Source: an uncultured bacterium (lineage in GTDB: Bacteria > Patescibacteriota > Minisyncoccia > Phycocordibacterales > UBA9973). From it: a stretch of 47,700 nt of DNA. Shown one piece after another: positions 1 to 47,700 of this stretch (positions are counted from its first letter, which is position 1; each line of letters begins with the position of its first letter). The stretch spans positions 1 through 47,700 of the forward strand of contig CAISUD010000041.1 of assembly GCA_903888625.1 (NCBI GenBank), read 5' to 3'. The translations under genes were made by a program, and so were the position numbers. Under the pieces are notes generated by a model, which saw only the letters and a list, made by a program, of their open reading frames with translations, did no database searches and had not been told where the DNA came from.

Positions 1-36
1 GGCTCCGCACTTGGGGTGATGTTCGAATGAGTATTA

Positions 37-561
37 TTATGTGACTTTCAAATCTTTAAGAATTATATTAGCCATTTCTTCTATACTAAGTTTTTCCGAA
101 TCTAGTACTATATTCCCAGTATAAGTATTTTTCTCGTATCTTTTAAGAAGTTTATCCATCGTTTCTTTAGACATCATTGGTTTATTATATTTTTTTGTTC
201 TTTCCAAAATACGCTTTTCTCTTATATTTGTATGAGCTTCAACTCTATAAATAAAAAAATCTATTTTGTGTTTATCAGCAATATTTTTTAAATTTTGCAC
301 TTCTTCAGTCTCCATATTTTGATCCACAATAACACTGATATTATTCTTTAAATATTCATCAGTCATTGCATTTACAACATTACGACTCACTTTATTATGC
401 GAATGAACCTCTCTAAATTCTGAAATAAAACGTTTTATATTATCCGATGCAACGTGAGCAGTATATGAAAGTTGATTTTTTAAAAATTCTGCAAATGTTG
501 TTTTACCAGCACCAGGTGGTCCGATAATAATTATCATAAATAGTTTATTTCTTTTAAGCAT
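37..561 (-). CDS. P-loop NTPase / small kinase-like protein (AAA_33 or zeta-toxin-like fold)
   Basis: 174-aa ORF with an N-terminal Walker A (IIIGPPGAGKTT). The size fits stand-alone P-loop kinases. It lies 7 nt downstream of ORF 569..1054. Confidence 0.6.
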   Translation of the reverse strand: MLKRNKLFMIIIIGPPGAGKTTFAEFLKNQLSYTAHVASDNIKRFISEFREVHSHNKVSRNVVNAMTDEYLKNNISVIVDQNMETEEVQNLKNIADKHKIDFFIYRVEAHTNIREKRILERTKKYNKPMMSKETMDKLLKRYEKNTYTGNIVLDSEKLSIEEMANIILKDLKVT

Positions 562-568
562 AAATTTA

Positions 569-1054
569 TTATACCAGCTCTAACACATTATCAGAAAGAT
601 GGTCTATTCCATTAAATTCTTTAATGATAACTGATTTTATTTTGGTTTTTTTATCTTCACTAATATGAGTTATTGTCATTTCATCTTCTCCGCCAATACT
701 TTCACAGTTGTCTTCAATTAGAAGATCAGGCATAATTCTTTCAGCAACATCTTTATATCCTTCGTCTTGTTTACGATAGACTAACCCTCCTTTGGGAAAG
801 TTAAATTTAGAAAGAATATTTCGAATATCATTAATCTCAACTTGCTCTTTTCTTGAAGTTAGATAAATAACATCAGCTCCTTGAGCTTTCCATTTGTTTA
901 ATTTATCCACTGCATTACCTATAGGTACATAAGAAGAGTAATCTTTAACGGATGACTGTTTGTCTTTTACTTGCTCTATAATTTCCTCTCTGCTATGTCC
1001 TACGGCACTTTTATGCATTAAAATTGTTCCTTCTGTAAAAATTAAGATTTTCAT
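569..1054 (-). CDS. Hypothetical protein, HAD-fold-like but lacking the DxDxT nucleophile motif
   Basis: 161-aa ORF. YLTSR and IEDN resemble HAD motifs II and IV, but motif I reads FTEGT. It is coupled to its neighbours by an ATGA overlap at 1051-1054. Confidence 0.5.
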   Translation of the reverse strand: MKILIFTEGTILMHKSAVGHSREEIIEQVKDKQSSVKDYSSYVPIGNAVDKLNKWKAQGADVIYLTSRKEQVEINDIRNILSKFNFPKGGLVYRKQDEGYKDVAERIMPDLLIEDNCESIGGEDEMTITHISEDKKTKIKSVIIKEFNGIDHLSDNVLELV

Positions 1055-1599
1055 AAAATTATTTCTTTATAAATCTGCTCAATTGTTTTTTCTAGGGTAT
1101 GATTACTTGAATCTATTACTTGCCAGTTTAATGTATCCTTTTTGTCTAAAAATATCTTATGAAGCTCAGCGGTCCTCAATCTAAGTTCCTGATCATCTCC
1201 TCTATTGTCAAAACGAACCAGGAGAGACTCTAACGAAGGCAAAAGTAGAAATGCCTTGAAATCTTTATCTTTAAAATGATCAGAGTATTTTTCTAATAGT
1301 TTTTTACCAACAACGTCATCAATAAATACCGTAAAATTTTTCTCTAAAAAATTATCAGCGATACTACACGCATTTTCTGCAGAGAGAAGAAGTTGAATAT
1401 CTACTTCTTCAGTATGTGGCCATGGTCTTACATAACCACCTTTTATCATATGGCGAAGAGTATCAACCTCAATTACGGCGCTGTGTTCAAATTTACTGGC
1501 TAATGCTTTTGACACTGAAGATTTACCAGACCCTGCTGGGCCAGTGATGAGACAAATAAAAGCTTTTTTCATTTCCATATTATACATCAAAAATATCAC
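1051..1599 (-). CDS. P-loop NTPase / kinase-like protein
   Basis: 182-aa ORF with Walker A LITGPAGSGKSS. Its TGA stop overlaps the ATG of the next ORF. The true start may be an internal Met (MEMKKAF). Confidence 0.6.
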   Translation of the reverse strand: MIFLMYNMEMKKAFICLITGPAGSGKSSVSKALASKFEHSAVIEVDTLRHMIKGGYVRPWPHTEEVDIQLLLSAENACSIADNFLEKNFTVFIDDVVGKKLLEKYSDHFKDKDFKAFLLLPSLESLLVRFDNRGDDQELRLRTAELHKIFLDKKDTLNWQVIDSSNHTLEKTIEQIYKEIIL

Positions 1600-1659
1600 A
1601 AGTTCGAACTTCTACTAACATCCAAAAAATAACCATTATAAAATATAGCTTAAAATTTT

Positions 1660-1674
1660 GCTCCGGGGGTAGGG
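1660..1674. repeat. Distal att-like direct repeat (copy of the tRNA-Asn 3' end)
   Basis: Exact 15-mer shared with 13546-13560. It is a GC-rich string in an AT-rich context. Confidence 0.55.
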
Positions 1675-1812
1675 GTATCTCCCTCGACTAAAATTTTTTC
1701 GTCAAAAAATTTTGTCTGGGCACCAACTCGCCTATTTGCAAGCTTGCAAATTATGGCTCCGTTGTTCGCTCCCTACCCTAAAGCCAAGCAGTTGGCTTTA
1801 TCCCCGGAGCCA
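1660..1812. other. About 150-nt imperfect palindromic, multi-hairpin element whose termini mimic the tRNA-Asn acceptor/T-stem
   Basis: gctccgggg (1660-1668) pairs with ccccggagc (1802-1810), and gggtaggg (1667-1674) pairs with ccctaccc (1771-1778). Internal hairpins are aaaatttttt-cgtc-aaaaaatttt, tttgcaagcttgcaaa and aaagccaa-gcag-ttggcttt. Confidence 0.35.
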
Positions 1813-2039
1813 AAAAAATCAAAAGCCCACTTTTGGTGGACTTAAGATTTTTACTGGCTCGCTTGGAGGCACAAGCTACGAACTATTGATTGGTGTAAGG
1901 TGTTCCCTTTTCCTGGGGTTTCGTTGAGAGAGATTGAGCAATTGCTAGCTTTAGTTTAATAATCCCTCAAACCAAAATAAATATTTTGAACTGAGGGGTT
2001 ATGGGAATAGTTATCAGATAAACTGAGCTATTCCCTGGT

Positions 2040-2405
2040 TTATACTTTGATTAAGCTCAACAGCCTATCCATTACTTGTTGGTCAACAACATATTTATCA
2101 TCTCCAAATAAACTTGATGGAGCTTCATTTGCTGGCCCAATAAATGGGATAATGTGTTGGAAAAGATTAAGATGGACTTGTGCAATCCATTGGTTAGACC
2201 TGTAATACCAATGGTCTATTGGAATGCCATCTTGTATCATTTGGACAACAACAGGGTTAGTGTCCGTCTTGTAACGCTCCTTGAAAACTCTTTCTGCCAC
2301 TTCAATGCAGGATTCTTTAATTGGAATTAGTTTATAGTTTTCCATTTGTCCTATATATATATTGGCATTTGGGTCTCCTTCTCTCATCAGTTGAAAATTA
2401 TTCAT
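2040..2405 (-). CDS. Hypothetical protein
   Basis: 121-aa ORF followed by two hairpins (gggaatag...ctattccc at about 2003-2035, and ccctca...tgaggg). No recognisable motif. Confidence 0.5.
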   Translation of the reverse strand: MNNFQLMREGDPNANIYIGQMENYKLIPIKESCIEVAERVFKERYKTDTNPVVVQMIQDGIPIDHWYYRSNQWIAQVHLNLFQHIIPFIGPANEAPSSLFGDDKYVVDQQVMDRLLSLIKV

Positions 2406-2759
2406 AGTAATTTTTTTAGTTAAACTTTATTTTTGAACTTTCTCAATCACCATAAAGTAACTAAAAGAGTCCAAAAATTAAAGTTGAGATAATATGTCAA
2501 AGACCATATATTTACCTACAATCTACCATTGAAGAATAGAAAAAGCAATGGTTCGTATCCTATTCTGGGTACAGAAAATAACCCATAAAAATGGTGTTTA
2601 AAATTTGCTCCCCGAACGTGAGATTATTATAACCATCTTCTCGGATTATGAGTATATGAATTCGATGTATTCTAAACTTTTGTATATTAAGGAGTTGTGT
2701 AGGGTTTAAGGTTTTTTTATCAAGACAATGCAAAAATGGGAAGTTATTTGAATACATAG

Positions 2760-3602
2760 TTATTTTTTATCAGAATTTGCTAAGTCACCAAACACTTTAG
2801 CTATTTCTCTTTCATCTTCTTTCTCTTCTCTAATATTCTTTAAAAGAAGAACAAGGGCAGTTCTAATTTTTTCTGCTTTTGTTAAACATTCCTCATCAGT
2901 CCAATTATGTAAACCAATGCTTAATGAGTCGTGAAGCAAACCAAGAGTGTTTTGTCCACCACTTTTTAATTTTTCTGGTATTTTGTCTTTTATAATTTCA
3001 ATTTTTTTTGTGGTATTCTTTTCTAATCTTGCTTTTTCAGCCAATTTTTTAATATCACTATCACCACTTTTATAAATTTCATCCAAAATATAATCAATTT
3101 TATCTTCCACGAGTTGCCTATAATAGGCATATGCACCAATTCCAAAAGAAGAACTTTCACAACGAAAACCTTTTCTATAAATTTCAAAATCTTTTTTATC
3201 TAAAAGCTTTATTATTTCAGTTTCATTTAAAATTTGTAATTCAGGATATTGCCCTATCTTCATTATTTTTAATTTTAACTCAACACCATTATAATTTAAT
3301 TGAACAATAATAAAATACTGTTGTTTTATTGAACTGCAACCCTTACATTCATATTCAAGTTGTTTAATAATATTTATTATAAAATGGTCTTTACTCTTAA
3401 ATCTATCAAAAAATCTTTTGTTTTCAATTTCATTAAAGGTAGTTCTGTCTTCACATTTATTACAATAAAGAGATAAAGCTGGCAATCCTTCCTTTTGATC
3501 AAAAAACGCACCAATTGCATAATTTGGTTCGATATAAACTATTCCATTTATATTTTCCCATTTATAAAGTGGAACTTTTTCTAAAAAATCTTTTAAATTC
3601 AT
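2760..3602 (-). CDS. Hypothetical protein with CxxC...CxxC zinc-ribbon and a DUF4145-like helical C-terminus
   Basis: 280-aa ORF. Cys pairs are CNKC and CKGC. The C-terminal GLLHDSLSIGLH segment resembles the conserved DUF4145 helix. It is divergent from the LexA-Dcm gene. Confidence 0.5.
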   Translation of the reverse strand: MNLKDFLEKVPLYKWENINGIVYIEPNYAIGAFFDQKEGLPALSLYCNKCEDRTTFNEIENKRFFDRFKSKDHFIINIIKQLEYECKGCSSIKQQYFIIVQLNYNGVELKLKIMKIGQYPELQILNETEIIKLLDKKDFEIYRKGFRCESSSFGIGAYAYYRQLVEDKIDYILDEIYKSGDSDIKKLAEKARLEKNTTKKIEIIKDKIPEKLKSGGQNTLGLLHDSLSIGLHNWTDEECLTKAEKIRTALVLLLKNIREEKEDEREIAKVFGDLANSDKK

Positions 3603-3639
3603 AACTTGTTATTTACAATCATTTTAAATTTAATAAAAG

Positions 3640-3683
3640 TGTGGATAACCTGCTTTGATTTTCGGTATCTGTTCGGTTATAAT
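3640..3683 (+). promoter_or_regulatory. Promoter P1 of the LexA-Dcm gene with candidate operator repeats
   Basis: TGTGGATAAC at 3640-3649, -35 TTGATT at 3655-3660, a 17-nt spacer, and -10 TATAAT at 3678-3683. The spacer holds two direct repeats, TTCGGTAT and TTCGGTTAT, 11 bp apart. The ATG is at 3715. Confidence 0.55.
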
Positions 3684-3714
3684 ATAAGTGTAGCACAAAT
3701 GAGATTTTAAAGCA

Positions 3715-5292
3715 ATGAAAACTATAACAAAAAAACAAAAACAAGTTCTTGATTTTATAAACACCTATATATTGGAAAACGGTATCTCTCCCACTATTGA
3801 AGAAATACGAAAAAAGCTAAAACTCAAAGCGGTTTCCACTATTCATGAACATATAAATTCTTTAAAAGAAAAAGGATATCTTTCAAAAAGTGAAAATTCA
3901 GCCAGAAGTATTACTTTAGAGAAAGAAATAAAAACAGTTTTAGAAATTCCGATTATGGGGAAAATTAAAGCCGGTGCTCCGATTGAAGCAATTGAAGACT
4001 TTCAGGGAACAATTGCTGTTTCTAATCCTAATATAAAGAATTCAAAAGAATATTATGCCTTGCGTGTTTCTGGCGATAGTATGATAGAAGAAGGTATTTT
4101 TGATGGAGATATTGTAATTATAAAAAAACAATCTGTCGCAGAAAACGGGCAGACAGTAGTAGCTATCATTGACGACAACCAAGCTACTCTAAAAAAATTA
4201 TACAAAGAAAATAACAAATTCAGACTTCAACCTAGAAATCCTAATATGAAACCTCTTTTTAGAACTGATGTAGAAATCAGGGGTGTTGTGATTCAGATCA
4301 TTAGGAATGTATCAAACGAACCAGAAAAAAAGGTTGAGAAAAAAACAAAGCTCCAATTTAGAACTATTGATTTATTTGCAGGAATTGGTGGAATAAGAAT
4401 TGGTTTTGAAAGAGTTGGGTTTAAAACAGTCTTTGCTAACGATTTTGATAAGCAATGTGGAATAACTTATGATTTGAATTTTCCAACATCAAAATTGGTC
4501 ATAGAAGATATTAGAAAAATTGGAATTGATGATTTGCCAAAATTTGATTTTTTGCTTGGCGGTTTCCCTTGTCAGGCTTTTTCTATCGCAGGCTATCAGC
4601 AAGGATTTAAGGACAAGAAAGACAGAGGTAATTTATTTTTTGATATTGCAAAAATAATCGATGTTAGAAAACCAACAGGATTTTTACTTGAAAATGTAAA
4701 AAACTTAAAAAGTCATGATGAGGGTAAAACTTTTAAAGTTATTGAAGAAACATTAAAAAATCTTGGCTATTATGTCAAAATAAAAGTTTTAAATAGTATG
4801 GAGTATGGAAATATTCCACAAAACAGAGAACGTGTTTATATCGTAGGCTTTAAAGATAAAGATTATTATGAAAAATTTGAATTTCCTAATCCGATCAAGC
4901 TTACTAAAAAAATTACTGATTTATTGGAAAAAAATGTGTCTGAAAAATATTATTACAATGGAAAACCATTATATGAAAGATTAAAGAATTTTATAAAAGA
5001 AGAAGGAAAAGTCTATCAGTGGCGTAGACAATATGTTAGAGAAAATAAAAGTGGGGTCTGCCCTACGCTTACAGCAAACATGGGAACTGGAGGACATAAT
5101 GTGCCAATTATTAAAGATAAGAAAGGTATTAGAAAATTAACTCCATTAGAGTGTGCTAGAATTCAAGGCTTTCCAAATGATTTTAAATTCCCTAAAATAG
5201 CTGACTCTGCTTTATACAAGCAAATTGGAAATTCTGTTAGTGTTCCAGTTATTGAAGCTGTTGCAAGACAAATGATGAAAGCAATAGAATAA
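3715..5292 (+). CDS. LexA (wHTH + S24 autopeptidase) fused to a DNA (cytosine-5)-methyltransferase
   Basis: 525 aa in a single frame. The LexA part shows HTH STIHEHINSLKEKGYL, Ala-Gly site KAGAP, Ser nucleophile SGDSM and Lys ATLKKL. The Dcm part shows motifs DLFAGIGG (I), GFPCQAFS (IV), ENVKNL (VI), QNRERVY (VIII) and GNSVSVPV (X). Confidence 0.9.
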   Translation: MKTITKKQKQVLDFINTYILENGISPTIEEIRKKLKLKAVSTIHEHINSLKEKGYLSKSENSARSITLEKEIKTVLEIPIMGKIKAGAPIEAIEDFQGTIAVSNPNIKNSKEYYALRVSGDSMIEEGIFDGDIVIIKKQSVAENGQTVVAIIDDNQATLKKLYKENNKFRLQPRNPNMKPLFRTDVEIRGVVIQIIRNVSNEPEKKVEKKTKLQFRTIDLFAGIGGIRIGFERVGFKTVFANDFDKQCGITYDLNFPTSKLVIEDIRKIGIDDLPKFDFLLGGFPCQAFSIAGYQQGFKDKKDRGNLFFDIAKIIDVRKPTGFLLENVKNLKSHDEGKTFKVIEETLKNLGYYVKIKVLNSMEYGNIPQNRERVYIVGFKDKDYYEKFEFPNPIKLTKKITDLLEKNVSEKYYYNGKPLYERLKNFIKEEGKVYQWRRQYVRENKSGVCPTLTANMGTGGHNVPIIKDKKGIRKLTPLECARIQGFPNDFKFPKIADSALYKQIGNSVSVPVIEAVARQMMKAIE

Positions 5293-5295
5293 TTT

Positions 5296-6198
5296 TTAAA
5301 AAATAAAATCTACTTTAATTTTTTTAATTTGTTTAATTTGTTTTTCTAAATAATCTTTTCCCATATTTTCGTCACGGAGATTTACATGTGATCCATTAAA
5401 GGATGTGCTAATTTTAACAGCCATATCATTTTCTATCCAAAACTTAGCTCTTAATCTTAATTCCAAACGTTTTTTTGATTTGTATATTTTAGTATTACCG
5501 TATTCGTTCGCTATAAAATTATCTAAAAATACAGATTTACCTCTAACGGTAGTTCTTTGTTTATTTACACTAACTTTATTTAATTCATTTATATTTAAAA
5601 CAGCACCTGCAAAATAAAAATTTGTTCCATTTCCTTGTATACTCGGTCTAAGTATAAAAAAATAATATATTTTTTTTATTGGATAAGTTCTTTTTAAAAT
5701 TTCATACTTATCTTTATAAAGTTTTATCCACTTATCTTTAATTTCATCATAGCTATGTGAGGCAAAAAGACTATCTAAATCAATACCTGCATCTGCAAAG
5801 TTTTGACCAAGTGAGGCTTCTCCACTATCCCCATTTAAAACATTACCTGAAGCATTAACTTTCACATTAAGCATTTTTATATCAGCTCCCCAATTTTCAC
5901 GTTCATTATATATATCTATTGGATAAGAACCAGCACCAACAGGCTTGACATCTAAAGCTTGTGTAAACCATTGCTCTATATGTTCCTTTGGTATCTGAAT
6001 TGGCAATGACCTTTGTTCTTTTTTTGATTCGGGTTGAGCAAATAAAGATTTTATTATAAAGTATTTAATTATGTTAACCGCTTTGTCATCTAAAAAATTA
6101 AGTAATTCCTTGTGTTTTAGTGGATTAATTACAAAACTTTTCATACTATTTAATTTGTCCTTCTTTTTTATCATATTTATTCTATGAGTATGACACAA
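5296..6198 (-). CDS. Putative Type II restriction endonuclease partner of the Dcm fusion
   Basis: 300-aa ORF convergent with the MTase, with 3 nt between the stops. PIDIY...GADIKM is a candidate PD-(D/E)xK motif. The call rests mainly on context. Confidence 0.5.
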   Translation of the reverse strand: MCHTHRINMIKKKDKLNSMKSFVINPLKHKELLNFLDDKAVNIIKYFIIKSLFAQPESKKEQRSLPIQIPKEHIEQWFTQALDVKPVGAGSYPIDIYNERENWGADIKMLNVKVNASGNVLNGDSGEASLGQNFADAGIDLDSLFASHSYDEIKDKWIKLYKDKYEILKRTYPIKKIYYFFILRPSIQGNGTNFYFAGAVLNINELNKVSVNKQRTTVRGKSVFLDNFIANEYGNTKIYKSKKRLELRLRAKFWIENDMAVKISTSFNGSHVNLRDENMGKDYLEKQIKQIKKIKVDFIF

Positions 6199-6633
6199 AA
6201 AGAAATCTGAAGCAATTTGATTACTTAATTTAAAAATTTAAAATAGAATAATTTTAAAAATGATAAATATACCAAACTTTTATCTAAAAAAGCTTATTAT
6301 TTCAATATACAATAGACAGACTATTTACATCAATTTTCAATTGTTTTCTTAATATATTTTTCTCGCAAAAAGTCTTTAAAAATGGTATAATTTAGCTAAT
6401 TGGTAATAACTATTGCCAATAATTCTGGTTTTAGGGAGCAGAACTAAAACTAGACCTACGGGATTAAAATCTGCTTAGCAAGACAAATGAAAGTAAAAAA
6501 AATACCACTGTCAAAGCAGAGGTATTGATTCCGACCTTTAGAATTTAAAAATGTACAACAATTATAATTCTTAATATGTTTAAAATCAATACTTGACTGT
6601 AAAAAATTTTTATGGGGATTTTGTCTTAAATAT

Positions 6634-6759
6634 GTGTCAAAATCTAACGATAAAATTACCGTAAACAGATCCGCAATAACAGGAAAATTTGTTTCAGAAA
6701 AATATGCTGATAATCATCCGAAAACAACAGAAAAAGAAAATTATAGGAGAAAGAAATAG
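6634..6759 (+). CDS. Small hypothetical protein (41 aa, GTG start)
   Basis: Translates to VSKSNDKITVNRSAITGKFVSEKYADNHPKTTEKENYRRKK. A strong terminator hairpin follows immediately. There is no clear RBS and the ORF is below the ORF-track cutoff. Confidence 0.3.
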   Translation: MSKSNDKITVNRSAITGKFVSEKYADNHPKTTEKENYRRKK

Positions 6760-6762
6760 TTA

Positions 6763-6795
6763 ATCAAAAACCCTTACTCTGCGAGGGTTTTTGAT
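6763..6795 (+). terminator. Rho-independent terminator
   Basis: atcaaaaaccct / agggtttttgat form a 12-bp stem with a 9-nt loop and a T-rich tail. Confidence 0.6.
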
Positions 6796-7065
6796 TCTTA
6801 GCCATAATACTCAGCGATTGTTTGCGAATATACTGCGATTTCCACAGCGTAAACACCGAACCATACTGAAATGTGTGAAAACGCAAAGTACTCGCAAGAC
6901 AAATGATATTAACAATGTTTAAATCGCTTTAACTTCCCTATTAACAATATCAATCTGAAAATCAATATAATCCTTCATACAAAAAAACAAAACTTGATAT
7001 CAGGGTGTTTTGAAGGTTTTAACAGGTTATTTAAAATCTTGTGTTTTCTTGTGTTTTTTATATAT

Positions 7066-7460
7066 AAAAATTGTAACCTTTTTGTAACCTTTAGCGATAG
7101 TAAAACCTTATAGTTTTTTTATGTTTTAAATCTGCCGAAATCTTATCTTTTCTTACCTTCTTTAATAGCAACATCTTAATGATTTCTCAATGCTCTACCT
7201 TAAATTATCTTAAGTTTTATATCTACCGAAATCTTATCCTTTCTTAATAGTTTACCTTAATGCTATACCCTAAGTTTTAGTATTCTAAAAATTATAGGTT
7301 TTAATACTACGAAATTGTAACCTTTTTGTAACTTTTATGTGTATTAAAACCTTAACCTTTTCTTAACCTTTGGCTAATTAAATTTTTAGGTTTTTTTAGG
7401 TTTTAGTATTTTAAAAATTCTAAGTTTTTCTAAGTTTTGATTATATAAATACCTTTAGTT
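7066..7460. repeat. Iteron-like direct-repeat cluster (putative replication origin or partition site of the element)
   Basis: TTGTAACCTTT occurs in tandem at 7071-7092. The 21-mer aaattgtaacctttttgtaac is repeated at 7068-7088 and 7312-7332. ctRccgaaatcttatcYtttctta occurs at 7132 and 7222. tta/aggttttagtattYtaaaaatt occurs at about 7270 and 7398. No ORF is present. Confidence 0.5.
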
Positions 7461-7498
7461 TTATTTAGTTTTAGTTATTTAAAAAATCTCAAAATCAA

Positions 7499-7936
7499 TT
7501 AGTTATTCATATATTGGTCTCGAAGTAAATTAAACTGGTCACAACTAAAATTTGATAGTGATTTATTAGTAGATCTATAATCTAAACAATTTTGAACATC
7601 ATTACCTGTAAATTTATCAAAAATCACAGAACCTGTTTCTCCGTCATAAATGTAATCGTATCCTGCATAAACCTCACCACCATGAGATGATGTTATCTCG
7701 ACAAAACATTTTTTTAAACTAATATTATAGTGTGTAAAAGAATGAAAAATTGTATCAGAACCATATGTATTTTTTTCTTCAATTGTTTTCCCCCAATTAT
7801 GACAATTGTCTTGAAGTTGCATTAAATCCTTTTGCTTAGCTAAAGAACTTAGTTTTGAATTTTGCCCAACAAAATAGGCACCTGCTATTGCAACGATTCC
7901 AACAACTATAATTGTAATCAATGTATATTTTTTCAT
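7499..7936 (-). CDS. Membrane-anchored or secreted hypothetical protein
   Basis: 145 aa with an N-terminal hydrophobic segment (LITIIVVGIVAIAGAYFV) and several Cys. Confidence 0.6.
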   Translation of the reverse strand: MKKYTLITIIVVGIVAIAGAYFVGQNSKLSSLAKQKDLMQLQDNCHNWGKTIEEKNTYGSDTIFHSFTHYNISLKKCFVEITSSHGGEVYAGYDYIYDGETGSVIFDKFTGNDVQNCLDYRSTNKSLSNFSCDQFNLLRDQYMNN

Positions 7937-7940
7937 AAAA

Positions 7941-8276
7941 TTATTGACTTAAAAAAGTAATTGAATAACCAGCCAACGTAATGATACAAATGACTAGCAT
8001 GTATATATTTAATAAAGTGAGAAAAATCATCATAATCTCAGCTAATCTTTTTTCTGTTTTATGACTTTTAATAATAGATATTATTCCAAAAATAATTGCT
8101 GTAATAATAAATCCTAAAATAATAAGCTCAACAATATCAAAACCTATAATTTTAAAGCTGGGTATCCATTTACTATAAAATGATTGATACGCATCTGATC
8201 TAATAAATACACAAATTAGTAATGGTAACCCTGTAAAAAGAACTGCTAGTTTTAAAAATTTATTGATTTTTTTCAT
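7941..8276 (-). CDS. Small multi-pass membrane protein
   Basis: 111 aa with three or four hydrophobic spans. There is a 4-nt gap to the downstream ORF. Confidence 0.6.
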   Translation of the reverse strand: MKKINKFLKLAVLFTGLPLLICVFIRSDAYQSFYSKWIPSFKIIGFDIVELIILGFIITAIIFGIISIIKSHKTEKRLAEIMMIFLTLLNIYMLVICIITLAGYSITFLSQ

Positions 8277-8291
8277 AATTTTTTAGTTAAA

Positions 8292-9290
8292 TTAATAATG
8301 AGGACAACTACCAGTCACCCGACAACCTGAATTTAGTTGCATTTGATAATATTGTTGTTGCTGTTGTTTCAACTGTTGCTCTTCTTTAAGTTGCTCGGCT
8401 TGCCAATATTGCTGTAGCTGTGCACTTTGCTGATCCCGTTTTTGTTGTTCTATTGCTCTAGTGTTGGCGTCAATAGAATTTTGTAATTGCTGAAGTTTAT
8501 AAGTTGTTTGATCTTGCTGAAATAATTGTTGTTGAGTGTTGAGATAATTATTATATACACCTTGTTGCTTCTGCTGGAGTGTTTGTGCTAAAGAATCCAT
8601 TTTTAATCTAAAAGATAAACTGGAATTATAATAATTCAACATAGATCCTGAAGTACATGCCTTTGCTGTATCTGATAAGGAATTTTGTTTTTCCAAAAAA
8701 TTACATAAAAATGTCAGTCTGGTAATTTGTTCCGAAGTTACGGGCGGAATTGCCATACAAGAAGTTTTGTTAGAATTCCACTCATATCCAGTTTTACAAC
8801 TACAATTTAATCCTTCTTTATCGTTTTTAGTGCCACTCCAATTACTATTTATTCCGTAGCTATCTTGGCAGATTTGATCGCTAGTTTTTATTGGTACAAC
8901 CACACAAGAAGTGTGACTGGTATTCCACATAAAGTAAACCTGACAATCACAAATTGGTCCACCCTGGGAGTTTAATTTTTTAGTCCATATACTACCCACA
9001 CCATAGTCATTAGCACAAATTTGATTATTGTTTTTTGCTGAAGTTGTCTTTGTTGTATTGCTATCAGTAATAGAAATACTTTTTTGAGAAATAATAGAAT
9101 TAGTATTTTGATGTAAATATGTATTATTTAAATCTTGCAATTCTTGCGGTGATAAATTTTGAGTATTAATTGGTTGCACTGTTGTTGGTACAGTTTTTGA
9201 AAACCATGTAAGTGGATTCCACCAACTAGCAAAAACAATTGAAGGAATAATAAATACTGCTAGAAACAAAATTAGAAGATATTTTTTCAT
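8292..9290 (-). CDS. Secreted Cys-rich repeat protein with a Gln-rich coiled-coil tail
   Basis: 332 aa. It has a signal-like N-terminus, three repeats of the type C..DYG..S.W....N..G...C.C, and a C-terminal Q-rich low-complexity region. Confidence 0.65.
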   Translation of the reverse strand: MKKYLLILFLAVFIIPSIVFASWWNPLTWFSKTVPTTVQPINTQNLSPQELQDLNNTYLHQNTNSIISQKSISITDSNTTKTTSAKNNNQICANDYGVGSIWTKKLNSQGGPICDCQVYFMWNTSHTSCVVVPIKTSDQICQDSYGINSNWSGTKNDKEGLNCSCKTGYEWNSNKTSCMAIPPVTSEQITRLTFLCNFLEKQNSLSDTAKACTSGSMLNYYNSSLSFRLKMDSLAQTLQQKQQGVYNNYLNTQQQLFQQDQTTYKLQQLQNSIDANTRAIEQQKRDQQSAQLQQYWQAEQLKEEQQLKQQQQQYYQMQLNSGCRVTGSCPHY

Positions 9291-9304
9291 AAATTATTTT
9301 TTGC

Positions 9305-9478
9305 GTTTTATTTATAAACCTAGGGAGTAGAACGCAAAAAGCCTACCACATAGGTTAGTAGCTTTCGCTACTCACATTGGTTTCCCAATATGGCGATCAA
9401 GCGACCCTATATGATAGGTTCTTTATGCTTGATCGACTTATTTCACCGTGCCTTTGTTTCTAAAGGTTTAGGCTACTT
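9305..9478 (-). ncRNA. Candidate structured leader or ncRNA upstream of 8292..9290
   Basis: On the minus strand, closing stem AGCCTA/TAGGCT encloses hairpins GTAGC-GAAA-GCTAC and ATTGG-GAAA-CCAAT (both GNRA loops), the 9-bp stem CGATCAAGC/GCTTGATCG, and CCTAT-CATA-TAGG. A T-run and a second hairpin, TTGCGTT/AACGCAA, follow. The class is unknown. Confidence 0.35.
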
Positions 9479-9560
9479 CTTATTTAATTGTACTTTAATT
9501 ATATATACTTATTTGTTATTATACAACCATAGGTCAGTTTTTAATTAATTAAAAAATTAT

Positions 9561-10025
9561 ATGACAAAAAGTAAAAAAACAATAAAATTATTAGATCCAT
9601 TAATCTTTGATGAAAATGGGATGATGAATCCTGATTACGAACTTTCAACTTGGGGAGTCGGTAGAGGTATACTTCGTAGAAAAAAAGATTTAAATAATAC
9701 CCAAGAGAGTAATAAAATTATTTTAATAATAAACACTGATAAAAAAACAATCGCAAGGAAAACTCAAAATGAAACCTTGGAATATCAATTTCGAAAATCT
9801 GACGGTAAAAATAAACGCTTTGAATATTTGATTATGATAACTCAAAGTAATTCTAAGGTCGGGGCTAATAGATTGGGTAATACGACTCTTCAAAACATAA
9901 GTTCCGAACTTAAAAATATTAATGAAATAATAATAAAAAAATTAAAATTAACAAAAGATTTAATTGTAAATTACAATAACTCTGGATATGAAATAAATAA
10001 AGTTTATCAAATTGATTTAGTCTAA
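9561..10025 (+). CDS. Hypothetical protein
   Basis: 154-aa ORF followed by a terminator. No recognisable motif. Confidence 0.55.
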   Translation: MTKSKKTIKLLDPLIFDENGMMNPDYELSTWGVGRGILRRKKDLNNTQESNKIILIINTDKKTIARKTQNETLEYQFRKSDGKNKRFEYLIMITQSNSKVGANRLGNTTLQNISSELKNINEIIIKKLKLTKDLIVNYNNSGYEINKVYQIDLV

Positions 10026-10053
10026 TTAAGGCTAACTACTTGTTAATTTGAAC

Positions 10054-10085
10054 AAAAATACTCTTTAAAATATGAGTATTTTTTA
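10054..10085 (+). terminator. Rho-independent terminator
   Basis: aaaaatactc / gagtattttt form a 10-bp stem followed by a T-run. Confidence 0.6.
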
Positions 10086-10144
10086 TATTGCCTTTATATA
10101 AACACAACTATCTTAAAGTAATTTTTTATGAAAAACTAGATACT

Positions 10145-10294
10145 ATGGAAAAAGTATCCGTAGCAACAGAAGGAGAGAAAAGCAAAATCATTGACGCTGC
10201 AGCGCAAATTTTTGCCGACCTCTTTATCAGTTATTTGGACCAAGTCGAATTATCCAAGAAAGAGGATATTAATTTTCCTAGTGAAAAATTATAA
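10145..10294 (+). CDS. Small hypothetical protein (49 aa)
   Basis: This is the ATG-initiated version of track ORF 10088..10294 (MEKVSVATEGEK...). It sits directly upstream of the replication gene. Confidence 0.35.
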   Translation: MEKVSVATEGEKSKIIDAAAQIFADLFISYLDQVELSKKEDINFPSEKL

Positions 10295-10313
10295 ATTAAT
10301 CATTGAAATTAAA

Positions 10314-11861
10314 ATGAATATAAAACAAACATTATTAGAAAATGGAATTGAAATAAAAGACATAGGCGATTATTTAGCAACCTACTGTCCATTCTGCAAT
10401 AAAGTGTCCTCCGGTCATTCAATAGCAACATTTAATATTGACCCTATTACAGGAAACGGACACTGCTCTGCCTGTAAAGAAAACTTTGAGTGGCAAGAAA
10501 TTTCGGATAAGCTTGAACTTGAAGCAGTCAAAACTATTGAAAAGAAAGAGAAAACAAAAAAGGTCAAAAAATATGAAGAGGAAGATGAGAATGAAGAATT
10601 TCTAAAATCATTGGAAGAAGCTGATCCAATCATAGATGTGTCAAAATTCAAACCGTTATCTAATAAAGAATTAGTAGAAATTCTAAGTATAACAATCAAA
10701 CATGACAACGAAAACAAACTCGCCACTTTCTTTGGTATGCTTTCCGCCTATGCCGGAGACGCACAATTAAACATAAGTTATAATGCACCATCTTCAACGG
10801 GTAAAAGTTTTATACCATTAGAACTTTCAAAACTTTTTCCAAAAAAAGACTTAATAAAACTAGGGGGGTGTTCGCCCAAATCTTTTTTTCACGAACAGGG
10901 AGAATTCAACAAAGAAAAAAATGAACGAATGGTAGATCTTTCATCCAAAATACTTATATTCCTTGATATGCCACACAACCAACTACTTACAGGATTGAGA
11001 CCTCTTTTTTCCCACGACCAAAAAGAAATTCATTTTAAAATAGCTGACCCTCACGAAAAAGGAGGAATCAAAACAAAAACCGTTATCTTAAGAGGATTCC
11101 CCGCTGTTGTCTTTTGTACTGCGGGGTTAAAAATAAATGACCAAGAAGCTACAAGGTTTCTCCTATTAAGTCCAAGTATGGAACAGGAAAAAATCAAAGA
11201 TGGGGTATCTCTAGCATTAAAAAAAGAAATGAATATTACAGCTTATGAAAATTCATTGAAAGAAAACGAAGGTCGCAACTTACTTATTGAAAGAATACAA
11301 GCAATTAAAAATGAAAACATTAAAGATATCAGGCTTTGCTCGGAGGAATTAATACGAGAACGCTTTTTTAAAGATAAAGAATTTTTACAGCCAAGATATC
11401 AAAGAGACATCAAGCGTATAACTTCAATGATAAAATCAATTGCTATTCTTAATTTATGGTGGAGAGATAAAAATGGATCAACAATCACTGCCAACGAACA
11501 AGACGTAAATGACGCTTTTGATTTATGGGATAAATTATGCACAAGCCAAACACTTAATCTACCACCTTTTGTTCTCCAGCTTTTTGAACTTGTAATTAAA
11601 CCGCTATGGCAAAAAAAAGAAGGGACAGGAGAAGATATTGGTATTAGTAGAAAAGAAATTTCTCAGCAACATAACGAAATTTACCACCGATTGCTTGATA
11701 CTGCTCAGTTTAGTAATTCAATTCTTCCAATGTTGGAAAGTGCAGGATTACTTCTCCAAGAACGTGATCCAAAACAAAAACAAAGAATGCTGTTTTACCC
11801 TGTAGTGGAAAATACTAATGGTAATGCAGAAAAAGTGGTAGACAAATTAGAGGACTTTTAA
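10314..11861 (+). CDS. Replication-type protein: N-terminal CHC2-like zinc finger plus P-loop NTPase
   Basis: Start chosen at MNIKQTL (M42 of the track ORF), because the upstream part overlaps the preceding ORF. The zinc finger is CPFCN...H...CSAC. Walker A-like is APSSTGKSF and Walker B-like is ILIFLDM. Confidence 0.65.
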   Translation: MNIKQTLLENGIEIKDIGDYLATYCPFCNKVSSGHSIATFNIDPITGNGHCSACKENFEWQEISDKLELEAVKTIEKKEKTKKVKKYEEEDENEEFLKSLEEADPIIDVSKFKPLSNKELVEILSITIKHDNENKLATFFGMLSAYAGDAQLNISYNAPSSTGKSFIPLELSKLFPKKDLIKLGGCSPKSFFHEQGEFNKEKNERMVDLSSKILIFLDMPHNQLLTGLRPLFSHDQKEIHFKIADPHEKGGIKTKTVILRGFPAVVFCTAGLKINDQEATRFLLLSPSMEQEKIKDGVSLALKKEMNITAYENSLKENEGRNLLIERIQAIKNENIKDIRLCSEELIRERFFKDKEFLQPRYQRDIKRITSMIKSIAILNLWWRDKNGSTITANEQDVNDAFDLWDKLCTSQTLNLPPFVLQLFELVIKPLWQKKEGTGEDIGISRKEISQQHNEIYHRLLDTAQFSNSILPMLESAGLLLQERDPKQKQRMLFYPVVENTNGNAEKVVDKLEDF

Positions 11862-11988
11862 TTAAAAGCACCACGGGGTAAATTAATTTAAATTATTAAT
11901 TAAAACTAAAATACTAAAGGTGGGCATAACTCCGGTTGTCCTTTCATTCATAAGTTCCTATTATTAATTAATAACTAATTAAAAAAAT

Positions 11989-13557
11989 ATGCAAGAAAAT
12001 CAAAATAAAAAAGCAATAATTTACTGCAGAGTTTCAACTTCTGACCAAGCCGATAATGGACAATCAATTGAAGCTCAAGAAATTATTTGTCGTAGAGAGG
12101 CAGAAAAAGACGGATATGAAGTTGTTGGAGTAATAAAAGACGAAGGCAAAAGCGGTAGTACTTTAAAAAGACAAGGTATTCAGGAATTAATAAGAAAAGT
12201 AATGGCAAAAGAAGTAGACATCGTCGTAGTAATTCATTCTGACAGAATCGCGAGGAATACAATTGATCACATAACATTACGAAATTTATTCAAAGAAAAA
12301 GGAGTAATTCTTAAATGCTTAAATAAACCAATCGTAGGAAATACCGCCACTGATATTGTAATTGATAACATTATGGCTTCAGTAAATGAAATGCAATGCT
12401 TAATTACTGGAGAAAAAGTTATCGCTACTTTAAACGAGAAGGCAAAAGCAGGATATTTCCCTTCCTATCCCCCGCTCGGGTATAAAAATGTAAAAAATCC
12501 AAATCCGATGGATGGTAGATTATCAGAAAAAATTGTGGTGCAAGACGAATTAGTTGCACCTCTACTAAAGAAAGCTTTTGAACTTTATGTAACTGGAAAT
12601 TATAATGTCTTTGATGTTAGCGACATTTTATTTGAAAGTGGATTAAGAACTAGAAAAGGTTGTAAATTATCAGAAAGTAGACTTTATGAACTTTTAAGAA
12701 ATCCTTTTTACAAAGGAGAATTACATTGGGGAAGTATTCACATTACGGACCCAAAACTTGTAAAACATAAACCAATTATTGATGAATATACTTTTAATGC
12801 AGTTCAAAAAATAATGGACGGGAAAAATCATCACTCTTGCCGTAAAAGGAAATACGTATGGCTTTTAAATGGATTTTTGCGTTGTTATAAACATTCTTGT
12901 CGCTATACTGCTGAATGGCATTTAAAAAAGAAGATTGCTTATTACCATTGCACCAACAAAAGTGGTTGTGGAAAATATTCAGAACAAAACAAGTTAGAAG
13001 AAATGATTGCCAATAAATTTAAAACATTGGAATTCAATAAAGAATTTATTGATAAAGTAATTGAAAAAGCTAAAAATATTTTTTATGAAAGAAGAAAAAT
13101 ATACGACAATAAAAAACAAACATTAATTAATCAAAGAACTGCTTTTGAAACAAAAAGAAAAGTTGCCGAAGATGAATTACTTGAAAAAACTATCACTAGA
13201 GAAGCTTTTACTAGAATTAACGATGGACTTATTAAAGAACTCGAAAATATTGATAGTCGTTTAATAGATTTAGAAAAAGACAGGAATGTAAATGTTGATA
13301 TTGCTAAAGAAATAATTAGCCTGACTGACAACATTTATGACACCTACAAAAAAGCTTCACCAAAATTGAAAAAACAATATTTAGGATTTTTTTGGGAAAG
13401 ATTTGAGATTGCTGATGGACTTATAATTAAATCCGTTCCCTCTATCCTATTTGACGAACTTTTGAAGTTAGAACAGGTGTACCAAAAAACCGAAAATGCT
13501 TATATACCTAGTGTTTATAGTGAGGTTATAAATTCTTCTAACTGGCTCCGGGGGTAG
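11989..13557 (+). CDS. Large serine recombinase / integrase
   Basis: 522 aa. It has a resolvase-type catalytic N-terminus (IIYCRVSTSDQ, DRIARN), a recombinase domain, a Cys-rich zinc ribbon (CYKHSC...CTNKSGC) and a C-terminal coiled-coil. The last 15 nt overlap the tRNA-Asn 3' end. Confidence 0.9.
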   Translation: MQENQNKKAIIYCRVSTSDQADNGQSIEAQEIICRREAEKDGYEVVGVIKDEGKSGSTLKRQGIQELIRKVMAKEVDIVVVIHSDRIARNTIDHITLRNLFKEKGVILKCLNKPIVGNTATDIVIDNIMASVNEMQCLITGEKVIATLNEKAKAGYFPSYPPLGYKNVKNPNPMDGRLSEKIVVQDELVAPLLKKAFELYVTGNYNVFDVSDILFESGLRTRKGCKLSESRLYELLRNPFYKGELHWGSIHITDPKLVKHKPIIDEYTFNAVQKIMDGKNHHSCRKRKYVWLLNGFLRCYKHSCRYTAEWHLKKKIAYYHCTNKSGCGKYSEQNKLEEMIANKFKTLEFNKEFIDKVIEKAKNIFYERRKIYDNKKQTLINQRTAFETKRKVAEDELLEKTITREAFTRINDGLIKELENIDSRLIDLEKDRNVNVDIAKEIISLTDNIYDTYKKASPKLKKQYLGFFWERFEIADGLIIKSVPSILFDELLKLEQVYQKTENAYIPSVYSEVINSSNWLRG

Positions 13558-13560
13558 GGA
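13546..13560. repeat. Proximal att-like direct repeat inside tRNA-Asn exon 2
   Basis: Exact copy of 1660-1674. Confidence 0.55.
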
Positions 13561-13583
13561 TCGAACCTACGACCAATCGCTTA

Positions 13584-13915
13584 CATGTAATCTCCTATTA
13601 CTAGGGGCATGGACTATATCATCTCCATATTCATAAATAATTTTTATGAACTTAGGAGCAAGGCGCTTCGCGCTCTGAATTTTTAAATCAGAGAACTACT
13701 CCATAAATGGATAGTCTCTACACCTTCCTTCGACAAGCTCAGGATAAATCCCCAACTAATCAAAGGCTTGGCTCGGGATTGCCCTCTTCAAAGAGGGTTT
13801 CCCCGAATTCACCTTGTTTTCGATCTATTTTTCAATAGAAAGCTGCGTAATACTAAAAGTTAGTATATTTCCTTTTGTCTGGCATAAATTTATTATACCA
13901 TGGGTGGAAATGTCC
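13584..13915 (-). ncRNA. Group I self-splicing intron (IC3-like, tRNA anticodon-loop type), ORF-less
   Basis: The minus strand contains GGTGTAGAGACTATCC (R element, 13709-13724) and GATATAGTCC (S element, 13611-13620). It also contains AATTCGGGGAAACC and CCGAGCCAAGC, which match the Azoarcus/cyanobacterial tRNA intron core as I recall it. The 5' exon ends in U and the intron ends in G. Confidence 0.8.
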
Positions 13916-14198
13916 ACAGGCGACCGCTCTACCGCTGAGCTACCCCGGAATTTGTACTCCAAAGATAGCTCAAACGGAACCGCTGGTCACTAGTATTTTT
14001 CTGCTGAAAAATCTTGCGACCCCGACTCGGCACCTTCGTGCCTCCGTCTTTGAAATGCTTTAATTACGCATTTCAACTACCCCGGAATATATTTAATTAA
14101 GATAAAGAACAATGTGTTGTGCCCAAAGAAGCTCTCCTTCGGTGCTACCGTCTCCACCTAAACCGAAAATTTAAAGCAGTTTAAATTTACGATTTATG

Positions 14199-14271
14199 TG
14201 GACCCAAGCGGACTCGAACCGCTTACCTCCTCATTGCAAATGAGGCGCTCTACCAGATGAGCTATGGGCCC
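14199..14271 (-). tRNA. tRNA-Ala(UGC)
   Basis: GGGCCCATAGCTCATCTGGTAGAGCGCCTCATTTGCAATGAGGAGGTAAGCGGTTCGAGTCCGCTTGGGTCCA. It has the G3:U70 identity pair, anticodon loop TTTGCAA and discriminator A73. CCA is not encoded. Confidence 0.9.
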
Positions 14272-14320
14272 AGTTAATTACTATATTTTATCTTATTTTA
14301 GCAAAAATGCAACTATATTT

Positions 14321-14719
14321 CTATCTATTTAAATAAGTGACCGAGAGTTGCAAAACCGTGGCAATACAAACCCAAACAAGGTAAGGCAAATTCATCAACG
14401 CCACCCATTTCAAATGTGGATAAATCACGATCATTGCCCAAACCAAAGTCCCTAAAACCAGGATCACATCTACTGCTGCTAGGTAATTGTTTTGTAAACC
14501 AAACTGAATCGGAGTAAAAATTAAATTAAAAATTAAGTTAAGCGCAAAAGGCAACAATACAATCAGGGGTAATTCTTTTCTAAAAACTTTATAAAAAACT
14601 GCCCCAAAAGAAATAAAAATGAGAACATAAAGAAATGACCAAATAGGACCGAAAGCCCAAGAAGGCGGAGCCCAAGATGGTTTGATTAAATGCGAATACC
14701 AATTATATGCGTTTTTCAT
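14321..14719 (-). CDS. tspO: TspO/MBR family tryptophan-rich sensory protein
   Basis: 132 aa with the characteristic N-terminus WYSHLIKPSWAPPSWAFGPIWSFLY and five hydrophobic spans. Confidence 0.8.
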   Translation of the reverse strand: MKNAYNWYSHLIKPSWAPPSWAFGPIWSFLYVLIFISFGAVFYKVFRKELPLIVLLPFALNLIFNLIFTPIQFGLQNNYLAAVDVILVLGTLVWAMIVIYPHLKWVALMNLPYLVWVCIATVLQLSVTYLNR

Positions 14720-14760
14720 AAATCAATTATAACAAAAAAATTCTCCCTTTGCGAACTTGT

Positions 14761-15729
14761 TTATTTTAAAAATTGAGTTACTAATCCTACCATTTGATCT
14801 TTCTTTTCTGGATTACTTTCTGCAATTAAAAGAGTAAGTGCAGTAAGTGCATTTGGATTGATATTTTTACCACCTTTAATATTTGTTCTTCGCAAAAACC
14901 AAATAAAAGCAAAAGCACCAGAACGTTTATTGCCATCGACAAAAGGATGATTTTTAACCATAAAATACAAAAGGTGCGCTGCTTTTTCTTCGAGCGTTTT
15001 ATAAACATCTTGTCCGCCAAAAGATTGCATCACATTTCCAATAATTCCTTCTATACTTCCAGCATTCCTTTCTGTGGCAAAAATATCTGAAGCCTCCCCT
15101 TTTTTGAGAAGTTCGGAACGTAAATTTTTTATTGCTTCGTTTAATTCGATTGCGGAAAACTTAACAGATTTTTTAGTAAAACCTATAGAAATTAATTTTT
15201 CTTTATCATAAGCATCGATAGACATCCAAGTACTAGAAAATTCTTTTATCAATTCAAGAATTGTTTTTGGATCAAGCAATACATGTTCTGGTAATAATGA
15301 CTGAACACTAGCCACAGCTTGCATAAAAGATTCATAATTTTTAGCAATTTGTTTTTTGTTTATGGTATAGCCTTTTGTAATATGTTCTTTAAGTGTCTTG
15401 GTTGCCCATTTTCTGAATTCTGTTGCAGTTTTCGAATTAACCCTGTAACCAACAGAAATAATTGCGTCTAAACTATAAAACTGAGTATTGTAAGTTTTTC
15501 CATCGTTCGCAGTATTCCGGAAATTCCGGATAACTGAATTTTTATCTAACTCTTTAGTTTTAAAAATATTAACAAAGTGTTCACTAATAGTTCTAATATT
15601 GACTCCAAAAACTTCAGCAATTTGAGCCTGTGTTGCCCAAATAGTCTCATGCTTAGAATCCCCTCGAAGTTCGATAGCTCCATTTTTTGCCTGATAAATT
15701 ACTAAATTATTTTTTATATTTTTCTTCAT
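14761..15729 (-). CDS. RhuM-like N-terminal domain fused to a Fic/DOC domain
   Basis: 322 aa. The RhuM-type segment is IWATQAQIAEVFGV...FYSLDAIISVGYRVNSKTATEFRKWAT. The C-terminal Fic motif is HPFVDGNKRSG. Confidence 0.8.
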   Translation of the reverse strand: MKKNIKNNLVIYQAKNGAIELRGDSKHETIWATQAQIAEVFGVNIRTISEHFVNIFKTKELDKNSVIRNFRNTANDGKTYNTQFYSLDAIISVGYRVNSKTATEFRKWATKTLKEHITKGYTINKKQIAKNYESFMQAVASVQSLLPEHVLLDPKTILELIKEFSSTWMSIDAYDKEKLISIGFTKKSVKFSAIELNEAIKNLRSELLKKGEASDIFATERNAGSIEGIIGNVMQSFGGQDVYKTLEEKAAHLLYFMVKNHPFVDGNKRSGAFAFIWFLRRTNIKGGKNINPNALTALTLLIAESNPEKKDQMVGLVTQFLK

Positions 15730-15788
15730 TCTTTTATTTTATCATATTTTGTTTTTTAACAAAAAAATTCTCCCTTTGCGAATTGTTT

Positions 15789-16046
15789 TTACTTTGATTT
15801 TTTTGTAAGGGTTATAAGTTTTAACTTCTCAACCCTTTTCAATTTTTTAATTCTGGATTCTTCCTTTGAAGCATTTGATCTGTTTTTAAATTTTTTAGAA
15901 TAAATCAATTCCACCGGCCGTCGAGCCCGTGTATACCTAGCCCCAAGCTTACTGCCATTATGCTCCCCCACCCGTCGTTTCAAATCTGTCGTAATACCAG
16001 TATACAAACTCCAATCCCTGCATTTTAAAATATATAGGTGGTACAT
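15789..16046 (-). CDS. GIY-YIG nuclease superfamily protein (UPF0213/YhbQ-like)
   Basis: Start moved to MYHLYILKC, because the track N-terminal extension overlaps a terminator hairpin. Supporting motifs are YHLYIL...LYTGIT...R..EH and a conserved E in KEESRIKKL. Confidence 0.7.
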   Translation of the reverse strand: MYHLYILKCRDWSLYTGITTDLKRRVGEHNGSKLGARYTRARRPVELIYSKKFKNRSNASKEESRIKKLKRVEKLKLITLTKKSK

Positions 16047-16057
16047 AAAAATGTGTA

Positions 16058-16091
16058 CAAAAAAAAGAAAACCCCTTATGATTAAGGGGTT
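16058..16091 (-). terminator. Rho-independent terminator
   Basis: On the minus strand AACCCCTTA-ATC-TAAGGGGTT is followed by TTCTTTTTTTT. Confidence 0.5.
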
Positions 16092-16267
16092 TAAGAAATT
16101 TTCAGACAAGAATCATTCTTAAATTGATCATATAATTCTTTTTGTTCTTTATTAGCTTCTTTTATTGCCGATTTTATAACCTTTTTTTGTTGGCTAATAG
16201 GCCTTGAAAAAAACTCTGCGAAGTCTGACTTTTCTTTATTTTTACTAAAAAATCTAGATATTTTCAT
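16091..16267 (-). CDS. Small hypothetical protein (58 aa)
   Basis: MKISRFFSKNKEKSDFAEFFSRPISQQKKVIKSAIKEANKEQKELYDQFKNDSCLKIS. It is below the track cutoff and ends in the terminator above. Confidence 0.3.
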   Translation of the reverse strand: MKISRFFSKNKEKSDFAEFFSRPISQQKKVIKSAIKEANKEQKELYDQFKNDSCLKIS

Positions 16268-16368
16268 AATATTTTACTTTTATAGATTTATTTCTTTTAA
16301 AGCCGACCTTAAGGTATCTTCAGTATACCTTTTTGGTATATACGAGTCAACCTTATCTATATTAATCT

Positions 16369-16734
16369 TTAATTTCTCCAAAGATATTTTTTCAAAACTT
16401 GTTTTTGTAATTCAATAATAATTTCTTGATTTTTTTGGTTTTGAATTAAAAGTTCTTGATTGATTTTTTGTGTAGTCTCTACAGACTTTGTTTTTTCTGA
16501 ATATTCTTTATAAATTACACTATTATATCTCATTTGATCTGCAACAATACCAAAAGTAGCGATAACTATTCCAACAGCAGAAACAATAACTGAAGTAACA
16601 ATAGCAAAAAGTAATTTATCGATTTTCCCAAATTGTTTATCAAAATGACCCTTGAGTTCTCCGAGTGTACCTTTTGGAATATTTACTATTTCTTCTTCCT
16701 TAGCTTTAGGTATTTTGATTTCCAGTTCTTGCAT
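16369..16734 (-). CDS. Single-pass membrane protein with a coiled-coil tail
   Basis: 121 aa with a central hydrophobic span LLFAIVTSVIVSAVGIVIATFGIV. Confidence 0.5.
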   Translation of the reverse strand: MQELEIKIPKAKEEEIVNIPKGTLGELKGHFDKQFGKIDKLLFAIVTSVIVSAVGIVIATFGIVADQMRYNSVIYKEYSEKTKSVETTQKINQELLIQNQKNQEIIIELQKQVLKKYLWRN

Positions 16735-16742
16735 ATATTTAT

Positions 16743-16961
16743 TTAAAAAATACCAACAATAACATAAACCCCATTTATAATTTCTACAGAAAAATTTCTT
16801 CCGATATATTTAGAAATGTCTATATTGCCAAACAAAACACCTGGACCAAAACGGACACCTGGACCAAGCTGAGCACTGCCTATTCTAACAGGATGAATAG
16901 GTTCTATGCTTCCATCTGTATTTAATCTAAAAATTGAATAAAAATTAATAGTCTGTGACAT
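16743..16961 (-). CDS. Small hypothetical protein
   Basis: 72-aa ORF, Gly/Pro-rich and beta-like, packed 8 nt from the next ORF. Confidence 0.45.
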   Translation of the reverse strand: MSQTINFYSIFRLNTDGSIEPIHPVRIGSAQLGPGVRFGPGVLFGNIDISKYIGRNFSVEIINGVYVIVGIF

Positions 16962-17001
16962 ATCTTTTATATTAACATATAGGACATAAATTTTCCATAA
17001 A

Positions 17002-17436
17002 TTATTTACCCATTCTCTTTAAATGGAGTTGATGAAATTTATTTAAAACCTCTCGTTCTCTTTCTATGTATTTGTTTAATATTTCCTCATTTAATAGTAT
17101 GTTGGTATATTTACCTTTTCTTGTCCTTTTTGTGTTAGATAATAAACCCGAGGAAAGATTTTTACCGTAAGTTCCATGACTTATATGATTCCTAAAATTA
17201 TTAATTTCATTTATTTCTTTACAAAGATCGTTTCCTGTAAAATCTTTAAGAATTTGAAGTTTAATAGAAATCTGCTGCGAGTATAAAAAATCTAAAATTG
17301 ATCTGAGTTTTAAATCAACCTGACTAATAATATAAACAAATTCAATACTTAAATTAGTATCAATTAAATTAAATAGAACAACAAATTGTCCAATCTTTTC
17401 TAGAATCTTTCTATTGTCTTCTAGTGGAGATTTCAT
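17002..17436 (-). CDS. HEPN-like protein (Rx4H motif)
   Basis: 144 aa, all-helical in appearance. INNFRNHISHGTYG contains R-x4-H as in HEPN, DUF4145 and Abi-type domains. Confidence 0.5.
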   Translation of the reverse strand: MKSPLEDNRKILEKIGQFVVLFNLIDTNLSIEFVYIISQVDLKLRSILDFLYSQQISIKLQILKDFTGNDLCKEINEINNFRNHISHGTYGKNLSSGLLSNTKRTRKGKYTNILLNEEILNKYIEREREVLNKFHQLHLKRMGK

Positions 17437-17439
17437 AAA

Positions 17440-17622
17440 TTATTTTTTATTTAATTTTCTAACACCCTTAAATGGCACATTTTTTCTTTCCATTTGATCA
17501 ATGAATTTGTGTGTTTTTGTATCAATTTTAGTATACCTATCGTTATGAGGATTAAAAACTTGTGCTCTATTTTTAACTTCTCCTTTTCTAGAATTATCGT
17601 GATATGGTTTGTTTCTTGCCAT
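17440..17622 (-). CDS. Small basic hypothetical protein
   Basis: 60-aa ORF, 3 nt upstream of the HEPN-like ORF. Confidence 0.45.
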   Translation of the reverse strand: MARNKPYHDNSRKGEVKNRAQVFNPHNDRYTKIDTKTHKFIDQMERKNVPFKGVRKLNKK

Positions 17623-17651
17623 ATATTTATTTTTATTGGTTAATTTATAAT

Positions 17652-17694
17652 TGTGGATAACTTCCTTGTTTAGGTTATCTTTAGGTATTATAAT
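17652..17694 (+). promoter_or_regulatory. Promoter P2 of the LexA-MTase gene with candidate operator repeats
   Basis: TGTGGATAAC at 17652-17661, -35 TTGTTT at 17666-17671, a 17-nt spacer, and -10 TATAAT at 17689-17694. Direct repeats TTAGGTTAT and TTAGGTAT lie 11 bp apart. The layout matches P1. Confidence 0.55.
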
Positions 17695-17717
17695 ATATTA
17701 TATATAAAAAAGTCAAC

Positions 17718-19154
17718 ATGATAAATACACAATTAACAAAAAAACAGGCTGAGGTCATTCAATATGTAAAAAAATTTCAATCAAGGAAAAATTATTCCCC
17801 TTCCTTAAGTGATATTGCAAATCATTTTAATGTTTCAATCCCTACAATTCATGAACATGTAGAATATTTAAAAAAGAAAGGTTATTTAGAAAAACAAAAA
17901 GGTAAAAAACGTTCTATTCAACCAATCAAAAATAAAGATTTACTAATTATCCCAATCTTGGGAAAAATCGCTGCTGGTCAACCGATAGAAGCAATAGAAA
18001 TTCCAGAAGGATTTGTAACTCTTACTAAAGAGGAAGCAAAACCATCAGAGAAATATTATGCACTTCGTGCTATTGGAAACAGCATGATAGAAGATGGGGT
18101 TTTTGACGGAGATACTGTAGTTATTAGAGAACAGAAAACAGCAGATAATGGTCAAATGGTGGTTGCCATTATTGACGATAATCAAGCTACCTTGAAACGA
18201 ATATATTATGAAAAAAACAAAATACGTTTACAGCCAGCTAACCAAACATTACTACCTTTTTTTAGAACAGAAGTTGAGATTAGAGGTATTGTAGAAAAAA
18301 TAATTAGAAATCCAAACAATGAAATTGAAGAAATACGCAAAAAAGAAAATCCAATAGTTAAACATCTCACAAAAGATTCAGAAAGTATCTTTATAAATAA
18401 TGAATATAAAGTAAATAAAATTTATAACATTGATTGCCTTGAACTAACAAAAAAAATAAAAGACGATTCAATAGATCTTATTTTTGCAGATCCACCCTAT
18501 AATTTAAGCGGGAGTAATTTTAAAATGAAATTTACAAAATCAGGCGGTAGTGATTTAAATACCAATAAAGGAAAATGGGATCATTATAGTGATATGGAAT
18601 TTGAAGAATTTACAAAAAAATGGTTGTCTGAATGTTTTAGAATTCTTAAAAAAAATGGTTCAATTTGGGTTGCGGGCTCTTACCATAACATATATTTAAC
18701 GGGTTATTTAATGAAAAAAATTGGTTTTGAAATTTTAAATGAAGTTTTATGGCATAAGTCTGATGCTACCCCTAATTTATCTTGCACAAGATTTGTTGCT
18801 GACCATGAAAATTTTATTTGGGCACGAAAAGGCAAAGGAAATATATTTAATTATGCTATAATGAAAAAGTTAAATGGTGGAAAACAAATGCGATCACTTT
18901 GGACAAAAGGTAAAACAACAGGCGGAAAAAGAATACATCCAACCCAAAAGCCAGAATGGCTTTTGGAAAGAATCATAACGGCAACATCTAATAAAAATAG
19001 TATTGTATTTGACCCATTTCTTGGTTCAGGAACAACTGCAGTCGTTGCAAAAAAATATGAAAGACAATATTTAGGTGCTGAATTAGATCAAGATTATTAT
19101 AAGAAAGCAATTGAAAGAATAAATCAAACAATAATATGCAAAAACATTATTTAG
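17718..19154 (+). CDS. LexA (wHTH + S24 autopeptidase) fused to a beta-class N6-adenine/N4-cytosine DNA methyltransferase
   Basis: 478 aa in a single frame. The LexA part shows PTIHEHVEYLKKKGYL, AAGQP, IGNSM and ATLKRIY. The MTase part has motif IV FADPPYNL before motif I FDPFLGSGTT, which is the beta order. Confidence 0.9.
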   Translation: MINTQLTKKQAEVIQYVKKFQSRKNYSPSLSDIANHFNVSIPTIHEHVEYLKKKGYLEKQKGKKRSIQPIKNKDLLIIPILGKIAAGQPIEAIEIPEGFVTLTKEEAKPSEKYYALRAIGNSMIEDGVFDGDTVVIREQKTADNGQMVVAIIDDNQATLKRIYYEKNKIRLQPANQTLLPFFRTEVEIRGIVEKIIRNPNNEIEEIRKKENPIVKHLTKDSESIFINNEYKVNKIYNIDCLELTKKIKDDSIDLIFADPPYNLSGSNFKMKFTKSGGSDLNTNKGKWDHYSDMEFEEFTKKWLSECFRILKKNGSIWVAGSYHNIYLTGYLMKKIGFEILNEVLWHKSDATPNLSCTRFVADHENFIWARKGKGNIFNYAIMKKLNGGKQMRSLWTKGKTTGGKRIHPTQKPEWLLERIITATSNKNSIVFDPFLGSGTTAVVAKKYERQYLGAELDQDYYKKAIERINQTIICKNII

Positions 19155-19888
19155 TTTTAGGAGACGCACTAAAAGTTTTATCAAAAATAAAAAATAAAGT
19201 AGATGCGGTTATTGTTGATCCACCTTACAATACAGCAAATAAAAATACTAAGGTTTTAAAAGGCAGAAAAGCAAGGTCATCTGATTTTGGCAAGTGGGAT
19301 TATTTTACAAATGATGAATACTTAAATTTTACAGAAAATTGGATAAAATTAGTACAATTGTCTTTAAAAGAAAATGGAAATCTCTTGATTTTTTCAAAAT
19401 TAGAATATGTTAGTGACATAAAAAGAATCTATGAAAAATTAGGTTTTAAACATCATGGTACTATTATTTGGCACAAAACAAATCCTGCCCCACAAATAAG
19501 AAAAAATGGATTTCTGTCATCCTGTGAAGCTATTTTATGGGCAACTAATGGTTTTGATAATAAAAAAATATCATATACATTTAATTTTTCAAAACAAAAT
19601 GAAATGCATAATTTTATTCAAACACCAATTTGTATGGGGCATGAAAGAACTGCTCATCCAACGCAAAAACCTAAAAAGGTTTTATCACATTTAGTAAAAA
19701 TATTTACAAATGAAAAAGATATAATTCTTGATTGTTTTGCTGGTAGTGGAACATTAGCAGAAGTAGCCAATGAACTAAAAAGAAATTCAATCAGCATAGA
19801 AAATGATATAAATTATTTTAAAATAATGAAAGAACGTCTAAAAAATATAAAAGGTGTAAAAATTTTGAAAATAAAAAATAGTATTTAA
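19136..19888 (+). CDS. Second beta-class N6/N4 DNA methyltransferase
   Basis: 250 aa. VIVDPPYNT (motif IV) precedes ILDCFAGSGT (motif I). There is a 19-nt overlap with the upstream fusion gene. Confidence 0.85.
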   Translation: MQKHYLVLGDALKVLSKIKNKVDAVIVDPPYNTANKNTKVLKGRKARSSDFGKWDYFTNDEYLNFTENWIKLVQLSLKENGNLLIFSKLEYVSDIKRIYEKLGFKHHGTIIWHKTNPAPQIRKNGFLSSCEAILWATNGFDNKKISYTFNFSKQNEMHNFIQTPICMGHERTAHPTQKPKKVLSHLVKIFTNEKDIILDCFAGSGTLAEVANELKRNSISIENDINYFKIMKERLKNIKGVKILKIKNSI

Positions 19889-21189
19889 AACTTTACTTCT
19901 ATTTCCTCATATTTTTCTATTGCCCAATTTACTCTATATGCATGTCTATTTCCTTTTTTATCAACAGCTAAAAATACATTTGGAATTCGATCATTATTAC
20001 GTTTCTTTTCTAAACTAAAAATTTTTTTTATCTTTTCAAAATTAAATTCTTCTTCTGCAAAAATCCAAACTTTACTAAAAGCGTTGTTTTTATTATGCCC
20101 ATGGTCTAAATAGTTATTCCAAGAATGCTCTAACTCTAATTTTTGTTTTGTTCCACCAGAAAAAATTAATTCAACATCAGGACCACCTGAACTTATAACT
20201 TTTACATCAGTAACTTCTTTTCCATCTATTGTAAAATTTCTTTTCCAGTCTAAGAATAATCTTAAGAAAGTACTAAATTCGTCTTCTTTTCTTACTTCAT
20301 AATCAACTTCAGTTTCACAATATTGTTTTTTTAATTCTTCCCAACTATAATCTAGCCTCTCTTTTATGTTTTTATCTTCTTTTGAAAATTCAATAAGTGC
20401 ATCATCAAGTGAATATAATTTATAAGAATTTCCATCTTTATCTTGGCAAGTTTTTGTAAGTAAATTTACATTTATTAATAACGGTTTATTATCAAAAAGA
20501 TCTTCATTCTTTAAGGCATATATTCCACCACCCCAAGGATTTTCTTTTGTTGGTAAAACAATTAAAGGATGAAAATTCTTCTTTTTTAATTTTTTACCTT
20601 GCCAAAGATTAATTAAATTAAATTGTAAAATAGTATTGCTAGAATCAACAAAATTATTTACTAAACTTCTTATAAAATATTGTTCATTTGAACTTTTAAA
20701 CACAGATTGTTTTGCATAACTAGCACTATCTCTTTTAAGAGGTATTTTATTATTTTTTTCTAACATTGTTTTTACATGAGCTTGAGACTCCCTAACATTA
20801 CGTAACCATGCTTCATTCTCTAAAAGATTTTTTAGTTTTTCATCATTGGTATATGCAGAAAGTTCCTCACGATTAAGAACAATTTTCCCATTACAAATAG
20901 CATTAACCAATTTAGAATCCTTACCTAAACTGCATGAATTTACAATACTGGAACCTCTTTTGACTAAACCTCTCCATGTCAAAAGCGTGGAAAAATTCCC
21001 CCTTAACCCACCAAAACGTGTGTCATCTAAATATTTATAATCTTTTTTATTAATTTTTAAACGAACAAGTTCGCTTTTATGACGATTTGATAGTTGGGCT
21101 AAGTCATTAGTATTAAAAAAACTATTACGATAAAAACTTGCGATATCAAGAGCTAAAAATAAAATGTTTGGTAATTTAATTTTATACAT
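19885..21189 (-). CDS. Putative restriction endonuclease
   Basis: 434-aa ORF convergent with the two MTases, with a 4-nt overlap of the stops. The C-terminal GGPDVELIF...KLELEH is a possible PD-ExK-like site. The call rests mainly on context. Confidence 0.5.
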   Translation of the reverse strand: MYKIKLPNILFLALDIASFYRNSFFNTNDLAQLSNRHKSELVRLKINKKDYKYLDDTRFGGLRGNFSTLLTWRGLVKRGSSIVNSCSLGKDSKLVNAICNGKIVLNREELSAYTNDEKLKNLLENEAWLRNVRESQAHVKTMLEKNNKIPLKRDSASYAKQSVFKSSNEQYFIRSLVNNFVDSSNTILQFNLINLWQGKKLKKKNFHPLIVLPTKENPWGGGIYALKNEDLFDNKPLLINVNLLTKTCQDKDGNSYKLYSLDDALIEFSKEDKNIKERLDYSWEELKKQYCETEVDYEVRKEDEFSTFLRLFLDWKRNFTIDGKEVTDVKVISSGGPDVELIFSGGTKQKLELEHSWNNYLDHGHNKNNAFSKVWIFAEEEFNFEKIKKIFSLEKKRNNDRIPNVFLAVDKKGNRHAYRVNWAIEKYEEIEVKF

Positions 21190-22116
21190 TTATTTTTTAG
21201 TAAATTTTTTATAAACTTGTTTAACTAACATCATTGCATAATCAATATCTTCAAGATTTTTTACCTTAAAAAGAGACACGTGTTTATTGTAATGCTCCAT
21301 ACTAAAGCTTTGATAAGTAACTCTTTTTTCCGGATCATTTAAATCTTCTGGTTTAAATCTCAAAAGATGTATTTCAATAAATGATTTCTTTGGGTTTAAC
21401 TCTACTACATTTGAATTTCCAATTTTACAGCCTACGTAGTTTTGTACTGGAGAGAGTTTCATATTTGGATCTAATGCCACAATTTTTTCACTTAAAACAT
21501 CAAAAATTTCTCTTGATTCTTTCCAGTTATCTTTAAAAAGACCCTCAATGCTATAATTTTTTATTTCTTTGGTAACTGATTCAAACCTTGGATCTTTCAT
21601 AATTAAATCGATAGACTCACAAGAATCGGAAGCTTCTATCTTATTAAAGAAAATCGAATTATTTTCAAAAATCTTTATTTCATAAAGGTCAAAAGCCATG
21701 TTTCTAAAATTAACAGAGTTTATTTGGTGTTGTGTAAATGAAGGAGAAATAAAAACAATACGAGATTGTGACCAATCTACATCACCACGACGCAAATGTT
21801 CTTTTTTATGTTCAAAATATTCTTGCAGAAAAAAATCTTTTTTGTTTAATAAAATACCAAGATATGAAAAACCCTGGTCTACGATAGAAAAATTACGGTC
21901 TTTTTTATACTCAATTATAATGAATGCTCTAGTTTCAGGATTCCAAGCAAGTGTATCAAATCTAAAATTATCAACTTTCAGTTCTGAAGCAATAAACTCA
22001 AATTCAAATATGGTTTTAAGATTTTTCTCAGTCAATTCTTGTATATTTTTTTCAAGTTTAATTTTCTTTTCAGAAACAGGAACTAATTTAGTTTTTTCTA
22101 TTTTAAAAAGTGACAT
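21190..22116 (-). CDS. PD-(D/E)xK nuclease-like protein (NucS/DUF91-type N-terminal module)
   Basis: 308 aa. FDTLAWNPETRAFIIIEYKKD...DQGFSYL fits the D...E-x-K module. Its stop abuts the ATG of 19885..21189 with a 0-nt gap. Confidence 0.55.
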   Translation of the reverse strand: MSLFKIEKTKLVPVSEKKIKLEKNIQELTEKNLKTIFEFEFIASELKVDNFRFDTLAWNPETRAFIIIEYKKDRNFSIVDQGFSYLGILLNKKDFFLQEYFEHKKEHLRRGDVDWSQSRIVFISPSFTQHQINSVNFRNMAFDLYEIKIFENNSIFFNKIEASDSCESIDLIMKDPRFESVTKEIKNYSIEGLFKDNWKESREIFDVLSEKIVALDPNMKLSPVQNYVGCKIGNSNVVELNPKKSFIEIHLLRFKPEDLNDPEKRVTYQSFSMEHYNKHVSLFKVKNLEDIDYAMMLVKQVYKKFTKK

Positions 22117-22128
22117 AGCTATATAATA

Positions 22129-22392
22129 CTACTTTCTCCCCCTAATCCAAAGCTTCTTAATAAAAGATATCGAAAGCGTGGAGAGTATAAACGCGATGGC
22201 TGGAACAATAGCGCCGAGGAAGGGTTTTGGGAGGTGGGCGAAGAGGAAAAATAAGACTATGACAATATAGGTCAAAATGGCAATTAAAATTTTGCGAGCA
22301 GAGCTCGTTTCCCATGCTTTATCTTTTTCCACGCGAAGATTTCGTTCTTTGATTTCAGCGATATCTTTTTTAATTTGTTCTAAATCGTTCAT
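22129..22392 (-). CDS. Small two-pass membrane protein
   Basis: 87 aa with an N-terminal amphipathic helix followed by two hydrophobic spans. It is visibly more GC-rich than the adjacent R-M genes, so it is probably backbone. Confidence 0.6.
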   Translation of the reverse strand: MNDLEQIKKDIAEIKERNLRVEKDKAWETSSARKILIAILTYIVIVLFFLFAHLPKPFLGAIVPAIAFILSTLSISFIKKLWIRGRK

Positions 22393-22538
22393 CCCGGTAC
22401 TAAAATTTTAAATCTTTACTAATAATTTTTAACATATATTTGCCTGCTAATTATACACCTTTTTACCAAAAACTTACCCAAAAATTTAGTACGGGACAAG
22501 TACCCTTATTATACAACGTTATCATTTATATTAAACTC

Positions 22539-22718
22539 CTATTTTTCTACAAATTCATAATTTTCTTTATTTCCTCCGATTCTAGAATAATATTCACAAC
22601 CATCAACATAAATCGCTTTACAGGTACAATAAGTTAGCACCTTATTTGTATCAAAGGGTATCTTATCAAAACACTTTTTACACAAACAATATGATTTTTT
22701 TAATTTTTTAGTTTTCAT
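22539..22718 (-). CDS. Small Cys-rich (zinc-ribbon-like) hypothetical protein, 59 aa
   Basis: MKTKKLKKSYCLCKKCFDKIPFDTNKVLTYCTCKAIYVDGCEYYSRIGGNKENYEFVEK. It is just below the track cutoff and is preceded by promoter P3. Confidence 0.35.
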   Translation of the reverse strand: MKTKKLKKSYCLCKKCFDKIPFDTNKVLTYCTCKAIYVDGCEYYSRIGGNKENYEFVEK

Positions 22719-22760
22719 AAATATTTAATTATCTATCATTGCCTTGATTCATTATTTAAC

Positions 22761-22802
22761 ATTATATTAATAATATCCTTATATTTCAAGTATTTATCCA
22801 CA
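22761..22802 (-). promoter_or_regulatory. Promoter P3 with the same upstream TGTGGATAA box as P1/P2
   Basis: On the minus strand: TGTGGATAA (22794-22802), -35 TTGAAA (22784-22789), a 17-nt spacer, and -10 TATAAT (22761-22766). The 15-mer TATAATTGTGGATAA is shared with P2. Confidence 0.4.
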
Positions 22803-23040
22803 ATTATAATTTTTACGATTTAACATCCTATGCTAAGTGCATTTAACACTTTTGAAACAATATAACTAAATCATGTTTTAGTTACTATTGATGCAAGCAA
22901 ATTGAACTAATCTTATATATTTGACATATATGATTATATCTGAAAATGCAAGTTTAGCGTAAATCTTGACTACTTTTAGCTAAAATTTACGGTATTTTTG
23001 AATATTTTTCTTTTTATTCTATCGGGCCCTTCGACCTTGC

Positions 23041-23901
23041 TCAGGACAAACAAGTATTTTTACCCATGAATTGATAAACTATGCACCAGGGAAAGACGGA
23101 TTGGAATATCATAAATCCAGAGAGGAACAATAAAATCGGATTCCAAGTGGTAGTGATGGCGATTAATAATAAGGCTATGCCTAAGACTGCTCGAATTAAC
23201 CGGTCTTTTTTATTAATATTCTTGCCTACTTTATTTATTTTATTTCTATTTATTATTTTGAAAATTAAACGAACGATAAAACCAACAATAAATGCGAGTA
23301 AATACATCACTAAAATGTAACCCCAGCCAAACGGAGAGAGAATAAAATTAATTGGATTTTCATTGAAAAAATTTCTTTTTATTTGCGGAATTAAATTTAT
23401 AGCATTGACTGTTTCTTTAAAATTAAAATTTTCTTTTTCACCTATGGCTAAAGAATATTTGCTGTCATTCTCGCTACTCCAAACTCTGATTTGATAATTG
23501 CCCGCTTCGGCTTTAACCTTGTACTCTCCTCCTTGCCAATAAGTATCGTGAGCAAATGGTTCAAAAAACTTTTTCCAATTATTATTACCTTCGTCAAAAA
23601 CAGTTAGGAGTTCATCGGAATTTCCTTTTTTAAATAATGCCAAGTTTACATCTTTTTTTTGACCGACAATATCTGGCATTAAAATGTTTACATATAAATC
23701 AAAAGGCACTGACCAATTAATATCATAAATATGTGGTTCGCCCGCAAGTTGTCCGTAGTAAGCTTTGGAAATTTCAGGATCAGTGACTATTGTCTCAATG
23801 CTAGTGTTTATTCTGGGTTGATGAGCAGAAGCTAAAACTGGGACCAAAACAAAAATTGCTAATAAAATAATCCAAAACTTTTTACTAGTTTTCATACTCA
23901 T
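23041..23901 (-). CDS. Secreted/membrane protein with a C-terminal DUF2892 (YgaP-like) module
   Basis: 286 aa with a signal-like N-terminus. The C-terminal DRLIRAVLGIALL...FMIFQSVFPWCIVYQFMG is typical of DUF2892. Confidence 0.6.
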   Translation of the reverse strand: MSMKTSKKFWIILLAIFVLVPVLASAHQPRINTSIETIVTDPEISKAYYGQLAGEPHIYDINWSVPFDLYVNILMPDIVGQKKDVNLALFKKGNSDELLTVFDEGNNNWKKFFEPFAHDTYWQGGEYKVKAEAGNYQIRVWSSENDSKYSLAIGEKENFNFKETVNAINLIPQIKRNFFNENPINFILSPFGWGYILVMYLLAFIVGFIVRLIFKIINRNKINKVGKNINKKDRLIRAVLGIALLLIAITTTWNPILLFLSGFMIFQSVFPWCIVYQFMGKNTCLS

Positions 23902-23919
23902 ATTATAACATTTTATTAT

Positions 23920-25185
23920 TTAAATTAACTTTATTTTGCTTTTTTCGCGGTGGAATTTGATAGCAAAACGATGAGATTCGGCATTGGCTAGGAGGATTTG
24001 GTTTTTGTATTTTTGAATGATTTTTTCGTCGCCTAGGATGGCCTTGGCTTTGTGATGCTCATCTTTGACCACTCCAACGATTGGAATTTTTAATTTATGA
24101 ATTTTGATAATTTTGGAAATTGTATTTACTTGGGCTTTTCCCCCATCGACAACTATCAAACTCGGCAACTGCCATTCATTGTGGCCGAGTCTGCGAGATA
24201 GAACTTCCGACAAAGCACCAGTGTCGTTGCTCCCTACCTGTGACCTGATGATGAATTTACGATATTCACTTTTGGCAATTTCGCCGTCTTCTAACACAAC
24301 CATTACCCCTACAATATTTTTGCCTGCTAAATGTGAAATGTCGTAGGCTTCTGTTCGCATTTTGTCGGGCAAAAGTTTTCGCCTGCGAACACTGGCTTCG
24401 TTTTGTTCGCCAGAAAATTTTTGCCCGACAGAATGCTCAAAATTTTCTTCTTTAATCAAAGCAACATCATTGATATGATTTAAAGCGAAAATTTGTTTTT
24501 TAATTCCACTGGCTTTTTCAAATTCCCTACGCTTTGCCAACTGCATCATTTCTTTTTGTAAATTATTTAAAATTTTCTTTTTCTTGCCTTGGAAAAAAAG
24601 TTTCAAATTGGCAATATTTTTTTTGTAAGCTTTTAACCCCTCTCCTCCTTGTAAGGTAGGAACTAAATTAATTTGTTTATAAAATTCTTGATTATTTTTT
24701 TTAAGAGATTCGCCATCTAGATACGGGAAAATTCGGCGAATAATCTTCATCGCTATTTTAAGCTGACTGCTATTGGTATATGGACCGAAAGTTGTGCATC
24801 TACGCCATGGCGTAGATTTTAAATTTCTGCCACGCACAATTAAAACCCTTGGAATACTTTCCCCGGTGATACAAACATAATTCCAACTTTTGTCGCTTTT
24901 TTCTTTGGTGTTATAAAATGGCTGATGCTTTTTTATTAATTCTGCTTCTAAGATCAAAGCCTCCAAGACGCTATCTGTCTCCTGCCATTCTAATTTATTG
25001 GCGCTGGTAACCATATCTAAAATCATCGGTCCCCGAGCAACTATCAAATCTGGTGAAAAATAACTTTTGACTCTATCTCGCAATGAAGTCGCTTTGCCAA
25101 TGTAAAGAACCTCATCCCCTTTTTTGAAAAAATATACTCCGGGCTTATCTAGTAATTTATATTTTTTTAAATCACTTTTTTTCAT
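23920..25185 (-). CDS. uvrC: Excinuclease ABC subunit C, short form
   Basis: 421 aa. It has the GIY-YIG N-terminus (GVYFFKKGDEVLYIGKA...YN), a UVR-like helix (FEKASGIKKQIFALNHI) and an endonuclease region (AYDISHLAG). No C-terminal HhH region is present. It begins 4 nt after uvrA. Confidence 0.88.
   Translation of the reverse strand: MKKSDLKKYKLLDKPGVYFFKKGDEVLYIGKATSLRDRVKSYFSPDLIVARGPMILDMVTSANKLEWQETDSVLEALILEAELIKKHQPFYNTKEKSDKSWNYVCITGESIPRVLIVRGRNLKSTPWRRCTTFGPYTNSSQLKIAMKIIRRIFPYLDGESLKKNNQEFYKQINLVPTLQGGEGLKAYKKNIANLKLFFQGKKKKILNNLQKEMMQLAKRREFEKASGIKKQIFALNHINDVALIKEENFEHSVGQKFSGEQNEASVRRRKLLPDKMRTEAYDISHLAGKNIVGVMVVLEDGEIAKSEYRKFIIRSQVGSNDTGALSEVLSRRLGHNEWQLPSLIVVDGGKAQVNTISKIIKIHKLKIPIVGVVKDEHHKAKAILGDEKIIQKYKNQILLANAESHRFAIKFHREKSKIKLI
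24352..24431. repeat. Nested GC-rich palindromic element, in-frame inside uvrC
   Basis: tgtcgggcaaaa (24363-24374) pairs with ttttgcccgaca (24419-24430), 12-bp arms. These enclose gcgaaca (24385-24391) paired with tgttcgc (24404-24410). An extra tgttcgc lies at 24352-24358. Confidence 0.7.
24797..24817. repeat. 21-nt element with a perfect 20-nt palindrome, copy 1 (inside uvrC)
   Basis: catctacgccatggcgtagat is identical to 43094-43114. Here it encodes KSTPWRRC. Confidence 0.85.
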
Positions 25186-25189
25186 AAAT

Positions 25190-27967
25190 TTATTTACGAA
25201 GCACTCTTTTTAAATATTTACCGGTGTATGAATTTTTATTATTGGCAATATCTTCTGGCGTGCCTTTGGCGACAAGTTTGCCTCCCCCATCACCGCCTTC
25301 AGGCCCAATATCGACAACGTAATCGCAGTTTTTAATGATATCCATATTGTGTTCAATCAAAACGACAGTGTTGCCTTTGTCGACTAATTTATTTAAAACT
25401 TCCAAAAGTTTTGAGACATCATCATAGTGCAAGCCGACTGTTGGCTCGTCTAAGAGATAGATAGTTTTTTCTAAATGCGGACGATAAAGTTCTGAAGAAA
25501 TTTTTACCCGTTGAGCTTCCCCACCCGATAAAGTGGTCGCTGATTGTCCGAGCAAAACATAACCGAGGCCAACATCAAGCAAAGTTTTCAACCGATCATA
25601 AACTTGTGGAATATCTTCAAAAAAGATGATAGCTTCTTCGACGGTCATCTGCAGAACTTCATAAATATTTTTCTTTTTATATTTTATCGTCAAAGTTTCT
25701 TTATCAAACCTTTTACCATTACAAACATCACAGGTCACATAGACAGTCGGCAAAAAATGCATTTCAACCGCAATTTCACCATTACCTTCGCAAGCTTCAC
25801 AACGACCACCTTTCACATTGAAAGAAAAACGATTTGATTTCCAACCCCGAAGCCTGGCTTCCGAACTCGCGGCAAATAAATCTCGAATATGCGAAAAAGC
25901 TCCAGTGTAAGTGGCAATATTGGAACGTGGAGTCCGACCGATCGGAGCTTGATCTATCAGGATTGCTCTTGATAAATATTCGGTACCAGAAAAGGAAGCG
26001 CAATTGTATAAGGTTGCAGTGCGATATTTTCTTTCTAAACGACCTTTCAAGTTTTTATATAAAATTTCATACATCAGAGATGATTTACCAGAACCAGAAA
26101 CTCCAGTGATGACAACCATTTTGCCTAAAGGAATTTCTACATTCATATTTTTTATATTAAAAACTTTTCCGCCAACAATTTTGAGTGAACCTTTGTCTTT
26201 TTCACGACGCTCTTTCGGTACTTCAATTTTTATTTCACCTCGCAAATATGCCAAGGTGCGAGATTTGGATGGATTAGTTTTGGCTGAAAGTAATTCTTCT
26301 AAATATCCAGAAACGACAACTTGCCCACCGTGAACTCCAGCTTTTGGCCCAATATCGACAAGATAATCTGAAGCAAAAATGGTGTCTTCGTCGTGTTCCA
26401 CCACGATAATCGTATTGCCTAAATCACGCAAATTGTGCAAGGTTTTGATCAAGCGGTCGTTGTCGCGTTGATGGAGTCCGATTGTTGGTTCATCAAGCAC
26501 ATAGAGCGCCCCGACGAGCCTAGAGCCCAATTGGCTGGCTAAACGTATCCTTTGAGCTTCCCCACCCGAGAGAGTGCTGGCCCGGCGATCGAGCGAAATA
26601 TAATTTAATCCGACATTCAAAAGAAATTGAATTCTGGCTTCGATTTCTTTAATGATAACTTTTGAAATTTCTTTTTCTTGTTCATTTAAATCAAGTTCAA
26701 TAAAAAAATCAGCAACTTTTTCAATCGAAAGCGCCGTCAAATTAACAATATTCATTTTGTTCCCCAAAAATACATTCAAAGCTTCTGGGCGAAGTCGTGC
26801 GCCATGGCAAACTTCACAAATATCATTATCCCAAAATTCTTTAGTGCCGAGACCGTTACAAGCAGGACATGCACCATAAGGAGAATTGAAGGAAAATAAT
26901 CGTGGTTCAATTTCAGGAAAAGAAAATCCGTCTCGCGGACACGCAAATTTTGTAGACATGACAAATTCCAATAAATTAGCTTTCGCAGAATAATTCTTTT
27001 TTTCAGGTCCTCGGTTCTCCTTCACCTTTGGCTCGGCCAGACCATTCAAAAAAGTATTATTCTGCTCTGTCGTTCCAAAAGAAATTGTCACCAACCCATC
27101 TGATTCAGCAATCGCCAATTCTACCGCTTCCGAAAGTCGCATTCTGGCATCATCGATATTTTTTGCTTTAGCAGAAAATTCATGAATATAAAAAGTATCG
27201 ACTAAAACATCGATATTGTGTTTTTTATTTTTCGAAAGAACAATTTGATCTCGCAAATTTTTCATCACTCCATCTAAACGAATTTTCTGAAAACCCTTAT
27301 TGAGTAAATCATAAAGCATTTGATAATACTCACCTTTTCTCCCTCGCACCACTGGTGCATAAATAGAAATCGGTGTATCGTCCCACTCGACTCCCATGAC
27401 TTTGCGTTTATTTTCTCCTCCTTTTAAAGGAGGAGTGCCCTTTAGGGCGAGGTGGTTGTTTTTAGAATTACCACCCCCTACCCCCTCCTTGACTAAGGCG
27501 GGGGTTCTAAATTCTTCAATTTTTTGTAAAATAAAATTTAAAATTTGCTCGTTAGAAAGTTTTTTTATTTCATCTCCACAAACTGGGCAGTGTGGCCGGC
27601 CAATTCGCGCATACAAAACTCGCAAGTAATCATAAATTTCTGTGATAGTCGCTACTGTCGAACGTGGATTGTTGGAACGAGATTTTTGATCAATTGAAAT
27701 TGCTGGAGAAAGCCCAGTGATTTCATCCACATCTGGTTTCGCCATTTGATTCAAAAATTGTCGAGCATAAGCCGACAAACTCTCGACATACCTTCTTTGC
27801 CCTTCGGCAAAAATGGTATCAAAAGCAAGCGAGCTCTTTCCAGACCCCGACATACCAGTAACAACCACCATTTTATTGCGTGGCATTTCCACATTTATAT
27901 TCTTTAAATTGTGGGTCCTAGCACCCCTCACCACAAGTTTTTCAATTTTTTTATCTAATTTATCCAT
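25190..27967 (-). CDS. uvrA: Excinuclease ABC subunit A
   Basis: 925 aa. The N-terminus is [11 protein letters not shown]...[14 protein letters not shown]. It has two ABC modules (a second Walker [11 protein letters not shown], and LSGGEAQR twice) and zinc-finger Cys clusters. Confidence 0.97.
27415..27504. repeat. String of four GC-rich mini-hairpins, in-frame inside uvrA
   Basis: The hairpins are ctcctcctttTaaaggaggag (27415-27435), gccc-ttta-gggc (27437-27448), ggtggt...accacc (27451-27475) and cccctcctt-gact-aaggcgggg (27481-27504). The region encodes ...[27 protein letters not shown].... Confidence 0.7.
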
Positions 27968-28029
27968 ATATAACTAAACGACACCCCGCTTTATTCTATA
28001 GGGGTGTATATCAATTTTCAATTATATAT

Positions 28030-28035
28030 AATATA
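28030..28035 (-). promoter_or_regulatory. Candidate extended -10 of the uvrA promoter
   Basis: On the minus strand TATGCTATATT reads as TG-n-TATATT, about 60 nt upstream of the uvrA ATG. The leader contains hairpin acacccc...ggggtgt (27981-28008). Confidence 0.4.
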
Positions 28036-28048
28036 GCATAAATTTTAC

Positions 28049-28077
28049 TTGACTTTTGAAATCAAGTATGCTATACT
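28049..28077 (+). promoter_or_regulatory. Promoter of ORF 28220..28498
   Basis: -35 TTGACT at 28049-28054, a 17-nt spacer, and -10 TATACT at 28072-28077. The 17-mer tcaagtatgctatactc is shared with the uvrB promoter. Confidence 0.5.
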
Positions 28078-28219
28078 CTCCCTAGATTTCAGTACCTTAA
28101 AAAGGTTCATATTTTTTTGTTTTTTGGTTAGGGTTATTGGATTTTCCTAGGTCATTTTGTGATTTAAGAAAATCTAATAACTATTAATTATTTTTTACTA
28201 ACTTTTAAACAAATAAACA

Positions 28220-28498
28220 ATGAAAACTAACAAAGCAATTAATGTGCTAAACTCTTTTCCAAAGAAATTAGCAAAAGCTATTTTACGTAGCAGGGACCCT
28301 CAAACTGATGGGTATAAAGGAAATATGATGCTGTCTGGGAAAAAGCTGGACGGGCATTTAAGAAAAATAGATAAACAATATTTTCCTGACCAATGTAAGC
28401 ACAGAGGCAAGCAAAGAGTATCAACCTATATGTTTATTGCAAACAAATGGGGGAAAAAATTTGCAGACTTACATCTGTCCCTTTATGCTATCGAGTAA
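28220..28498 (+). CDS. Small basic hypothetical protein
   Basis: 92-aa ORF with its own promoter and terminator, wedged between uvrA and uvrB on the opposite strand. Confidence 0.55.
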   Translation: MKTNKAINVLNSFPKKLAKAILRSRDPQTDGYKGNMMLSGKKLDGHLRKIDKQYFPDQCKHRGKQRVSTYMFIANKWGKKFADLHLSLYAIE

Positions 28499-28505
28499 GA
28501 TTTCA

Positions 28506-28546
28506 AGCCCATAGAAAAGCCTGCAAGCTTATCTATGGGCTTTTCT
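28506..28546. terminator. Bidirectional rho-independent terminator (ORF 28220 and uvrB)
   Basis: agcccataga / tctatgggct form a 10-bp stem with a T-run on the plus side. It lies between convergent stops. Confidence 0.65.
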
Positions 28547-28550
28547 ATTT

Positions 28551-30728
28551 CTATACCTTTTTTCCAGAAAATTTTTCTCTTAGCACCATAATTTCATCCC
28601 TAAGAATAGCCGCGGTTTCAAAGTCGAGTTCTTTGACGGCTCGGTTCATTTCTTTTTCTTTCATTTTGATTATTTTTTCATAAACTTTTTGATTTCTCTC
28701 TTCGTCTGAGAGCATCAAATTTTTTATTGAATCACTTTCATTTTTCCCCTTATTACTTTTATCTTTCGCAAATGCTTTTTTGAAAAGTTCGATATCAAGC
28801 GAAAGTTCGGCATTCACAGCTTTCTCATGTTTGTTTTCTAATTCTTCTGTAATATCTTTAATTTTTTTAATAATTGTTTTTGGAGTAATGCCATGTTTTT
28901 TGTTATAAGCTACTTGGATAGATCTGCGACGATTTGTTTCGCTAATTGCATAAGTAAGTGATTTGGTCATCACATCGGCATATAAAATAACTTTCCCTTC
29001 GACATTTCTAGCGGCTCGGCCAATCGTTTGAACGAGGGCAGTTTCACTACGAAGAAATCCTTCTTTATCTGCATCAAGAATTCCAATCAAGGCGACTTCT
29101 GGTAAATCAAGCCCCTCTCGAAGCAAGTTTACTCCTACCAAAATATCCATTTCCCCTTTGCGAAATTTTGTTAAGATTTGAATTCTCTCAATCGTTTTTA
29201 TTTCACTATGCAAATATTCGGCCTTCATTCCTTTTTCTTTTAAATAAACAGACAAGTCTTCTGCCATTTTTTTTGTCAGGGTCGTCGCCAAAACTCGAAA
29301 ACCTTTTTTAATTGTTTTCTCGGCTTCAAGAATAAAATCTTGCACTTGGCCGGGATAAACCTCATCCCCCGCCTTCACCTCTGAGGAGGAGGAGCCACTC
29401 ACTGGGCGCACAATTACTTCTGGATCTATCAGCCCAGTCGGACGAATTATTTGCTCGACTATTTGCTCGCTTTCTTTACGTTCTTCGTCGCTCGGTGTGG
29501 CCGAAGTATAAATAACTTGACCAATCCGCTCTTCAAATTCAGGATATTTTAACGGACGATTGTCTTTTGCACTTGGCAGTCTAAAACCAAATTCGACTAA
29601 AGTATTTTTTCGAGAAGCATCTCCGGCATACATACCTCGAAGCTGAGGCAAGGTCACATGTGATTCATCAACTATAGTTAGGAAGTCAGCCCGAGAAATA
29701 TCCTTGAAGGAGTCTTCGCTAAAGCTTCGACGTGTCGAAGGAAAATACGAAAGCAAAGTTTCTGGTGGTTCGCCTTCTTTTTTGCCGGACAAATGTCTGG
29801 AATAATTTTCTATGCCATTACAATAACCGACTTCCCGAATCATCGCTAAATCATAACTTGTTCTGCGTTTAATTCTTTCCGCTTCTAAAAGTTTCCCTTC
29901 TTTTTCAAATTTTTTAAGTTGTAGTGCTAACTCTTTTTTGATATCTCGAATTGCCCGAGCTTGTGCATCTTTTTCTACAATAAAATGTTTAACTGGAAAA
30001 AGAAAAATATTTTTCTCTTCTCTAATTACATACGAAGAAACAGGATCAACCTTGGCAATTCGGGAAATGACTCCATCTTCGAATTCGATTTGATAAACAA
30101 AAGTTTCCGAAATTGGCATCACTTCTACTTTCTTGCCAATTGAACGAAATTGCCCAGGAGAAATATCGGCATTGGTGCGTTCAAAATATATTTCAATTAA
30201 TTTTTTTAATAAACTAGTGCGCTCTATTTGCATTCCAGTTTCAATTTTTAAGTTTACTTTTTCATATTCCTCTGGGCTACCTAAACCATAAATACAAGAA
30301 ACCGAAGCGACGATAATAACATCGCGTCTCGTTAATAAAGCCTCGGTCGTAGCATGACGCAAACGGTCTATCTCTTTATTTATTTGTGCATCTTTTTCAA
30401 TATAAGTATCGGTCACAGGCATGTAAGCTTCTGGTTGATAATAATCATAATAAGAAACAAAATAATGCACAGCTGCATCGGGGAAAAATTCTCGAAATTC
30501 TTGAGCGAGCTGAGCTGCCAAAGTTTTGTTGTGAGCAATGACTAAAGTTGGTTTGTTATATTCTTCGATAACATTCGCCATCGTAAAAGTTTTACCCGTC
30601 CCTGTAGCCCCAAGCAGAGTTTGTTTACGCATCCCTTTTTTAAGTCCTGCCAACAACTCTAAAATAGCCTTGGGCTGATCGCCTTCTGGTTTATAGTCAC
30701 TTTTTAATTTGAAAATTTTATTTGTCAT
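28551..30728 (-). CDS. uvrB: Excinuclease ABC subunit B
   Basis: 725 aa. It has Walker A GATGTGKTF, helicase motifs (DESH, LREGLDLPEV, QTIGRAARN) and a C-terminal UVR domain (DFETAAILRDEI). Confidence 0.97.
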   Translation of the reverse strand: MTNKIFKLKSDYKPEGDQPKAILELLAGLKKGMRKQTLLGATGTGKTFTMANVIEEYNKPTLVIAHNKTLAAQLAQEFREFFPDAAVHYFVSYYDYYQPEAYMPVTDTYIEKDAQINKEIDRLRHATTEALLTRRDVIIVASVSCIYGLGSPEEYEKVNLKIETGMQIERTSLLKKLIEIYFERTNADISPGQFRSIGKKVEVMPISETFVYQIEFEDGVISRIAKVDPVSSYVIREEKNIFLFPVKHFIVEKDAQARAIRDIKKELALQLKKFEKEGKLLEAERIKRRTSYDLAMIREVGYCNGIENYSRHLSGKKEGEPPETLLSYFPSTRRSFSEDSFKDISRADFLTIVDESHVTLPQLRGMYAGDASRKNTLVEFGFRLPSAKDNRPLKYPEFEERIGQVIYTSATPSDEERKESEQIVEQIIRPTGLIDPEVIVRPVSGSSSSEVKAGDEVYPGQVQDFILEAEKTIKKGFRVLATTLTKKMAEDLSVYLKEKGMKAEYLHSEIKTIERIQILTKFRKGEMDILVGVNLLREGLDLPEVALIGILDADKEGFLRSETALVQTIGRAARNVEGKVILYADVMTKSLTYAISETNRRRSIQVAYNKKHGITPKTIIKKIKDITEELENKHEKAVNAELSLDIELFKKAFAKDKSNKGKNESDSIKNLMLSDEERNQKVYEKIIKMKEKEMNRAVKELDFETAAILRDEIMVLREKFSGKKV
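29352..29402. repeat. GC-rich in-frame extra segment in uvrB
   Basis: It encodes SGSSSSEVKAGDEVYPG between VRPV and QVQD. E. coli UvrB, as I recall it, reads VRPVATQVDD there. Only weak inverted repeats are present (cctca/tgagg). Confidence 0.45.
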
Positions 30729-30744
30729 ATATCTATATTATAAC

Positions 30745-30768
30745 AAAAAACGCCCGAAGGCGTTTTTT
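30745..30768. terminator. Terminator-like hairpin in the uvrB upstream region
   Basis: aaaaaacgcc-cgaa-ggcgtttttt is symmetric, with A and T runs on both sides. It lies 17 nt upstream of the uvrB ATG. Confidence 0.45.
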
Positions 30769-30823
30769 GCGGCACTTATGTTGTTTACGATAAATGCGAG
30801 TATTACCTCACACTCACACTCCG

Positions 30824-30852
30824 AGTATAGCATACTTGAAATAAAAAAGCAA
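30824..30852 (-). promoter_or_regulatory. Promoter upstream of uvrB (minus strand)
   Basis: On the minus strand: -35 TTGCTT (30847-30852), a 17-nt spacer, and -10 TATACT (30824-30829). It contains the shared 17-mer tcaagtatgctatactc. Confidence 0.45.
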
Positions 30853-30864
30853 GTAGTATACACT
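30836..30864 (+). promoter_or_regulatory. Candidate rnpB promoter
   Basis: -35 TTGAAA at 30836-30841, a 17-nt spacer, and TACACT at 30859-30864. It is back-to-back with the uvrB promoter. Confidence 0.4.
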
Positions 30865-30867
30865 AAG

Positions 30868-31172
30868 TTGGCAGGTGCCGGATAGTTGCGTCTCGACTTT
30901 ACGCCGAGATGAGGAAAGTCCGAACACATAGCCCGATTTTATATCGTGACAAACGTAGCGGGTAACGCCCGTCGTCCGTAAGGATAGAGTTGCGAACAGT
31001 GACGAATCCCTCAAGTGGGAGTGAAACGGCAAAATACTTACGCGTGTGCAAGATCGTGCTCCGACGTTACGTCGGAGAGAATCGCTTGAGCCTTAAAGTA
31101 ATTTAAAGCCTAGATAAATAACTATCCATTTGGTTTTACCAAAGGACAAAATTCGGCTTATAAGCACCTGCA
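30868..31172 (+). ncRNA. rnpB: RNase P RNA, bacterial type A-like, compact
   Basis: P4 strands are GAGGAAAGTCCGAAC (30911-30925) and ACAAAATTCGGCTTATAAG (31146-31164). P1 is gcaggtgc (30871-30878) paired with gcacctgc (31164-31171). GGTAACGCCCG and GCGAACAGTGA motifs are present, and a terminator follows. Confidence 0.85.
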
Positions 31173-31187
31173 AAAAAATATGAACTT

Positions 31188-31215
31188 CCCCGCCTAAAAG
31201 CGGGGATTTTCTTTT
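31188..31215 (+). terminator. Rho-independent terminator of rnpB
   Basis: ccccgc-ctaaaa-gcgggg is followed by attttctttt. Confidence 0.7.
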
Positions 31216-31308
31216 ACTACTATTGACTTTTTAAATTCAATATGATAAACTATATTAATGTAATATTAAGGTCAAATAGTTATTATTATAGTAAATTTTG
31301 ATAAAAAA

Positions 31309-32328
31309 ATGAAAAATATAACAAAAAATTTAATAACAACAATTTTTATTTTGGGTTTTGTCTTAGTTGGAGCAAATTCAGTTTTTGCCTACGGATTAAC
31401 AGTTATAAATAACGTCCCCTCCCATATTAATGTCATTAATCCTTCCAATAATTATACTCATGGTGGCAACATAACTATTGCAAATACTTTACCTAATTCA
31501 AACGTACTTACGAATGGAGGTAGTATAACCATCGGAAATACTTTACCAACCAGCACCAGCACTCTTTCAAATGGAGGAAGTATAGTTATTGGAGGTATTA
31601 TACCATTAAATCCAACGCCTATTTTAGGAGGTGGAGGCGGTGGTGGTGGACATAGTAGTGGTGGTGGTTATTACCCTAATCAATCTGGAATGAATGAAAA
31701 TGTCACCACAACGCAAGCTATCAATTTAACTCCAACTAGTGCTAGGCTTGGTGGAAATTATTTCAATCAAACTGGAATTTCGGCTATCGGATATTTCCAA
31801 TATGGCACAACTAATTCTTTAAATTTAAAAACCAATGATGTAAATCTTGGAACAGGCACCTCTTTAAATCTAGCAGACACAGCTAAAAATTTAACTCCTG
31901 CAACTACTTATTATTTCCGAGCAGTCGCTCTAAAACAAGGAGTACTTTACTATGGAAATATTTTAACTTTCCGAACTGCGAATGCAATCATCCCTAATAA
32001 TTACCAGAATAATTCTAGTGATATTTCTAACCAAAGCATAGATACTGTCCCAAGTATTACCAATATTCCAAATACTCCAAATTACTATCCCCTTTCAGAT
32101 TCAAATCCTGGTTTGACTGCCAACTCTCTCTTTGGTTTTGGTGCTGGATTTTTCCCAACAACTTTATTTGGTTGGTTATTACTATTGCTCGTAATCGTGG
32201 CTCTTGTAATTATCAGTAGAAAACTCTATCAAAGTTATAAAGTAAAAAAAATTCCACCAAAAATAAATAATCAGAAAAATGAAATGTATACAGATAACGC
32301 TGACCACATAGATAATTTACCAATGTAA
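31309..32328 (+). CDS. Surface/membrane-anchored repeat protein
   Basis: 339 aa with an N-terminal signal/TM segment. The motif GG(N/S)ITI(A/G)NTLP occurs three times. It also has a poly-Gly run and a C-terminal TM (LLLLLVIVALVIIS). Confidence 0.65.
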   Translation: MKNITKNLITTIFILGFVLVGANSVFAYGLTVINNVPSHINVINPSNNYTHGGNITIANTLPNSNVLTNGGSITIGNTLPTSTSTLSNGGSIVIGGIIPLNPTPILGGGGGGGGHSSGGGYYPNQSGMNENVTTTQAINLTPTSARLGGNYFNQTGISAIGYFQYGTTNSLNLKTNDVNLGTGTSLNLADTAKNLTPATTYYFRAVALKQGVLYYGNILTFRTANAIIPNNYQNNSSDISNQSIDTVPSITNIPNTPNYYPLSDSNPGLTANSLFGFGAGFFPTTLFGWLLLLLVIVALVIISRKLYQSYKVKKIPPKINNQKNEMYTDNADHIDNLPM

Positions 32329-32336
32329 ATTAATCT

Positions 32337-34691
32337 CTATTTCTTGTTTTCTTTCTTGGCATCTTCTGGGACAACGTCGTCTGCAGAACAGACTCCAGAG
32401 ACACAAGCAAATTCCTTAGAACCAACGGTATTGTCTTCTTGTTCGTAATACATTAATTTAGAAAAATCTATATATTTTATTTCTTTTATTCTTCGATCGT
32501 ATTCTTCTTTTGAAATTTCTTCATATGGAGCTAGTTGGTAAACGTGTTCAGATCTTGGCAAAAATGAAAGCCCGCCGACAATATCCCAATTTTCGTAAAC
32601 AAAATTAGCAACTTTAATCCATTCATCTGAACCAACATAGATAGTAACTGAAGGATTGTGTTCAATATAATTTACTTTTAATTTTTTCCATTCTTCTAAT
32701 AAATCGATAGCCGAAACTTCGTTTCGAGTGATAGCACCTTCTGGAGCTTTAAGTGGAAATTCTAGAACTGCTACTGTGGAATTGGCGGTAGAATAACCAA
32801 CTTCTGGCTTCCAAGGCACGCCTTGATCTTTCATTAATTCAAAGAGTGAATCGTTGGTAGCGATCCGTACTCGACGAATAAAATATTTTCCAAACCAAGG
32901 ATGCATTCCAGAACCAACATACAACATCTGTCCTGAATTGCCATGTGGTTTGATCGTAGTAATACAAGTTGCCTGATTGATACCGAACTTCCTGGCATAT
33001 TCTTTATTTACTTTTATTGATTCTTCACGTAATTCATTTAAAACTTTTTCAGTTCGAATGAGTTTATTGTCATAATATCCTGTAATTGAAACACCAAGCA
33101 GTGCTTCAGCCTGGCAATTTTCTTTCCACTCTTTAGACAAATAACCAAAATGAGTAAGCGTTGCCTGATAGGTACCTAAAATAGTAGAAAGTCTAATTTT
33201 TCTTTTTAAATCTAAAACAGTATCCTTTGGACGAACTACAATAGACGTAAGATTACAAAATTGTTTTGAACGGAGGGTAATTTCTCCACAAGGGTTTGAC
33301 CCAGGTAAACCGACAATCACATTTTGGTCGTCAATAATCCCAGCATCTTTCCAATTATCGATTCGGCGTTTTGGAAGTTGAGTCATTAAACCTCCGCGGT
33401 TAAAAATCCCTCTCTCACCAGTGCCAGATTTCATGAGCTCAATCCATTCATTTAAAAATTCAGAAGCAGTTGGTTTTTGATTATAAACTGCAGAATTGTT
33501 GGCCATTGAACGCTGGCCATTCTCAATCCAAAATTGGCCTTGTTTTGATTTACGCATTGATTCATCATCAATATCTGAAAGTGAAATAAGTGCACTACGA
33601 CGAACTCCTCCAGCAACGACAATCAAACCAATCTGACAAATGATGTCGTGCAAATCTAAGTTGGTTAATCTTTTTCCTTGGCGAGCTAATATTTTTGTTT
33701 TAGTAAAATTAAGTACATCGATAAGTGGTTGTGGACCAGAAGCTCGGCCACCAGCAACTTTTAATCTAGCACCAGCCGGACGAACTTGAGAAAAATCAAA
33801 AGAAAGATCATAACCGTCGGCCCAAGTACGACACGCAAGAACAAATGCATCCGCCCAACCTTCTTTACTATCTTCGACAACATGCGTAGCTAATTTTTTA
33901 CCAGTTTGACGTCTGATCTGTGGAAATTTTTGAACAGTCTCGGACTCAACAGAAAAACCAAGTCCCGCTCCGCACATCAAGATGTACATTATTTCTCCTA
34001 AATCTTGCCAAGCTGTCGGAGCCACGAAAGAACAATTGTATGCCCAAACATTCGTCTTGCGACAAGCTTCTCCAGCTGACCAAAGTAAACGCATTGAAGG
34101 ACAAATTTCTTGTTTCAAGATTCCTTCACGTAAATCAATTGCATCTTTTTCCGAAAGTTTTTTGCCGAGATTTTCTTTCATATATGCCATAAAACGATCA
34201 ATCGTTTCTACCCATGTCTCACGTCGGCCCAATTCATCTTGCCATTTTGAATAAGTTCGATAAAAAATAAACTCTTCGTAAGAACCTTTAAAGTACGAAC
34301 TTGATTCTTCAAAAACTTTTTTATTTTCGGCTGGTACAATCCCGACTTCTTTGCGAAGTTCGGCTCTCTTGGAACGATACAGGATATAGGATTTAGCTGT
34401 CAAAAAGTATCCGAGATCCATCAATTCGGCTTCTACCATATCTTGAATCATTTCTACACTTGGTAAAAATTTTTTTTCTTTATTTTCATTTTTTAAATCA
34501 AGTAATTTACGAAAAGTTTTGTTGGCAACCTTTTCAGCATCTTTTAATACTCCTTCAGAAGTAGTGATGAAGGCTTTATTTACTGCATCGATAATTTTTT
34601 CTATACTAAAGAGAATGATTTCCCCTTCTCGATTTCGAACTTTTTTAATTTGACTTAACTCTTGCTTTGTTAGGGGTTCATCTTTTTTCAT
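32337..34691 (-). CDS. nrdJ: Class II (adenosylcobalamin-dependent) ribonucleoside-triphosphate reductase with an N-terminal ATP-cone
   Basis: 784 aa. It has an ATP-cone-like N-terminus (VRNREGEIILFSIEKIIDAV), an RNR core with the active-site segment NPCGEI, and a C-terminal Cys pair CVSGVC. Confidence 0.8.
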   Translation of the reverse strand: MKKDEPLTKQELSQIKKVRNREGEIILFSIEKIIDAVNKAFITTSEGVLKDAEKVANKTFRKLLDLKNENKEKKFLPSVEMIQDMVEAELMDLGYFLTAKSYILYRSKRAELRKEVGIVPAENKKVFEESSSYFKGSYEEFIFYRTYSKWQDELGRRETWVETIDRFMAYMKENLGKKLSEKDAIDLREGILKQEICPSMRLLWSAGEACRKTNVWAYNCSFVAPTAWQDLGEIMYILMCGAGLGFSVESETVQKFPQIRRQTGKKLATHVVEDSKEGWADAFVLACRTWADGYDLSFDFSQVRPAGARLKVAGGRASGPQPLIDVLNFTKTKILARQGKRLTNLDLHDIICQIGLIVVAGGVRRSALISLSDIDDESMRKSKQGQFWIENGQRSMANNSAVYNQKPTASEFLNEWIELMKSGTGERGIFNRGGLMTQLPKRRIDNWKDAGIIDDQNVIVGLPGSNPCGEITLRSKQFCNLTSIVVRPKDTVLDLKRKIRLSTILGTYQATLTHFGYLSKEWKENCQAEALLGVSITGYYDNKLIRTEKVLNELREESIKVNKEYARKFGINQATCITTIKPHGNSGQMLYVGSGMHPWFGKYFIRRVRIATNDSLFELMKDQGVPWKPEVGYSTANSTVAVLEFPLKAPEGAITRNEVSAIDLLEEWKKLKVNYIEHNPSVTIYVGSDEWIKVANFVYENWDIVGGLSFLPRSEHVYQLAPYEEISKEEYDRRIKEIKYIDFSKLMYYEQEDNTVGSKEFACVSGVCSADDVVPEDAKKENKK

Positions 34692-34824
34692 ATGAACTAT
34701 TTTACTCCTAAAAACAAATTTTTCCTAGCGAAAAATCGGGGAAAAAGGTAAAAAACCTATCAAGAAAACAATTCGTTCCCTCTGTAAATAGTCCCCATTT
34801 TTTGGGCTTTGATAGTAAGGATTT

Positions 34825-35301
34825 TTAAGGTAAAAATTGTACCAAATCTCCAACTTTTAAATTATTCTTTTGCGAAAAATCACTCTCTACTTCTAAAACA
34901 TACAGAGAGTCGCTTGTAGGAGTAAAAACCCCTGGATAAGATTCGGGGGTTGCATTTTTTTTAATAAATACTATGTGTAAATTTTCATCTAACCAAATAA
35001 TATCGATTGGGAAATTCATCTTCGGCATCCAAAAAGAATATTTACTTGGTTTTTCAAAAATAAAAAGCATCCCTTCGTCATCTCCCAAACTTTTTCTACC
35101 AGAGAGTCCTTGTTCTTGTTCCTCACTCGTCCTCGCTAACTCCACTTTTACTTTCTGCCCACCAATTTCTACATATTGAATTTTATTTATCACAGAATTT
35201 TCAACTAGTTTCACTTCTCGAGAATTTTTAACTAAAAAGACAACTGAAATTCCTAAAAAAATAATTATTACAGCAAAATAGAAATATTTTTTAAATTTCA
35301 T
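34825..35301 (-). CDS. DUF192 domain protein
   Basis: 158 aa with an N-terminal TM. GLSGR...GMLFIF...FWMPKMNFPIDIIWLD matches the DUF192 signature. Confidence 0.75.
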   Translation of the reverse strand: MKFKKYFYFAVIIIFLGISVVFLVKNSREVKLVENSVINKIQYVEIGGQKVKVELARTSEEQEQGLSGRKSLGDDEGMLFIFEKPSKYSFWMPKMNFPIDIIWLDENLHIVFIKKNATPESYPGVFTPTSDSLYVLEVESDFSQKNNLKVGDLVQFLP

Positions 35302-36197
35302 TAAATTTTATTTATCGGTTTACCTTTTATATATGCTTCGATATTATCAATCATCATTTCATTTGCTTTTCTATCAGTAACATCAGTATTATAAGCGATG
35401 TGTGGTGTAGCTAAAACTTTTGAATGTGTAGAAAATTTTAAATAAAAAGGATCTTGAGTATCCCCAACTTGAATTGATCCACAATCAATTGCAACTCCAG
35501 CTAAAATATTTTTATCTAAAGCTTCAAGCATAGACTCTACATCATATATTTTAGAACTAGTCACAGTTATGAAATACGAGCTCTTTTTAAAAGAATTAAA
35601 GAATCCTTTATTTAGTAAACCTTCAGTTGTTTCATTTGAACCTAAGGTATCAACAACCACATCAGCGTTTTTTATTGATTCAATCAGATTGTCATTTTTT
35701 GTAAAATACTTAACATCCATTTCTAACGCCTCACATATTTTACCAACCCTGGAGCCTACATTACCTTTACCTAAAATTGTAATATTTTTACCAACTAATC
35801 CTTTTGTCTCCTTTGGAATACTGTCTGATTCTTTTTTATTTATCCAATCTGGTAAATCTCTTAATAGATTAAGAATCATTGCAATTATCCATTCACTTAC
35901 TGCTTCTTTATTACAACCAGGACAATTGGAAACCTTAATATTTTTTTCTTTTAATAAATCTTTATTTAAAAAATCTGTTGCAACGAATGGCAAGGACAGA
36001 AAAGTATTTTCTAGTTCTTGATATTTAAGTTTTAATCCAAATTTTCCTGAACAAATAACATCTGCTCCTTTACATCTTTCTAGCCAACCTTCCGGTGATT
36101 TTGGTAAGTCTTCGTAATACTTTACTTCACCTAATTTATTTAGTCTTTCTCGTTCTTCATTATTTAAACCCAAGTCTTGAGTAACTACTATTTTCAT
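35301..36197 (-). CDS. D-isomer-specific 2-hydroxyacid dehydrogenase family protein
   Basis: 298 aa. The NAD-binding loop is ILGKGNVGSRVG. The catalytic His lies in the context TPHIAYNT. Confidence 0.8.
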   Translation of the reverse strand: MKIVVTQDLGLNNEERERLNKLGEVKYYEDLPKSPEGWLERCKGADVICSGKFGLKLKYQELENTFLSLPFVATDFLNKDLLKEKNIKVSNCPGCNKEAVSEWIIAMILNLLRDLPDWINKKESDSIPKETKGLVGKNITILGKGNVGSRVGKICEALEMDVKYFTKNDNLIESIKNADVVVDTLGSNETTEGLLNKGFFNSFKKSSYFITVTSSKIYDVESMLEALDKNILAGVAIDCGSIQVGDTQDPFYLKFSTHSKVLATPHIAYNTDVTDRKANEMMIDNIEAYIKGKPINKI

Positions 36198-36258
36198 ATA
36201 GTTTATAATACAAAAATAATCTTAAAAATACAACTACGTATTTGAATAATACTAGAAT

Positions 36259-36284
36259 ACATATTTACGCTATAGCGTATATGT
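36259..36284. promoter_or_regulatory. Palindromic candidate operator, downstream copy
   Basis: acatatttacgctatagcgtatat has the perfect core TACGCTATAGCGTA. It is identical over 24 nt to 36694-36717 and lies upstream of the dehydrogenase gene. Confidence 0.5.
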
Positions 36285-36302
36285 GTATAAAGTAAAAAAT
36301 AA

Positions 36303-36671
36303 TTATTGTTTTTCTGTATACGGTTTAGCTAATTTAAACGTTTTAAAATTATCACTAATTTTTATTTCTTTTAGATAGTCTAAAAATTCTTTCGGTAAGG
36401 GTGATGGACCAACCCAAACACTTCTTTGAACCATTATAAAATTAAAATTTTTTAACTGCCGGCGGAACCAATCTCTGTCCTTTTTCATCTCCTCTGGTAT
36501 ATCATATATTAATAGTAAATTTTTTGGAGCACTTTTAGAAAATTCAGATACAAAAGAAATATTGTAAAAATTTCTTTTTCTGTTTTTCTTTTTTACTCGA
36601 TCACTTTTATTAGAATCAATAATTGGTAAACCAAGTAAATTCACTTTTATTCCTTTGTAATATGGTGTCAT
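36303..36671 (-). CDS. PaaX C-terminal-like / Cas2-fold protein (short, no wHTH)
   Basis: 122 aa. LLIYDIPEEMKKDRDWFRRQLKNFNFIMVQRSVWVGPSPLP is a paralog of the C-terminus of 46796..47287. Confidence 0.6.
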   Translation of the reverse strand: MTPYYKGIKVNLLGLPIIDSNKSDRVKKKNRKRNFYNISFVSEFSKSAPKNLLLIYDIPEEMKKDRDWFRRQLKNFNFIMVQRSVWVGPSPLPKEFLDYLKEIKISDNFKTFKLAKPYTEKQ

Positions 36672-36693
36672 AGATAAATGATTACTACAATTT

Positions 36694-36719
36694 ACATATT
36701 TACGCTATAGCGTATATAT
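36694..36719. promoter_or_regulatory. Palindromic candidate operator, upstream copy
   Basis: The same 24-mer as 36259-36282. It lies in the promoter region of 36303..36671. Confidence 0.5.
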
Positions 36720-36742
36720 GTAATTAATTACTAAAAATATTT

Positions 36743-38146
36743 TTATTTACTATCCCCATTCCAACCAAAGAGTTTGCCGATAGATTCGGCAGTTTCACGT
36801 TTACGAATGACTTTGGCTTCTCCGTCTTGAGCTAAAATTTTGACTGGTTCAGAAAGCAAACAATGATGTGAAGACAAACTATCTTGATAGGCTCCAGTAT
36901 CGAGTACAGCAATATATTGATCTTCATCTTCCGAAAGTTTTGGCATCAAAATATAATTTCCACCAGCTGTATATTTGTCGTCAGAATCACAAGTACTACC
37001 TGCAAGCCAAACTGTTTTTAATTTAGCATCCATATTGTTGACAGGTATTGCATGCCACTTCTGATGAATCGTCCAAGTATCTTTCAAGTCATTGATAAAA
37101 CTACCATCTATCACATACCAAGCTTTGGCATTGGCTTTTGGAATATATTTTTTGGAAATTACTTTATAAATTGTCACTTGAGAAGGAGCGACAATATATT
37201 GCCCCCACTCTACTGCAAGGTTTGGATGTCTGATGCCTGCTTTGTCGGATAAATTTTTCAACATTTTTATCATTTTACTAGAAACATTTTTTGCTGTATA
37301 AAACTTTTTCTTTTCATAAGGAACTCCGAAACCACCACCGATATTTAAAGTATCTAGATTTGGATGCGTTTTTTGTAACTCTACATAAATACTAAAAGCA
37401 TGCTTGATCCCATCAAAAATACTTTTTTGAGTTTTAATTTGAGAACCCAAATGATAATGCATAACTTTCAAATTCTTCATTTTAGAAAGATCAAGTACCG
37501 ATTTTTCAGAAAGACCAAAACGGTCAAATTTTTTATCCCAATGAGTATCGGCTTTAACATCTAAATCAACTCGAACACCAATATCACCTTTATATTTTGA
37601 AAGTCTTTCAATCTCTTCTTCTCCTTCAATGATTGGAACAATATTCATCCCTTTGGCTCGTAATTCTTCTACTAAATCTAAATACTGATCTGTTTTTGGA
37701 CCATTACAAAAAATTCGCATTTTGGTATTAAATTTCTCCCCCTCCCAAAGTTTTTTCACAATCCAAAGTTCATTGGCTGAAGAAACTTCTAAATTCGCGC
37801 CTTCAGAAAGGAGTGGCATGATAAATTCTTTATTCTGATTTACCTTCATCGGATAATGATAGAAAAATTTTCCTTTGTAACCGTATATTTTCATATACGC
37901 TTGGAAATAGCCGATCAAATCTTTTAATCGGTCTTCAATAATAAAGGGGAAAATCACCTGCAAGGGTGTGCCGTATTTTTTAGCTAGTCCTTTTAAGTTG
38001 TAAATATTATGACCTTCTGAAACTGTCAGATCGCCATCTTTACTAACATTAAAAAACTGCGTGTTCCACTCTTCAACTCCCAGTTTCCAAAATTTTCTCC
38101 AATTATGCCCGTTCTTTTTTAGCTTTTTCTTTTTTGTCTTATCCAT
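36743..38146 (-). CDS. PLP-dependent Orn/DAP/Arg decarboxylase family protein, SpeA-like (short arginine decarboxylase)
   Basis: 467 aa. The PLP-Lys context is YPMKVNQN. Other family motifs are HYHLGSQ, GGGFGVPY and the active-site Cys in STCDSDD. The SpeA-like N-terminus reads W..QFFNVSKDGDLTV. Confidence 0.75.
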   Translation of the reverse strand: MDKTKKKKLKKNGHNWRKFWKLGVEEWNTQFFNVSKDGDLTVSEGHNIYNLKGLAKKYGTPLQVIFPFIIEDRLKDLIGYFQAYMKIYGYKGKFFYHYPMKVNQNKEFIMPLLSEGANLEVSSANELWIVKKLWEGEKFNTKMRIFCNGPKTDQYLDLVEELRAKGMNIVPIIEGEEEIERLSKYKGDIGVRVDLDVKADTHWDKKFDRFGLSEKSVLDLSKMKNLKVMHYHLGSQIKTQKSIFDGIKHAFSIYVELQKTHPNLDTLNIGGGFGVPYEKKKFYTAKNVSSKMIKMLKNLSDKAGIRHPNLAVEWGQYIVAPSQVTIYKVISKKYIPKANAKAWYVIDGSFINDLKDTWTIHQKWHAIPVNNMDAKLKTVWLAGSTCDSDDKYTAGGNYILMPKLSEDEDQYIAVLDTGAYQDSLSSHHCLLSEPVKILAQDGEAKVIRKRETAESIGKLFGWNGDSK

Positions 38147-38195
38147 CGAATTATTTTACTAGTATAACAACCTTGAAAAATAGTGCAAGGGGTTT

Positions 38196-39518
38196 TTAAC
38201 TCAAATATTCTCGCAAAAATTGTTCTTTAAATTCGTAAAAATTATCATCCAAAATCGACTGGCGAATTTTCTTTACTAAATTAGTAATGAAATATAAATT
38301 ATGAATTGAAGCAAGCGTCCCTGCTAACATTTCTTTGCCGTGGAAAAGGTGGGCGATATAGGCTCGAGAGTAAAAACCCCCTAAATCCCCCTTGTCAGGG
38401 GGACTTTTCCTGTTTCCACCACAAGTATAACATCCACAATCTTTTTCAATTGGCGTAAAATCATTTCGAAATTTTGTGTTGGTAATACTTATTTTTCCAC
38501 TCTTGGTATAAATTGTACCGTTACGTCCTAGGCGGGTCGGCAAAACACAATCAAATAAATCCACTCCATTTTCTATTCCCATAAATAAATCCTCTGGTTC
38601 ACCGATGCCGAGCAAGTGCCGTGGTTTTTCTTCTGGCAGTATTTCATTCACCCACCGGACAGCCGAAGACATATCCTCTTTCGCAAAACTTCCACCGATA
38701 CCGAAACCGTCAAAATATTTTCCATCAATATTTATTTCTGAAATTATTTTGGCAGATTTTTTTCGCAAAGATTCTTCCCTACCACCTTGCACAATGCCAA
38801 ATAAAGCGGGAGAAATTTGCTCAGGCGAACGGTCTGGCCGAGCGTACTCGCGAGGAGAACCGAGGACATGAGAATGAGCAAATTTCTCCTGCTTTAACTT
38901 TAGATGCTCTTTTAAACTCCTCTCTGCCCAAGCATGGGTTCGCTCCAGTGCTTCTTCTTGATATTTCAAATCCTCTGCCGGGCTCGTACATTCATCAAAA
39001 GCAAAAATAATATCGGCTCCTAAGTTATGTTGAATCTCAATTGATTTCTCTGGAGTAATATAATGAATAGCACCATCCAAATGTGATTTAAAAGAAACTC
39101 CATCTTGCCCGATTTTTGCTAGCCGTGGCGCATCACTATCATCAAAACGCTCGGGTATCAAAAGCGAAGGGTCAGTTATTTTGGTAATTTTTGAAATATC
39201 TTTTCCATAAGCAACTCCTAACGAAAAAACTTGGAAGCCTCCAGAGTCGGTCATCGTGGGACCCGACCAATTCATAAATTTTCCAATACCTCCTGCATCT
39301 CGCACTATTTCATCTCCGGGTTGTAAATATAAATGATAAGTATTCCCAAGCACCACTTGCACTCCAGCCTCACGCACTTGTTCAGGGTTTAGTGATTTTA
39401 CAGTAGCTTTTGTCCCGACTGCAACAAAAGCCGGAGTCTCGATAACTCCATGTGGAGTTTCCAGCATCCCCACCCTCCCCAAACTATTTGCTAATTTTTT
39501 TTCGATTTTAAAATTCAT
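38196..39518 (-). CDS. tgt: tRNA-guanine transglycosylase (queuine tRNA-ribosyltransferase)
   Basis: 440 aa. Supporting motifs are GRVGMLETPHGVIETPAFVAVGT, TDSGGFQVFS, the zinc site CGCYTC...YSRAYIAHL, and LASIHNLYF. Confidence 0.93.
   Translation of the reverse strand: MNFKIEKKLANSLGRVGMLETPHGVIETPAFVAVGTKATVKSLNPEQVREAGVQVVLGNTYHLYLQPGDEIVRDAGGIGKFMNWSGPTMTDSGGFQVFSLGVAYGKDISKITKITDPSLLIPERFDDSDAPRLAKIGQDGVSFKSHLDGAIHYITPEKSIEIQHNLGADIIFAFDECTSPAEDLKYQEEALERTHAWAERSLKEHLKLKQEKFAHSHVLGSPREYARPDRSPEQISPALFGIVQGGREESLRKKSAKIISEINIDGKYFDGFGIGGSFAKEDMSSAVRWVNEILPEEKPRHLLGIGEPEDLFMGIENGVDLFDCVLPTRLGRNGTIYTKSGKISITNTKFRNDFTPIEKDCGCYTCGGNRKSPPDKGDLGGFYSRAYIAHLFHGKEMLAGTLASIHNLYFITNLVKKIRQSILDDNFYEFKEQFLREYLS
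38376..38420. repeat. 45-nt GC-rich palindrome-bearing insertion, in-frame inside tgt
   Basis: It encodes GGNRKSPPDKGDLGG between CGCYTC and FYSRAY. It contains the hairpin tccccc-ttgtca-ggggga (38386-38403). The string acccccta..ccccct..tg.c..gg.gggg resembles 27475-27504 in uvrA. Confidence 0.7.
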
Positions 39519-39543
39519 AAATTCACCTCACCCGCCCTTGGCA

Positions 39544-39568
39544 CCCTCTCCTTATTAAGTAGAGGGGG
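39544..39568. repeat. Intergenic GC-rich palindrome of the same style
   Basis: ccctct-ccttattaagt-agaggg(gg), between tgt and the Cys-rich gene. Confidence 0.5.
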
Positions 39569-39579
39569 CAGAAGTAAGA

Positions 39580-41307
39580 TTAGTACACTTCTTGTTGATA
39601 ACACTTTTCACAATAAATAATTTCTGGTCTATCAGGCGAATAACTTGTCTCAAATTCAACTTCGCATTTCTCTTCCCCGTGAAAATGATTCATTTTATCA
39701 CACATGCATAAACGATGATACAATTTTGGTTTATTGATAAATTTATATCTATCTAAAAATCGACAATTATGACATTTATGAGGAAGTGGTATGCCAATAC
39801 GTTTATAAAATTGTAATTCAATTTTAACTATTCTATAAGCTTTTTTGCATTCTTCGCAAGCAATAATTTCATTAATAATATCTTCCGACACATCATTAAT
39901 AGAATCGGGCAAATCAACGCTTTGCATTGTTGTTTGAAATTCTTTCTTGTTTGGTTCACGCCACAAAAACCCTTTTTCTTTAGCCTGTGCTGAATTTAAA
40001 GGAACATAATCTTGCGCTAAACTTTCATTATACGCTAATGGTGAAAATTCAGCTGGGAAAAACTCTCCATATTTATATCCCTTGCCCAGAGAATCAACAT
40101 ATGGGATTTCATTCATATGCTTTATAATTTTATCTCGTAATTCAAAATATTCTTCTTTTGTATATTGTTTATTAAAAATACAATACTGTTTTTTTCTTAA
40201 TCCTACACAACCAAAACAATCAGATGATCCAATACAATAACCACAATACTCAAGATCACGTGACTCTGCCCAACAATTAAAACAATATTTTAAATTATAT
40301 GCACCTTCTCCTACAGTTACACATTCATAAGCATTTTCTGCTCCCATAAAAAGCTGAACACAATCATATGAATTAGTTGCCTTTAATATACTTATCTGAA
40401 CATATCTCATATTTTCTCCTTCTTGTATTGAAACAGAATCTTTTACATTTTTAGAATCACTAATTCTCTCGCCTGTGCAATTAACATTTCGTATCCCGTG
40501 ATAATATTTTACCGGAAATTTTTGCCAAAACTCTAAAACTTCAGTTCGTAATTCAGAAATTATTTTATATGATTTTAAATTTAATTCAAATAATTTTTTG
40601 TCATATTCTTCTTTTGATAATGGTTCATTAAAAAAATAATTAGATTTTCCTCTTAAATTTACGCACCCAAAACAATTTGTACAACCACGAAGTCCTTTAC
40701 TAAACCAGACATCTACACAACTTTCACAATCTAAAGAATAAAACACTCGATAAGATTTATGCACCATAACATCTTCATAACATAATTCATCTTCTATCAC
40801 TTCATGGGAATCAAGAGTTTCCTTAATATGCGTGGCTTTAACTAAATATGCAGAGTTTTCAACAAAGTCAGCATCAAAACATAAATATGCATTACGCAGT
40901 CTTCCTGCCTCATTGCAATAATCTGAATTGATCATGAATCCAGCTGACGATTTTGCTGGTAACGGTACGGAAGATAATAAATCATAAAATTGTTTAAAAA
41001 ATGATTTCGAGAAATCGTACTCTATTCCATAATCAAGAGAGTCCCATTTATCACTATACCAATAATTATTTTCGTATGTATTTAAATTAGCTTCAGCAGG
41101 AAAACCAGAAAAAGAATCCTCGCCAGTAAGTGCATCTTTTCTACGAAATAAATTGCGTTCATTTCTCCAAACAAGCCTGCGAACCATTCTACATTCTGGA
41201 CACCATGTCGGTATCGGAATGTTCATCTTTTCATAAAAATTAAAATCATCTTGCTCGATAACAAAATCTTTTTTACAATTCTGACAAATTTTAGTTTCGT
41301 TTTGCAT
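39580..41307 (-). CDS. Cys-rich multi-zinc-ribbon protein, paralog B
   Basis: Start taken at MQNETKICQNCKK (M12 of the track ORF), 1 nt after the stop of paralog A. CxxC...CxxC modules occur at both termini, and there are many internal C..C..C repeats. It ends in CEKCYQQEVY. Confidence 0.7.
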   Translation of the reverse strand: MQNETKICQNCKKDFVIEQDDFNFYEKMNIPIPTWCPECRMVRRLVWRNERNLFRRKDALTGEDSFSGFPAEANLNTYENNYWYSDKWDSLDYGIEYDFSKSFFKQFYDLLSSVPLPAKSSAGFMINSDYCNEAGRLRNAYLCFDADFVENSAYLVKATHIKETLDSHEVIEDELCYEDVMVHKSYRVFYSLDCESCVDVWFSKGLRGCTNCFGCVNLRGKSNYFFNEPLSKEEYDKKLFELNLKSYKIISELRTEVLEFWQKFPVKYYHGIRNVNCTGERISDSKNVKDSVSIQEGENMRYVQISILKATNSYDCVQLFMGAENAYECVTVGEGAYNLKYCFNCWAESRDLEYCGYCIGSSDCFGCVGLRKKQYCIFNKQYTKEEYFELRDKIIKHMNEIPYVDSLGKGYKYGEFFPAEFSPLAYNESLAQDYVPLNSAQAKEKGFLWREPNKKEFQTTMQSVDLPDSINDVSEDIINEIIACEECKKAYRIVKIELQFYKRIGIPLPHKCHNCRFLDRYKFINKPKLYHRLCMCDKMNHFHGEEKCEVEFETSYSPDRPEIIYCEKCYQQEVY

Positions 41308-41308
41308 A

Positions 41309-43087
41309 TTAATATACTTCTTGTTGATAACATTTTTCACAATAAACTATTTCAGAACCAGCTCTGTCATACGCCGTTTCAAATTCAACTTCACAATTTT
41401 CTTCGCCATGGGTATGAAGAGCTGTATTTTTATATAAATTATTTTCTGATTTTTTTCCAGCACACATACATTTTCTTTGCCATAATTTTTTAGGATTCTC
41501 TAATTTTAAACGTTCATAATAACGGCAATTATGGCACAATCTTGGAAGAGGAATATTTAATCTTCTATATAAATTTAATTCCCCAGCTGTAATTTTAAAA
41601 GCAGTCGTACACTGATCGTTTAAACAATTTCCTTGATGCTCGCAACGAATAACTTCACCTAAGATAGAATCGTCAACATTTCTAATATTATTTGGTAAAT
41701 CTTTTGAATCAATTGTTATTTTATATTCTTTTACCTCTCCATCTTTCCAGTAATATCCTTGTTTTTCAGCTTCTTTTTTTCCAAGTGGAAAATAAAAATT
41801 TGCTAAAGTTTCGTTATAATCATATGGAGAAAATTCAGCCGGGAAAAATTCACCATATTGATAAATTCTCCCTTTTTTATCTTTGAATGGATTTTTTTTA
41901 ATATTTTCAATAATCTTTTCTCTTAATAAGAGATATTCTTCCTTTTCATATTTTTTATTTAAAATACAATAATCGTGATGTAAAAGGCCCACGCAACCAA
42001 ATAAATCATGACAACTCTCACAAGCATCAGTATATTCCACATTATAGCTATCCCAAGGTAAATGACTTGCCTTTACATTCCTGGTACCAGCACAACCTAA
42101 ACTATCATAACAAAATTCTGAATCGTCTACTGTGACATAGCATTCATAGCATTCTCTGGCCTTATTTCCATTTATAATATAATTACAGTCTTCAAGACTT
42201 TTTGCTGAAAAAACAGAAAGAGCGTTTTTTGAATTATTGACCATATCTCCTGTCACATCTTTATTATTTGCTCCATGAATATATTTCACAGGATATTTTT
42301 TATACAAATCATATGCTTGTTGTTTTATGGCAATAACTGAATTATAAGATTCTAAATTTAAATCTAAACATTTTTTTTCATATTCCTCTTTAGAATATGA
42401 AACATTAAATATACTATAAGCTTTATTCCTTAGACCCACACAACCAATAAGATCGTGACAATTTACACAATCTTTTGAGTAATAAATATTGTATGAATCT
42501 CTGCAATCATTCGAAAAAAAACAGTTGCTACAATTAGAGCAATTCAGAAGTTCATAGCAAAGCTCGCAATTAAAACAAGTCGAGAGATCTAATGAATTTT
42601 TACAATAATAAATATTAAAAGAATAAAAACAATCTTCATTATGATCACTCACAAAAATCAAATAACAATTTTTGTTATACCCGGCACCATTAGTGTAATC
42701 ACAATTTATATTATTAAAAACAAGCGCGTATTGCCTCGGAACCTTTTGTTGTAATTCAAAAAATTGATCTAAAAAAGGTCTAGTAAAATCTACTTCTTGC
42801 CCGTATGAAAGTGGATCCCAGTTTGTTCCTCTATAACAACTATAGCAATATACTGGAAATGGTTTATCATAAGAAAAAACAGAAATAACAACTTTGTCAC
42901 ACAAACCACAATTCCTTTTATAAAGAGTACGTTCATTTCTCCAAGTTAATTTCCTTTGTAAACGACACTCGTGACAAAAACCTGGAGCAGAAACTTTAAA
43001 TTTATCAAAAAAAATTTCGTCCTTTTGTTCAATAACAAATTCTTTTTTACAATTCTGACAAATTTTAGTTTCGTTTTCTTTTTCCAT
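41309..43087 (-). CDS. Cys-rich multi-zinc-ribbon protein, paralog A
   Basis: 592 aa with the same architecture as paralog B. The N-terminus is ETKICQNCKKEF...CHECRLQRKL and the C-terminus is CEKCYQQEVY. Confidence 0.7.
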   Translation of the reverse strand: MEKENETKICQNCKKEFVIEQKDEIFFDKFKVSAPGFCHECRLQRKLTWRNERTLYKRNCGLCDKVVISVFSYDKPFPVYCYSCYRGTNWDPLSYGQEVDFTRPFLDQFFELQQKVPRQYALVFNNINCDYTNGAGYNKNCYLIFVSDHNEDCFYSFNIYYCKNSLDLSTCFNCELCYELLNCSNCSNCFFSNDCRDSYNIYYSKDCVNCHDLIGCVGLRNKAYSIFNVSYSKEEYEKKCLDLNLESYNSVIAIKQQAYDLYKKYPVKYIHGANNKDVTGDMVNNSKNALSVFSAKSLEDCNYIINGNKARECYECYVTVDDSEFCYDSLGCAGTRNVKASHLPWDSYNVEYTDACESCHDLFGCVGLLHHDYCILNKKYEKEEYLLLREKIIENIKKNPFKDKKGRIYQYGEFFPAEFSPYDYNETLANFYFPLGKKEAEKQGYYWKDGEVKEYKITIDSKDLPNNIRNVDDSILGEVIRCEHQGNCLNDQCTTAFKITAGELNLYRRLNIPLPRLCHNCRYYERLKLENPKKLWQRKCMCAGKKSENNLYKNTALHTHGEENCEVEFETAYDRAGSEIVYCEKCYQQEVY

Positions 43088-43093
43088 ATTTTA

Positions 43094-43114
43094 CATCTAC
43101 GCCATGGCGTAGAT
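43094..43114. repeat. 21-nt element with a perfect 20-nt palindrome, copy 2 (intergenic)
   Basis: catctacgccatggcgtagat is identical to 24797-24817. It lies between mreC and paralog A. Confidence 0.85.
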
Positions 43115-43132
43115 AATAATAATTTATTAAAA

Positions 43133-43924
43133 CTATTTTTCAACTTCCACAAACTTTTGTTGCCAAATGTTTATTGGACTAGCTAGGAGTGCTTTTTGGT
43201 AGGCATCACGCGGGTCGGAAAGAATCGTAGCAACTGTGCCTAAAATATGTGGAGTGACTCCTGGCAGGTCAACTTCGGTGCCAACTGGCAAAACAAAATC
43301 TCTCGGCAAAATCATTTCAAAATTTCCACCTCCCCTGCCGACAGCTTCCATAAAAACATTCTGACCAGAAATCACTACTTCAGTTTTTTCCCCTGGATTT
43401 GAAAACAAAATTACCTTGGACGAATTTGTATCTACTTCGGTAATTTTGCCAATCGGGACATTGCCAAGAGCAAAAACATTTTGCCCGACAACTATACCTT
43501 CGTCTTTACCAGCATCGATAACTAACGTATCATATGGAGATACATTTGGTTTCTCTAAAATGCCTGCCAAAATCATTGAAACATTTTGAGGTTTTCGGCC
43601 AAGAATTTCTTTCATTTGAATATTTTCATCCAAGACTGAAGCATAATTGGCTCGATCTACTGCACTCGCAGAAATCTCTGCTTGTAAGGTTTCGTTCTCT
43701 TCTGTTAAAGTTCTTCTAGTATGAAAAATTGAACCTGCATTTGAAATTCCTCCACCGATATTTTTGCCTAAAATTATTACTGGGCGAAAGATAAAACTAA
43801 ATGTGGAAGATAAACCTCGAAAAATACCGGCATGAAAATAGATTACTAAAAACAAAATAAATACTCCAAAAATTATTTTAGAAGTTTTTCTTTTTTTGTT
43901 TTTTTTATCTAGGAGGTAATTCAT
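43133..43924 (-). CDS. mreC: Rod shape-determining protein MreC
   Basis: About 263 aa from MNYLLDKKN. It has an N-terminal TM, a coiled-coil (TLTEENETLQAEISA) and a beta-barrel domain (GIVVGQNVFALGNVPIGKITEV). It overlaps the mreB stop. Confidence 0.8.
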   Translation of the reverse strand: MNYLLDKKNKKRKTSKIIFGVFILFLVIYFHAGIFRGLSSTFSFIFRPVIILGKNIGGGISNAGSIFHTRRTLTEENETLQAEISASAVDRANYASVLDENIQMKEILGRKPQNVSMILAGILEKPNVSPYDTLVIDAGKDEGIVVGQNVFALGNVPIGKITEVDTNSSKVILFSNPGEKTEVVISGQNVFMEAVGRGGGNFEMILPRDFVLPVGTEVDLPGVTPHILGTVATILSDPRDAYQKALLASPINIWQQKFVEVEK

Positions 43925-44951
43925 TTTGATTTCCAATCAAAACTTCTTGATAAAAAGGTAAATCATCCAAAATGACACCAGTCCCACGGGCTACTGCTGA
44001 AAGTGGGTCATCTACCATATACACTGGGATTTTTAAATTGTTTTGTAAAAGCCTATCGAGACCTGCAAGTAAAGCTCCACCACCGGAAAGAGTGATCCCT
44101 CCATGCATGATATCGGACAAAATTTCTGGCGGAGTTGTTTCAAGTACGTCTTTAACTCCATCAACTAACTCTTTAACAGAAGAAGCCAAAGCTTCACGAA
44201 TATCCGAATCAGTCACAATCACTTCTCGTGGTAAGCCAGTTAACAAGTCTCGGCCTCGAACTTCTGTTTCCATATATTCACCGGGTAAAACAGAACCGAT
44301 GGCAATTTTTACTGATTCAGCCGTCCTCTCACCAATTAAAATTTTGAATTCATCACGCATATAAGTGATGATGTCATTGTTTAATTTATCTCCGGCAATT
44401 TTTAGATTTTTAGATTTTACAATTCCTCCAAGTGAAATCACTGCAATATCTGTCGTACCTCCGCCAATATCGATAATCATCGAACCGACAGGATCTTTGA
44501 TAGGCAAACGAATCCCGATAGCTGCTGCCATTGGTTCCTCAACTAAAAAAACTTCTCGAGCTCCAGCCGAACGTGCTGCATCATAAACAGCTCTAGTTTC
44601 AACATTGGTAGTACCTGAAGGCACTCCTACTAAAACTCTCGGTCGGCCAAATTTTTTAGACATTTTGTCAGCTTTATTTATCAAATATGAAAGCATTTCT
44701 TCGGTTACTTCAAAATCAGAAATCACTCCATCCACAAGTGGTCGAACGGCCTTAATATGGCCAGGTGTTCTTCCAAGCATTTCTTTTGCTTGAGCTCCAA
44801 CTGCTAAAACTTGATTGGTTTTTTGATTAACAGCTACTACTGAAGGTTCGTTGATTACAATTCCATGACCTTTTAAATAAACCAAAGTATTGGCTGTGCC
44901 TAAATCTATCCCGATATCATTTGAAATTAATTTGTAGAATTTTTTAAACAT
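43905..44951 (-). CDS. mreB: Rod shape-determining protein MreB (actin-like ATPase)
   Basis: 348 aa. Supporting motifs are IGIDLGTANTLVY, EPMAAAIG and IDIGGGTTDIAVISLGG. Confidence 0.95.
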   Translation of the reverse strand: MFKKFYKLISNDIGIDLGTANTLVYLKGHGIVINEPSVVAVNQKTNQVLAVGAQAKEMLGRTPGHIKAVRPLVDGVISDFEVTEEMLSYLINKADKMSKKFGRPRVLVGVPSGTTNVETRAVYDAARSAGAREVFLVEEPMAAAIGIRLPIKDPVGSMIIDIGGGTTDIAVISLGGIVKSKNLKIAGDKLNNDIITYMRDEFKILIGERTAESVKIAIGSVLPGEYMETEVRGRDLLTGLPREVIVTDSDIREALASSVKELVDGVKDVLETTPPEILSDIMHGGITLSGGGALLAGLDRLLQNNLKIPVYMVDDPLSAVARGTGVILDDLPFYQEVLIGNQNELPPR

Positions 44952-44962
44952 AAATAAAACAC

Positions 44963-44992
44963 AGGCTCTAGGCTCTAGGCTCTAGGCTCTAG
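44963..44992. repeat. Heptanucleotide tandem repeat (aggctct) x4.3
   Basis: Copies lie at 44963, 44970, 44977 and 44984, followed by a trailing ag. The repeat spans the proS stop codon (44975-44977). Confidence 0.9.
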
Positions 44993-46699
44993 TAACTTCA
45001 ATAAATCATTAATACCAATAATTTTTCCTTTTTCTTCTGTCCTCTTTTTTAATTCAATTCCGCCCTCTTTCAAACTTCTTTCTGAAATTACGGCTCGATA
45101 TGGAATTCCAATCAAATCTGCATCGGCAAATTTCTCTCCTGCAGAAACCTCTGTTCGATCATCAAATAAAACTTCAATATTATTTTTCTTTAATTCTCCA
45201 TATAGTTTTTCTGCTTCAATCTTCACATTTTCTTTATCACCCAAAGAAAGCATATGTACTGTAAATGGTGCCACAGATTCAGGCCAAATAATCCCTTTAT
45301 CATCATTAAATTTTTCCACTATCGCAGCCAATGTTCTACCAATACCAATCCCATAACAACCCATATAATATGGTTTTTGACTTCCGTCCGAATCTGTAAA
45401 ATTAGATCCAGACATAAGTTTAGTATAGTGATATCCTAATTGAAAAATGTTACCAACTTCTATTCCGCGTTTTTCTACTAAAATTTGTCCATTTAAAGAT
45501 AAATCTCCAGGACGAGCCATAGCAATATCACCTTCAAAGTTTATTTGTTCTTTATAATCTCGCGCATTTACATTTAATAAATCACGATTATTTTTATTTG
45601 AACCACCATACATATTTACTACAGTTTTTAACGAATCATCCGCTACAACAATAATTTCTTTATCTTTTAACACCCTACTATGAATTCCAACCGGAGAAAT
45701 AAAACCAGGAACAGTATCTATGTATAAAGCAATTTCTTCAACAGAGGCATGACGTAAATTATTAGCATTAGTAATATGTTTTAATTTTGTTTCATTCACA
45801 TCTAAATCCCCACGAATAATTGCTAAAATAAATCTCCCCCTATCATCGACAAACAAAACATCTTTAATTTGTTGCCACAGTGGAAGTTTATGTAATTTAA
45901 CGCCATCCTCCATAGTGGTACCGCGCACTGCTTCAACTTCTTCCATTTCTTTTAATTGTTCACTAATATTTTTTTCTTCTTTTTTAAACTTTGCGATATC
46001 TTCATGAGCTGAATAACTACCATCTTCTGTAGAAAAATAACGACTCTCCCCAATTTCTGATGGAACGACAAATTCATGACAATATTCACCACCAATATAA
46101 CCATTGTCAGACTCTACTATATCAGTCTTTAAATTCATTCGATCAAACATTCGGGTATAAGCTTTTTTCATCTCCTCATAAGTTTTTTTGAAATCTTCTT
46201 CATCTTTGTGAAAAGAATAACCATCTTTCATAATAAATTCACGTACGCGCAAAAGACCACCTCGAGCCCGAAGTTCGTCACGAAACTTTGGAGAAAATTG
46301 ATAAAGATGAAAAGGTAATTCTTTATAAGAAATTTCAAATTTCCTAACTAAATCAACGAACATTTCTTCAGCCGTACCACCTAAAGCAAATTCTGAATCT
46401 CGTCTATCTTTTACTTTCATTAATTCAAAACCAGTTGTATTTGTACGATTGGTTTCCTTCCACAACTCTAATGGATGTAAAATAGGACTTAGCATTTCTT
46501 GTGCTCCAGATCGATCCATTTCATCCTTAATGATAGACATAATTTTTTGCTGGACTTTTTGACCAATTGGTAAAATAAAATAACGCCCAGCTACTGACTC
46601 TCGAATATAACCAGCTTGTTTAAGTAATTTAGCAGAAATCATCTTATCCTCCTCAGAAGAAGTTTTTGAAGTCTTTAAAAAATATTGTGATTGTCGCAT
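44975..46699 (-). CDS. proS: Proline--tRNA ligase (bacterial type with editing insertion)
   Basis: 574 aa. The N-terminus is MRQSQYFLKTSK...AGYIRESVAGRYFILPIG. Class II motifs are present (FRDELRARGGLLRVREF, GCYGIGIGR), plus an anticodon-binding C-terminus. Confidence 0.95.
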   Translation of the reverse strand: MRQSQYFLKTSKTSSEEDKMISAKLLKQAGYIRESVAGRYFILPIGQKVQQKIMSIIKDEMDRSGAQEMLSPILHPLELWKETNRTNTTGFELMKVKDRRDSEFALGGTAEEMFVDLVRKFEISYKELPFHLYQFSPKFRDELRARGGLLRVREFIMKDGYSFHKDEEDFKKTYEEMKKAYTRMFDRMNLKTDIVESDNGYIGGEYCHEFVVPSEIGESRYFSTEDGSYSAHEDIAKFKKEEKNISEQLKEMEEVEAVRGTTMEDGVKLHKLPLWQQIKDVLFVDDRGRFILAIIRGDLDVNETKLKHITNANNLRHASVEEIALYIDTVPGFISPVGIHSRVLKDKEIIVVADDSLKTVVNMYGGSNKNNRDLLNVNARDYKEQINFEGDIAMARPGDLSLNGQILVEKRGIEVGNIFQLGYHYTKLMSGSNFTDSDGSQKPYYMGCYGIGIGRTLAAIVEKFNDDKGIIWPESVAPFTVHMLSLGDKENVKIEAEKLYGELKKNNIEVLFDDRTEVSAGEKFADADLIGIPYRAVISERSLKEGGIELKKRTEEKGKIIGINDLLKLLEPRA

Positions 46700-46758
46700 A
46701 TCCCCTATCTTACCCTAAAAAGATTTTTTTTACAATTTCAATAAAAAATTAAAATTCT

Positions 46759-46796
46759 ACTTACCAAGTATTTGCGATAGCATAAAGCTGGTAAGT
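46759..46796. promoter_or_regulatory. Hairpin with a tgcgatagca loop, downstream copy (upstream of proS)
   Basis: acttaccaag-tatttgcgatagcataaag-ctggtaagt. It is related to 47306-47340. Confidence 0.45.
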
Positions 46797-47287
46797 TATT
46801 TCTTTCCATAACCCTTTGAAAGTTTAAATTTTTTAAAATTATCCCCTAGTTTAATTTCATCTAAATATTCTAAAAAATCTTTTGGCAATGGTGAAGGACC
46901 AACCCAAACACTTTTTTGAATCATAAAAAAATTAAATTTTTTTAAATGAAAACGAAACCATTCGCGTTCTTTCTTTTTGTTTTCAGGAATATCATAAACA
47001 ATTAATAAATCCTTTGGAGAACTTTCGTTTTCCTCTCCTTTAAACTTTTTTAAAATATTTTTTTGTTTTTCTAAAAATTCTCTTCCTCTAGCTGTTATAA
47101 AATATTCTCCTTTATCTGATTTTCTAATAAATTCCTTTTTAGAAAGAATTGAAAATCTATTTGCTAAAGTTTGATATTTATAATGGTTAAAGTCTGGTAA
47201 ACCCAAAAGTCCAACTCTCAACCCTTTATATCTTAAAGTTGGTCTTTTTTTACTCAAATATTCAAGAACTTCTATCTCTAAACTCAT
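46796..47287 (-). CDS. PaaX-like regulator (wHTH + Cas2-fold C-terminal domain)
   Basis: 163 aa. The N-terminal wHTH-like segment is LANRFSILSKKEFIRKSDKGEYFITARGREFL. The C-terminal segment is LIVYDIPENKKKEREWFRFHLKKFNFFMIQKSVWVGPSPLP. Confidence 0.65.
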   Translation of the reverse strand: MSLEIEVLEYLSKKRPTLRYKGLRVGLLGLPDFNHYKYQTLANRFSILSKKEFIRKSDKGEYFITARGREFLEKQKNILKKFKGEENESSPKDLLIVYDIPENKKKEREWFRFHLKKFNFFMIQKSVWVGPSPLPKDFLEYLDEIKLGDNFKKFKLSKGYGKK

Positions 47288-47305
47288 AATATAAATTATA
47301 ATACT

Positions 47306-47340
47306 TTACCAAAAAAATGCGATAGCAGAAACTTGGTAAA
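47306..47340. promoter_or_regulatory. Hairpin with a tgcgatagca loop, upstream copy
   Basis: tttaccaa-aaaaatgcgatagcagaaac-ttggtaaa, in the promoter region of 46796..47287. Confidence 0.45.
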
Positions 47341-47534
47341 TAAATCAATGTAATTAAATTAAACTTTTTAATACTTTTAAGTGCATATTGTTCATATTTT
47401 TATTATTCAAGCTAGAAACAGGAATATATTTAATGGTTTTTTATGAAAATTCCCTTTTCTATCCTTATACATATTACAACTATAACATGAGATTTGTCTG
47501 ACTTAACTAAAATTTGCAAAGTTAAAAAAATTGT

Positions 47535-47700
47535 TTAGTTAACCTTCAAGGGTGACACTGTGGATAAATAATAATTCAATTTCTCGACCGGAATCATTCC
47601 ATTTAAATATTTTCCTAAATGAATTCTTTCGTAATTGTAGAAATGTAAATATTCTTCAAGAGATTTCCAAGTTCTTCTAGGATTAAGATAATATTCTTGA
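47535..47700 (-). mobile_element. 3' end of a DDE (rve-type, IS3/IS481-like) transposase gene, truncated by the window edge
   Basis: The minus-strand frame reads QEYYLNPRRTWKSLEEYLHFYNYERIHLGKYLNGMIPVEKLNYYLSTVSPLKVN then stop. The YN.ER.H..L...P motif is typical of integrase-core C-termini. Confidence 0.6.

Follow-up and report, generated by a model that had tools for sequence, protein, structure and literature searches.

A complete LexA repressor fused to a C5 cytosine methyltransferase in a candidate Type II restriction-modification system of Patescibacteria

The fusion gene, its promoter and its convergent neighbour

The window, that is, the whole 47.7-kb stretch of DNA analysed here, carries a gene that encodes a full-length LexA, a linker and a complete M.HhaI-like C5 cytosine methyltransferase in one protein. 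The gene, its predicted control region and its convergent neighbour (system 1) comprise the following features:

3640..3648, + strand: 9-mer TGTGGATAA, DnaA-box-like (reverse complement TTATCCACA), 6 nt upstream of the -35 hexamer
3655..3683, + strand: sigma-70-type promoter of the fusion gene, TTGATT, 17 nt, TATAAT (promoter scan, 10 of 12 matches)
3661..3676, + strand: predicted LexA-type operator, direct repeat TTCGG-N6-TTCGG (unique in the window, conserved)
3715..5292, + strand: LexA-C5 methyltransferase fusion gene, uninterrupted frame, 525 aa (Pfam, NCBIfam, database relatives)
3715..3906, + strand: LexA winged-helix DNA-binding domain, residues 1-64 (PF01726 LexA_DNA_bind, 8e-16)
3949..4293, + strand: S24 peptidase and dimerisation domain, residues 79-193 (PF00717 Peptidase_S24, 1e-31)
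3970-3975, + strand: scissile Ala86-Gly87 (alignment to E. coli LexA)
4078-4080, + strand: Ser122 (alignment to E. coli LexA S119)
4192-4194, + strand: Lys160 (alignment to E. coli LexA K156)
4309..4356, + strand: Lys/Glu-rich linker of 16 aa, residues 199-214, variable and without internal Met
4357..5277, + strand: C5 cytosine methyltransferase domain, residues 215-521 (PF00145 DNA_methylase, 1e-95)
5296..6198, - strand: candidate restriction endonuclease, convergent, 300 aa from a TTG start, with a P-x-D...D-x-K motif

The first-pass annotation had described one unbroken 525-aa frame bearing the hallmarks of LexA together with Dcm motifs; the frame is present, every quoted motif was found, and the profile searches that it proposed gave the domain borders listed above. 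The LexA part contains AGAP at residue 86, GDSM at 120 and LKKLY at 159, and is followed by the C5 motifs in order (FAGIGG at 221, PCQ at 285, ENV at 326, QNRER at 369 and GNSV at 505), among which lies a variable target-recognition region; the catalytic Cys286 is encoded at 4570-4572. Residues 1-199 match the lexA equivalog TIGR00498 at 189 bits, where the cutoff is 111, and the protein matches dcm TIGR00675 with 346 bits (both NCBIfam). The LexA part can be aligned with LexA structures in the PDB from residue 1, and in this alignment (PDB 7b5g, 1jhh) Ala84-Gly85, Ser119 and Lys156 of E. coli LexA correspond to Ala86-Gly87, Ser122 and Lys160 of the fusion, confirming that the claimed Ser/Lys dyad and Ala-Gly site are truly aligned. 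The best solved relative of the methyltransferase domain is M.HhaI (2e-57, full-length alignment). The linker shows 0-79% identity to its orthologues, versus 70-93% for the flanking domains, and because neither the linker nor its surroundings contain a Met codon, a separate methyltransferase isoform is not expected. An AlphaFold model of the whole fusion was uninformative (pLDDT 44.6) owing to alignment rows that were 77-88% identical.

The promoter is kept in orthologous loci, and the direct repeat occupies the whole spacer between its -35 and -10 hexamers. It is the sole such site in the 47.7-kb window with one mismatch allowed; no link to SOS genes is visible there, given that the window holds no second TTCGG box. 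The 9-mer TGTGGATAA occurs five times in the window against 0.38 expected, and it lies within 150 nt upstream of 33 of the 81 LexA-type genes (background 0.005 per 150 nt).

Tandem doublets at 7030-7475 were considered as operators of other LexA-type proteins and set aside, no link having been shown. A metagenome scan for TTGTAACCTTTTTGTAAC returned 120 loci, many resembling iteron arrays and none with a LexA relative, and a search of 6150-7550 against Rfam gave no significant match.

The convergent reading frame begins 3 nt from the fusion's stop codon, and no terminator was found between the two genes. Its real start is likely the ATG at 6144, giving a protein of 282 aa. Among its 454 homologues, all unnamed, P75-x-D77 and D88-I-K90 are invariant and lie on adjacent predicted strands. 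The 282-aa protein was modelled well (AlphaFold pLDDT 90.6), and a fold search of the PDB with it gave no match at E<=0.001, the weak matches including ThaI, HincII, DpnI and Sau3AI; Pfam, NCBIfam and PADLOC likewise gave none. The earlier proposal of a PD-(D/E)xK partner therefore stands as regards the frame and its conserved motif; a family or structural match did not emerge, and a restriction enzyme is a plausible reading of the conserved residues. The divergent upstream gene of 280 aa (2760..3602) was rejected as a member of the system, as it is not conserved in orthologous loci.

A GCNGC-like specificity is probable for the methyltransferase. Its target-recognition region is conserved (73-93% identity) in orthologues whose partners are Bsp6I-type or NgoFVII-type enzymes, and GCNGC is the most depleted of 18 words tested, with 17 occurrences against 53 expected from a Markov model of the 47.7-kb window alone.

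Recurrence and operator diversity in Patescibacteria

The first-pass annotation had argued against an assembly artefact and suggested a survey for LexA-methyltransferase architectures; the survey bore the argument out. In each of the best 120 database clusters, drawn from many independent assemblies, the three domains lie in one protein of about 525 aa, and the continuous frame is found in more than 120 clusters, with assemblies from NCBI, JGI, ENA and Logan among their sources. At least 26 species have genomes with the architecture; that of Ca. Saccharibacteria TM7i (locus L025) is a complete one. That the single frame is a frameshift or chimera joining lexA to a dcm gene was rejected on this recurrence and is negligibly probable; on its side we found only a few relatives with LexA and methyltransferase encoded separately (L039, L043, L046).

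The scope is wider than first noted. By sequence comparison, the LexA paralogues of one patescibacterial clade accompany DNA methyltransferases from six or more families, mostly by fusion and in a few cases as a separate gene upstream. We examined 52 fusion representatives, each standing for one cluster at 50% identity and only 34-54% identical overall. The C-terminal part is a DNA methyltransferase in all 52, with matches to N6_N4 (30), Eco57I (7), D12 (5), N6_Mtase (5), MmeI (4) and C5 (3) families. The Ala-Gly, Ser and Lys residues are invariant in 52/52 representatives and in all 85 LexA-type proteins collected, which reflects purifying selection on the peptidase site; responsiveness to RecA does not follow from it. 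A tree places the fusions in a clade apart from the canonical LexAs that precede a polymerase gene. Unfused clade members stand first in restriction-modification operons (LexA-Vsr-Dcm and LexA-methyltransferase-XcyI). Judged from these relationships, the clade is a widespread, monophyletic LexA lineage dedicated to restriction-modification, with operators of its own.

A convergent gene follows the fusion in 27 of 28 Dcm-type loci, and the recognised partners comprise Bsp6I (11 loci), NgoFVII_C, PDDEXK_5, MvaI/BcnI, EcoRII-C and HNH enzymes. Loci orthologous to system 1 have Bsp6I, NgoFVII_C or PDDEXK_5 in the same position, and other fusion classes have MvaI/BcnI, EcoRII-C or HNH. The nucleases that accompany a single methyltransferase orthologue come from at least eight unrelated families. 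The genomic neighbourhoods differ wholly among loci, a pattern that mobile cassettes would produce. Viral contigs yielded no relative of the fusion, and a junction-spanning query of PLSDB and INPHARED gave no clear LexA-Dcm fusion, the matches covering the S24 part or the Dcm part; at a query coverage of at least 80% there were one plasmid and four phage records, among them phage Javan374, whose match spans two annotated genes.

The TTCGG-type operator is conserved upstream of 24 LexA-type genes, among them canonical lexA genes that precede a Y-family (translesion) polymerase gene, and 622 kb of related loci hold only six further sites. Half-site and recognition helix, which is STIHEHI in the fusion studied here, co-vary without exception across the LexA-type genes:

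helix ST[IV]HEH or ATVHEH: half-site TTCGG
helix STAHYY: half-site TTCTA
helix STAH[YH]HV: half-site TTCGA, in reverse orientation
helix SLATVHEHL: half-site TTTGG
helix PTIHEHV: half-site TTAGG

The window itself holds a second, independent fusion at 17718, as had been claimed, here with an N6_N4_Mtase:

17652..17694, + strand: promoter of the second fusion, TGTGGATAA followed by TTGTTT, 17 nt, TATAAT
17670-17685, + strand: predicted operator TTAGG-N6-TTAGG, within the promoter
17718..19154, + strand: second fusion, LexA and CcrM-like N6/N4 methyltransferase (N6_N4_Mtase), 478 aa
19136..19888, + strand: second methyltransferase of system 2, N6_N4_Mtase, 250 aa, 76% identical to its counterpart in the L050 cassette
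19885..21189, - strand: candidate restriction endonuclease of system 2, convergent, 434 aa

The 434-aa product has no match in Pfam or PADLOC. The L050 cassette, an orthologous set of three genes, has a convergent partner with which it shares 55% identity.

A model of regulation and its alternatives

The best reading of the locus is a Type II restriction-modification system whose C5 methyltransferase would be produced solely in one chain with a complete LexA repressor. The LexA part would dimerise through the S24 domain and bind TTCGG-N6-TTCGG in its own promoter, and by doing so the methyltransferase would repress its own synthesis; expression would start high on entry of the cassette into a naive cell and settle at a low steady-state level. 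Such autorepression through the predicted operator is highly probable and well supported by the computation. The invariance of the Ala-Gly site and the Ser/Lys dyad across the lineage suggests that the fusion has most likely kept RecA-ssDNA-stimulated self-cleavage, which would separate the DNA-binding domain from the remainder of the fusion; we give RecA-dependent cleavage slightly better than even chances. DNA damage, one source of which could be the partner nuclease cutting under-methylated host DNA, would then derepress the promoter by cutting off the DNA-binding domain, and methylation capacity would rise since the S24-methyltransferase fragment stays intact after cleavage. The whole chain as far as damage-triggered derepression is, in our judgement, reasonably probable.

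Two further steps extend this model. Because the genes converge 3 nt apart without a terminator, stronger transcription of the methyltransferase gene might lower nuclease expression through transcriptional interference, a speculative effect that we regard as doubtful. Canonical lexA genes of Patescibacteria have an operator of the same type, and cross-regulation between the fusion and the cellular LexA may therefore occur. The adaptive logic is uncertain: if a phage attack also triggers RecA, more methylation in response to the damage would leave the cell less well defended.

The LexA module might instead do no more than dimerise, bind the operator and repress its own gene, much like the N-terminal HTH of M.SsoII or M.EcoRII, with no response to RecA in vivo; the peptidase site would then persist because it has a structural role or allows slow, constitutive self-turnover. 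The evidence for autorepression does not need cleavage, simple HTH-methyltransferase fusions such as M.SsoII and M.EcoRII already autoregulate, and neither SOS genes nor further boxes lie near the system (the window, and the six sites in 622 kb of related loci). However, a far smaller HTH would be enough for binding, and a purely structural role would not fix all four residues in 52/52 representatives that are only 34-54% identical and in 85/85 proteins, and we consider this explanation unlikely, if still a serious one. The fusion could also be the cell's main SOS repressor, its methyltransferase being an orphan epigenetic enzyme outside restriction-modification, as might be read from the NCBI name of these proteins ('transcriptional repressor LexA'), from the operator type common to fusion and canonical lexA genes, and from the partner frame at 5296..6198, which belongs to no recognised nuclease family. 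This is very improbable: the fusion clade stands apart from the canonical LexAs, many of the convergent genes in the 27/28 Dcm-type loci are recognised restriction enzymes, neighbourhoods change completely from locus to locus in the manner of mobile cassettes, two fusions with different operators share one window, and GCNGC is depleted there.

Relation to known regulators and significance

Several C5 methyltransferases (M.SsoII, M.Ecl18kI, M.EcoRII, M.MspI and M.ScrFIA) carry an autoregulatory N-terminal HTH. The fusion resembles the M.SsoII group in having a DNA-binding domain at the N-terminus of a Type II C5 methyltransferase, a predicted operator in its own promoter and predicted autorepression. 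Unlike in that group, the module is a whole, genuine LexA (about 200 aa, with winged helix, S24 domain and intact cleavage site) rather than a short HTH region, it is found on at least six methyltransferase families, its predicted operator, a direct repeat, sits within the spacer of the promoter, and the nuclease gene is convergent and consequently shares no regulatory region with the fusion gene. The likeness to the M.SsoII/M.EcoRII regulatory region is thus functional and not by descent.

The C proteins (C.PvuII, C.BamHI, C.AhdI and C.Esp1396I) are small Xre-type HTH dimers that bind palindromic C-boxes and mainly time nuclease expression; we know of none with a signal-sensing protease. Like them, the LexA module is an exchangeable transcription factor that travels with cassettes and forms specificity groups with matching operators, and the unfused clade members L043 and L046 head their operons as C genes do. 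It differs in its winged helix and S24 fold, its direct-repeat operator, its putative damage-responsive switch and its predicted action on the methyltransferase promoter. In CapH/CapP of CBASS and in S24 prophage repressors such as lambda CI, a repressor is inactivated proteolytically on DNA damage or ssDNA; here too a promoter of a defence or mobile element would be held off by such a repressor. CapH/CapP and lambda CI are separate regulators of effector genes, whereas in the fusion the repressor is built into the protective enzyme, and induction would raise the antidote (methyltransferase), not a toxin.

With canonical LexA the fusion shares full-length homology, the same catalytic residues and a predicted autoregulatory box in its own promoter, TTCGG-N6-TTCGG being a direct repeat like GTTC-N7-GTTC (PMC8565304). 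Direct-repeat boxes of the latter form are established in Alphaproteobacteria, and divergence of the LexA motif after lexA duplication is established too (PMC8565304). In contrast to canonical LexA, the module is covalently joined to a methyltransferase, belongs to a separate clade tied to restriction-modification, has no SOS regulon visible around it (the window and 622 kb of related loci) and has diversified half-sites within its clade (TTCGG, TTAGG, TTCTA and TTCGA).

The first-pass annotation knew of no description of a LexA-methyltransferase architecture, and our search of the full-text literature likewise found none; the fusion may be mentioned by Sanchez-Osuna, Barbe and Erill (2017, Environ Microbiol), whose paper reportedly treats the SOS network of Patescibacteria.

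A restriction-modification system has to keep its nuclease, a toxin, in balance with its methyltransferase, the antidote; C proteins, antisense RNAs and short HTH extensions of the methyltransferase are known ways of doing so. To our knowledge, none of these senses a failure of that balance. A tentative extension of our reading, which we hold to be possible but short of probable, is that the LexA lineage serves across Patescibacteria as a damage-sensing controller of Type II systems, wired to the SOS response and providing a feedback against autoimmunity through cleavage and nuclease dampening. If so, nuclease cuts in under-methylated host DNA or other damage would lead through RecA filaments to cleavage of the LexA-methyltransferase, derepression of its promoter and, by convergent transcription, dampening of the nuclease gene, and the cassette would be wired into the host SOS network through the shared operator type and could perturb it. 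A methyltransferase with such a damage switch would be the first restriction-modification system that reads its own collateral damage.

Patescibacteria are, as far as we know, largely without CRISPR, and the LexA-methyltransferase appears to be the standard design among them. In these proteins LexA has become a portable regulatory module that has passed between methyltransferases of six or more families, and the co-divergence of helix and operator offers a natural series of matched specificity changes.

The LexA-methyltransferase fusion and its lineage

ORF analysis bore out the first-pass annotation's reading of 3715..5292 (+) as one uninterrupted 525-aa frame, which contains the following parts:

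Residues 1-64: LexA_DNA_bind (Pfam, 8e-16)
Residues 79-193: Peptidase_S24 (Pfam, 1e-31)
Residues 199-214: Lys/Glu-rich stretch joining the LexA and methyltransferase halves
Residues 215-521: DNA_methylase (Pfam, 1e-95)

The NCBIfam lexA equivalog model covered residues 1-199 at 189 bits (cutoff 111) and the dcm model scored 346 bits; M.HhaI aligned end to end with the methyltransferase half (2e-57). Alignment to solved LexA structures equated Ala86-Gly87, Ser122 and Lys160 with Ala84-Gly85, Ser119 and Lys156 of E. coli LexA, confirming the LexA cleavage site and Ser/Lys residues that had been claimed, and the Dcm motifs assigned to the C-terminal half (I, IV (PCQ), VI (ENV), VIII and X) were all found. 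Residues 199-214 behave as expected of a linker, with 0-79% identity among orthologues versus 70-93% in the flanking domains; because neither this stretch nor its surroundings contains a Met, the methyltransferase would be producible solely as a fusion. The full-length AlphaFold model of the fusion was of poor quality. The second fusion proposed at 17718 is likewise real and forms part of system 2:

17718..19154 (+): LexA fused to a CcrM-like N6/N4 methyltransferase (LexA-M1)
19136..19888 (+): second methyltransferase (M2)
19885..21189 (-): candidate nuclease (R)

An assembly artefact was ruled out as the origin of the fusion, as the same architecture recurs in at least 120 clusters from several assembly sources (NCBI, JGI, ENA and Logan). 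The best 120 database clusters all had the same three domains, a length of ~525 aa and 77-88% identity, came mostly from Parcubacteria, Paceibacterota and other Patescibacteria, and carried the source names 'transcriptional repressor LexA' or 'DNA (cytosine-5)-methyltransferase 1'. When one genome per species was scanned, at least 26 genomes carried the full fusion, among them that of Ca. Saccharibacteria TM7i, which is complete; the LexA-C5 methyltransferase architecture is not rare. No fusion relatives were found in the viral contig collection, and no clear one in the plasmid and phage collections.

The LexA part alone was then searched against 1.84 billion cluster representatives. Nearly all of the closest ~60 (44-61% identity) consisted of an N-terminal LexA with a long C-terminal extension (270-890 aa in total), and stand-alone LexAs (~200 aa) lay mostly at or below 47% identity. 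Domain scanning of 52 long representatives revealed LexA_DNA_bind and S24 followed by a DNA methyltransferase in every case (N6_N4_Mtase in 30, Eco57I in 7, D12 and N6_Mtase in 5 each, MmeI in 4 and C5 in 3), with the Ala-Gly, Ser and Lys unchanged in all 52. In a neighbour-joining tree of LexA parts, all fusions fell within a single clade, outside which the canonical LexAs (Y-family polymerase gene next) branched. The clade also holds three unfused LexAs encoded immediately 5' of methyltransferase genes, preceding a C5+Eco57I methyltransferase (L039) or heading a Vsr-Dcm operon (L043) or an N6_N4 methyltransferase-XcyI operon (L046), together with L049 and L051, whose downstream gene had no Pfam match. 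By sequence comparison, one LexA lineage is dedicated to DNA methyltransferases.

Promoters, operators and neighbouring repeats

A promoter scan and the repeat content placed two overlapping elements upstream of the first fusion:

3655-3683: near-consensus fusion promoter, TTGATT, 17 nt, TATAAT
3661-3676: predicted operator, direct repeat TTCGG-N6-TTCGG, filling the promoter spacer

This repeat is the sole occurrence in the window, one mismatch allowed, and across 622 kb of related loci it is nearly restricted to lexA-type promoters. The spacer arrangement is kept in orthologous loci and 5' of canonical Patescibacteria lexA genes, giving the overall consensus TTG..-tTTCGGttTtT.TTCGGt-TATAAT. 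The repeat resembles the direct-repeat LexA boxes of the GTTC-N7-GTTC class already known from Alphaproteobacteria (PMC8565304). Half-site and recognition helix co-vary with zero exceptions among 85 proteins; of the computational arguments for binding of the direct repeat by the LexA domain, this is the strongest.

Recognition helices of LexA-type proteins and the half-sites found with them
ST[IV]HEH or ATVH[EQ]H: TTCGG
STAHYY: TTCTA
STAH[YH]HV: TTCGA, reversed, downstream of the -10
SLATVHEHL: TTTGG
PTIHEHV (window gene 17718): TTAGG

All three genes of system 2 have orthologues in a cassette of a Ca. Saganbacteria MAG from another phylum (L050; 60% identity for LexA-M1, 76% for M2 and 55% for R), yet helix and half-site differ jointly between the two: ATIHEHI with TTCGG in L050, PTIHEHV with TTAGG in the window. 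Because their operators differ, the window's two fusions should not interfere with each other.

Two further motifs accompany these promoters. TGTAGC(A/G)CAAA (window 3690-3700), 6-8 nt downstream of the -10 and near the expected transcription start, occurs in most Dcm-fusion loci and is absent from the stand-alone lexA promoters of the loci compared. The 9-mer TGTGGATAA (reverse complement TTATCCACA), similar to a DnaA box, has five copies in the window versus 0.38 expected (3640, 17652, 22794 (-), 14415 and 47559), and lies just 5' of the -35 hexamer at both LexA-fusion promoters and at the system-2 nuclease operon promoter. In the related loci L001-L083, 33 of 81 LexA-type genes, both fused and canonical ones, have it on one strand or the other in the 150 nt upstream (background 0.005); lexA-type promoters may thus be co-regulated by DnaA or another factor.

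The ORF-free stretch 6200-7500 holds ~9 separate tandem doublets of 10-11-nt units at 7030-7475 (+), with mostly different words: TCTTGTGTTT, TTGTAACCTTT (a word occurring twice), CTTAACCTTT, TTTTTAGGTT, TTCTAAGTTT and TTTAGTTTTA, each x2, plus others. With one mismatch allowed, 7 of the window's 8 doublets fell within these 440 bp, whereas shuffled sequences had 1-4 over the entire window and related loci 0.06 per kb. They resemble LexA-type direct-repeat operators in form, and TTAGG and TTCTA half-sites are among them. One doublet, searched for in metagenomes, gave at least 120 loci, many of them iteron-like and none of those listed with a LexA gene; no tie of the doublets to LexA emerged. 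The sole terminator-like hairpin of region 6760-6960, AAAAACCCTCGCAGAGTAAGGGTTTTTGA (~6760-6790, minus strand), is preceded by a ~150-nt GC-richer, ORF-free stretch and followed downstream by two good promoters (6767-6740 and 6589-6561) ahead of the candidate nuclease gene. A small RNA or a long 5' leader could account for the region (-); Rfam gave no match for it.

Partner genes and apparent cassette mobility

A convergent ORF follows the methyltransferase in 27 of 28 Dcm-type loci, the gap from the stop codon being at most 11 nt in 26 loci and 66 nt in L016. These partners comprise at least eight unrelated families: Bsp6I-like (11 loci), NgoFVII_C-type (including the TM7i partner), PDDEXK_5 and five nameless families, one of which includes window ORF 5296..6198 (-). 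A divergent Vsr gene lies beside seven Dcm-type loci, and other fusion classes are paired tail-to-tail with MvaI/BcnI, EcoRII-C or HNH enzymes; by such sequence relationships, the fusion loci are probably restriction-modification systems. The target-recognition region is 73-93% identical regardless of partner family (L001-L029 and the window), so the Dcm-fusion methyltransferases probably have a single specificity in common. Bsp6I cleaves GCNGC and NgoFVII cleaves GCSGC; GCNGC was the most strongly depleted of 18 words tested in the window (17 observed versus 53 expected). As one methyltransferase orthologue pairs with at least eight partner families, nucleases appear often to have been swapped around one fixed specificity. 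Flanks differ entirely from locus to locus (chaperonin/UvrA, ATP synthase/MreB, PolA), a pattern that looks like that of mobile cassettes.

The proposal that the window's partner is a PD-(D/E)xK nuclease held in part. The ORF exists (start probably 6144), and its P-x-D and D-I-K are invariant and on neighbouring predicted strands; its 454 homologues are all nameless, and a PDB fold search with the structural model, which is of high confidence (pLDDT 90.6), found no significant match. A candidate PD-(D/E)xK nuclease is plausible.

ORF 21190..22116 (-; 308 aa) shares a minus-strand gene string with the system-2 nuclease candidate and matches PADLOC candidate defence family PDC-S18 at full length (7e-88) and DUF5655 weakly; system 2 may be part of a small defence island. 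Between the two systems, genes of mobile-element or conflict-system type (11989..13557, 14761..15729, 15789..16109 and 17002..17436) include a large serine recombinase (Resolvase+Recombinase), a Fic/RhuM protein, an ORF with a weak HEPN match and one that, by appearance, we take to resemble a GIY-YIG nuclease; together they give the region the look of a mobile or defence island.

Known systems and a proposed switch

The nearest systems by function are methyltransferases with an N-terminal HTH region (SsoII/EcoRII type) and the C proteins of restriction-modification systems, whereas by descent the regulatory module of the fusion is a true LexA. It differs from both in fold, operator type and regulated gene, and the fusion system, which lacks the defining features of each, lies outside both regulatory families. 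No description of LexA-methyltransferase fusions was found in the literature, coverage of which was incomplete, and databases list the proteins without remark on the fusion. Such fusions are widespread.

Autorepression of the methyltransferase promoter by the fusion is well supported computationally, and since the four catalytic and cleavage residues are completely invariant, we infer a self-cleavage switch. Cleavage at Ala86-Gly87 would detach the DNA-binding domain alone. With S24 and methyltransferase still joined in one fragment and repression lifted, DNA damage would yield more methyltransferase, a sensible guard against self-restriction. No terminator was found in the window between the methyltransferase and the convergent nuclease gene, which could, speculatively, be dampened together with derepression. 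The operator type common to the fusion and the cellular lexA suggests cross-talk between them.

Follow-up and report, generated by a model that had tools for sequence, protein, structure and literature searches.

The question raised by this locus is what interrupts the anticodon of a tRNA-Asn(GUU) gene, and whether the interruption can still be removed. The gene, from an uncultured lake bacterium, lies in a window of 47.7 kb, a term used here for the whole stretch of DNA that was analyzed. ARAGORN run without intron search missed the gene, but with intron search it called tRNA-Asn(gtt) with an intron of 332 nt. The gene is composed as follows (slashes in sequence strings mark splice sites throughout):

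13949-13543, minus strand: whole split tRNA-Asn(GUU) gene (ARAGORN with intron search)
13916-13949, minus strand: 5' exon of tRNA-Asn(GUU), 34 nt, ending in CCUGU, with U35 as U-1 of the intron (ARAGORN with intron option; equal to the 5' part of the uninterrupted genes L133, L174 and L179)
13584-13915, minus strand: group I intron, 332 nt, with G(+1) at 13915 and the terminal omega-G at 13584 (Rfam RF00028, ARAGORN bounds, intron-skipping DNA contigs)
13543-13583, minus strand: 3' exon of tRNA-Asn, 41 nt, UAAGCGAU...CCCCGGA-G-CCA, with the CCA encoded and G as discriminator (ARAGORN; comparison with uninterrupted genes)

The Rfam model Intron_gpI (RF00028) scored 75.7 bits at positions 13866-13591 of the minus strand (gathering score 50; E=1.5e-17), in a match that spanned model positions 1-253 of 253. 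The first-pass annotation had proposed that a group I intron of 332 nt interrupts the anticodon of tRNA-Asn(GUU); ARAGORN and RF00028 confirmed this, on the minus strand and with exactly the coordinates proposed, and the strings it had quoted (GTAGAGACTA, GATATAGTCC, AATTCGGGGAAACC, CCGAGCCAAGC and GAAGGTGTAGAGACTA) were all found on that strand. The overall reading, with a probability of about 90%, is a group I intron in tRNA-Asn with a P1 guided by CGCAG and a remnant of an HNH gene in the P1 loop (L1), and we infer that the window copy splices.

The insertion point lies between the anticodon bases U35 and U36. Cutting after U35 and after G13584, the only cut that yields the 7-nt loop CUGUUAA, leaves exons that ARAGORN folds into a normal 75-nt cloverleaf with anticodon GUU and discriminator G, as expected of tRNA-Asn. 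The ligated exons were identical at 75/75 positions to the uninterrupted tRNA-Asn genes of the metagenome contigs L133, L174 and L179, and at 73/73 positions to those of L126 and L129; these relatives with uninterrupted genes also have the same element upstream of tRNA-Asn as the window. This upstream element occupies 13957-14087, and co-transcription of it is seen in at least one related contig. The predicted exon junction is thereby verified independently, by comparison of gene sequences, and the earlier proposal of splicing after U and after the terminal G is upheld. Additionally, DNA contigs from the same lake contained a joint that skips exactly 13584-13915, that is, intron-less alleles in the same samples. 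No Rfam family was found for the spacer upstream of the tRNA or for its homologues; the nearest matches of the tRNA, the intron and the spacer were in MAGs of Saccharibacteria and other Patescibacteria.

Since the source is a metagenome scaffold, a tRNA gene fused in assembly to an unrelated intron fragment was considered, and this explanation has next to no probability. The same sequence was present at 100% identity in three independent assemblies (L121-L123), and so is not an assembly artefact; contigs from separate runs matched the window without differences across the boundary of 5' exon and intron, as far as 13944 or 13951, those runs also covered the 3' junction region, and the junctions recur in 45 homologues from other genomes.

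The element that would define the 5' splice site was sought within the intron:

13843-13847, minus strand: internal guide sequence CGCAG, pairing with exon CUGU (13919-13916) and intron G+1 (13915) to form P1 (conserved position, covariation, MFE fold)

In this P1 (CUGU/G with CGCAG), a wobble pair between U35 and G13846 stands at the 5' splice site. The GCAG was found 33-36 nt 5' of GGTGAATTC, the P3/J3-4 boundary, in nearly all of the 45 Asn introns (33 nt in the window copy), and the first intron nucleotide can pair with the nucleotide preceding GCAG in 43 of the 45 (A-U in 20, G-C in 14, C-G in 5 and G-U in 4). An independent MFE fold also has P1 closed, around a three-way junction (z=-2.6). 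P1 of the window intron consists of 5 pairs only. Fixed position and covariation support the earlier suggestion that the CGCAG some 70 nt inside the intron is the guide sequence, which gives an extended P1 loop. For P10, only UUA/UAA was available, with 3 pairs and a one-base bulge as judged by eye, and this pairing is not claimed.

On the pattern of other group I introns, the exon CUGU and intron G+1 of the folded pre-tRNA would pair with the guide CGCAG to form P1, in which the U35-G wobble would mark the 5' splice site. P7 would bind an external guanosine, which would attack after U35; the terminal G (13584) would next take the place of that guanosine, and the exons would be joined into a normal tRNA-Asn.

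The catalytic core on which these steps would depend was modeled from the Rfam alignment and from 44 homologues:

13824-13839, minus strand: P2 hairpin UCUAUU-GAAA-AAUAGA with a GNRA loop (compensatory changes at 6/6 pairs in 44 homologues; 98.9% of cells canonical)
13722-13816, minus strand: 5' strand of P3 (13816-13810) and the P4-P5-P6-P6a domain (13806-13722) (Rfam alignment, covariation)
13712-13716, minus strand: 5' strand of P7, GACUA, pairing with UAGUC at 13616-13612; guanosine-binding helix (invariant in 44/44 homologues)
13711-13700, minus strand: P7.1, UCCA-UUUA-UGGA (compensatory changes at 4/4 pairs; 88% of cells canonical)
13693-13673, minus strand: P7.2, CUCUGA...UCAGAG (compensatory changes at 6/6 pairs; 29 of 44 sequences gapped at most pairs)
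13612-13665, minus strand: 3' strand of P3, CGCCUUG (13665-13659), P8 (13658-13623), J8/7 and the 3' strand of P7 (13616-13612) (Rfam alignment, covariation)
13584-13610, minus strand: P9.0, P9 (CCUA-GUAA-UAGG, 13605-13594) and the terminal G, 13584 (P9.0 with compensatory changes at 3/3 pairs)

All helices of the P3-P8 and P4-P6 domains, together with P7, are present in the window copy, where every modeled helix forms a run of standard pairs from the copy's own sequence. The two strands of P7 are the R and S elements in the Rfam alignment. Across the family, 96.8% of cells hold canonical pairs, compared with 34-46% when the 3' partners are slid. Compensatory changes were also observed at 3/7 pairs of P3, at 7/7 pairs of P6a (both in 44 homologues) and at 3/4 pairs of P8, and the P9 loops are of the GNRA type (GUAA, GAAA, GCAA) in most of the homologues listed. 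P4, P6, P7 and one half of P3 show no variation, in part because the search pattern held P4 and P6 fixed and so forced some of the invariance, and these helices consequently offer no covariation evidence. The support for P7.2 is less firm than that for P7.1 because of the many gaps in the homologue alignment. The core helices are therefore intact, and P2, P3, P6a, P7.1, P8 and P9.0 are backed by covariation.

The assignment of this core to a subgroup as "Azoarcus-type IC3" stood in one part and failed in another. The strings of J3/4-P4, P6 and J6/7-P7 agree with the Azoarcus row in the published alignment, so that the P3-P6 and J6/7 core was rightly recognized. The P7.1 and P7.2 hairpins, by contrast, are absent from the four classical IC3 introns and do not belong to the classic Azoarcus architecture; subgroups are distinguished partly by such P7.1/P7.2 elements (PMC3984707). 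Most relatives show hairpins at the P7.1/P7.2 position in the sequences listed, and P7.1 is usually accompanied by P7.2.

The origin of the long P1 loop was traced by homology:

13848-13914, minus strand: extended P1 loop (L1), 67 nt, remnant of an HNH homing-endonuclease gene (homology to L107, ORFs of relatives)

L1 contains TGGTATAAT at 13900-13892 of the minus strand and an ORF of 10 codons, ATG CCA GAC AAA AGG AAA TAT ACT AAC TTT TAG (13885-13853, minus strand). Comparison with the 548-nt intron L107 gave 84% identity between nt 1-54 of the window intron and nt 1-55 of L107, and 87% between nt 65-153 of the window intron and nt 320-404 of L107; relative to L107, about 264 nt of the ORF are deleted in the alignment, which leaves the 10 codons and a stop. 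In L107, L069 and L019, where L1 bears the HNH gene, both ends of that L1 are homologous to the remnant. Relatives of 519-582 nt hold an intact ORF of about 105 aa in the P1 loop, with a Pfam match to HNH, which runs through the guide sequence and stops inside P2 (...GITQLSIER*), and many family members of 205-285 nt have no ORF and a minimal L1. The window copy has no intact homing-endonuclease gene. By this homology, the 67 nt between the P1 strands are the leftover of an HNH gene and not a part of the ribozyme, which accounts for the length of the loop; with its endonuclease gene deleted, the window copy has lost the means to spread by homing while keeping the ribozyme intact.

The passage of the relatives' HNH ORF through the guide sequence and into P2 is a link between protein and ribozyme, and some group I introns rely on maturases or host proteins (review PMC3984707). 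Splicing in the cell might thus depend on a protein helper, either a host factor or, originally, the HNH protein acting as a maturase, in which case loss of the ORF would lower splicing efficiency. This is quite improbable: many members of 205-285 nt do without an ORF, which means that the ribozyme lineage can last with no protein of its own, and HNH proteins are not known to serve as group I maturases. Also improbable is a bolder proposal, in which the P7.1/P7.2 tRNA-Asn introns would be a structurally distinct ribozyme subclass that joins an IC3-like core to IA-type peripheral hairpins, reading of the HNH gene through the guide and P2 would couple endonuclease translation to ribozyme folding, and, if a reduced genome had a single tRNA-Asn gene, all decoding of Asn would hang on GTP-dependent splicing, which might then be a regulatory checkpoint and not a neutral parasite.

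A further alternative for the window copy is a decaying relic that has lost splicing, perhaps because the 67-nt remnant disturbs P1, with another tRNA-Asn gene decoding Asn. P1 is short and its strands are parted by the long loop, and in a variant contig of run X2, from the same lake, a 94-nt deletion (13821-13914; joint 13820 to 13915) has removed both guide sequence and P2, so dead copies may exist. Four metatranscriptome runs contained only related intron cores of 85-95% identity, and these four together with two further "RNA?" runs yielded related sequences only; a single exon-exon joint, in one of the four, is not distinguishable from intron-less genes of other taxa. Nevertheless, a relic is very unlikely. 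The modeled helices are standard-pair runs in this copy and are maintained throughout the family, and its exons are 100% identical to uninterrupted genes of the working type. The same loop carries an ORF of about 300 nt in relatives, so a long L1 is tolerated, and the remnant folds into hairpins of its own that leave P1 closed. Moreover, neither ARAGORN nor the Rfam search found a second tRNA-Asn gene within the 47.7-kb window. An intact intron that probably splices remains the preferred reading.

The first-pass annotation had taken a group I intron to be a rarity in tRNA-Asn and in CPR genomes, a view that the family distribution overturns. In a genome scan, a tRNA-Asn intron turned up in at least 45 species, about 19 of them Patescibacteria among the matches listed, and the 45 homologous introns all occupy the identical site CTGT/...G/TAA. 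The window intron has the CCTGT/...G/TAA bounds of the Asn.4Ug class, as do Pam37.Asn.4Ug and 44 genome loci. For about 12 relatives ARAGORN called "tRNA-Thr(UGU)", and this call was rejected: the cut CCTGT/...TG/TAA gives a tRNA-Asn with the conserved GCAG guide, and in L019 the intron is flanked by exactly the anticodon-arm sequences found in the window tRNA-Asn. A full-text literature search on group I introns and tRNA-Asn returned organelle papers only, and a broader search led to the preprint of Williams 2020 (bioRxiv 10.1101/2020.01.27.920355), whose seed alignment contains an Asn.4Ug intron. PMC8172020 likewise mentions group I introns that lie in tRNAs of CPR genomes. The tRNA-Asn group I intron is therefore not new: it was catalogued in 2020, is widespread and is common in such bacteria.

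The tRNA also marks the end of an integrated element:

11989-13557, plus strand: large serine recombinase gene of the integrated element (Pfam Resolvase 6.6e-31, Recombinase 2.2e-12)
13545-13559, with a second copy at 1660-1674, unstranded: 15-nt exact direct repeat GCTCCGGGGGTAGGG, the tRNA 3' end (repeat search, sequence read)

The last 15 nt of the recombinase gene overlap the 3' end of the tRNA, and the direct repeats, whose similarity reaches 32 nt at 75%, bracket an element of about 11.9 kb. Homologous recombinase genes adjoin the 3' end of the intron-containing tRNA-Asn in L071 and L120. With the gene at the tRNA and the repeat at the far boundary, the locus has the features of a tRNA-targeting integrative element, and the suggestion that this tRNA is the attachment site of a mobile element was borne out. 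A search for the empty attachment site in relatives found none, and no synteny with the flanking host genes was seen among 120 related loci.

The tRNA-Asn intron opens no new question, and the practical point of the finding is annotation. Because standard tRNA finders miss the split gene, such genomes seem to be without tRNA-Asn unless searches are intron-aware. In related organisms tRNA-Asn occurs in four states, namely intron-less, interrupted by a minimal intron, interrupted by an HNH-bearing one, and, as in the window, with the endonuclease deleted and the ribozyme intact, so that the window copy represents one stage of the homing-endonuclease life cycle.

Among known systems, Pam37 Asn.4Ug (Williams 2020) shares with the window intron the host tRNA, the site CUGU/UAA, U(-1) and the terminal G, as well as the GGGUG-AAUUC string of P3/J3-4, the AGCGCC of P3' and the presence of an additional hairpin between P7 and P3'. 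It differs in that a single long hairpin follows P7 and that it has an added P2.1, where the window intron has P7.1 and P7.2, and it does not have the endonuclease-gene remnant of the window's P1 loop; the preprint gives no splicing assay for the class. The Azoarcus tRNA-Ile(CAU) intron (IC3; row Aol6.Ile2.5Ug) has a nearly identical core (AAUUCGGxGAAACC, CCGAGCCAAGC, GAAGGUGUAGAGACUA), GNRA loops on P2 and P9 and a location in the anticodon loop. Unlike the window intron, it has its insertion point after base 36 of the anticodon, its P1 loop is short, and it has neither P7.1/P7.2 nor an ORF or ORF remnant; the rows of the four classical IC3 tRNA introns in the Williams alignment have gaps at the P7.1/P7.2 position.

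The tRNA-fMet intron of Synechocystis encodes I-Ssp6803I (Bonocora and Shub 2001, cited in PMC3984707). This bacterial group I intron of an anticodon loop, with an endonuclease that targets the anticodon region, shares its lifestyle with the long relatives of the window intron, although tRNA and insertion site differ and the window copy has lost its endonuclease. The I-Ssp6803I endonuclease family is PD-(D/E)xK and not HNH. Finally, the introns in the T-loop of tmRNA (Cbo40 and Tsu4 in the Williams alignment) occupy another host RNA and another site and are more distant in core sequence, but they carry hairpins of the P7.1/P7.2 type between P7 and P3', as the window intron does.

When the whole window was searched with ARAGORN in default mode, only tRNA-Ala was reported and tRNA-Asn was missed. 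With the intron search, a 332-nt intron was located in tRNA-Asn(gtt) on the minus strand:

13949-13916, minus strand, tRNA-Asn 5' exon
13915-13584, minus strand, group I intron, 332 nt
13583-13543, minus strand, tRNA-Asn 3' exon

The joined exons gave a regular 75-nt cloverleaf in which the loop is CUGUUAA, the discriminator is G and the CCA is encoded. Only the cut between U35 and U36 combines a U preceding the 5' site and a G preceding the 3' site with an anticodon loop of 7 nt. Intron_gpI (Rfam) was matched at full length on the minus strand (13866-13591; 75.7 bits, gathering score 50, E=1.5e-17), and all of the group I core strings quoted in the first-pass annotation were found on that strand. 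Uninterrupted tRNA-Asn genes, sharing the upstream element with the window, came from a metagenome scan run for another purpose. The predicted ligated exons were identical to three of them over 75/75 positions (L133, L174 and L179) and to two others over 73/73 (L126 and L129); in a further contig, L150, the exons were identical and a 252-nt intron occupied the same site. DNA contigs of the lake samples that contain the window carried a joint skipping exactly 13584-13915, and intron-less tRNA-Asn alleles therefore co-occur with the window allele. Three independent assemblies contained the window sequence itself at 100% identity. The tRNA call, the Rfam match and the uninterrupted homologues thus bear out the earlier reading, in observation and interpretation, of a tRNA-Asn split by a group I intron.

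The same annotation had placed the guide for P1 about 70 nt into the intron, and this proved correct. In nearly all of the 45 introns compared, a GCAG was present 33-36 nt upstream of GGTGAATTC, at the P3/J3-4 boundary (33 nt in the window intron). It pairs with the invariant exon CUGU, the G-U wobble falling at U35. Intron base +1 and the base before GCAG formed a standard pair in 43 of the 45 (A-U 20, G-C 14, C-G 5, G-U 4), the window pair being G13915-C13847. In an unconstrained minimum free energy fold of the exon end and the first 105 intron bases, P1 formed around a three-way junction (-24.1 kcal/mol, z=-2.6).

The intervening loop, L1, was explained by longer relatives. At least 13 had introns of 519-586 nt, with all of the extra sequence within L1. 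In 11 of the 13, L1 contained an ORF with CxxC...HH...CANCH motifs, about 90-165 aa long and typically about 105; its frame continues across the guide and terminates within P2 (...G-I-T-Q-L-S-I-E-R-stop). The L107 protein scored barely above the cut-off of Pfam HNH (21.6 against 21.4 bits). Bases 1-54 of the window intron were 84% identical to the start of the L107 L1, and from about base 65, just before the guide, identity to L107 bases 320-404 was 87%, about 264 nt being absent between the two blocks. The remnant consists of TGGTATAAT and, after it, a ten-codon ORF from ATG to TAG (13885-13853). On this alignment, the window intron is an endonuclease-less derivative of an HNH-bearing intron, and the puzzle of the long P1 loop is solved: it is the leftover of an endonuclease gene. 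Since other partial remnants occur in L077 and L091, the ORF was probably lost from L1 more than once.

The P1 loops of tRNA-Asn introns house an uncharacterised HNH protein family of about 105 aa (L019, L031, L050, L056, L057, L059, L060, L065, L067, L069, L107, L111 and L116). The TGGTATAAT box lies about 7 nt 5' of the endonuclease ATG (13883-13900 in the window; also L1 of L107, L069, L065, L031 and L019) and doubles as the 5' half of a hairpin, the start codon lying in the 3' half (UGGUAUAA / UUAUGCCA). A compensatory change was seen in this hairpin, GG/CC in the window copy and L107 vs GA/UC in L069 and L065. This arrangement suggests that the start codon may be masked in the full pre-tRNA and freed in a transcript from an internal promoter.

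In other environments, related intron cores were matched by metatranscriptome contigs at 85-95% identity. The 13583->13916 joint was present in one freshwater RNA contig, for which an intron-less gene is an equally possible source, and one run of doubtful RNA origin yielded a contig identical to 13900-13952, spanning the unspliced 5' junction. From the intact structure, the exon identity and the conservation of the family, we infer that the window copy would splice. Additionally, one DNA contig of sequencing run X2 (506 nt, depth 30) fuses 13820 to 13915, the L1 remnant, guide and P2 (13821-13914) being gone from a roughly 90%-identical intron variant, which after this deletion could not form P1.

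A mobile element is integrated at the same tRNA, with these features:

11989-13557, plus strand, large serine recombinase ORF (Pfam Resolvase 6.6e-31, Recombinase 2.2e-12)
3715-5292, LexA/S24-DNA methyltransferase fusion, inside the element
9357-9474, LOOT RNA (RF03000, 73.4 bits), inside the element
10191-11861, 556-aa ORF without a family hit, inside the element

It contains several unknown genes. The last 15 nt of the recombinase ORF overlap the tRNA 3' end. A 15-mer of the tRNA 3' end, GCTCCGGGGGTAGGG, recurs in the same orientation at 1660-1674, with weaker similarity over 32 nt; the direct repeats enclose about 11.9 kb (1675-13544). L071 and L120 show the same convergent arrangement, with a homologous recombinase gene directly against the 3' end of an intron-bearing tRNA-Asn gene. 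The crossover region falls within the T arm and acceptor end, which places the intron on the host side. The fusion of a LexA-like repressor/S24 peptidase to an N6/N4 DNA methyltransferase is encoded twice, within the integrated element (3715-5292) and outside it (17718-19154).

Between tRNA-Ala and tRNA-Asn, there is a conserved element, some 130 nt long (13957-14087, minus strand), with homologues in L012 and L124-L181 and a nearly invariant 60-nt core (...GCCGAGUCGGGGUCGCGAGAUUUUUCAGCAGAAAAAUACUUGUGAC), a 20-mer of which was matched exactly in 58 metagenome contigs. An Rfam search of the element and its homologues returned no family match. Every copy borders a tRNA gene, at least 13 isotypes being represented, and the stem that closes it is built from a copy of that tRNA's end and its antisense. 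The majority are located on the 3' side of the tRNA, their terminal 16-23-nt repeat beginning at C56 of the T loop; in the window copy, the first 12 nt repeat the tRNA-Asn 5' end. The element could represent either an att remnant left by an integrative element or a novel RNA. Immediately upstream of the two tRNA genes, the minus strand encodes a RhuM/Fic-domain protein (14761-15729) and, at 15789-16109, a small GIY-YIG nuclease; the Saccharibacteria contig L012 likewise has a GIY-YIG homologue close to tRNA-Asn. The G+C content of the window was 32%, and a short bacterial class A RNase P RNA (30870-31176, plus strand; 307 nt vs a 367-position model, 115 bits) fits a reduced genome.

The belief that no intron was known in tRNA-Asn or in a CPR genome was out of date. 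The tRNA settings of bacterial group I introns had been raised from 4 to 21, with 0.49 interrupted tRNA genes per genome in metagenomic assemblies of unnamed phyla, and the seed alignment of that study holds 'Pam37.Asn.4Ug', with the same tRNA, site, U(-1) and terminal G (Williams, bioRxiv 10.1101/2020.01.27.920355); group I introns were also reported in some tRNAs of circularised genomes, 34 of 36 from the CPR (Lui et al., PMC8172020). One genome per GTDB species was scanned with a pattern from P3-P4/P6, and ARAGORN was applied to each of at least 120 loci. At least 35 tRNA-Asn introns were obtained, every one at CTGT|...G|TAA. At least nine more, labelled Thr(UGU) by ARAGORN, occupy the same site: CCT|GT...G|TGTAA can be cut two ways, only the Asn cut agrees with the conserved guide, and in one of them (L019) the exon sequences beside the intron match the window tRNA-Asn. 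The total is at least 45, window copy included. About 19 of these hosts were Patescibacteria (Saccharibacteria, Paceibacterota, Zambryskibacteria, Doudnabacteria and Adlerbacteria), the others including Elusimicrobia, Aminicenantes, Planctomycetes, Deltaproteobacteria, Gammaproteobacteria and Eubacteriales. Among the loci listed, tRNA-Phe, Tyr, Gln, Leu and Arg genes also carried this family. The window intron is therefore no first case; it adds a member to a class that was already described and is widespread.

The helices were drawn on the window copy, where each is a run of standard pairs, and pairs were counted in 44 introns aligned from guide to terminal G.

Pairs with compensatory changes in each helix
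P2: 6 of 6
P3: 3 of 7
P6a: 7 of 7
P7.1: 4 of 4
P7.2: 6 of 6, with many gaps
P8: 3 of 4
P9.0: 3 of 3

Over P2, P3, P4, P6a, P7.1, P8 and P9.0, 96.8% of cells were standard pairs, dropping to 34-46% when the 3' partners were slid by 1-3 columns. P7, P6 and most of P4 did not vary among the 44; the search pattern fixed P4, the P6 5' strand and the 3' half of the P3 5' strand, so their invariance is no evidence.

Like Azoarcus-type introns, the window intron has GNRA loops, in L2 (GAAA) and L9 (GUAA). Two hairpins between P7 and P3' were read from its sequence:

13711-13700, minus strand, hairpin
13693-13673, minus strand, hairpin

Such hairpins were present in most relatives among the sequences listed, whereas the published alignment is empty between P7 and P3' for the four classical IC3 tRNA introns; its Asn.4Ug, Phe.2Ug, Lys.2Ug, Leu.1Ug and tmRNA rows do have sequence there. 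The core is thus IC3-like by sequence and the predicted architecture is not classic IC3.

What the first reader, a model, noticed from the sequence alone, without database searches (positions are those of the whole stretch)
17652..22116. R-M system 2: LexA fused to a beta-class N6/N4 methyltransferase, plus a second MTase and a translationally coupled nuclease pair
ORF 17718..19154 repeats the system 1 idea with an unrelated MTase class. A full LexA (PTIHEHVEYLKKKGYL, AAGQP, GNSM, ATLKRIY) is followed by DPPY, then FxGxG. A second beta-class MTase overlaps it by 19 nt; two MTases usually mean an asymmetric (Type IIS-like) site. On the opposite strand, a 308-aa NucS/DUF91-like PD-(D/E)xK protein ends exactly where a 434-aa nuclease candidate starts (0-nt gap). 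The restriction activity may therefore be two-subunit or carry an accessory sensor. The same LexA module fused to two different MTase families in one 48-kb window suggests selection for SOS-linked control of modification rather than chance.
Basis: partly seen in the sequence, partly recalled or inferred. Interest (0 to 1): 0.8.

Follow-up and report, generated by a model that had tools for sequence, protein, structure and literature searches.

The report
LexA-fused methylase controlling a restriction system
A restriction-modification system in an uncultivated (CPR/Patescibacteria-type) bacterium makes its protective DNA methylase as a fusion to a complete, apparently self-cleaving LexA DNA-damage repressor, and this proved to be one example of a large, apparently undescribed LexA clade dedicated to DNA methylases of every class.

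Summary
ORF 17718..19154 encodes a complete LexA (DNA-binding domain, Ala-Gly cleavage site, Ser/Lys dyad) fused to a beta-class DNA methyltransferase (M1). A second beta-class MTase (M2) overlaps it by 19 nt. A 434-aa gene (R434) converges on them.

The M1-M2-R434 trio is conserved in many CPR genomes. R434 is always followed by two MTase genes, so a Type IIS-like R-M system is well supported. R434's nuclease fold is only weakly supported.

The 308-aa protein (P308) is not a dedicated partner. It is PADLOC candidate PDC-S18, is absent from most homologous systems, and also sits beside Type I and Type ISP systems or alone.

New here:
- The LexA module belongs to a clade fused, or operon-linked, to MTases of all classes.
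- Each promoter carries a private 11-bp-period direct-repeat operator abutting the -10 box. Its sequence covaries with the LexA recognition helix.
- An invariant DnaA-box 9-mer lies just upstream in most of these promoters.

Most likely mechanism: the fusion autorepresses the M operon, and damage-triggered self-cleavage raises methylation. I found no publication describing this. I rate it a new variant of a known kind, of high interest.

The parts
17652..17660 (+). DnaA-box-consensus 9-mer TGTGGATAA, ending 5 nt upstream of the -35 of the M-operon promoter
   Evidence: There are 5 copies in the window against 0.38 expected. An exact copy lies within 120 nt upstream in 33 of 56 LexA-MTase promoters and in 0 of 13 distant stand-alone LexA promoters, and it is phase-locked to the operator. 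The protein that binds it is unknown.
17666..17694 (+). Inferred core promoter: -35 TTGTTT (17666-17671), 17-nt spacer, -10 TATAAT (17689-17694)
   Evidence: Read from the sequence. The generic promoter scan is uninformative in this AT-rich DNA. The same -10 placement recurs in homologous promoters.
17669..17686 (+). Putative LexA operator: direct repeat TTTAGGT-tatc-TTTAGGT with an 11-bp period. It overlaps the -35 and ends 2 nt before the -10.
   Evidence: It is the only exact copy in the window. Period-11 repeats of at least 6 nt occur in 11 of 11 orthologous promoters against 23% of controls and in 46 of 56 metagenomic fusion promoters. The second unit abuts the -10 in 45 of 56. The unit covaries with the recognition helix.
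17718..19154 (+). LexA-M1 fusion gene. DNA-binding domain aa 4-65; cleavage site A86-G87 (17973-17978); S24 domain aa 79-192 with S122 and K160; linker about aa 199-232; beta-class MTase aa 252-465 (DPPY, then FLGSG).
   Evidence: The MTase part is closest to CcrM (6pbd, 1.8e-54).
19136..19888 (+). M2, a second beta-class (DPPY) MTase that overlaps M1 by 19 nt
   Evidence: closest solved relative is the DpnA-type MTase 5hek, 1e-34. It is co-conserved with M1 and R434 in 15 loci.
19885..21189 (-). R434, the candidate restriction endonuclease. It converges on M2 with a 4-nt overlap. The C-terminal domain (aa 298-434, 19888-20298) carries invariant E304, D338, E352-x-E354, H355, H363 and H365.
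   Evidence: No Pfam, NCBIfam, PADLOC or PDB sequence or profile hit. The family has 186 clusters. It is always followed by two MTase genes where there is room. AF2 pLDDT is 85.8 for the full protein and 92 for the C-terminal domain, and fold hits are only weak PD-(D/E)xK-type matches.
21190..22116 (-). P308, a PDC-S18 family protein (RecB/NucS-type nuclease motifs plus C-terminal DUF5655). It abuts R434 with no gap but is not a conserved component of the system.

Best explanation
This is a three-gene, Type IIS-like restriction-modification system. It has two m6A-type beta-class methyltransferases, M1 and M2, presumably one for each strand of an asymmetric site. It also has a convergently transcribed endonuclease, R434, with N-terminal recognition domains and a C-terminal nuclease-like domain.

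M1 is made as a fusion to a complete LexA repressor. The fusion dimerises and binds a private direct-repeat operator, TTTAGGT-N4-TTTAGGT, that lies over the -35/-10 of the M1-M2 promoter. Methylase output is therefore self-limiting, as in SsoII-type MTases.

The Ala-Gly site and the Ser/Lys dyad are strictly conserved. DNA damage (RecA filaments) should therefore trigger self-cleavage, detach the DNA-binding domain, derepress the operon and raise the methylase-to-nuclease ratio. That would protect repair-synthesised or under-methylated DNA. It would also close a feedback loop in which self-restriction damage induces more methylation.

Shown by computation:
- the domain content and intact catalytic residues;
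- conservation of the trio;
- the existence, position and helix covariation of the operator;
- the absence of that operator on the R side.

Inferred:
- binding of the operator by the fusion;
- RecA-dependent cleavage;
- the direction of the effect on methylation;
- nuclease activity of R434.

P308 is a separate PDC-S18 defence gene. It is probably co-transcribed and translationally coupled with R434 in this genome.
For: Domains and catalytic residues:
- Domain content is shown. A86-G87, S122 and K160 align with E. coli LexA A84-G85, S119 and K156.
- These residues are invariant in all 51 fused relatives.

Conservation of the system:
- About 90 clusters share the fusion architecture.
- The M1-M2-R434 trio is conserved.
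- R434 is followed by two MTase genes in all 24 loci with room for both, and the second type of pair was confirmed with Pfam.
- Seven candidate catalytic residues of R434 are invariant in 26 of 26 sequences.

Operator:
- All 11 orthologous promoters have a direct repeat of at least 6 nt, against 23% of 274 controls (p = 9e-7). In the metagenomic set the figure is 46 of 56.
- The second unit abuts or overlaps the -10 in 45 of 56 promoters.
- The unit covaries with the recognition helix (Fisher p = 5e-11).
- It is absent from promoters of LexA-less M1 genes.
- It is private: one exact copy per locus, and none upstream of R434 in relatives.

Precedents and related forms:
- Direct-repeat LexA boxes in the same 11-bp register are known (GTTC-N7-GTTC, PMC8565304).
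- LexA modules fused to MTases of all classes form one clade.
- Unfused clade members sit in operons with MTases.
Against: - There is no experimental evidence for DNA binding, cleavage or methylation.
- RecA and any stand-alone LexA of this genome lie outside the window, so SOS competence of the host is assumed.
- Natural variants lacking the S24 domain keep the same operator (L017; P0079, P0080 and P0098). The protease domain is therefore not needed for autoregulation.
- After cleavage the S24-MTase fragment could be degraded rather than accumulate, which would reverse the predicted outcome.
- R434 has no significant structural match (best E = 1.8e-3, TM no higher than 0.43). Its His-rich motif could fit another nuclease fold.
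- The covariation and repeat statistics treat related sequences as independent.
- The NJ tree has no support values.
Confidence: 0.6

Rival explanations
1. The LexA module is only an autoregulatory and dimerisation module, like the SsoII-type N-terminal HTH. The S24 domain serves as a dimer interface, and there is no link to DNA damage.
For: S24-less variants keep the DNA-binding domain and an identical operator (L017; P0079, P0080 and P0098). LexA-less M1 orthologs, or ones with another HTH, also exist (L012, L013, L021; P0109, P0115 and P0120). MTases with N-terminal autoregulatory domains are well known (references in PMC3874152).
Against: The Ala-Gly site, Ser and Lys are invariant in 51 of 51 representatives taken at 50% identity. 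That is hard to explain if cleavage were irrelevant. S24-containing forms outnumber DBD-only forms by about 30 to 1 among close relatives.
Confidence: 0.2
2. Damage-triggered suicide. Cleavage destabilises or inactivates the S24-MTase fragment. Methylation then falls and R434 kills the damaged or phage-infected cell, giving an abortive-infection or addiction-like outcome.
For: In E. coli both LexA cleavage fragments are degraded by ClpXP/Lon (background knowledge, not tested here). The R gene has its own promoter and carries no LexA operator.
Against: Cleavage also derepresses synthesis of new fusion protein and of M2. The MTase domain is complete and separated from LexA by a linker of about 30 aa, so it should stay active.
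Confidence: 0.1
3. The LexA-MTase fusions are the organism's global SOS repressors, and the methylase is a passenger.
For: NCBI annotates such proteins as 'transcriptional repressor LexA'. They exceed the lexA equivalog cut-off. uvrC, uvrA and uvrB lie next to the island.
Against: Two fusions with different operator specificities coexist in this window: TTTAGGT here and TTCGGT in system 1. Each exact operator occurs only once, and none lies upstream of uvrA, uvrB or uvrC. The clade is separate from the roughly 200-aa stand-alone LexAs.
Confidence: 0.05
4. R434 is not a restriction endonuclease, so M1 and M2 are orphan or regulatory methylases and the locus is not an R-M system.
For: R434 has no hit to any Pfam, NCBIfam, PADLOC or PDB sequence or profile, and no significant fold match.
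Against: It is strictly syntenic with two different MTase pairs across CPR and Firmicutes-type genomes. It has an invariant E...D...ExE motif on an alpha-beta-beta-beta-alpha-beta core. The weak fold hits are enriched for PD-(D/E)xK proteins: YaeQ, CdiA-CT, the LlaBIII nuclease and NucS.
Confidence: 0.1

Closest known systems
SsoII / Ecl18kI / EcoRII / MspI / ScrFIA-type methyltransferases with an N-terminal autoregulatory DNA-binding region
   Same: A DNA-binding module is fused to the N-terminus of an R-M methyltransferase. An operator lies in the MTase's own promoter. The logic is self-limiting MTase expression.
   Different: Here the module is a complete LexA: a winged HTH plus an S24 self-cleaving protease domain with an intact cleavage site. 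This adds a potential DNA-damage input. The operator is an 11-bp-period direct repeat rather than a palindrome. The same module is attached to MTases of all classes.
Canonical LexA SOS repressor (TIGR00498), especially the direct-repeat-binding alphaproteobacterial type (GTTC-N7-GTTC)
   Same: The domain order, Ala-Gly cleavage site and Ser/Lys dyad are the same. The score is above the equivalog cut-off. The operator overlaps the protein's own promoter. The direct-repeat register of 11 bp matches; one sub-class (L006, L060, L065 and others) literally uses GTTCG-N6-GTTCG.
   Different: It is not a stand-alone protein of about 200 aa. It carries a 250-650 aa DNA MTase at its C-terminus, or sits in an operon with one. 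The operators appear private to the MTase promoter rather than defining a repair regulon. Several paralogs with different specificities can coexist in one genome.
C-protein (controller) regulated Type II R-M systems
   Same: A dedicated transcription factor encoded within the R-M cassette times and limits expression.
   Different: There is no separate C gene and no C-box upstream of the R gene. Control is on the M operon only. The regulator is LexA-family rather than Xre-family.
Type IIS R-M systems with two methyltransferases (for example MboII, HpyAVI/MnlI, PleI/MlyI)
   Same: There are two small beta-class MTases plus one endonuclease whose predicted nuclease-like domain is separate and C-terminal. 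M1 resembles CcrM/HinfI-type enzymes and M2 resembles DpnA/M1.HpyAVI-type enzymes.
   Different: R434 has no detectable sequence similarity to any solved or modelled REase. The recognition site and cleavage position are unknown.
PADLOC phage-defence candidate PDC-S18 (applies to P308)
   Same: Full-length HMM match: E = 7.4e-88, positions 1-301 of 302.
   Different: Nothing different in the protein itself. In this genome it abuts R434, which is not a general feature of either family.

Membership tests
LexA repressor (TIGR00498 / PF01726 + PF00717) | N-terminal LexA winged-HTH DNA-binding domain | tested here: met
   PF01726 at aa 4-65, 3.2e-12. It aligns with LexA structures over aa 5-198.
LexA repressor (TIGR00498 / PF01726 + PF00717) | S24 domain with an Ala-Gly cleavage site and a Ser/Lys catalytic dyad | tested here: met
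   PF00717 at aa 79-192, 7.5e-26. A86-G87, S122 and K160 align with E. coli A84-G85, S119 and K156. They are invariant in 51 fusions.
LexA repressor (TIGR00498 / PF01726 + PF00717) | Score above the curated equivalog cut-off | tested here: met
   160.4 bits against a cut-off of 110.95.
LexA repressor (TIGR00498 / PF01726 + PF00717) | Stand-alone protein of about 200 aa controlling a DNA-repair regulon | tested here: not met
   The protein is a 478-aa fusion. The operator is unique in the window and absent upstream of uvrA, uvrB and uvrC. The rest of the genome is not available.
LexA repressor (TIGR00498 / PF01726 + PF00717) | RecA-stimulated self-cleavage and operator binding | not testable with these tools
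   This needs biochemistry. The operator is inferred from repeat statistics, position and covariation.
Beta-class N6/N4 DNA methyltransferase (PF01555) | Family HMM match with motif IV (DPPY) N-terminal to motif I (FxGxG) | tested here: met
   M1 scores 1.7e-51 and has DPPY then FLGSG. M2 scores 1.2e-40 and has DPPY then FAGSG. An m6A product is inferred from DPPY only.
Type IIS restriction-modification system | Two MTases (or one fused double MTase) accompanying one endonuclease | tested here: met
   R434 is followed by two MTase genes in all 24 loci with room for both.
Type IIS restriction-modification system | Asymmetric recognition site with cleavage at a fixed distance outside it | not testable with these tools
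   This needs methylome data or in vitro digestion.
Type IIS restriction-modification system | Endonuclease with separable recognition and cleavage domains | tested here: inconclusive
   The AF2 model is multi-domain with a compact C-terminal domain (pLDDT 92) that bears the invariant acidic motif. No significant fold match was found.
PD-(D/E)xK nuclease superfamily (R434 C-terminal domain) | Alpha-beta-beta-beta-alpha-beta core with D at the start of strand 2 and (D/E)xK on strand 3 | tested here: inconclusive
   The topology, and E304/D338/E352-x-E354, fit a BamHI-like D...ExE variant (the BamHI comparison is from memory). Foldseek hits (YaeQ, CdiA-CT, LlaBIII, NucS) have E of at least 1e-2 and TM no higher than 0.43. 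Profile-profile comparison with the P308 nuclease was negative.
SsoII-type autoregulatory MTases | N-terminal DNA-binding region fused to the MTase, with an operator in its own promoter | tested here: met
   The architecture is shown and the operator, all computational. The DNA-binding fold differs: LexA winged HTH plus S24 rather than a short HTH. It is therefore an analogue and not a homologous member.
C-protein controlled R-M | Separate controller gene with a C-box upstream of C/R | tested here: not met
   There is no separate regulator ORF. No cognate operator lies upstream of R434 in relatives.
PDC-S18 (PADLOC) for P308 | Full-length match to the family HMM | tested here: met
   PDLC04945, E = 7.4e-88, aa 1-302 against profile positions 1-301 of 302.
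NucS / DUF91 for P308 | NucS N-terminal domain plus a C-terminal RecB-like nuclease domain above the Pfam threshold | tested here: not met
   Only sub-threshold NucS_C or HSDR_N_2 hits occur, in P308 or its homologs. The nuclease motifs sit at the N-terminus and are followed by DUF5655. P308 shares the nuclease fold class, not the family.

The most novel reading that the evidence does not exclude
R-M systems of CPR/Patescibacteria, and some other uncultivated lineages, have captured a dedicated LexA lineage as a portable, self-cleaving controller. It is fused to, or co-transcribed with, methyltransferases of every class. Each copy has a private, co-evolving direct-repeat operator.

This would make methylation respond to DNA damage, including damage caused by the system's own nuclease. 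It would be a Type II analogue of restriction alleviation and a built-in safeguard against autoimmunity.

The invariant DnaA-box 9-mer next to the operator would add a second input from a universally conserved host factor (DnaA). That input would couple methylase expression to replication and let the cassette function in any new host.
Probability: 0.35. Interest if true: 0.85.

Novelty: new variant of a known kind. Interest (0 to 1): 0.78.

Why it matters
How Type II R-M systems avoid killing their host after DNA damage or repair synthesis is poorly understood. Restriction alleviation is known for Type I systems only. A methylase physically fused to the SOS sensor would be a direct molecular solution to that problem.

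It would also add a new regulatory class of R-M systems beside C-proteins, antisense RNAs and SsoII-type MTases.

It shows LexA repeatedly diversifying its operator specificity as a cassette-private regulator. Annotation pipelines currently label these proteins simply 'LexA', which would mislead SOS-regulon reconstructions in CPR genomes.

The work also defines a new candidate restriction-endonuclease family (R434, 186 clusters). The operator/recognition-helix pairs form a natural set of orthogonal repressor-operator pairs that can be tested directly.

Tried and rejected
1. Frameshift or assembly artefact at the LexA/MTase junction. Rejected: the architecture recurs in about 90 clusters and 11 genome loci.
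2. P308 and R434 as an obligate two-subunit nuclease. Rejected: P308 is absent from most trios, matches PDC-S18, and sits with Type I and ISP systems or alone.
3. LexA-M1 also repressing the R-side promoter through the 2-mismatch repeat at 22465-22482(-). Rejected: 0.97 such hits are expected by chance, and no relative has a cognate operator upstream of R434.
4. The 9-mer as a general CPR promoter element. Not supported: outside LexA-MTase promoters its excess is modest, and it occurs in both orientations.
5. Sequence, profile and fold searches for R434 against Pfam, NCBIfam, PADLOC, PDB sequences, a PDB profile and Foldseek (full length and C-terminal domain). No significant match.
6. hhalign of the R434 C-terminal domain against the P308 family. 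No relationship.
7. The generic sigma-70 promoter scan. Uninformative in this AT-rich DNA: 35 found against 34.6 expected.
8. Fusion present in cultured phage or plasmid records. None covers at least 80% of the protein.
9. Literature. Eight searches found no description of natural LexA-MTase fusions. The one directly relevant paper, Sanchez-Osuna et al. 2017 (Environ Microbiol, Patescibacteria SOS network), is not held. I therefore cannot exclude that it mentions them.

Full report
**1. Observation**

ORF 17718..19154 (478 aa) matches three Pfam families:
- LexA_DNA_bind at aa 4-65;
- Peptidase_S24 at aa 79-192;
- N6_N4_Mtase at aa 252-465.

The LexA portion alone exceeds the NCBIfam lexA equivalog cut-off, at 160 bits against 110.95. 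It aligns end to end with solved LexA structures. A86-G87 corresponds to the cleavage bond, and S122 and K160 to the catalytic dyad. The module ends at 'IIRN', where E. coli LexA ends. A linker of about 30 aa then leads into the MTase.

M2 (19136..19888) is a second beta-class MTase and overlaps M1 by 19 nt. Both enzymes have DPPY before FxGxG. From general knowledge of the motif, DPPY suggests m6A rather than m4C. M1 is closest to CcrM, and M2 to DpnA/M1.HpyAVI-type enzymes.

On the minus strand, the TAA stop of the 308-aa ORF directly abuts the ATG of the 434-aa ORF, with no Shine-Dalgarno sequence. The window's other fusion, 3715..5292, is LexA fused to a C5 MTase. Its LexA module is 51% identical to this one.

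**2. The fusion is not an artefact, and the system is a conserved trio**

About 90 protein clusters, 52-81% identical to the query, share the LexA+S24+N6_N4 architecture. They come mostly from CPR/Patescibacteria-labelled MAGs, and NCBI names them 'transcriptional repressor LexA'.

Gene contexts show a conserved unit: LexA-M1, then M2 overlapping it, then a convergent gene of about 434 aa. In all 24 genome loci with room for two genes downstream of R434, two MTase genes follow it convergently. There are two kinds of pair:
- the M2+M1 beta/beta pair, in 15 loci;
- a D12-class MTase plus a permuted N6_N4-type MTase, in 9 loci. These are mostly Firmicutes-type MAGs, and Pfam confirmed the pair in three of them.

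In three more loci the contig ends after the first MTase. Two MTases per nuclease is the signature of an asymmetric, Type IIS-like site.

**3. R434**

The family has 186 clusters, all annotated as hypothetical, and none has a Pfam domain. Searches against NCBIfam, PADLOC, PDB sequences and a PDB profile found nothing.

AlphaFold models are confident: pLDDT 85.8 for the full protein and 92 for aa 298-434. The C-terminal domain has an alpha-beta-beta-beta-alpha-beta core. E304 lies on the first helix, D338 ('GGPDV') at the start of the second strand, and E352-L-E354-H355 on the third strand. H363 and H365 follow. All seven residues are invariant in 26 of 26 homologs, down to 42% identity.

This resembles a BamHI-like D...ExE variant of the PD-(D/E)xK site (a comparison from memory). 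Foldseek gives no significant hit. The weak hits are enriched for PD-(D/E)xK-type proteins, namely YaeQ, CdiA-CT, the LlaBIII nuclease domain and NucS.

R434 is therefore a strong restriction-enzyme candidate by context and a weak one by fold. It would be a new REase family.

**4. P308**

P308 is a full-length match to PADLOC's single-gene candidate PDC-S18, at E = 7.4e-88. Its family alignment has invariant D54, E69-x-K71 and Q81-xxx-Y85. These are the RecB/Cas4/NucS-type nuclease motifs. A DUF5655 domain follows.

P308 is absent from most M1-M2-R434 loci. Among the genome loci it is present only in L012, L015/L016 and L032, where it lies on the opposite strand. Its homologs have varied neighbours:
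- L038: 4 nt upstream of a Type I-like HsdR;
- L039: next to HsdM;
- L123: 2 nt downstream of a Type ISP enzyme;
- L041, L122 and L124: no R-M neighbour.

P308 is thus a promiscuous companion of R-M systems and a defence-island gene. It is not a subunit of R434, although here the two genes are probably co-translated.

**5. The LexA module belongs to an MTase-dedicated clade**

I searched aa 1-205 against 1.84 billion representatives clustered at 50% identity. There were 228 hits below 1e-30. Most of the best 65 or so are long proteins (295-890 aa) with LexA at the N-terminus.

All 51 long ones contain both LexA_DNA_bind and Peptidase_S24. Family counts overlap because one protein can match several related families:
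- N6_N4_Mtase: 31
- Eco57I: 7; N6_Mtase: 5; MmeI_Mtase: 4; TaqI_C: 2
- D12 class: 5
- C5 DNA_methylase: 3

The cleavage-site Ala-Gly, the Ser and the Lys are invariant in all 51.

In an NJ tree without support values, the fused modules form essentially one clade, separate from the roughly 200-aa stand-alone LexAs. S1 and S2 fall in the same sub-clade but are not sisters.

A metagenome scan found more than 562 candidate loci and kept 80. Of the 77 usable ones, 56 are fusions or truncated fusions. Short LexAs belonging to the clade are followed immediately by MTase genes, in L046, L058, L061 and L112.

No record among 50,697 phage genomes or 72,556 plasmids contains a match covering at least 80% of the fusion.

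**6. Operator**

Every LexA-M1 promoter carries a direct repeat with an 11-bp period between the -35 and the -10. In the window it is TTTAGGT-tatc-TTTAGGT at 17669-17686. System 1 has TTTCGGT-atctg-TTCGGT at 3660-3677.

- All 11 orthologous promoters have an exact repeat of at least 6 nt, against 23% of 274 control upstream regions (Mann-Whitney p = 9e-7).
- In the metagenomic set, 46 of 56 fusion promoters have one, against 3 of 13 distant stand-alone LexAs.
- The second unit abuts or overlaps a -10 hexamer, at offset -6 to +2, in 45 of 56 promoters.
- The unit sequence covaries with the recognition helix (Fisher p = 5e-11, not phylogenetically corrected):
  - xxTAH helices go with TC[TG]A units in 21 of 24 cases;
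  - xxT[VI]H with TTCGG in 30 of 46;
  - KST[VI]H with GTTCG in 7 of 10;
  - xPT[IV]H with TTAGG in 4 of 5.
- M1 orthologs without LexA lack the repeat (L012, L013, L021).
- The exact operator occurs once per locus. No cognate copy lies upstream of R434 in relatives. The window's 2-mismatch site at 22465-22482(-) is within chance expectation.
- No such site precedes uvrA, uvrB or uvrC in the window.

Direct-repeat LexA boxes in the same register are known in Alphaproteobacteria, as GTTC-N7-GTTC (PMC8565304).

**7. An unexpected extra element**

The exact DnaA-box consensus 9-mer, TGTGGATAA or its complement TTATCCACA, lies just upstream of the -35 at both window promoters (17652-17660 and 3640-3648).

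- It occurs 5 times in the window against 0.38 expected.
- It lies within 120 nt upstream in 33 of 56 fusion promoters, where about 0.08 would be expected. It is present in 0 of 13 distant LexA promoters, and in none of the LexA-less M1 promoters.
- It is invariant while the operator and the recognition helix change.
- It occurs in both orientations (28 plus, 9 minus).
- It is phase-locked to the operator, with a gap of 0-1 nt or 10-16 nt.

This pattern suggests a conserved host factor bound on the same face of the helix. DnaA is the obvious candidate. This is inference only.

A third copy, at 22794-22802(-), lies 4 nt upstream of the -35 of a strong promoter. That promoter heads the minus-strand string of a small Zn-ribbon ORF, orf87, P308 and R434.

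**8. Mechanism**

The best-supported model has five steps:
1. The fusion dimerises, through the S24 domain and possibly the MTase domain.
2. It binds its private operator over the core promoter.
3. It thereby autorepresses M1-M2.
4. RecA-stimulated self-cleavage at A86-G87 releases the DNA-binding domain.
5. The operon is derepressed, and the M:R ratio rises during DNA damage.

Self-restriction itself causes such damage, so the circuit would form a negative feedback against autoimmunity.

The rivals are a dimerisation-only role for S24, damage-triggered loss of methylation (suicide), a global SOS regulator, and R434 not being a nuclease. They are listed separately with their evidence.

Natural S24-less variants keep the same operator (L017, P0080). 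Autoregulation therefore does not need the protease domain. The protease domain is nevertheless retained about 30 to 1 with invariant catalytic residues, which argues that cleavage matters.

**9. Context**

The right half of the window is core chromosome: uvrC, uvrA, uvrB, class II RNR, TGT, MreB and ProRS. The region from about 2.7 to 22.4 kb is a lower-GC variable island. The island holds:
- both LexA-MTase systems;
- a serine recombinase;
- tRNA-Ala;
- TspO;
- RhuM/Fic;
- a GIY-YIG protein;
- a HEPN-like ORF.

**10. Novelty and limits**

Eight literature searches found no description of natural LexA-MTase fusions. The one directly relevant paper, on the Patescibacteria SOS network (Sanchez-Osuna et al. 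2017), is not held. Prior mention there cannot be excluded.

Everything about binding, cleavage, methylation specificity and restriction is inferred. The statistics treat related sequences as independent. RecA and any stand-alone LexA of this organism lie outside the window.

I rate the finding a new variant of a known kind: an autoregulatory MTase fusion combined with a LexA-type repressor. It is of high interest.

Noticed in passing
window 3640-5292 (+): System 1 (LexA fused to a C5 MTase, 3715..5292) has the same promoter layout. The DnaA-box 9-mer is at 3640-3648, the direct repeat TTTCGGT-atctg-TTCGGT at 3660-3677, and the -10 TATAAT at 3678-3683. Its operator unit differs from system 2, so the two LexA fusions probably do not cross-regulate.
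   Followed up: partly
window 17652-17660, 3640-3648, 22794-22802(-), 14415-14423, 47559-47567; loci L042-L121: An exact DnaA-box consensus 9-mer (TGTGGATAA) is strongly and specifically associated with LexA-MTase promoters. It is present in 33 of 56 of them and in 0 of 13 distant LexA promoters. It is invariant, occurs in both orientations and is phase-locked to the operator. Its binding factor and role are unknown.
   Followed up: partly
window 22129-22802 (-): A strong sigma-70-like promoter (TTGAAA-17-TATAAT, 22789..22761) lies just downstream of a 9-mer copy. It precedes a 59-aa Cys-rich Zn-ribbon ORF (about 22540-22719, weak DUF7695), an 87-aa membrane or coiled-coil ORF (22129-22392), then P308 and R434, all on the minus strand. 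This may be a single R-side transcription unit.
   Followed up: no
loci L010, L022-L029, L032, L033: R434 homologs (42-55% identical) in Firmicutes-type and some CPR MAGs are paired with a completely different MTase pair: a D12-class MTase of about 350 aa plus a permuted N6_N4/UPF0020-type MTase of about 435 aa. No LexA is present. The nuclease family has therefore exchanged methylase partners.
   Followed up: partly
L017 9022-10161(-); P0079, P0080, P0098: Natural variants of M1 keep the LexA DNA-binding domain and the identical TTTAGGT-N4-TTTAGGT operator but lack the S24 protease domain. These are ready-made 'non-cleavable' controls.
   Followed up: partly
L046, L058, L061, L112: Unfused LexA genes of the same clade (196-207 aa) lie immediately upstream of MTase genes: an 839-aa NPPF-type MTase, one or two C5 MTases, or an SPPF-type MTase. 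They have the same direct-repeat operators. Fusion and fission of the LexA-MTase pair appears to be recurrent.
   Followed up: partly
L038, L039, L123 and window 21190-22116: PDC-S18/P308 homologs are often placed within a few nucleotides of restriction genes of unrelated types (Type I HsdR, Type ISP, R434). This hints at a general accessory or back-up role beside R-M systems, for example a modification-dependent nuclease.
   Followed up: partly
window 11989-16109: Island landmarks: a large serine recombinase (11989..13557), tRNA-Ala (14198-14271, minus strand), TspO (14321..14719), a RhuM/Fic protein (14761..15729) and a small GIY-YIG-like ORF (15789..16109). The block between the two R-M systems may be an integrated element.
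   Followed up: no
window 17002-17436 (-): A 144-aa ORF next to the M promoter has faint PADLOC hits to CARF_HEPN/Csx1 models (E = 2e-3 to 6e-3) over a region containing an R-x4-H-like motif (FRNHISH). It may be a small HEPN protein.
   Followed up: no
window 5296-6198 (-) and 10191-11861 (+): Two sizeable ORFs have no hit in any of the libraries they were scanned against: a 300-aa ORF converging on the LexA-C5 MTase (likely system 1's endonuclease; Pfam, NCBIfam, PADLOC) and a 556-aa ORF (Pfam only).
   Followed up: no
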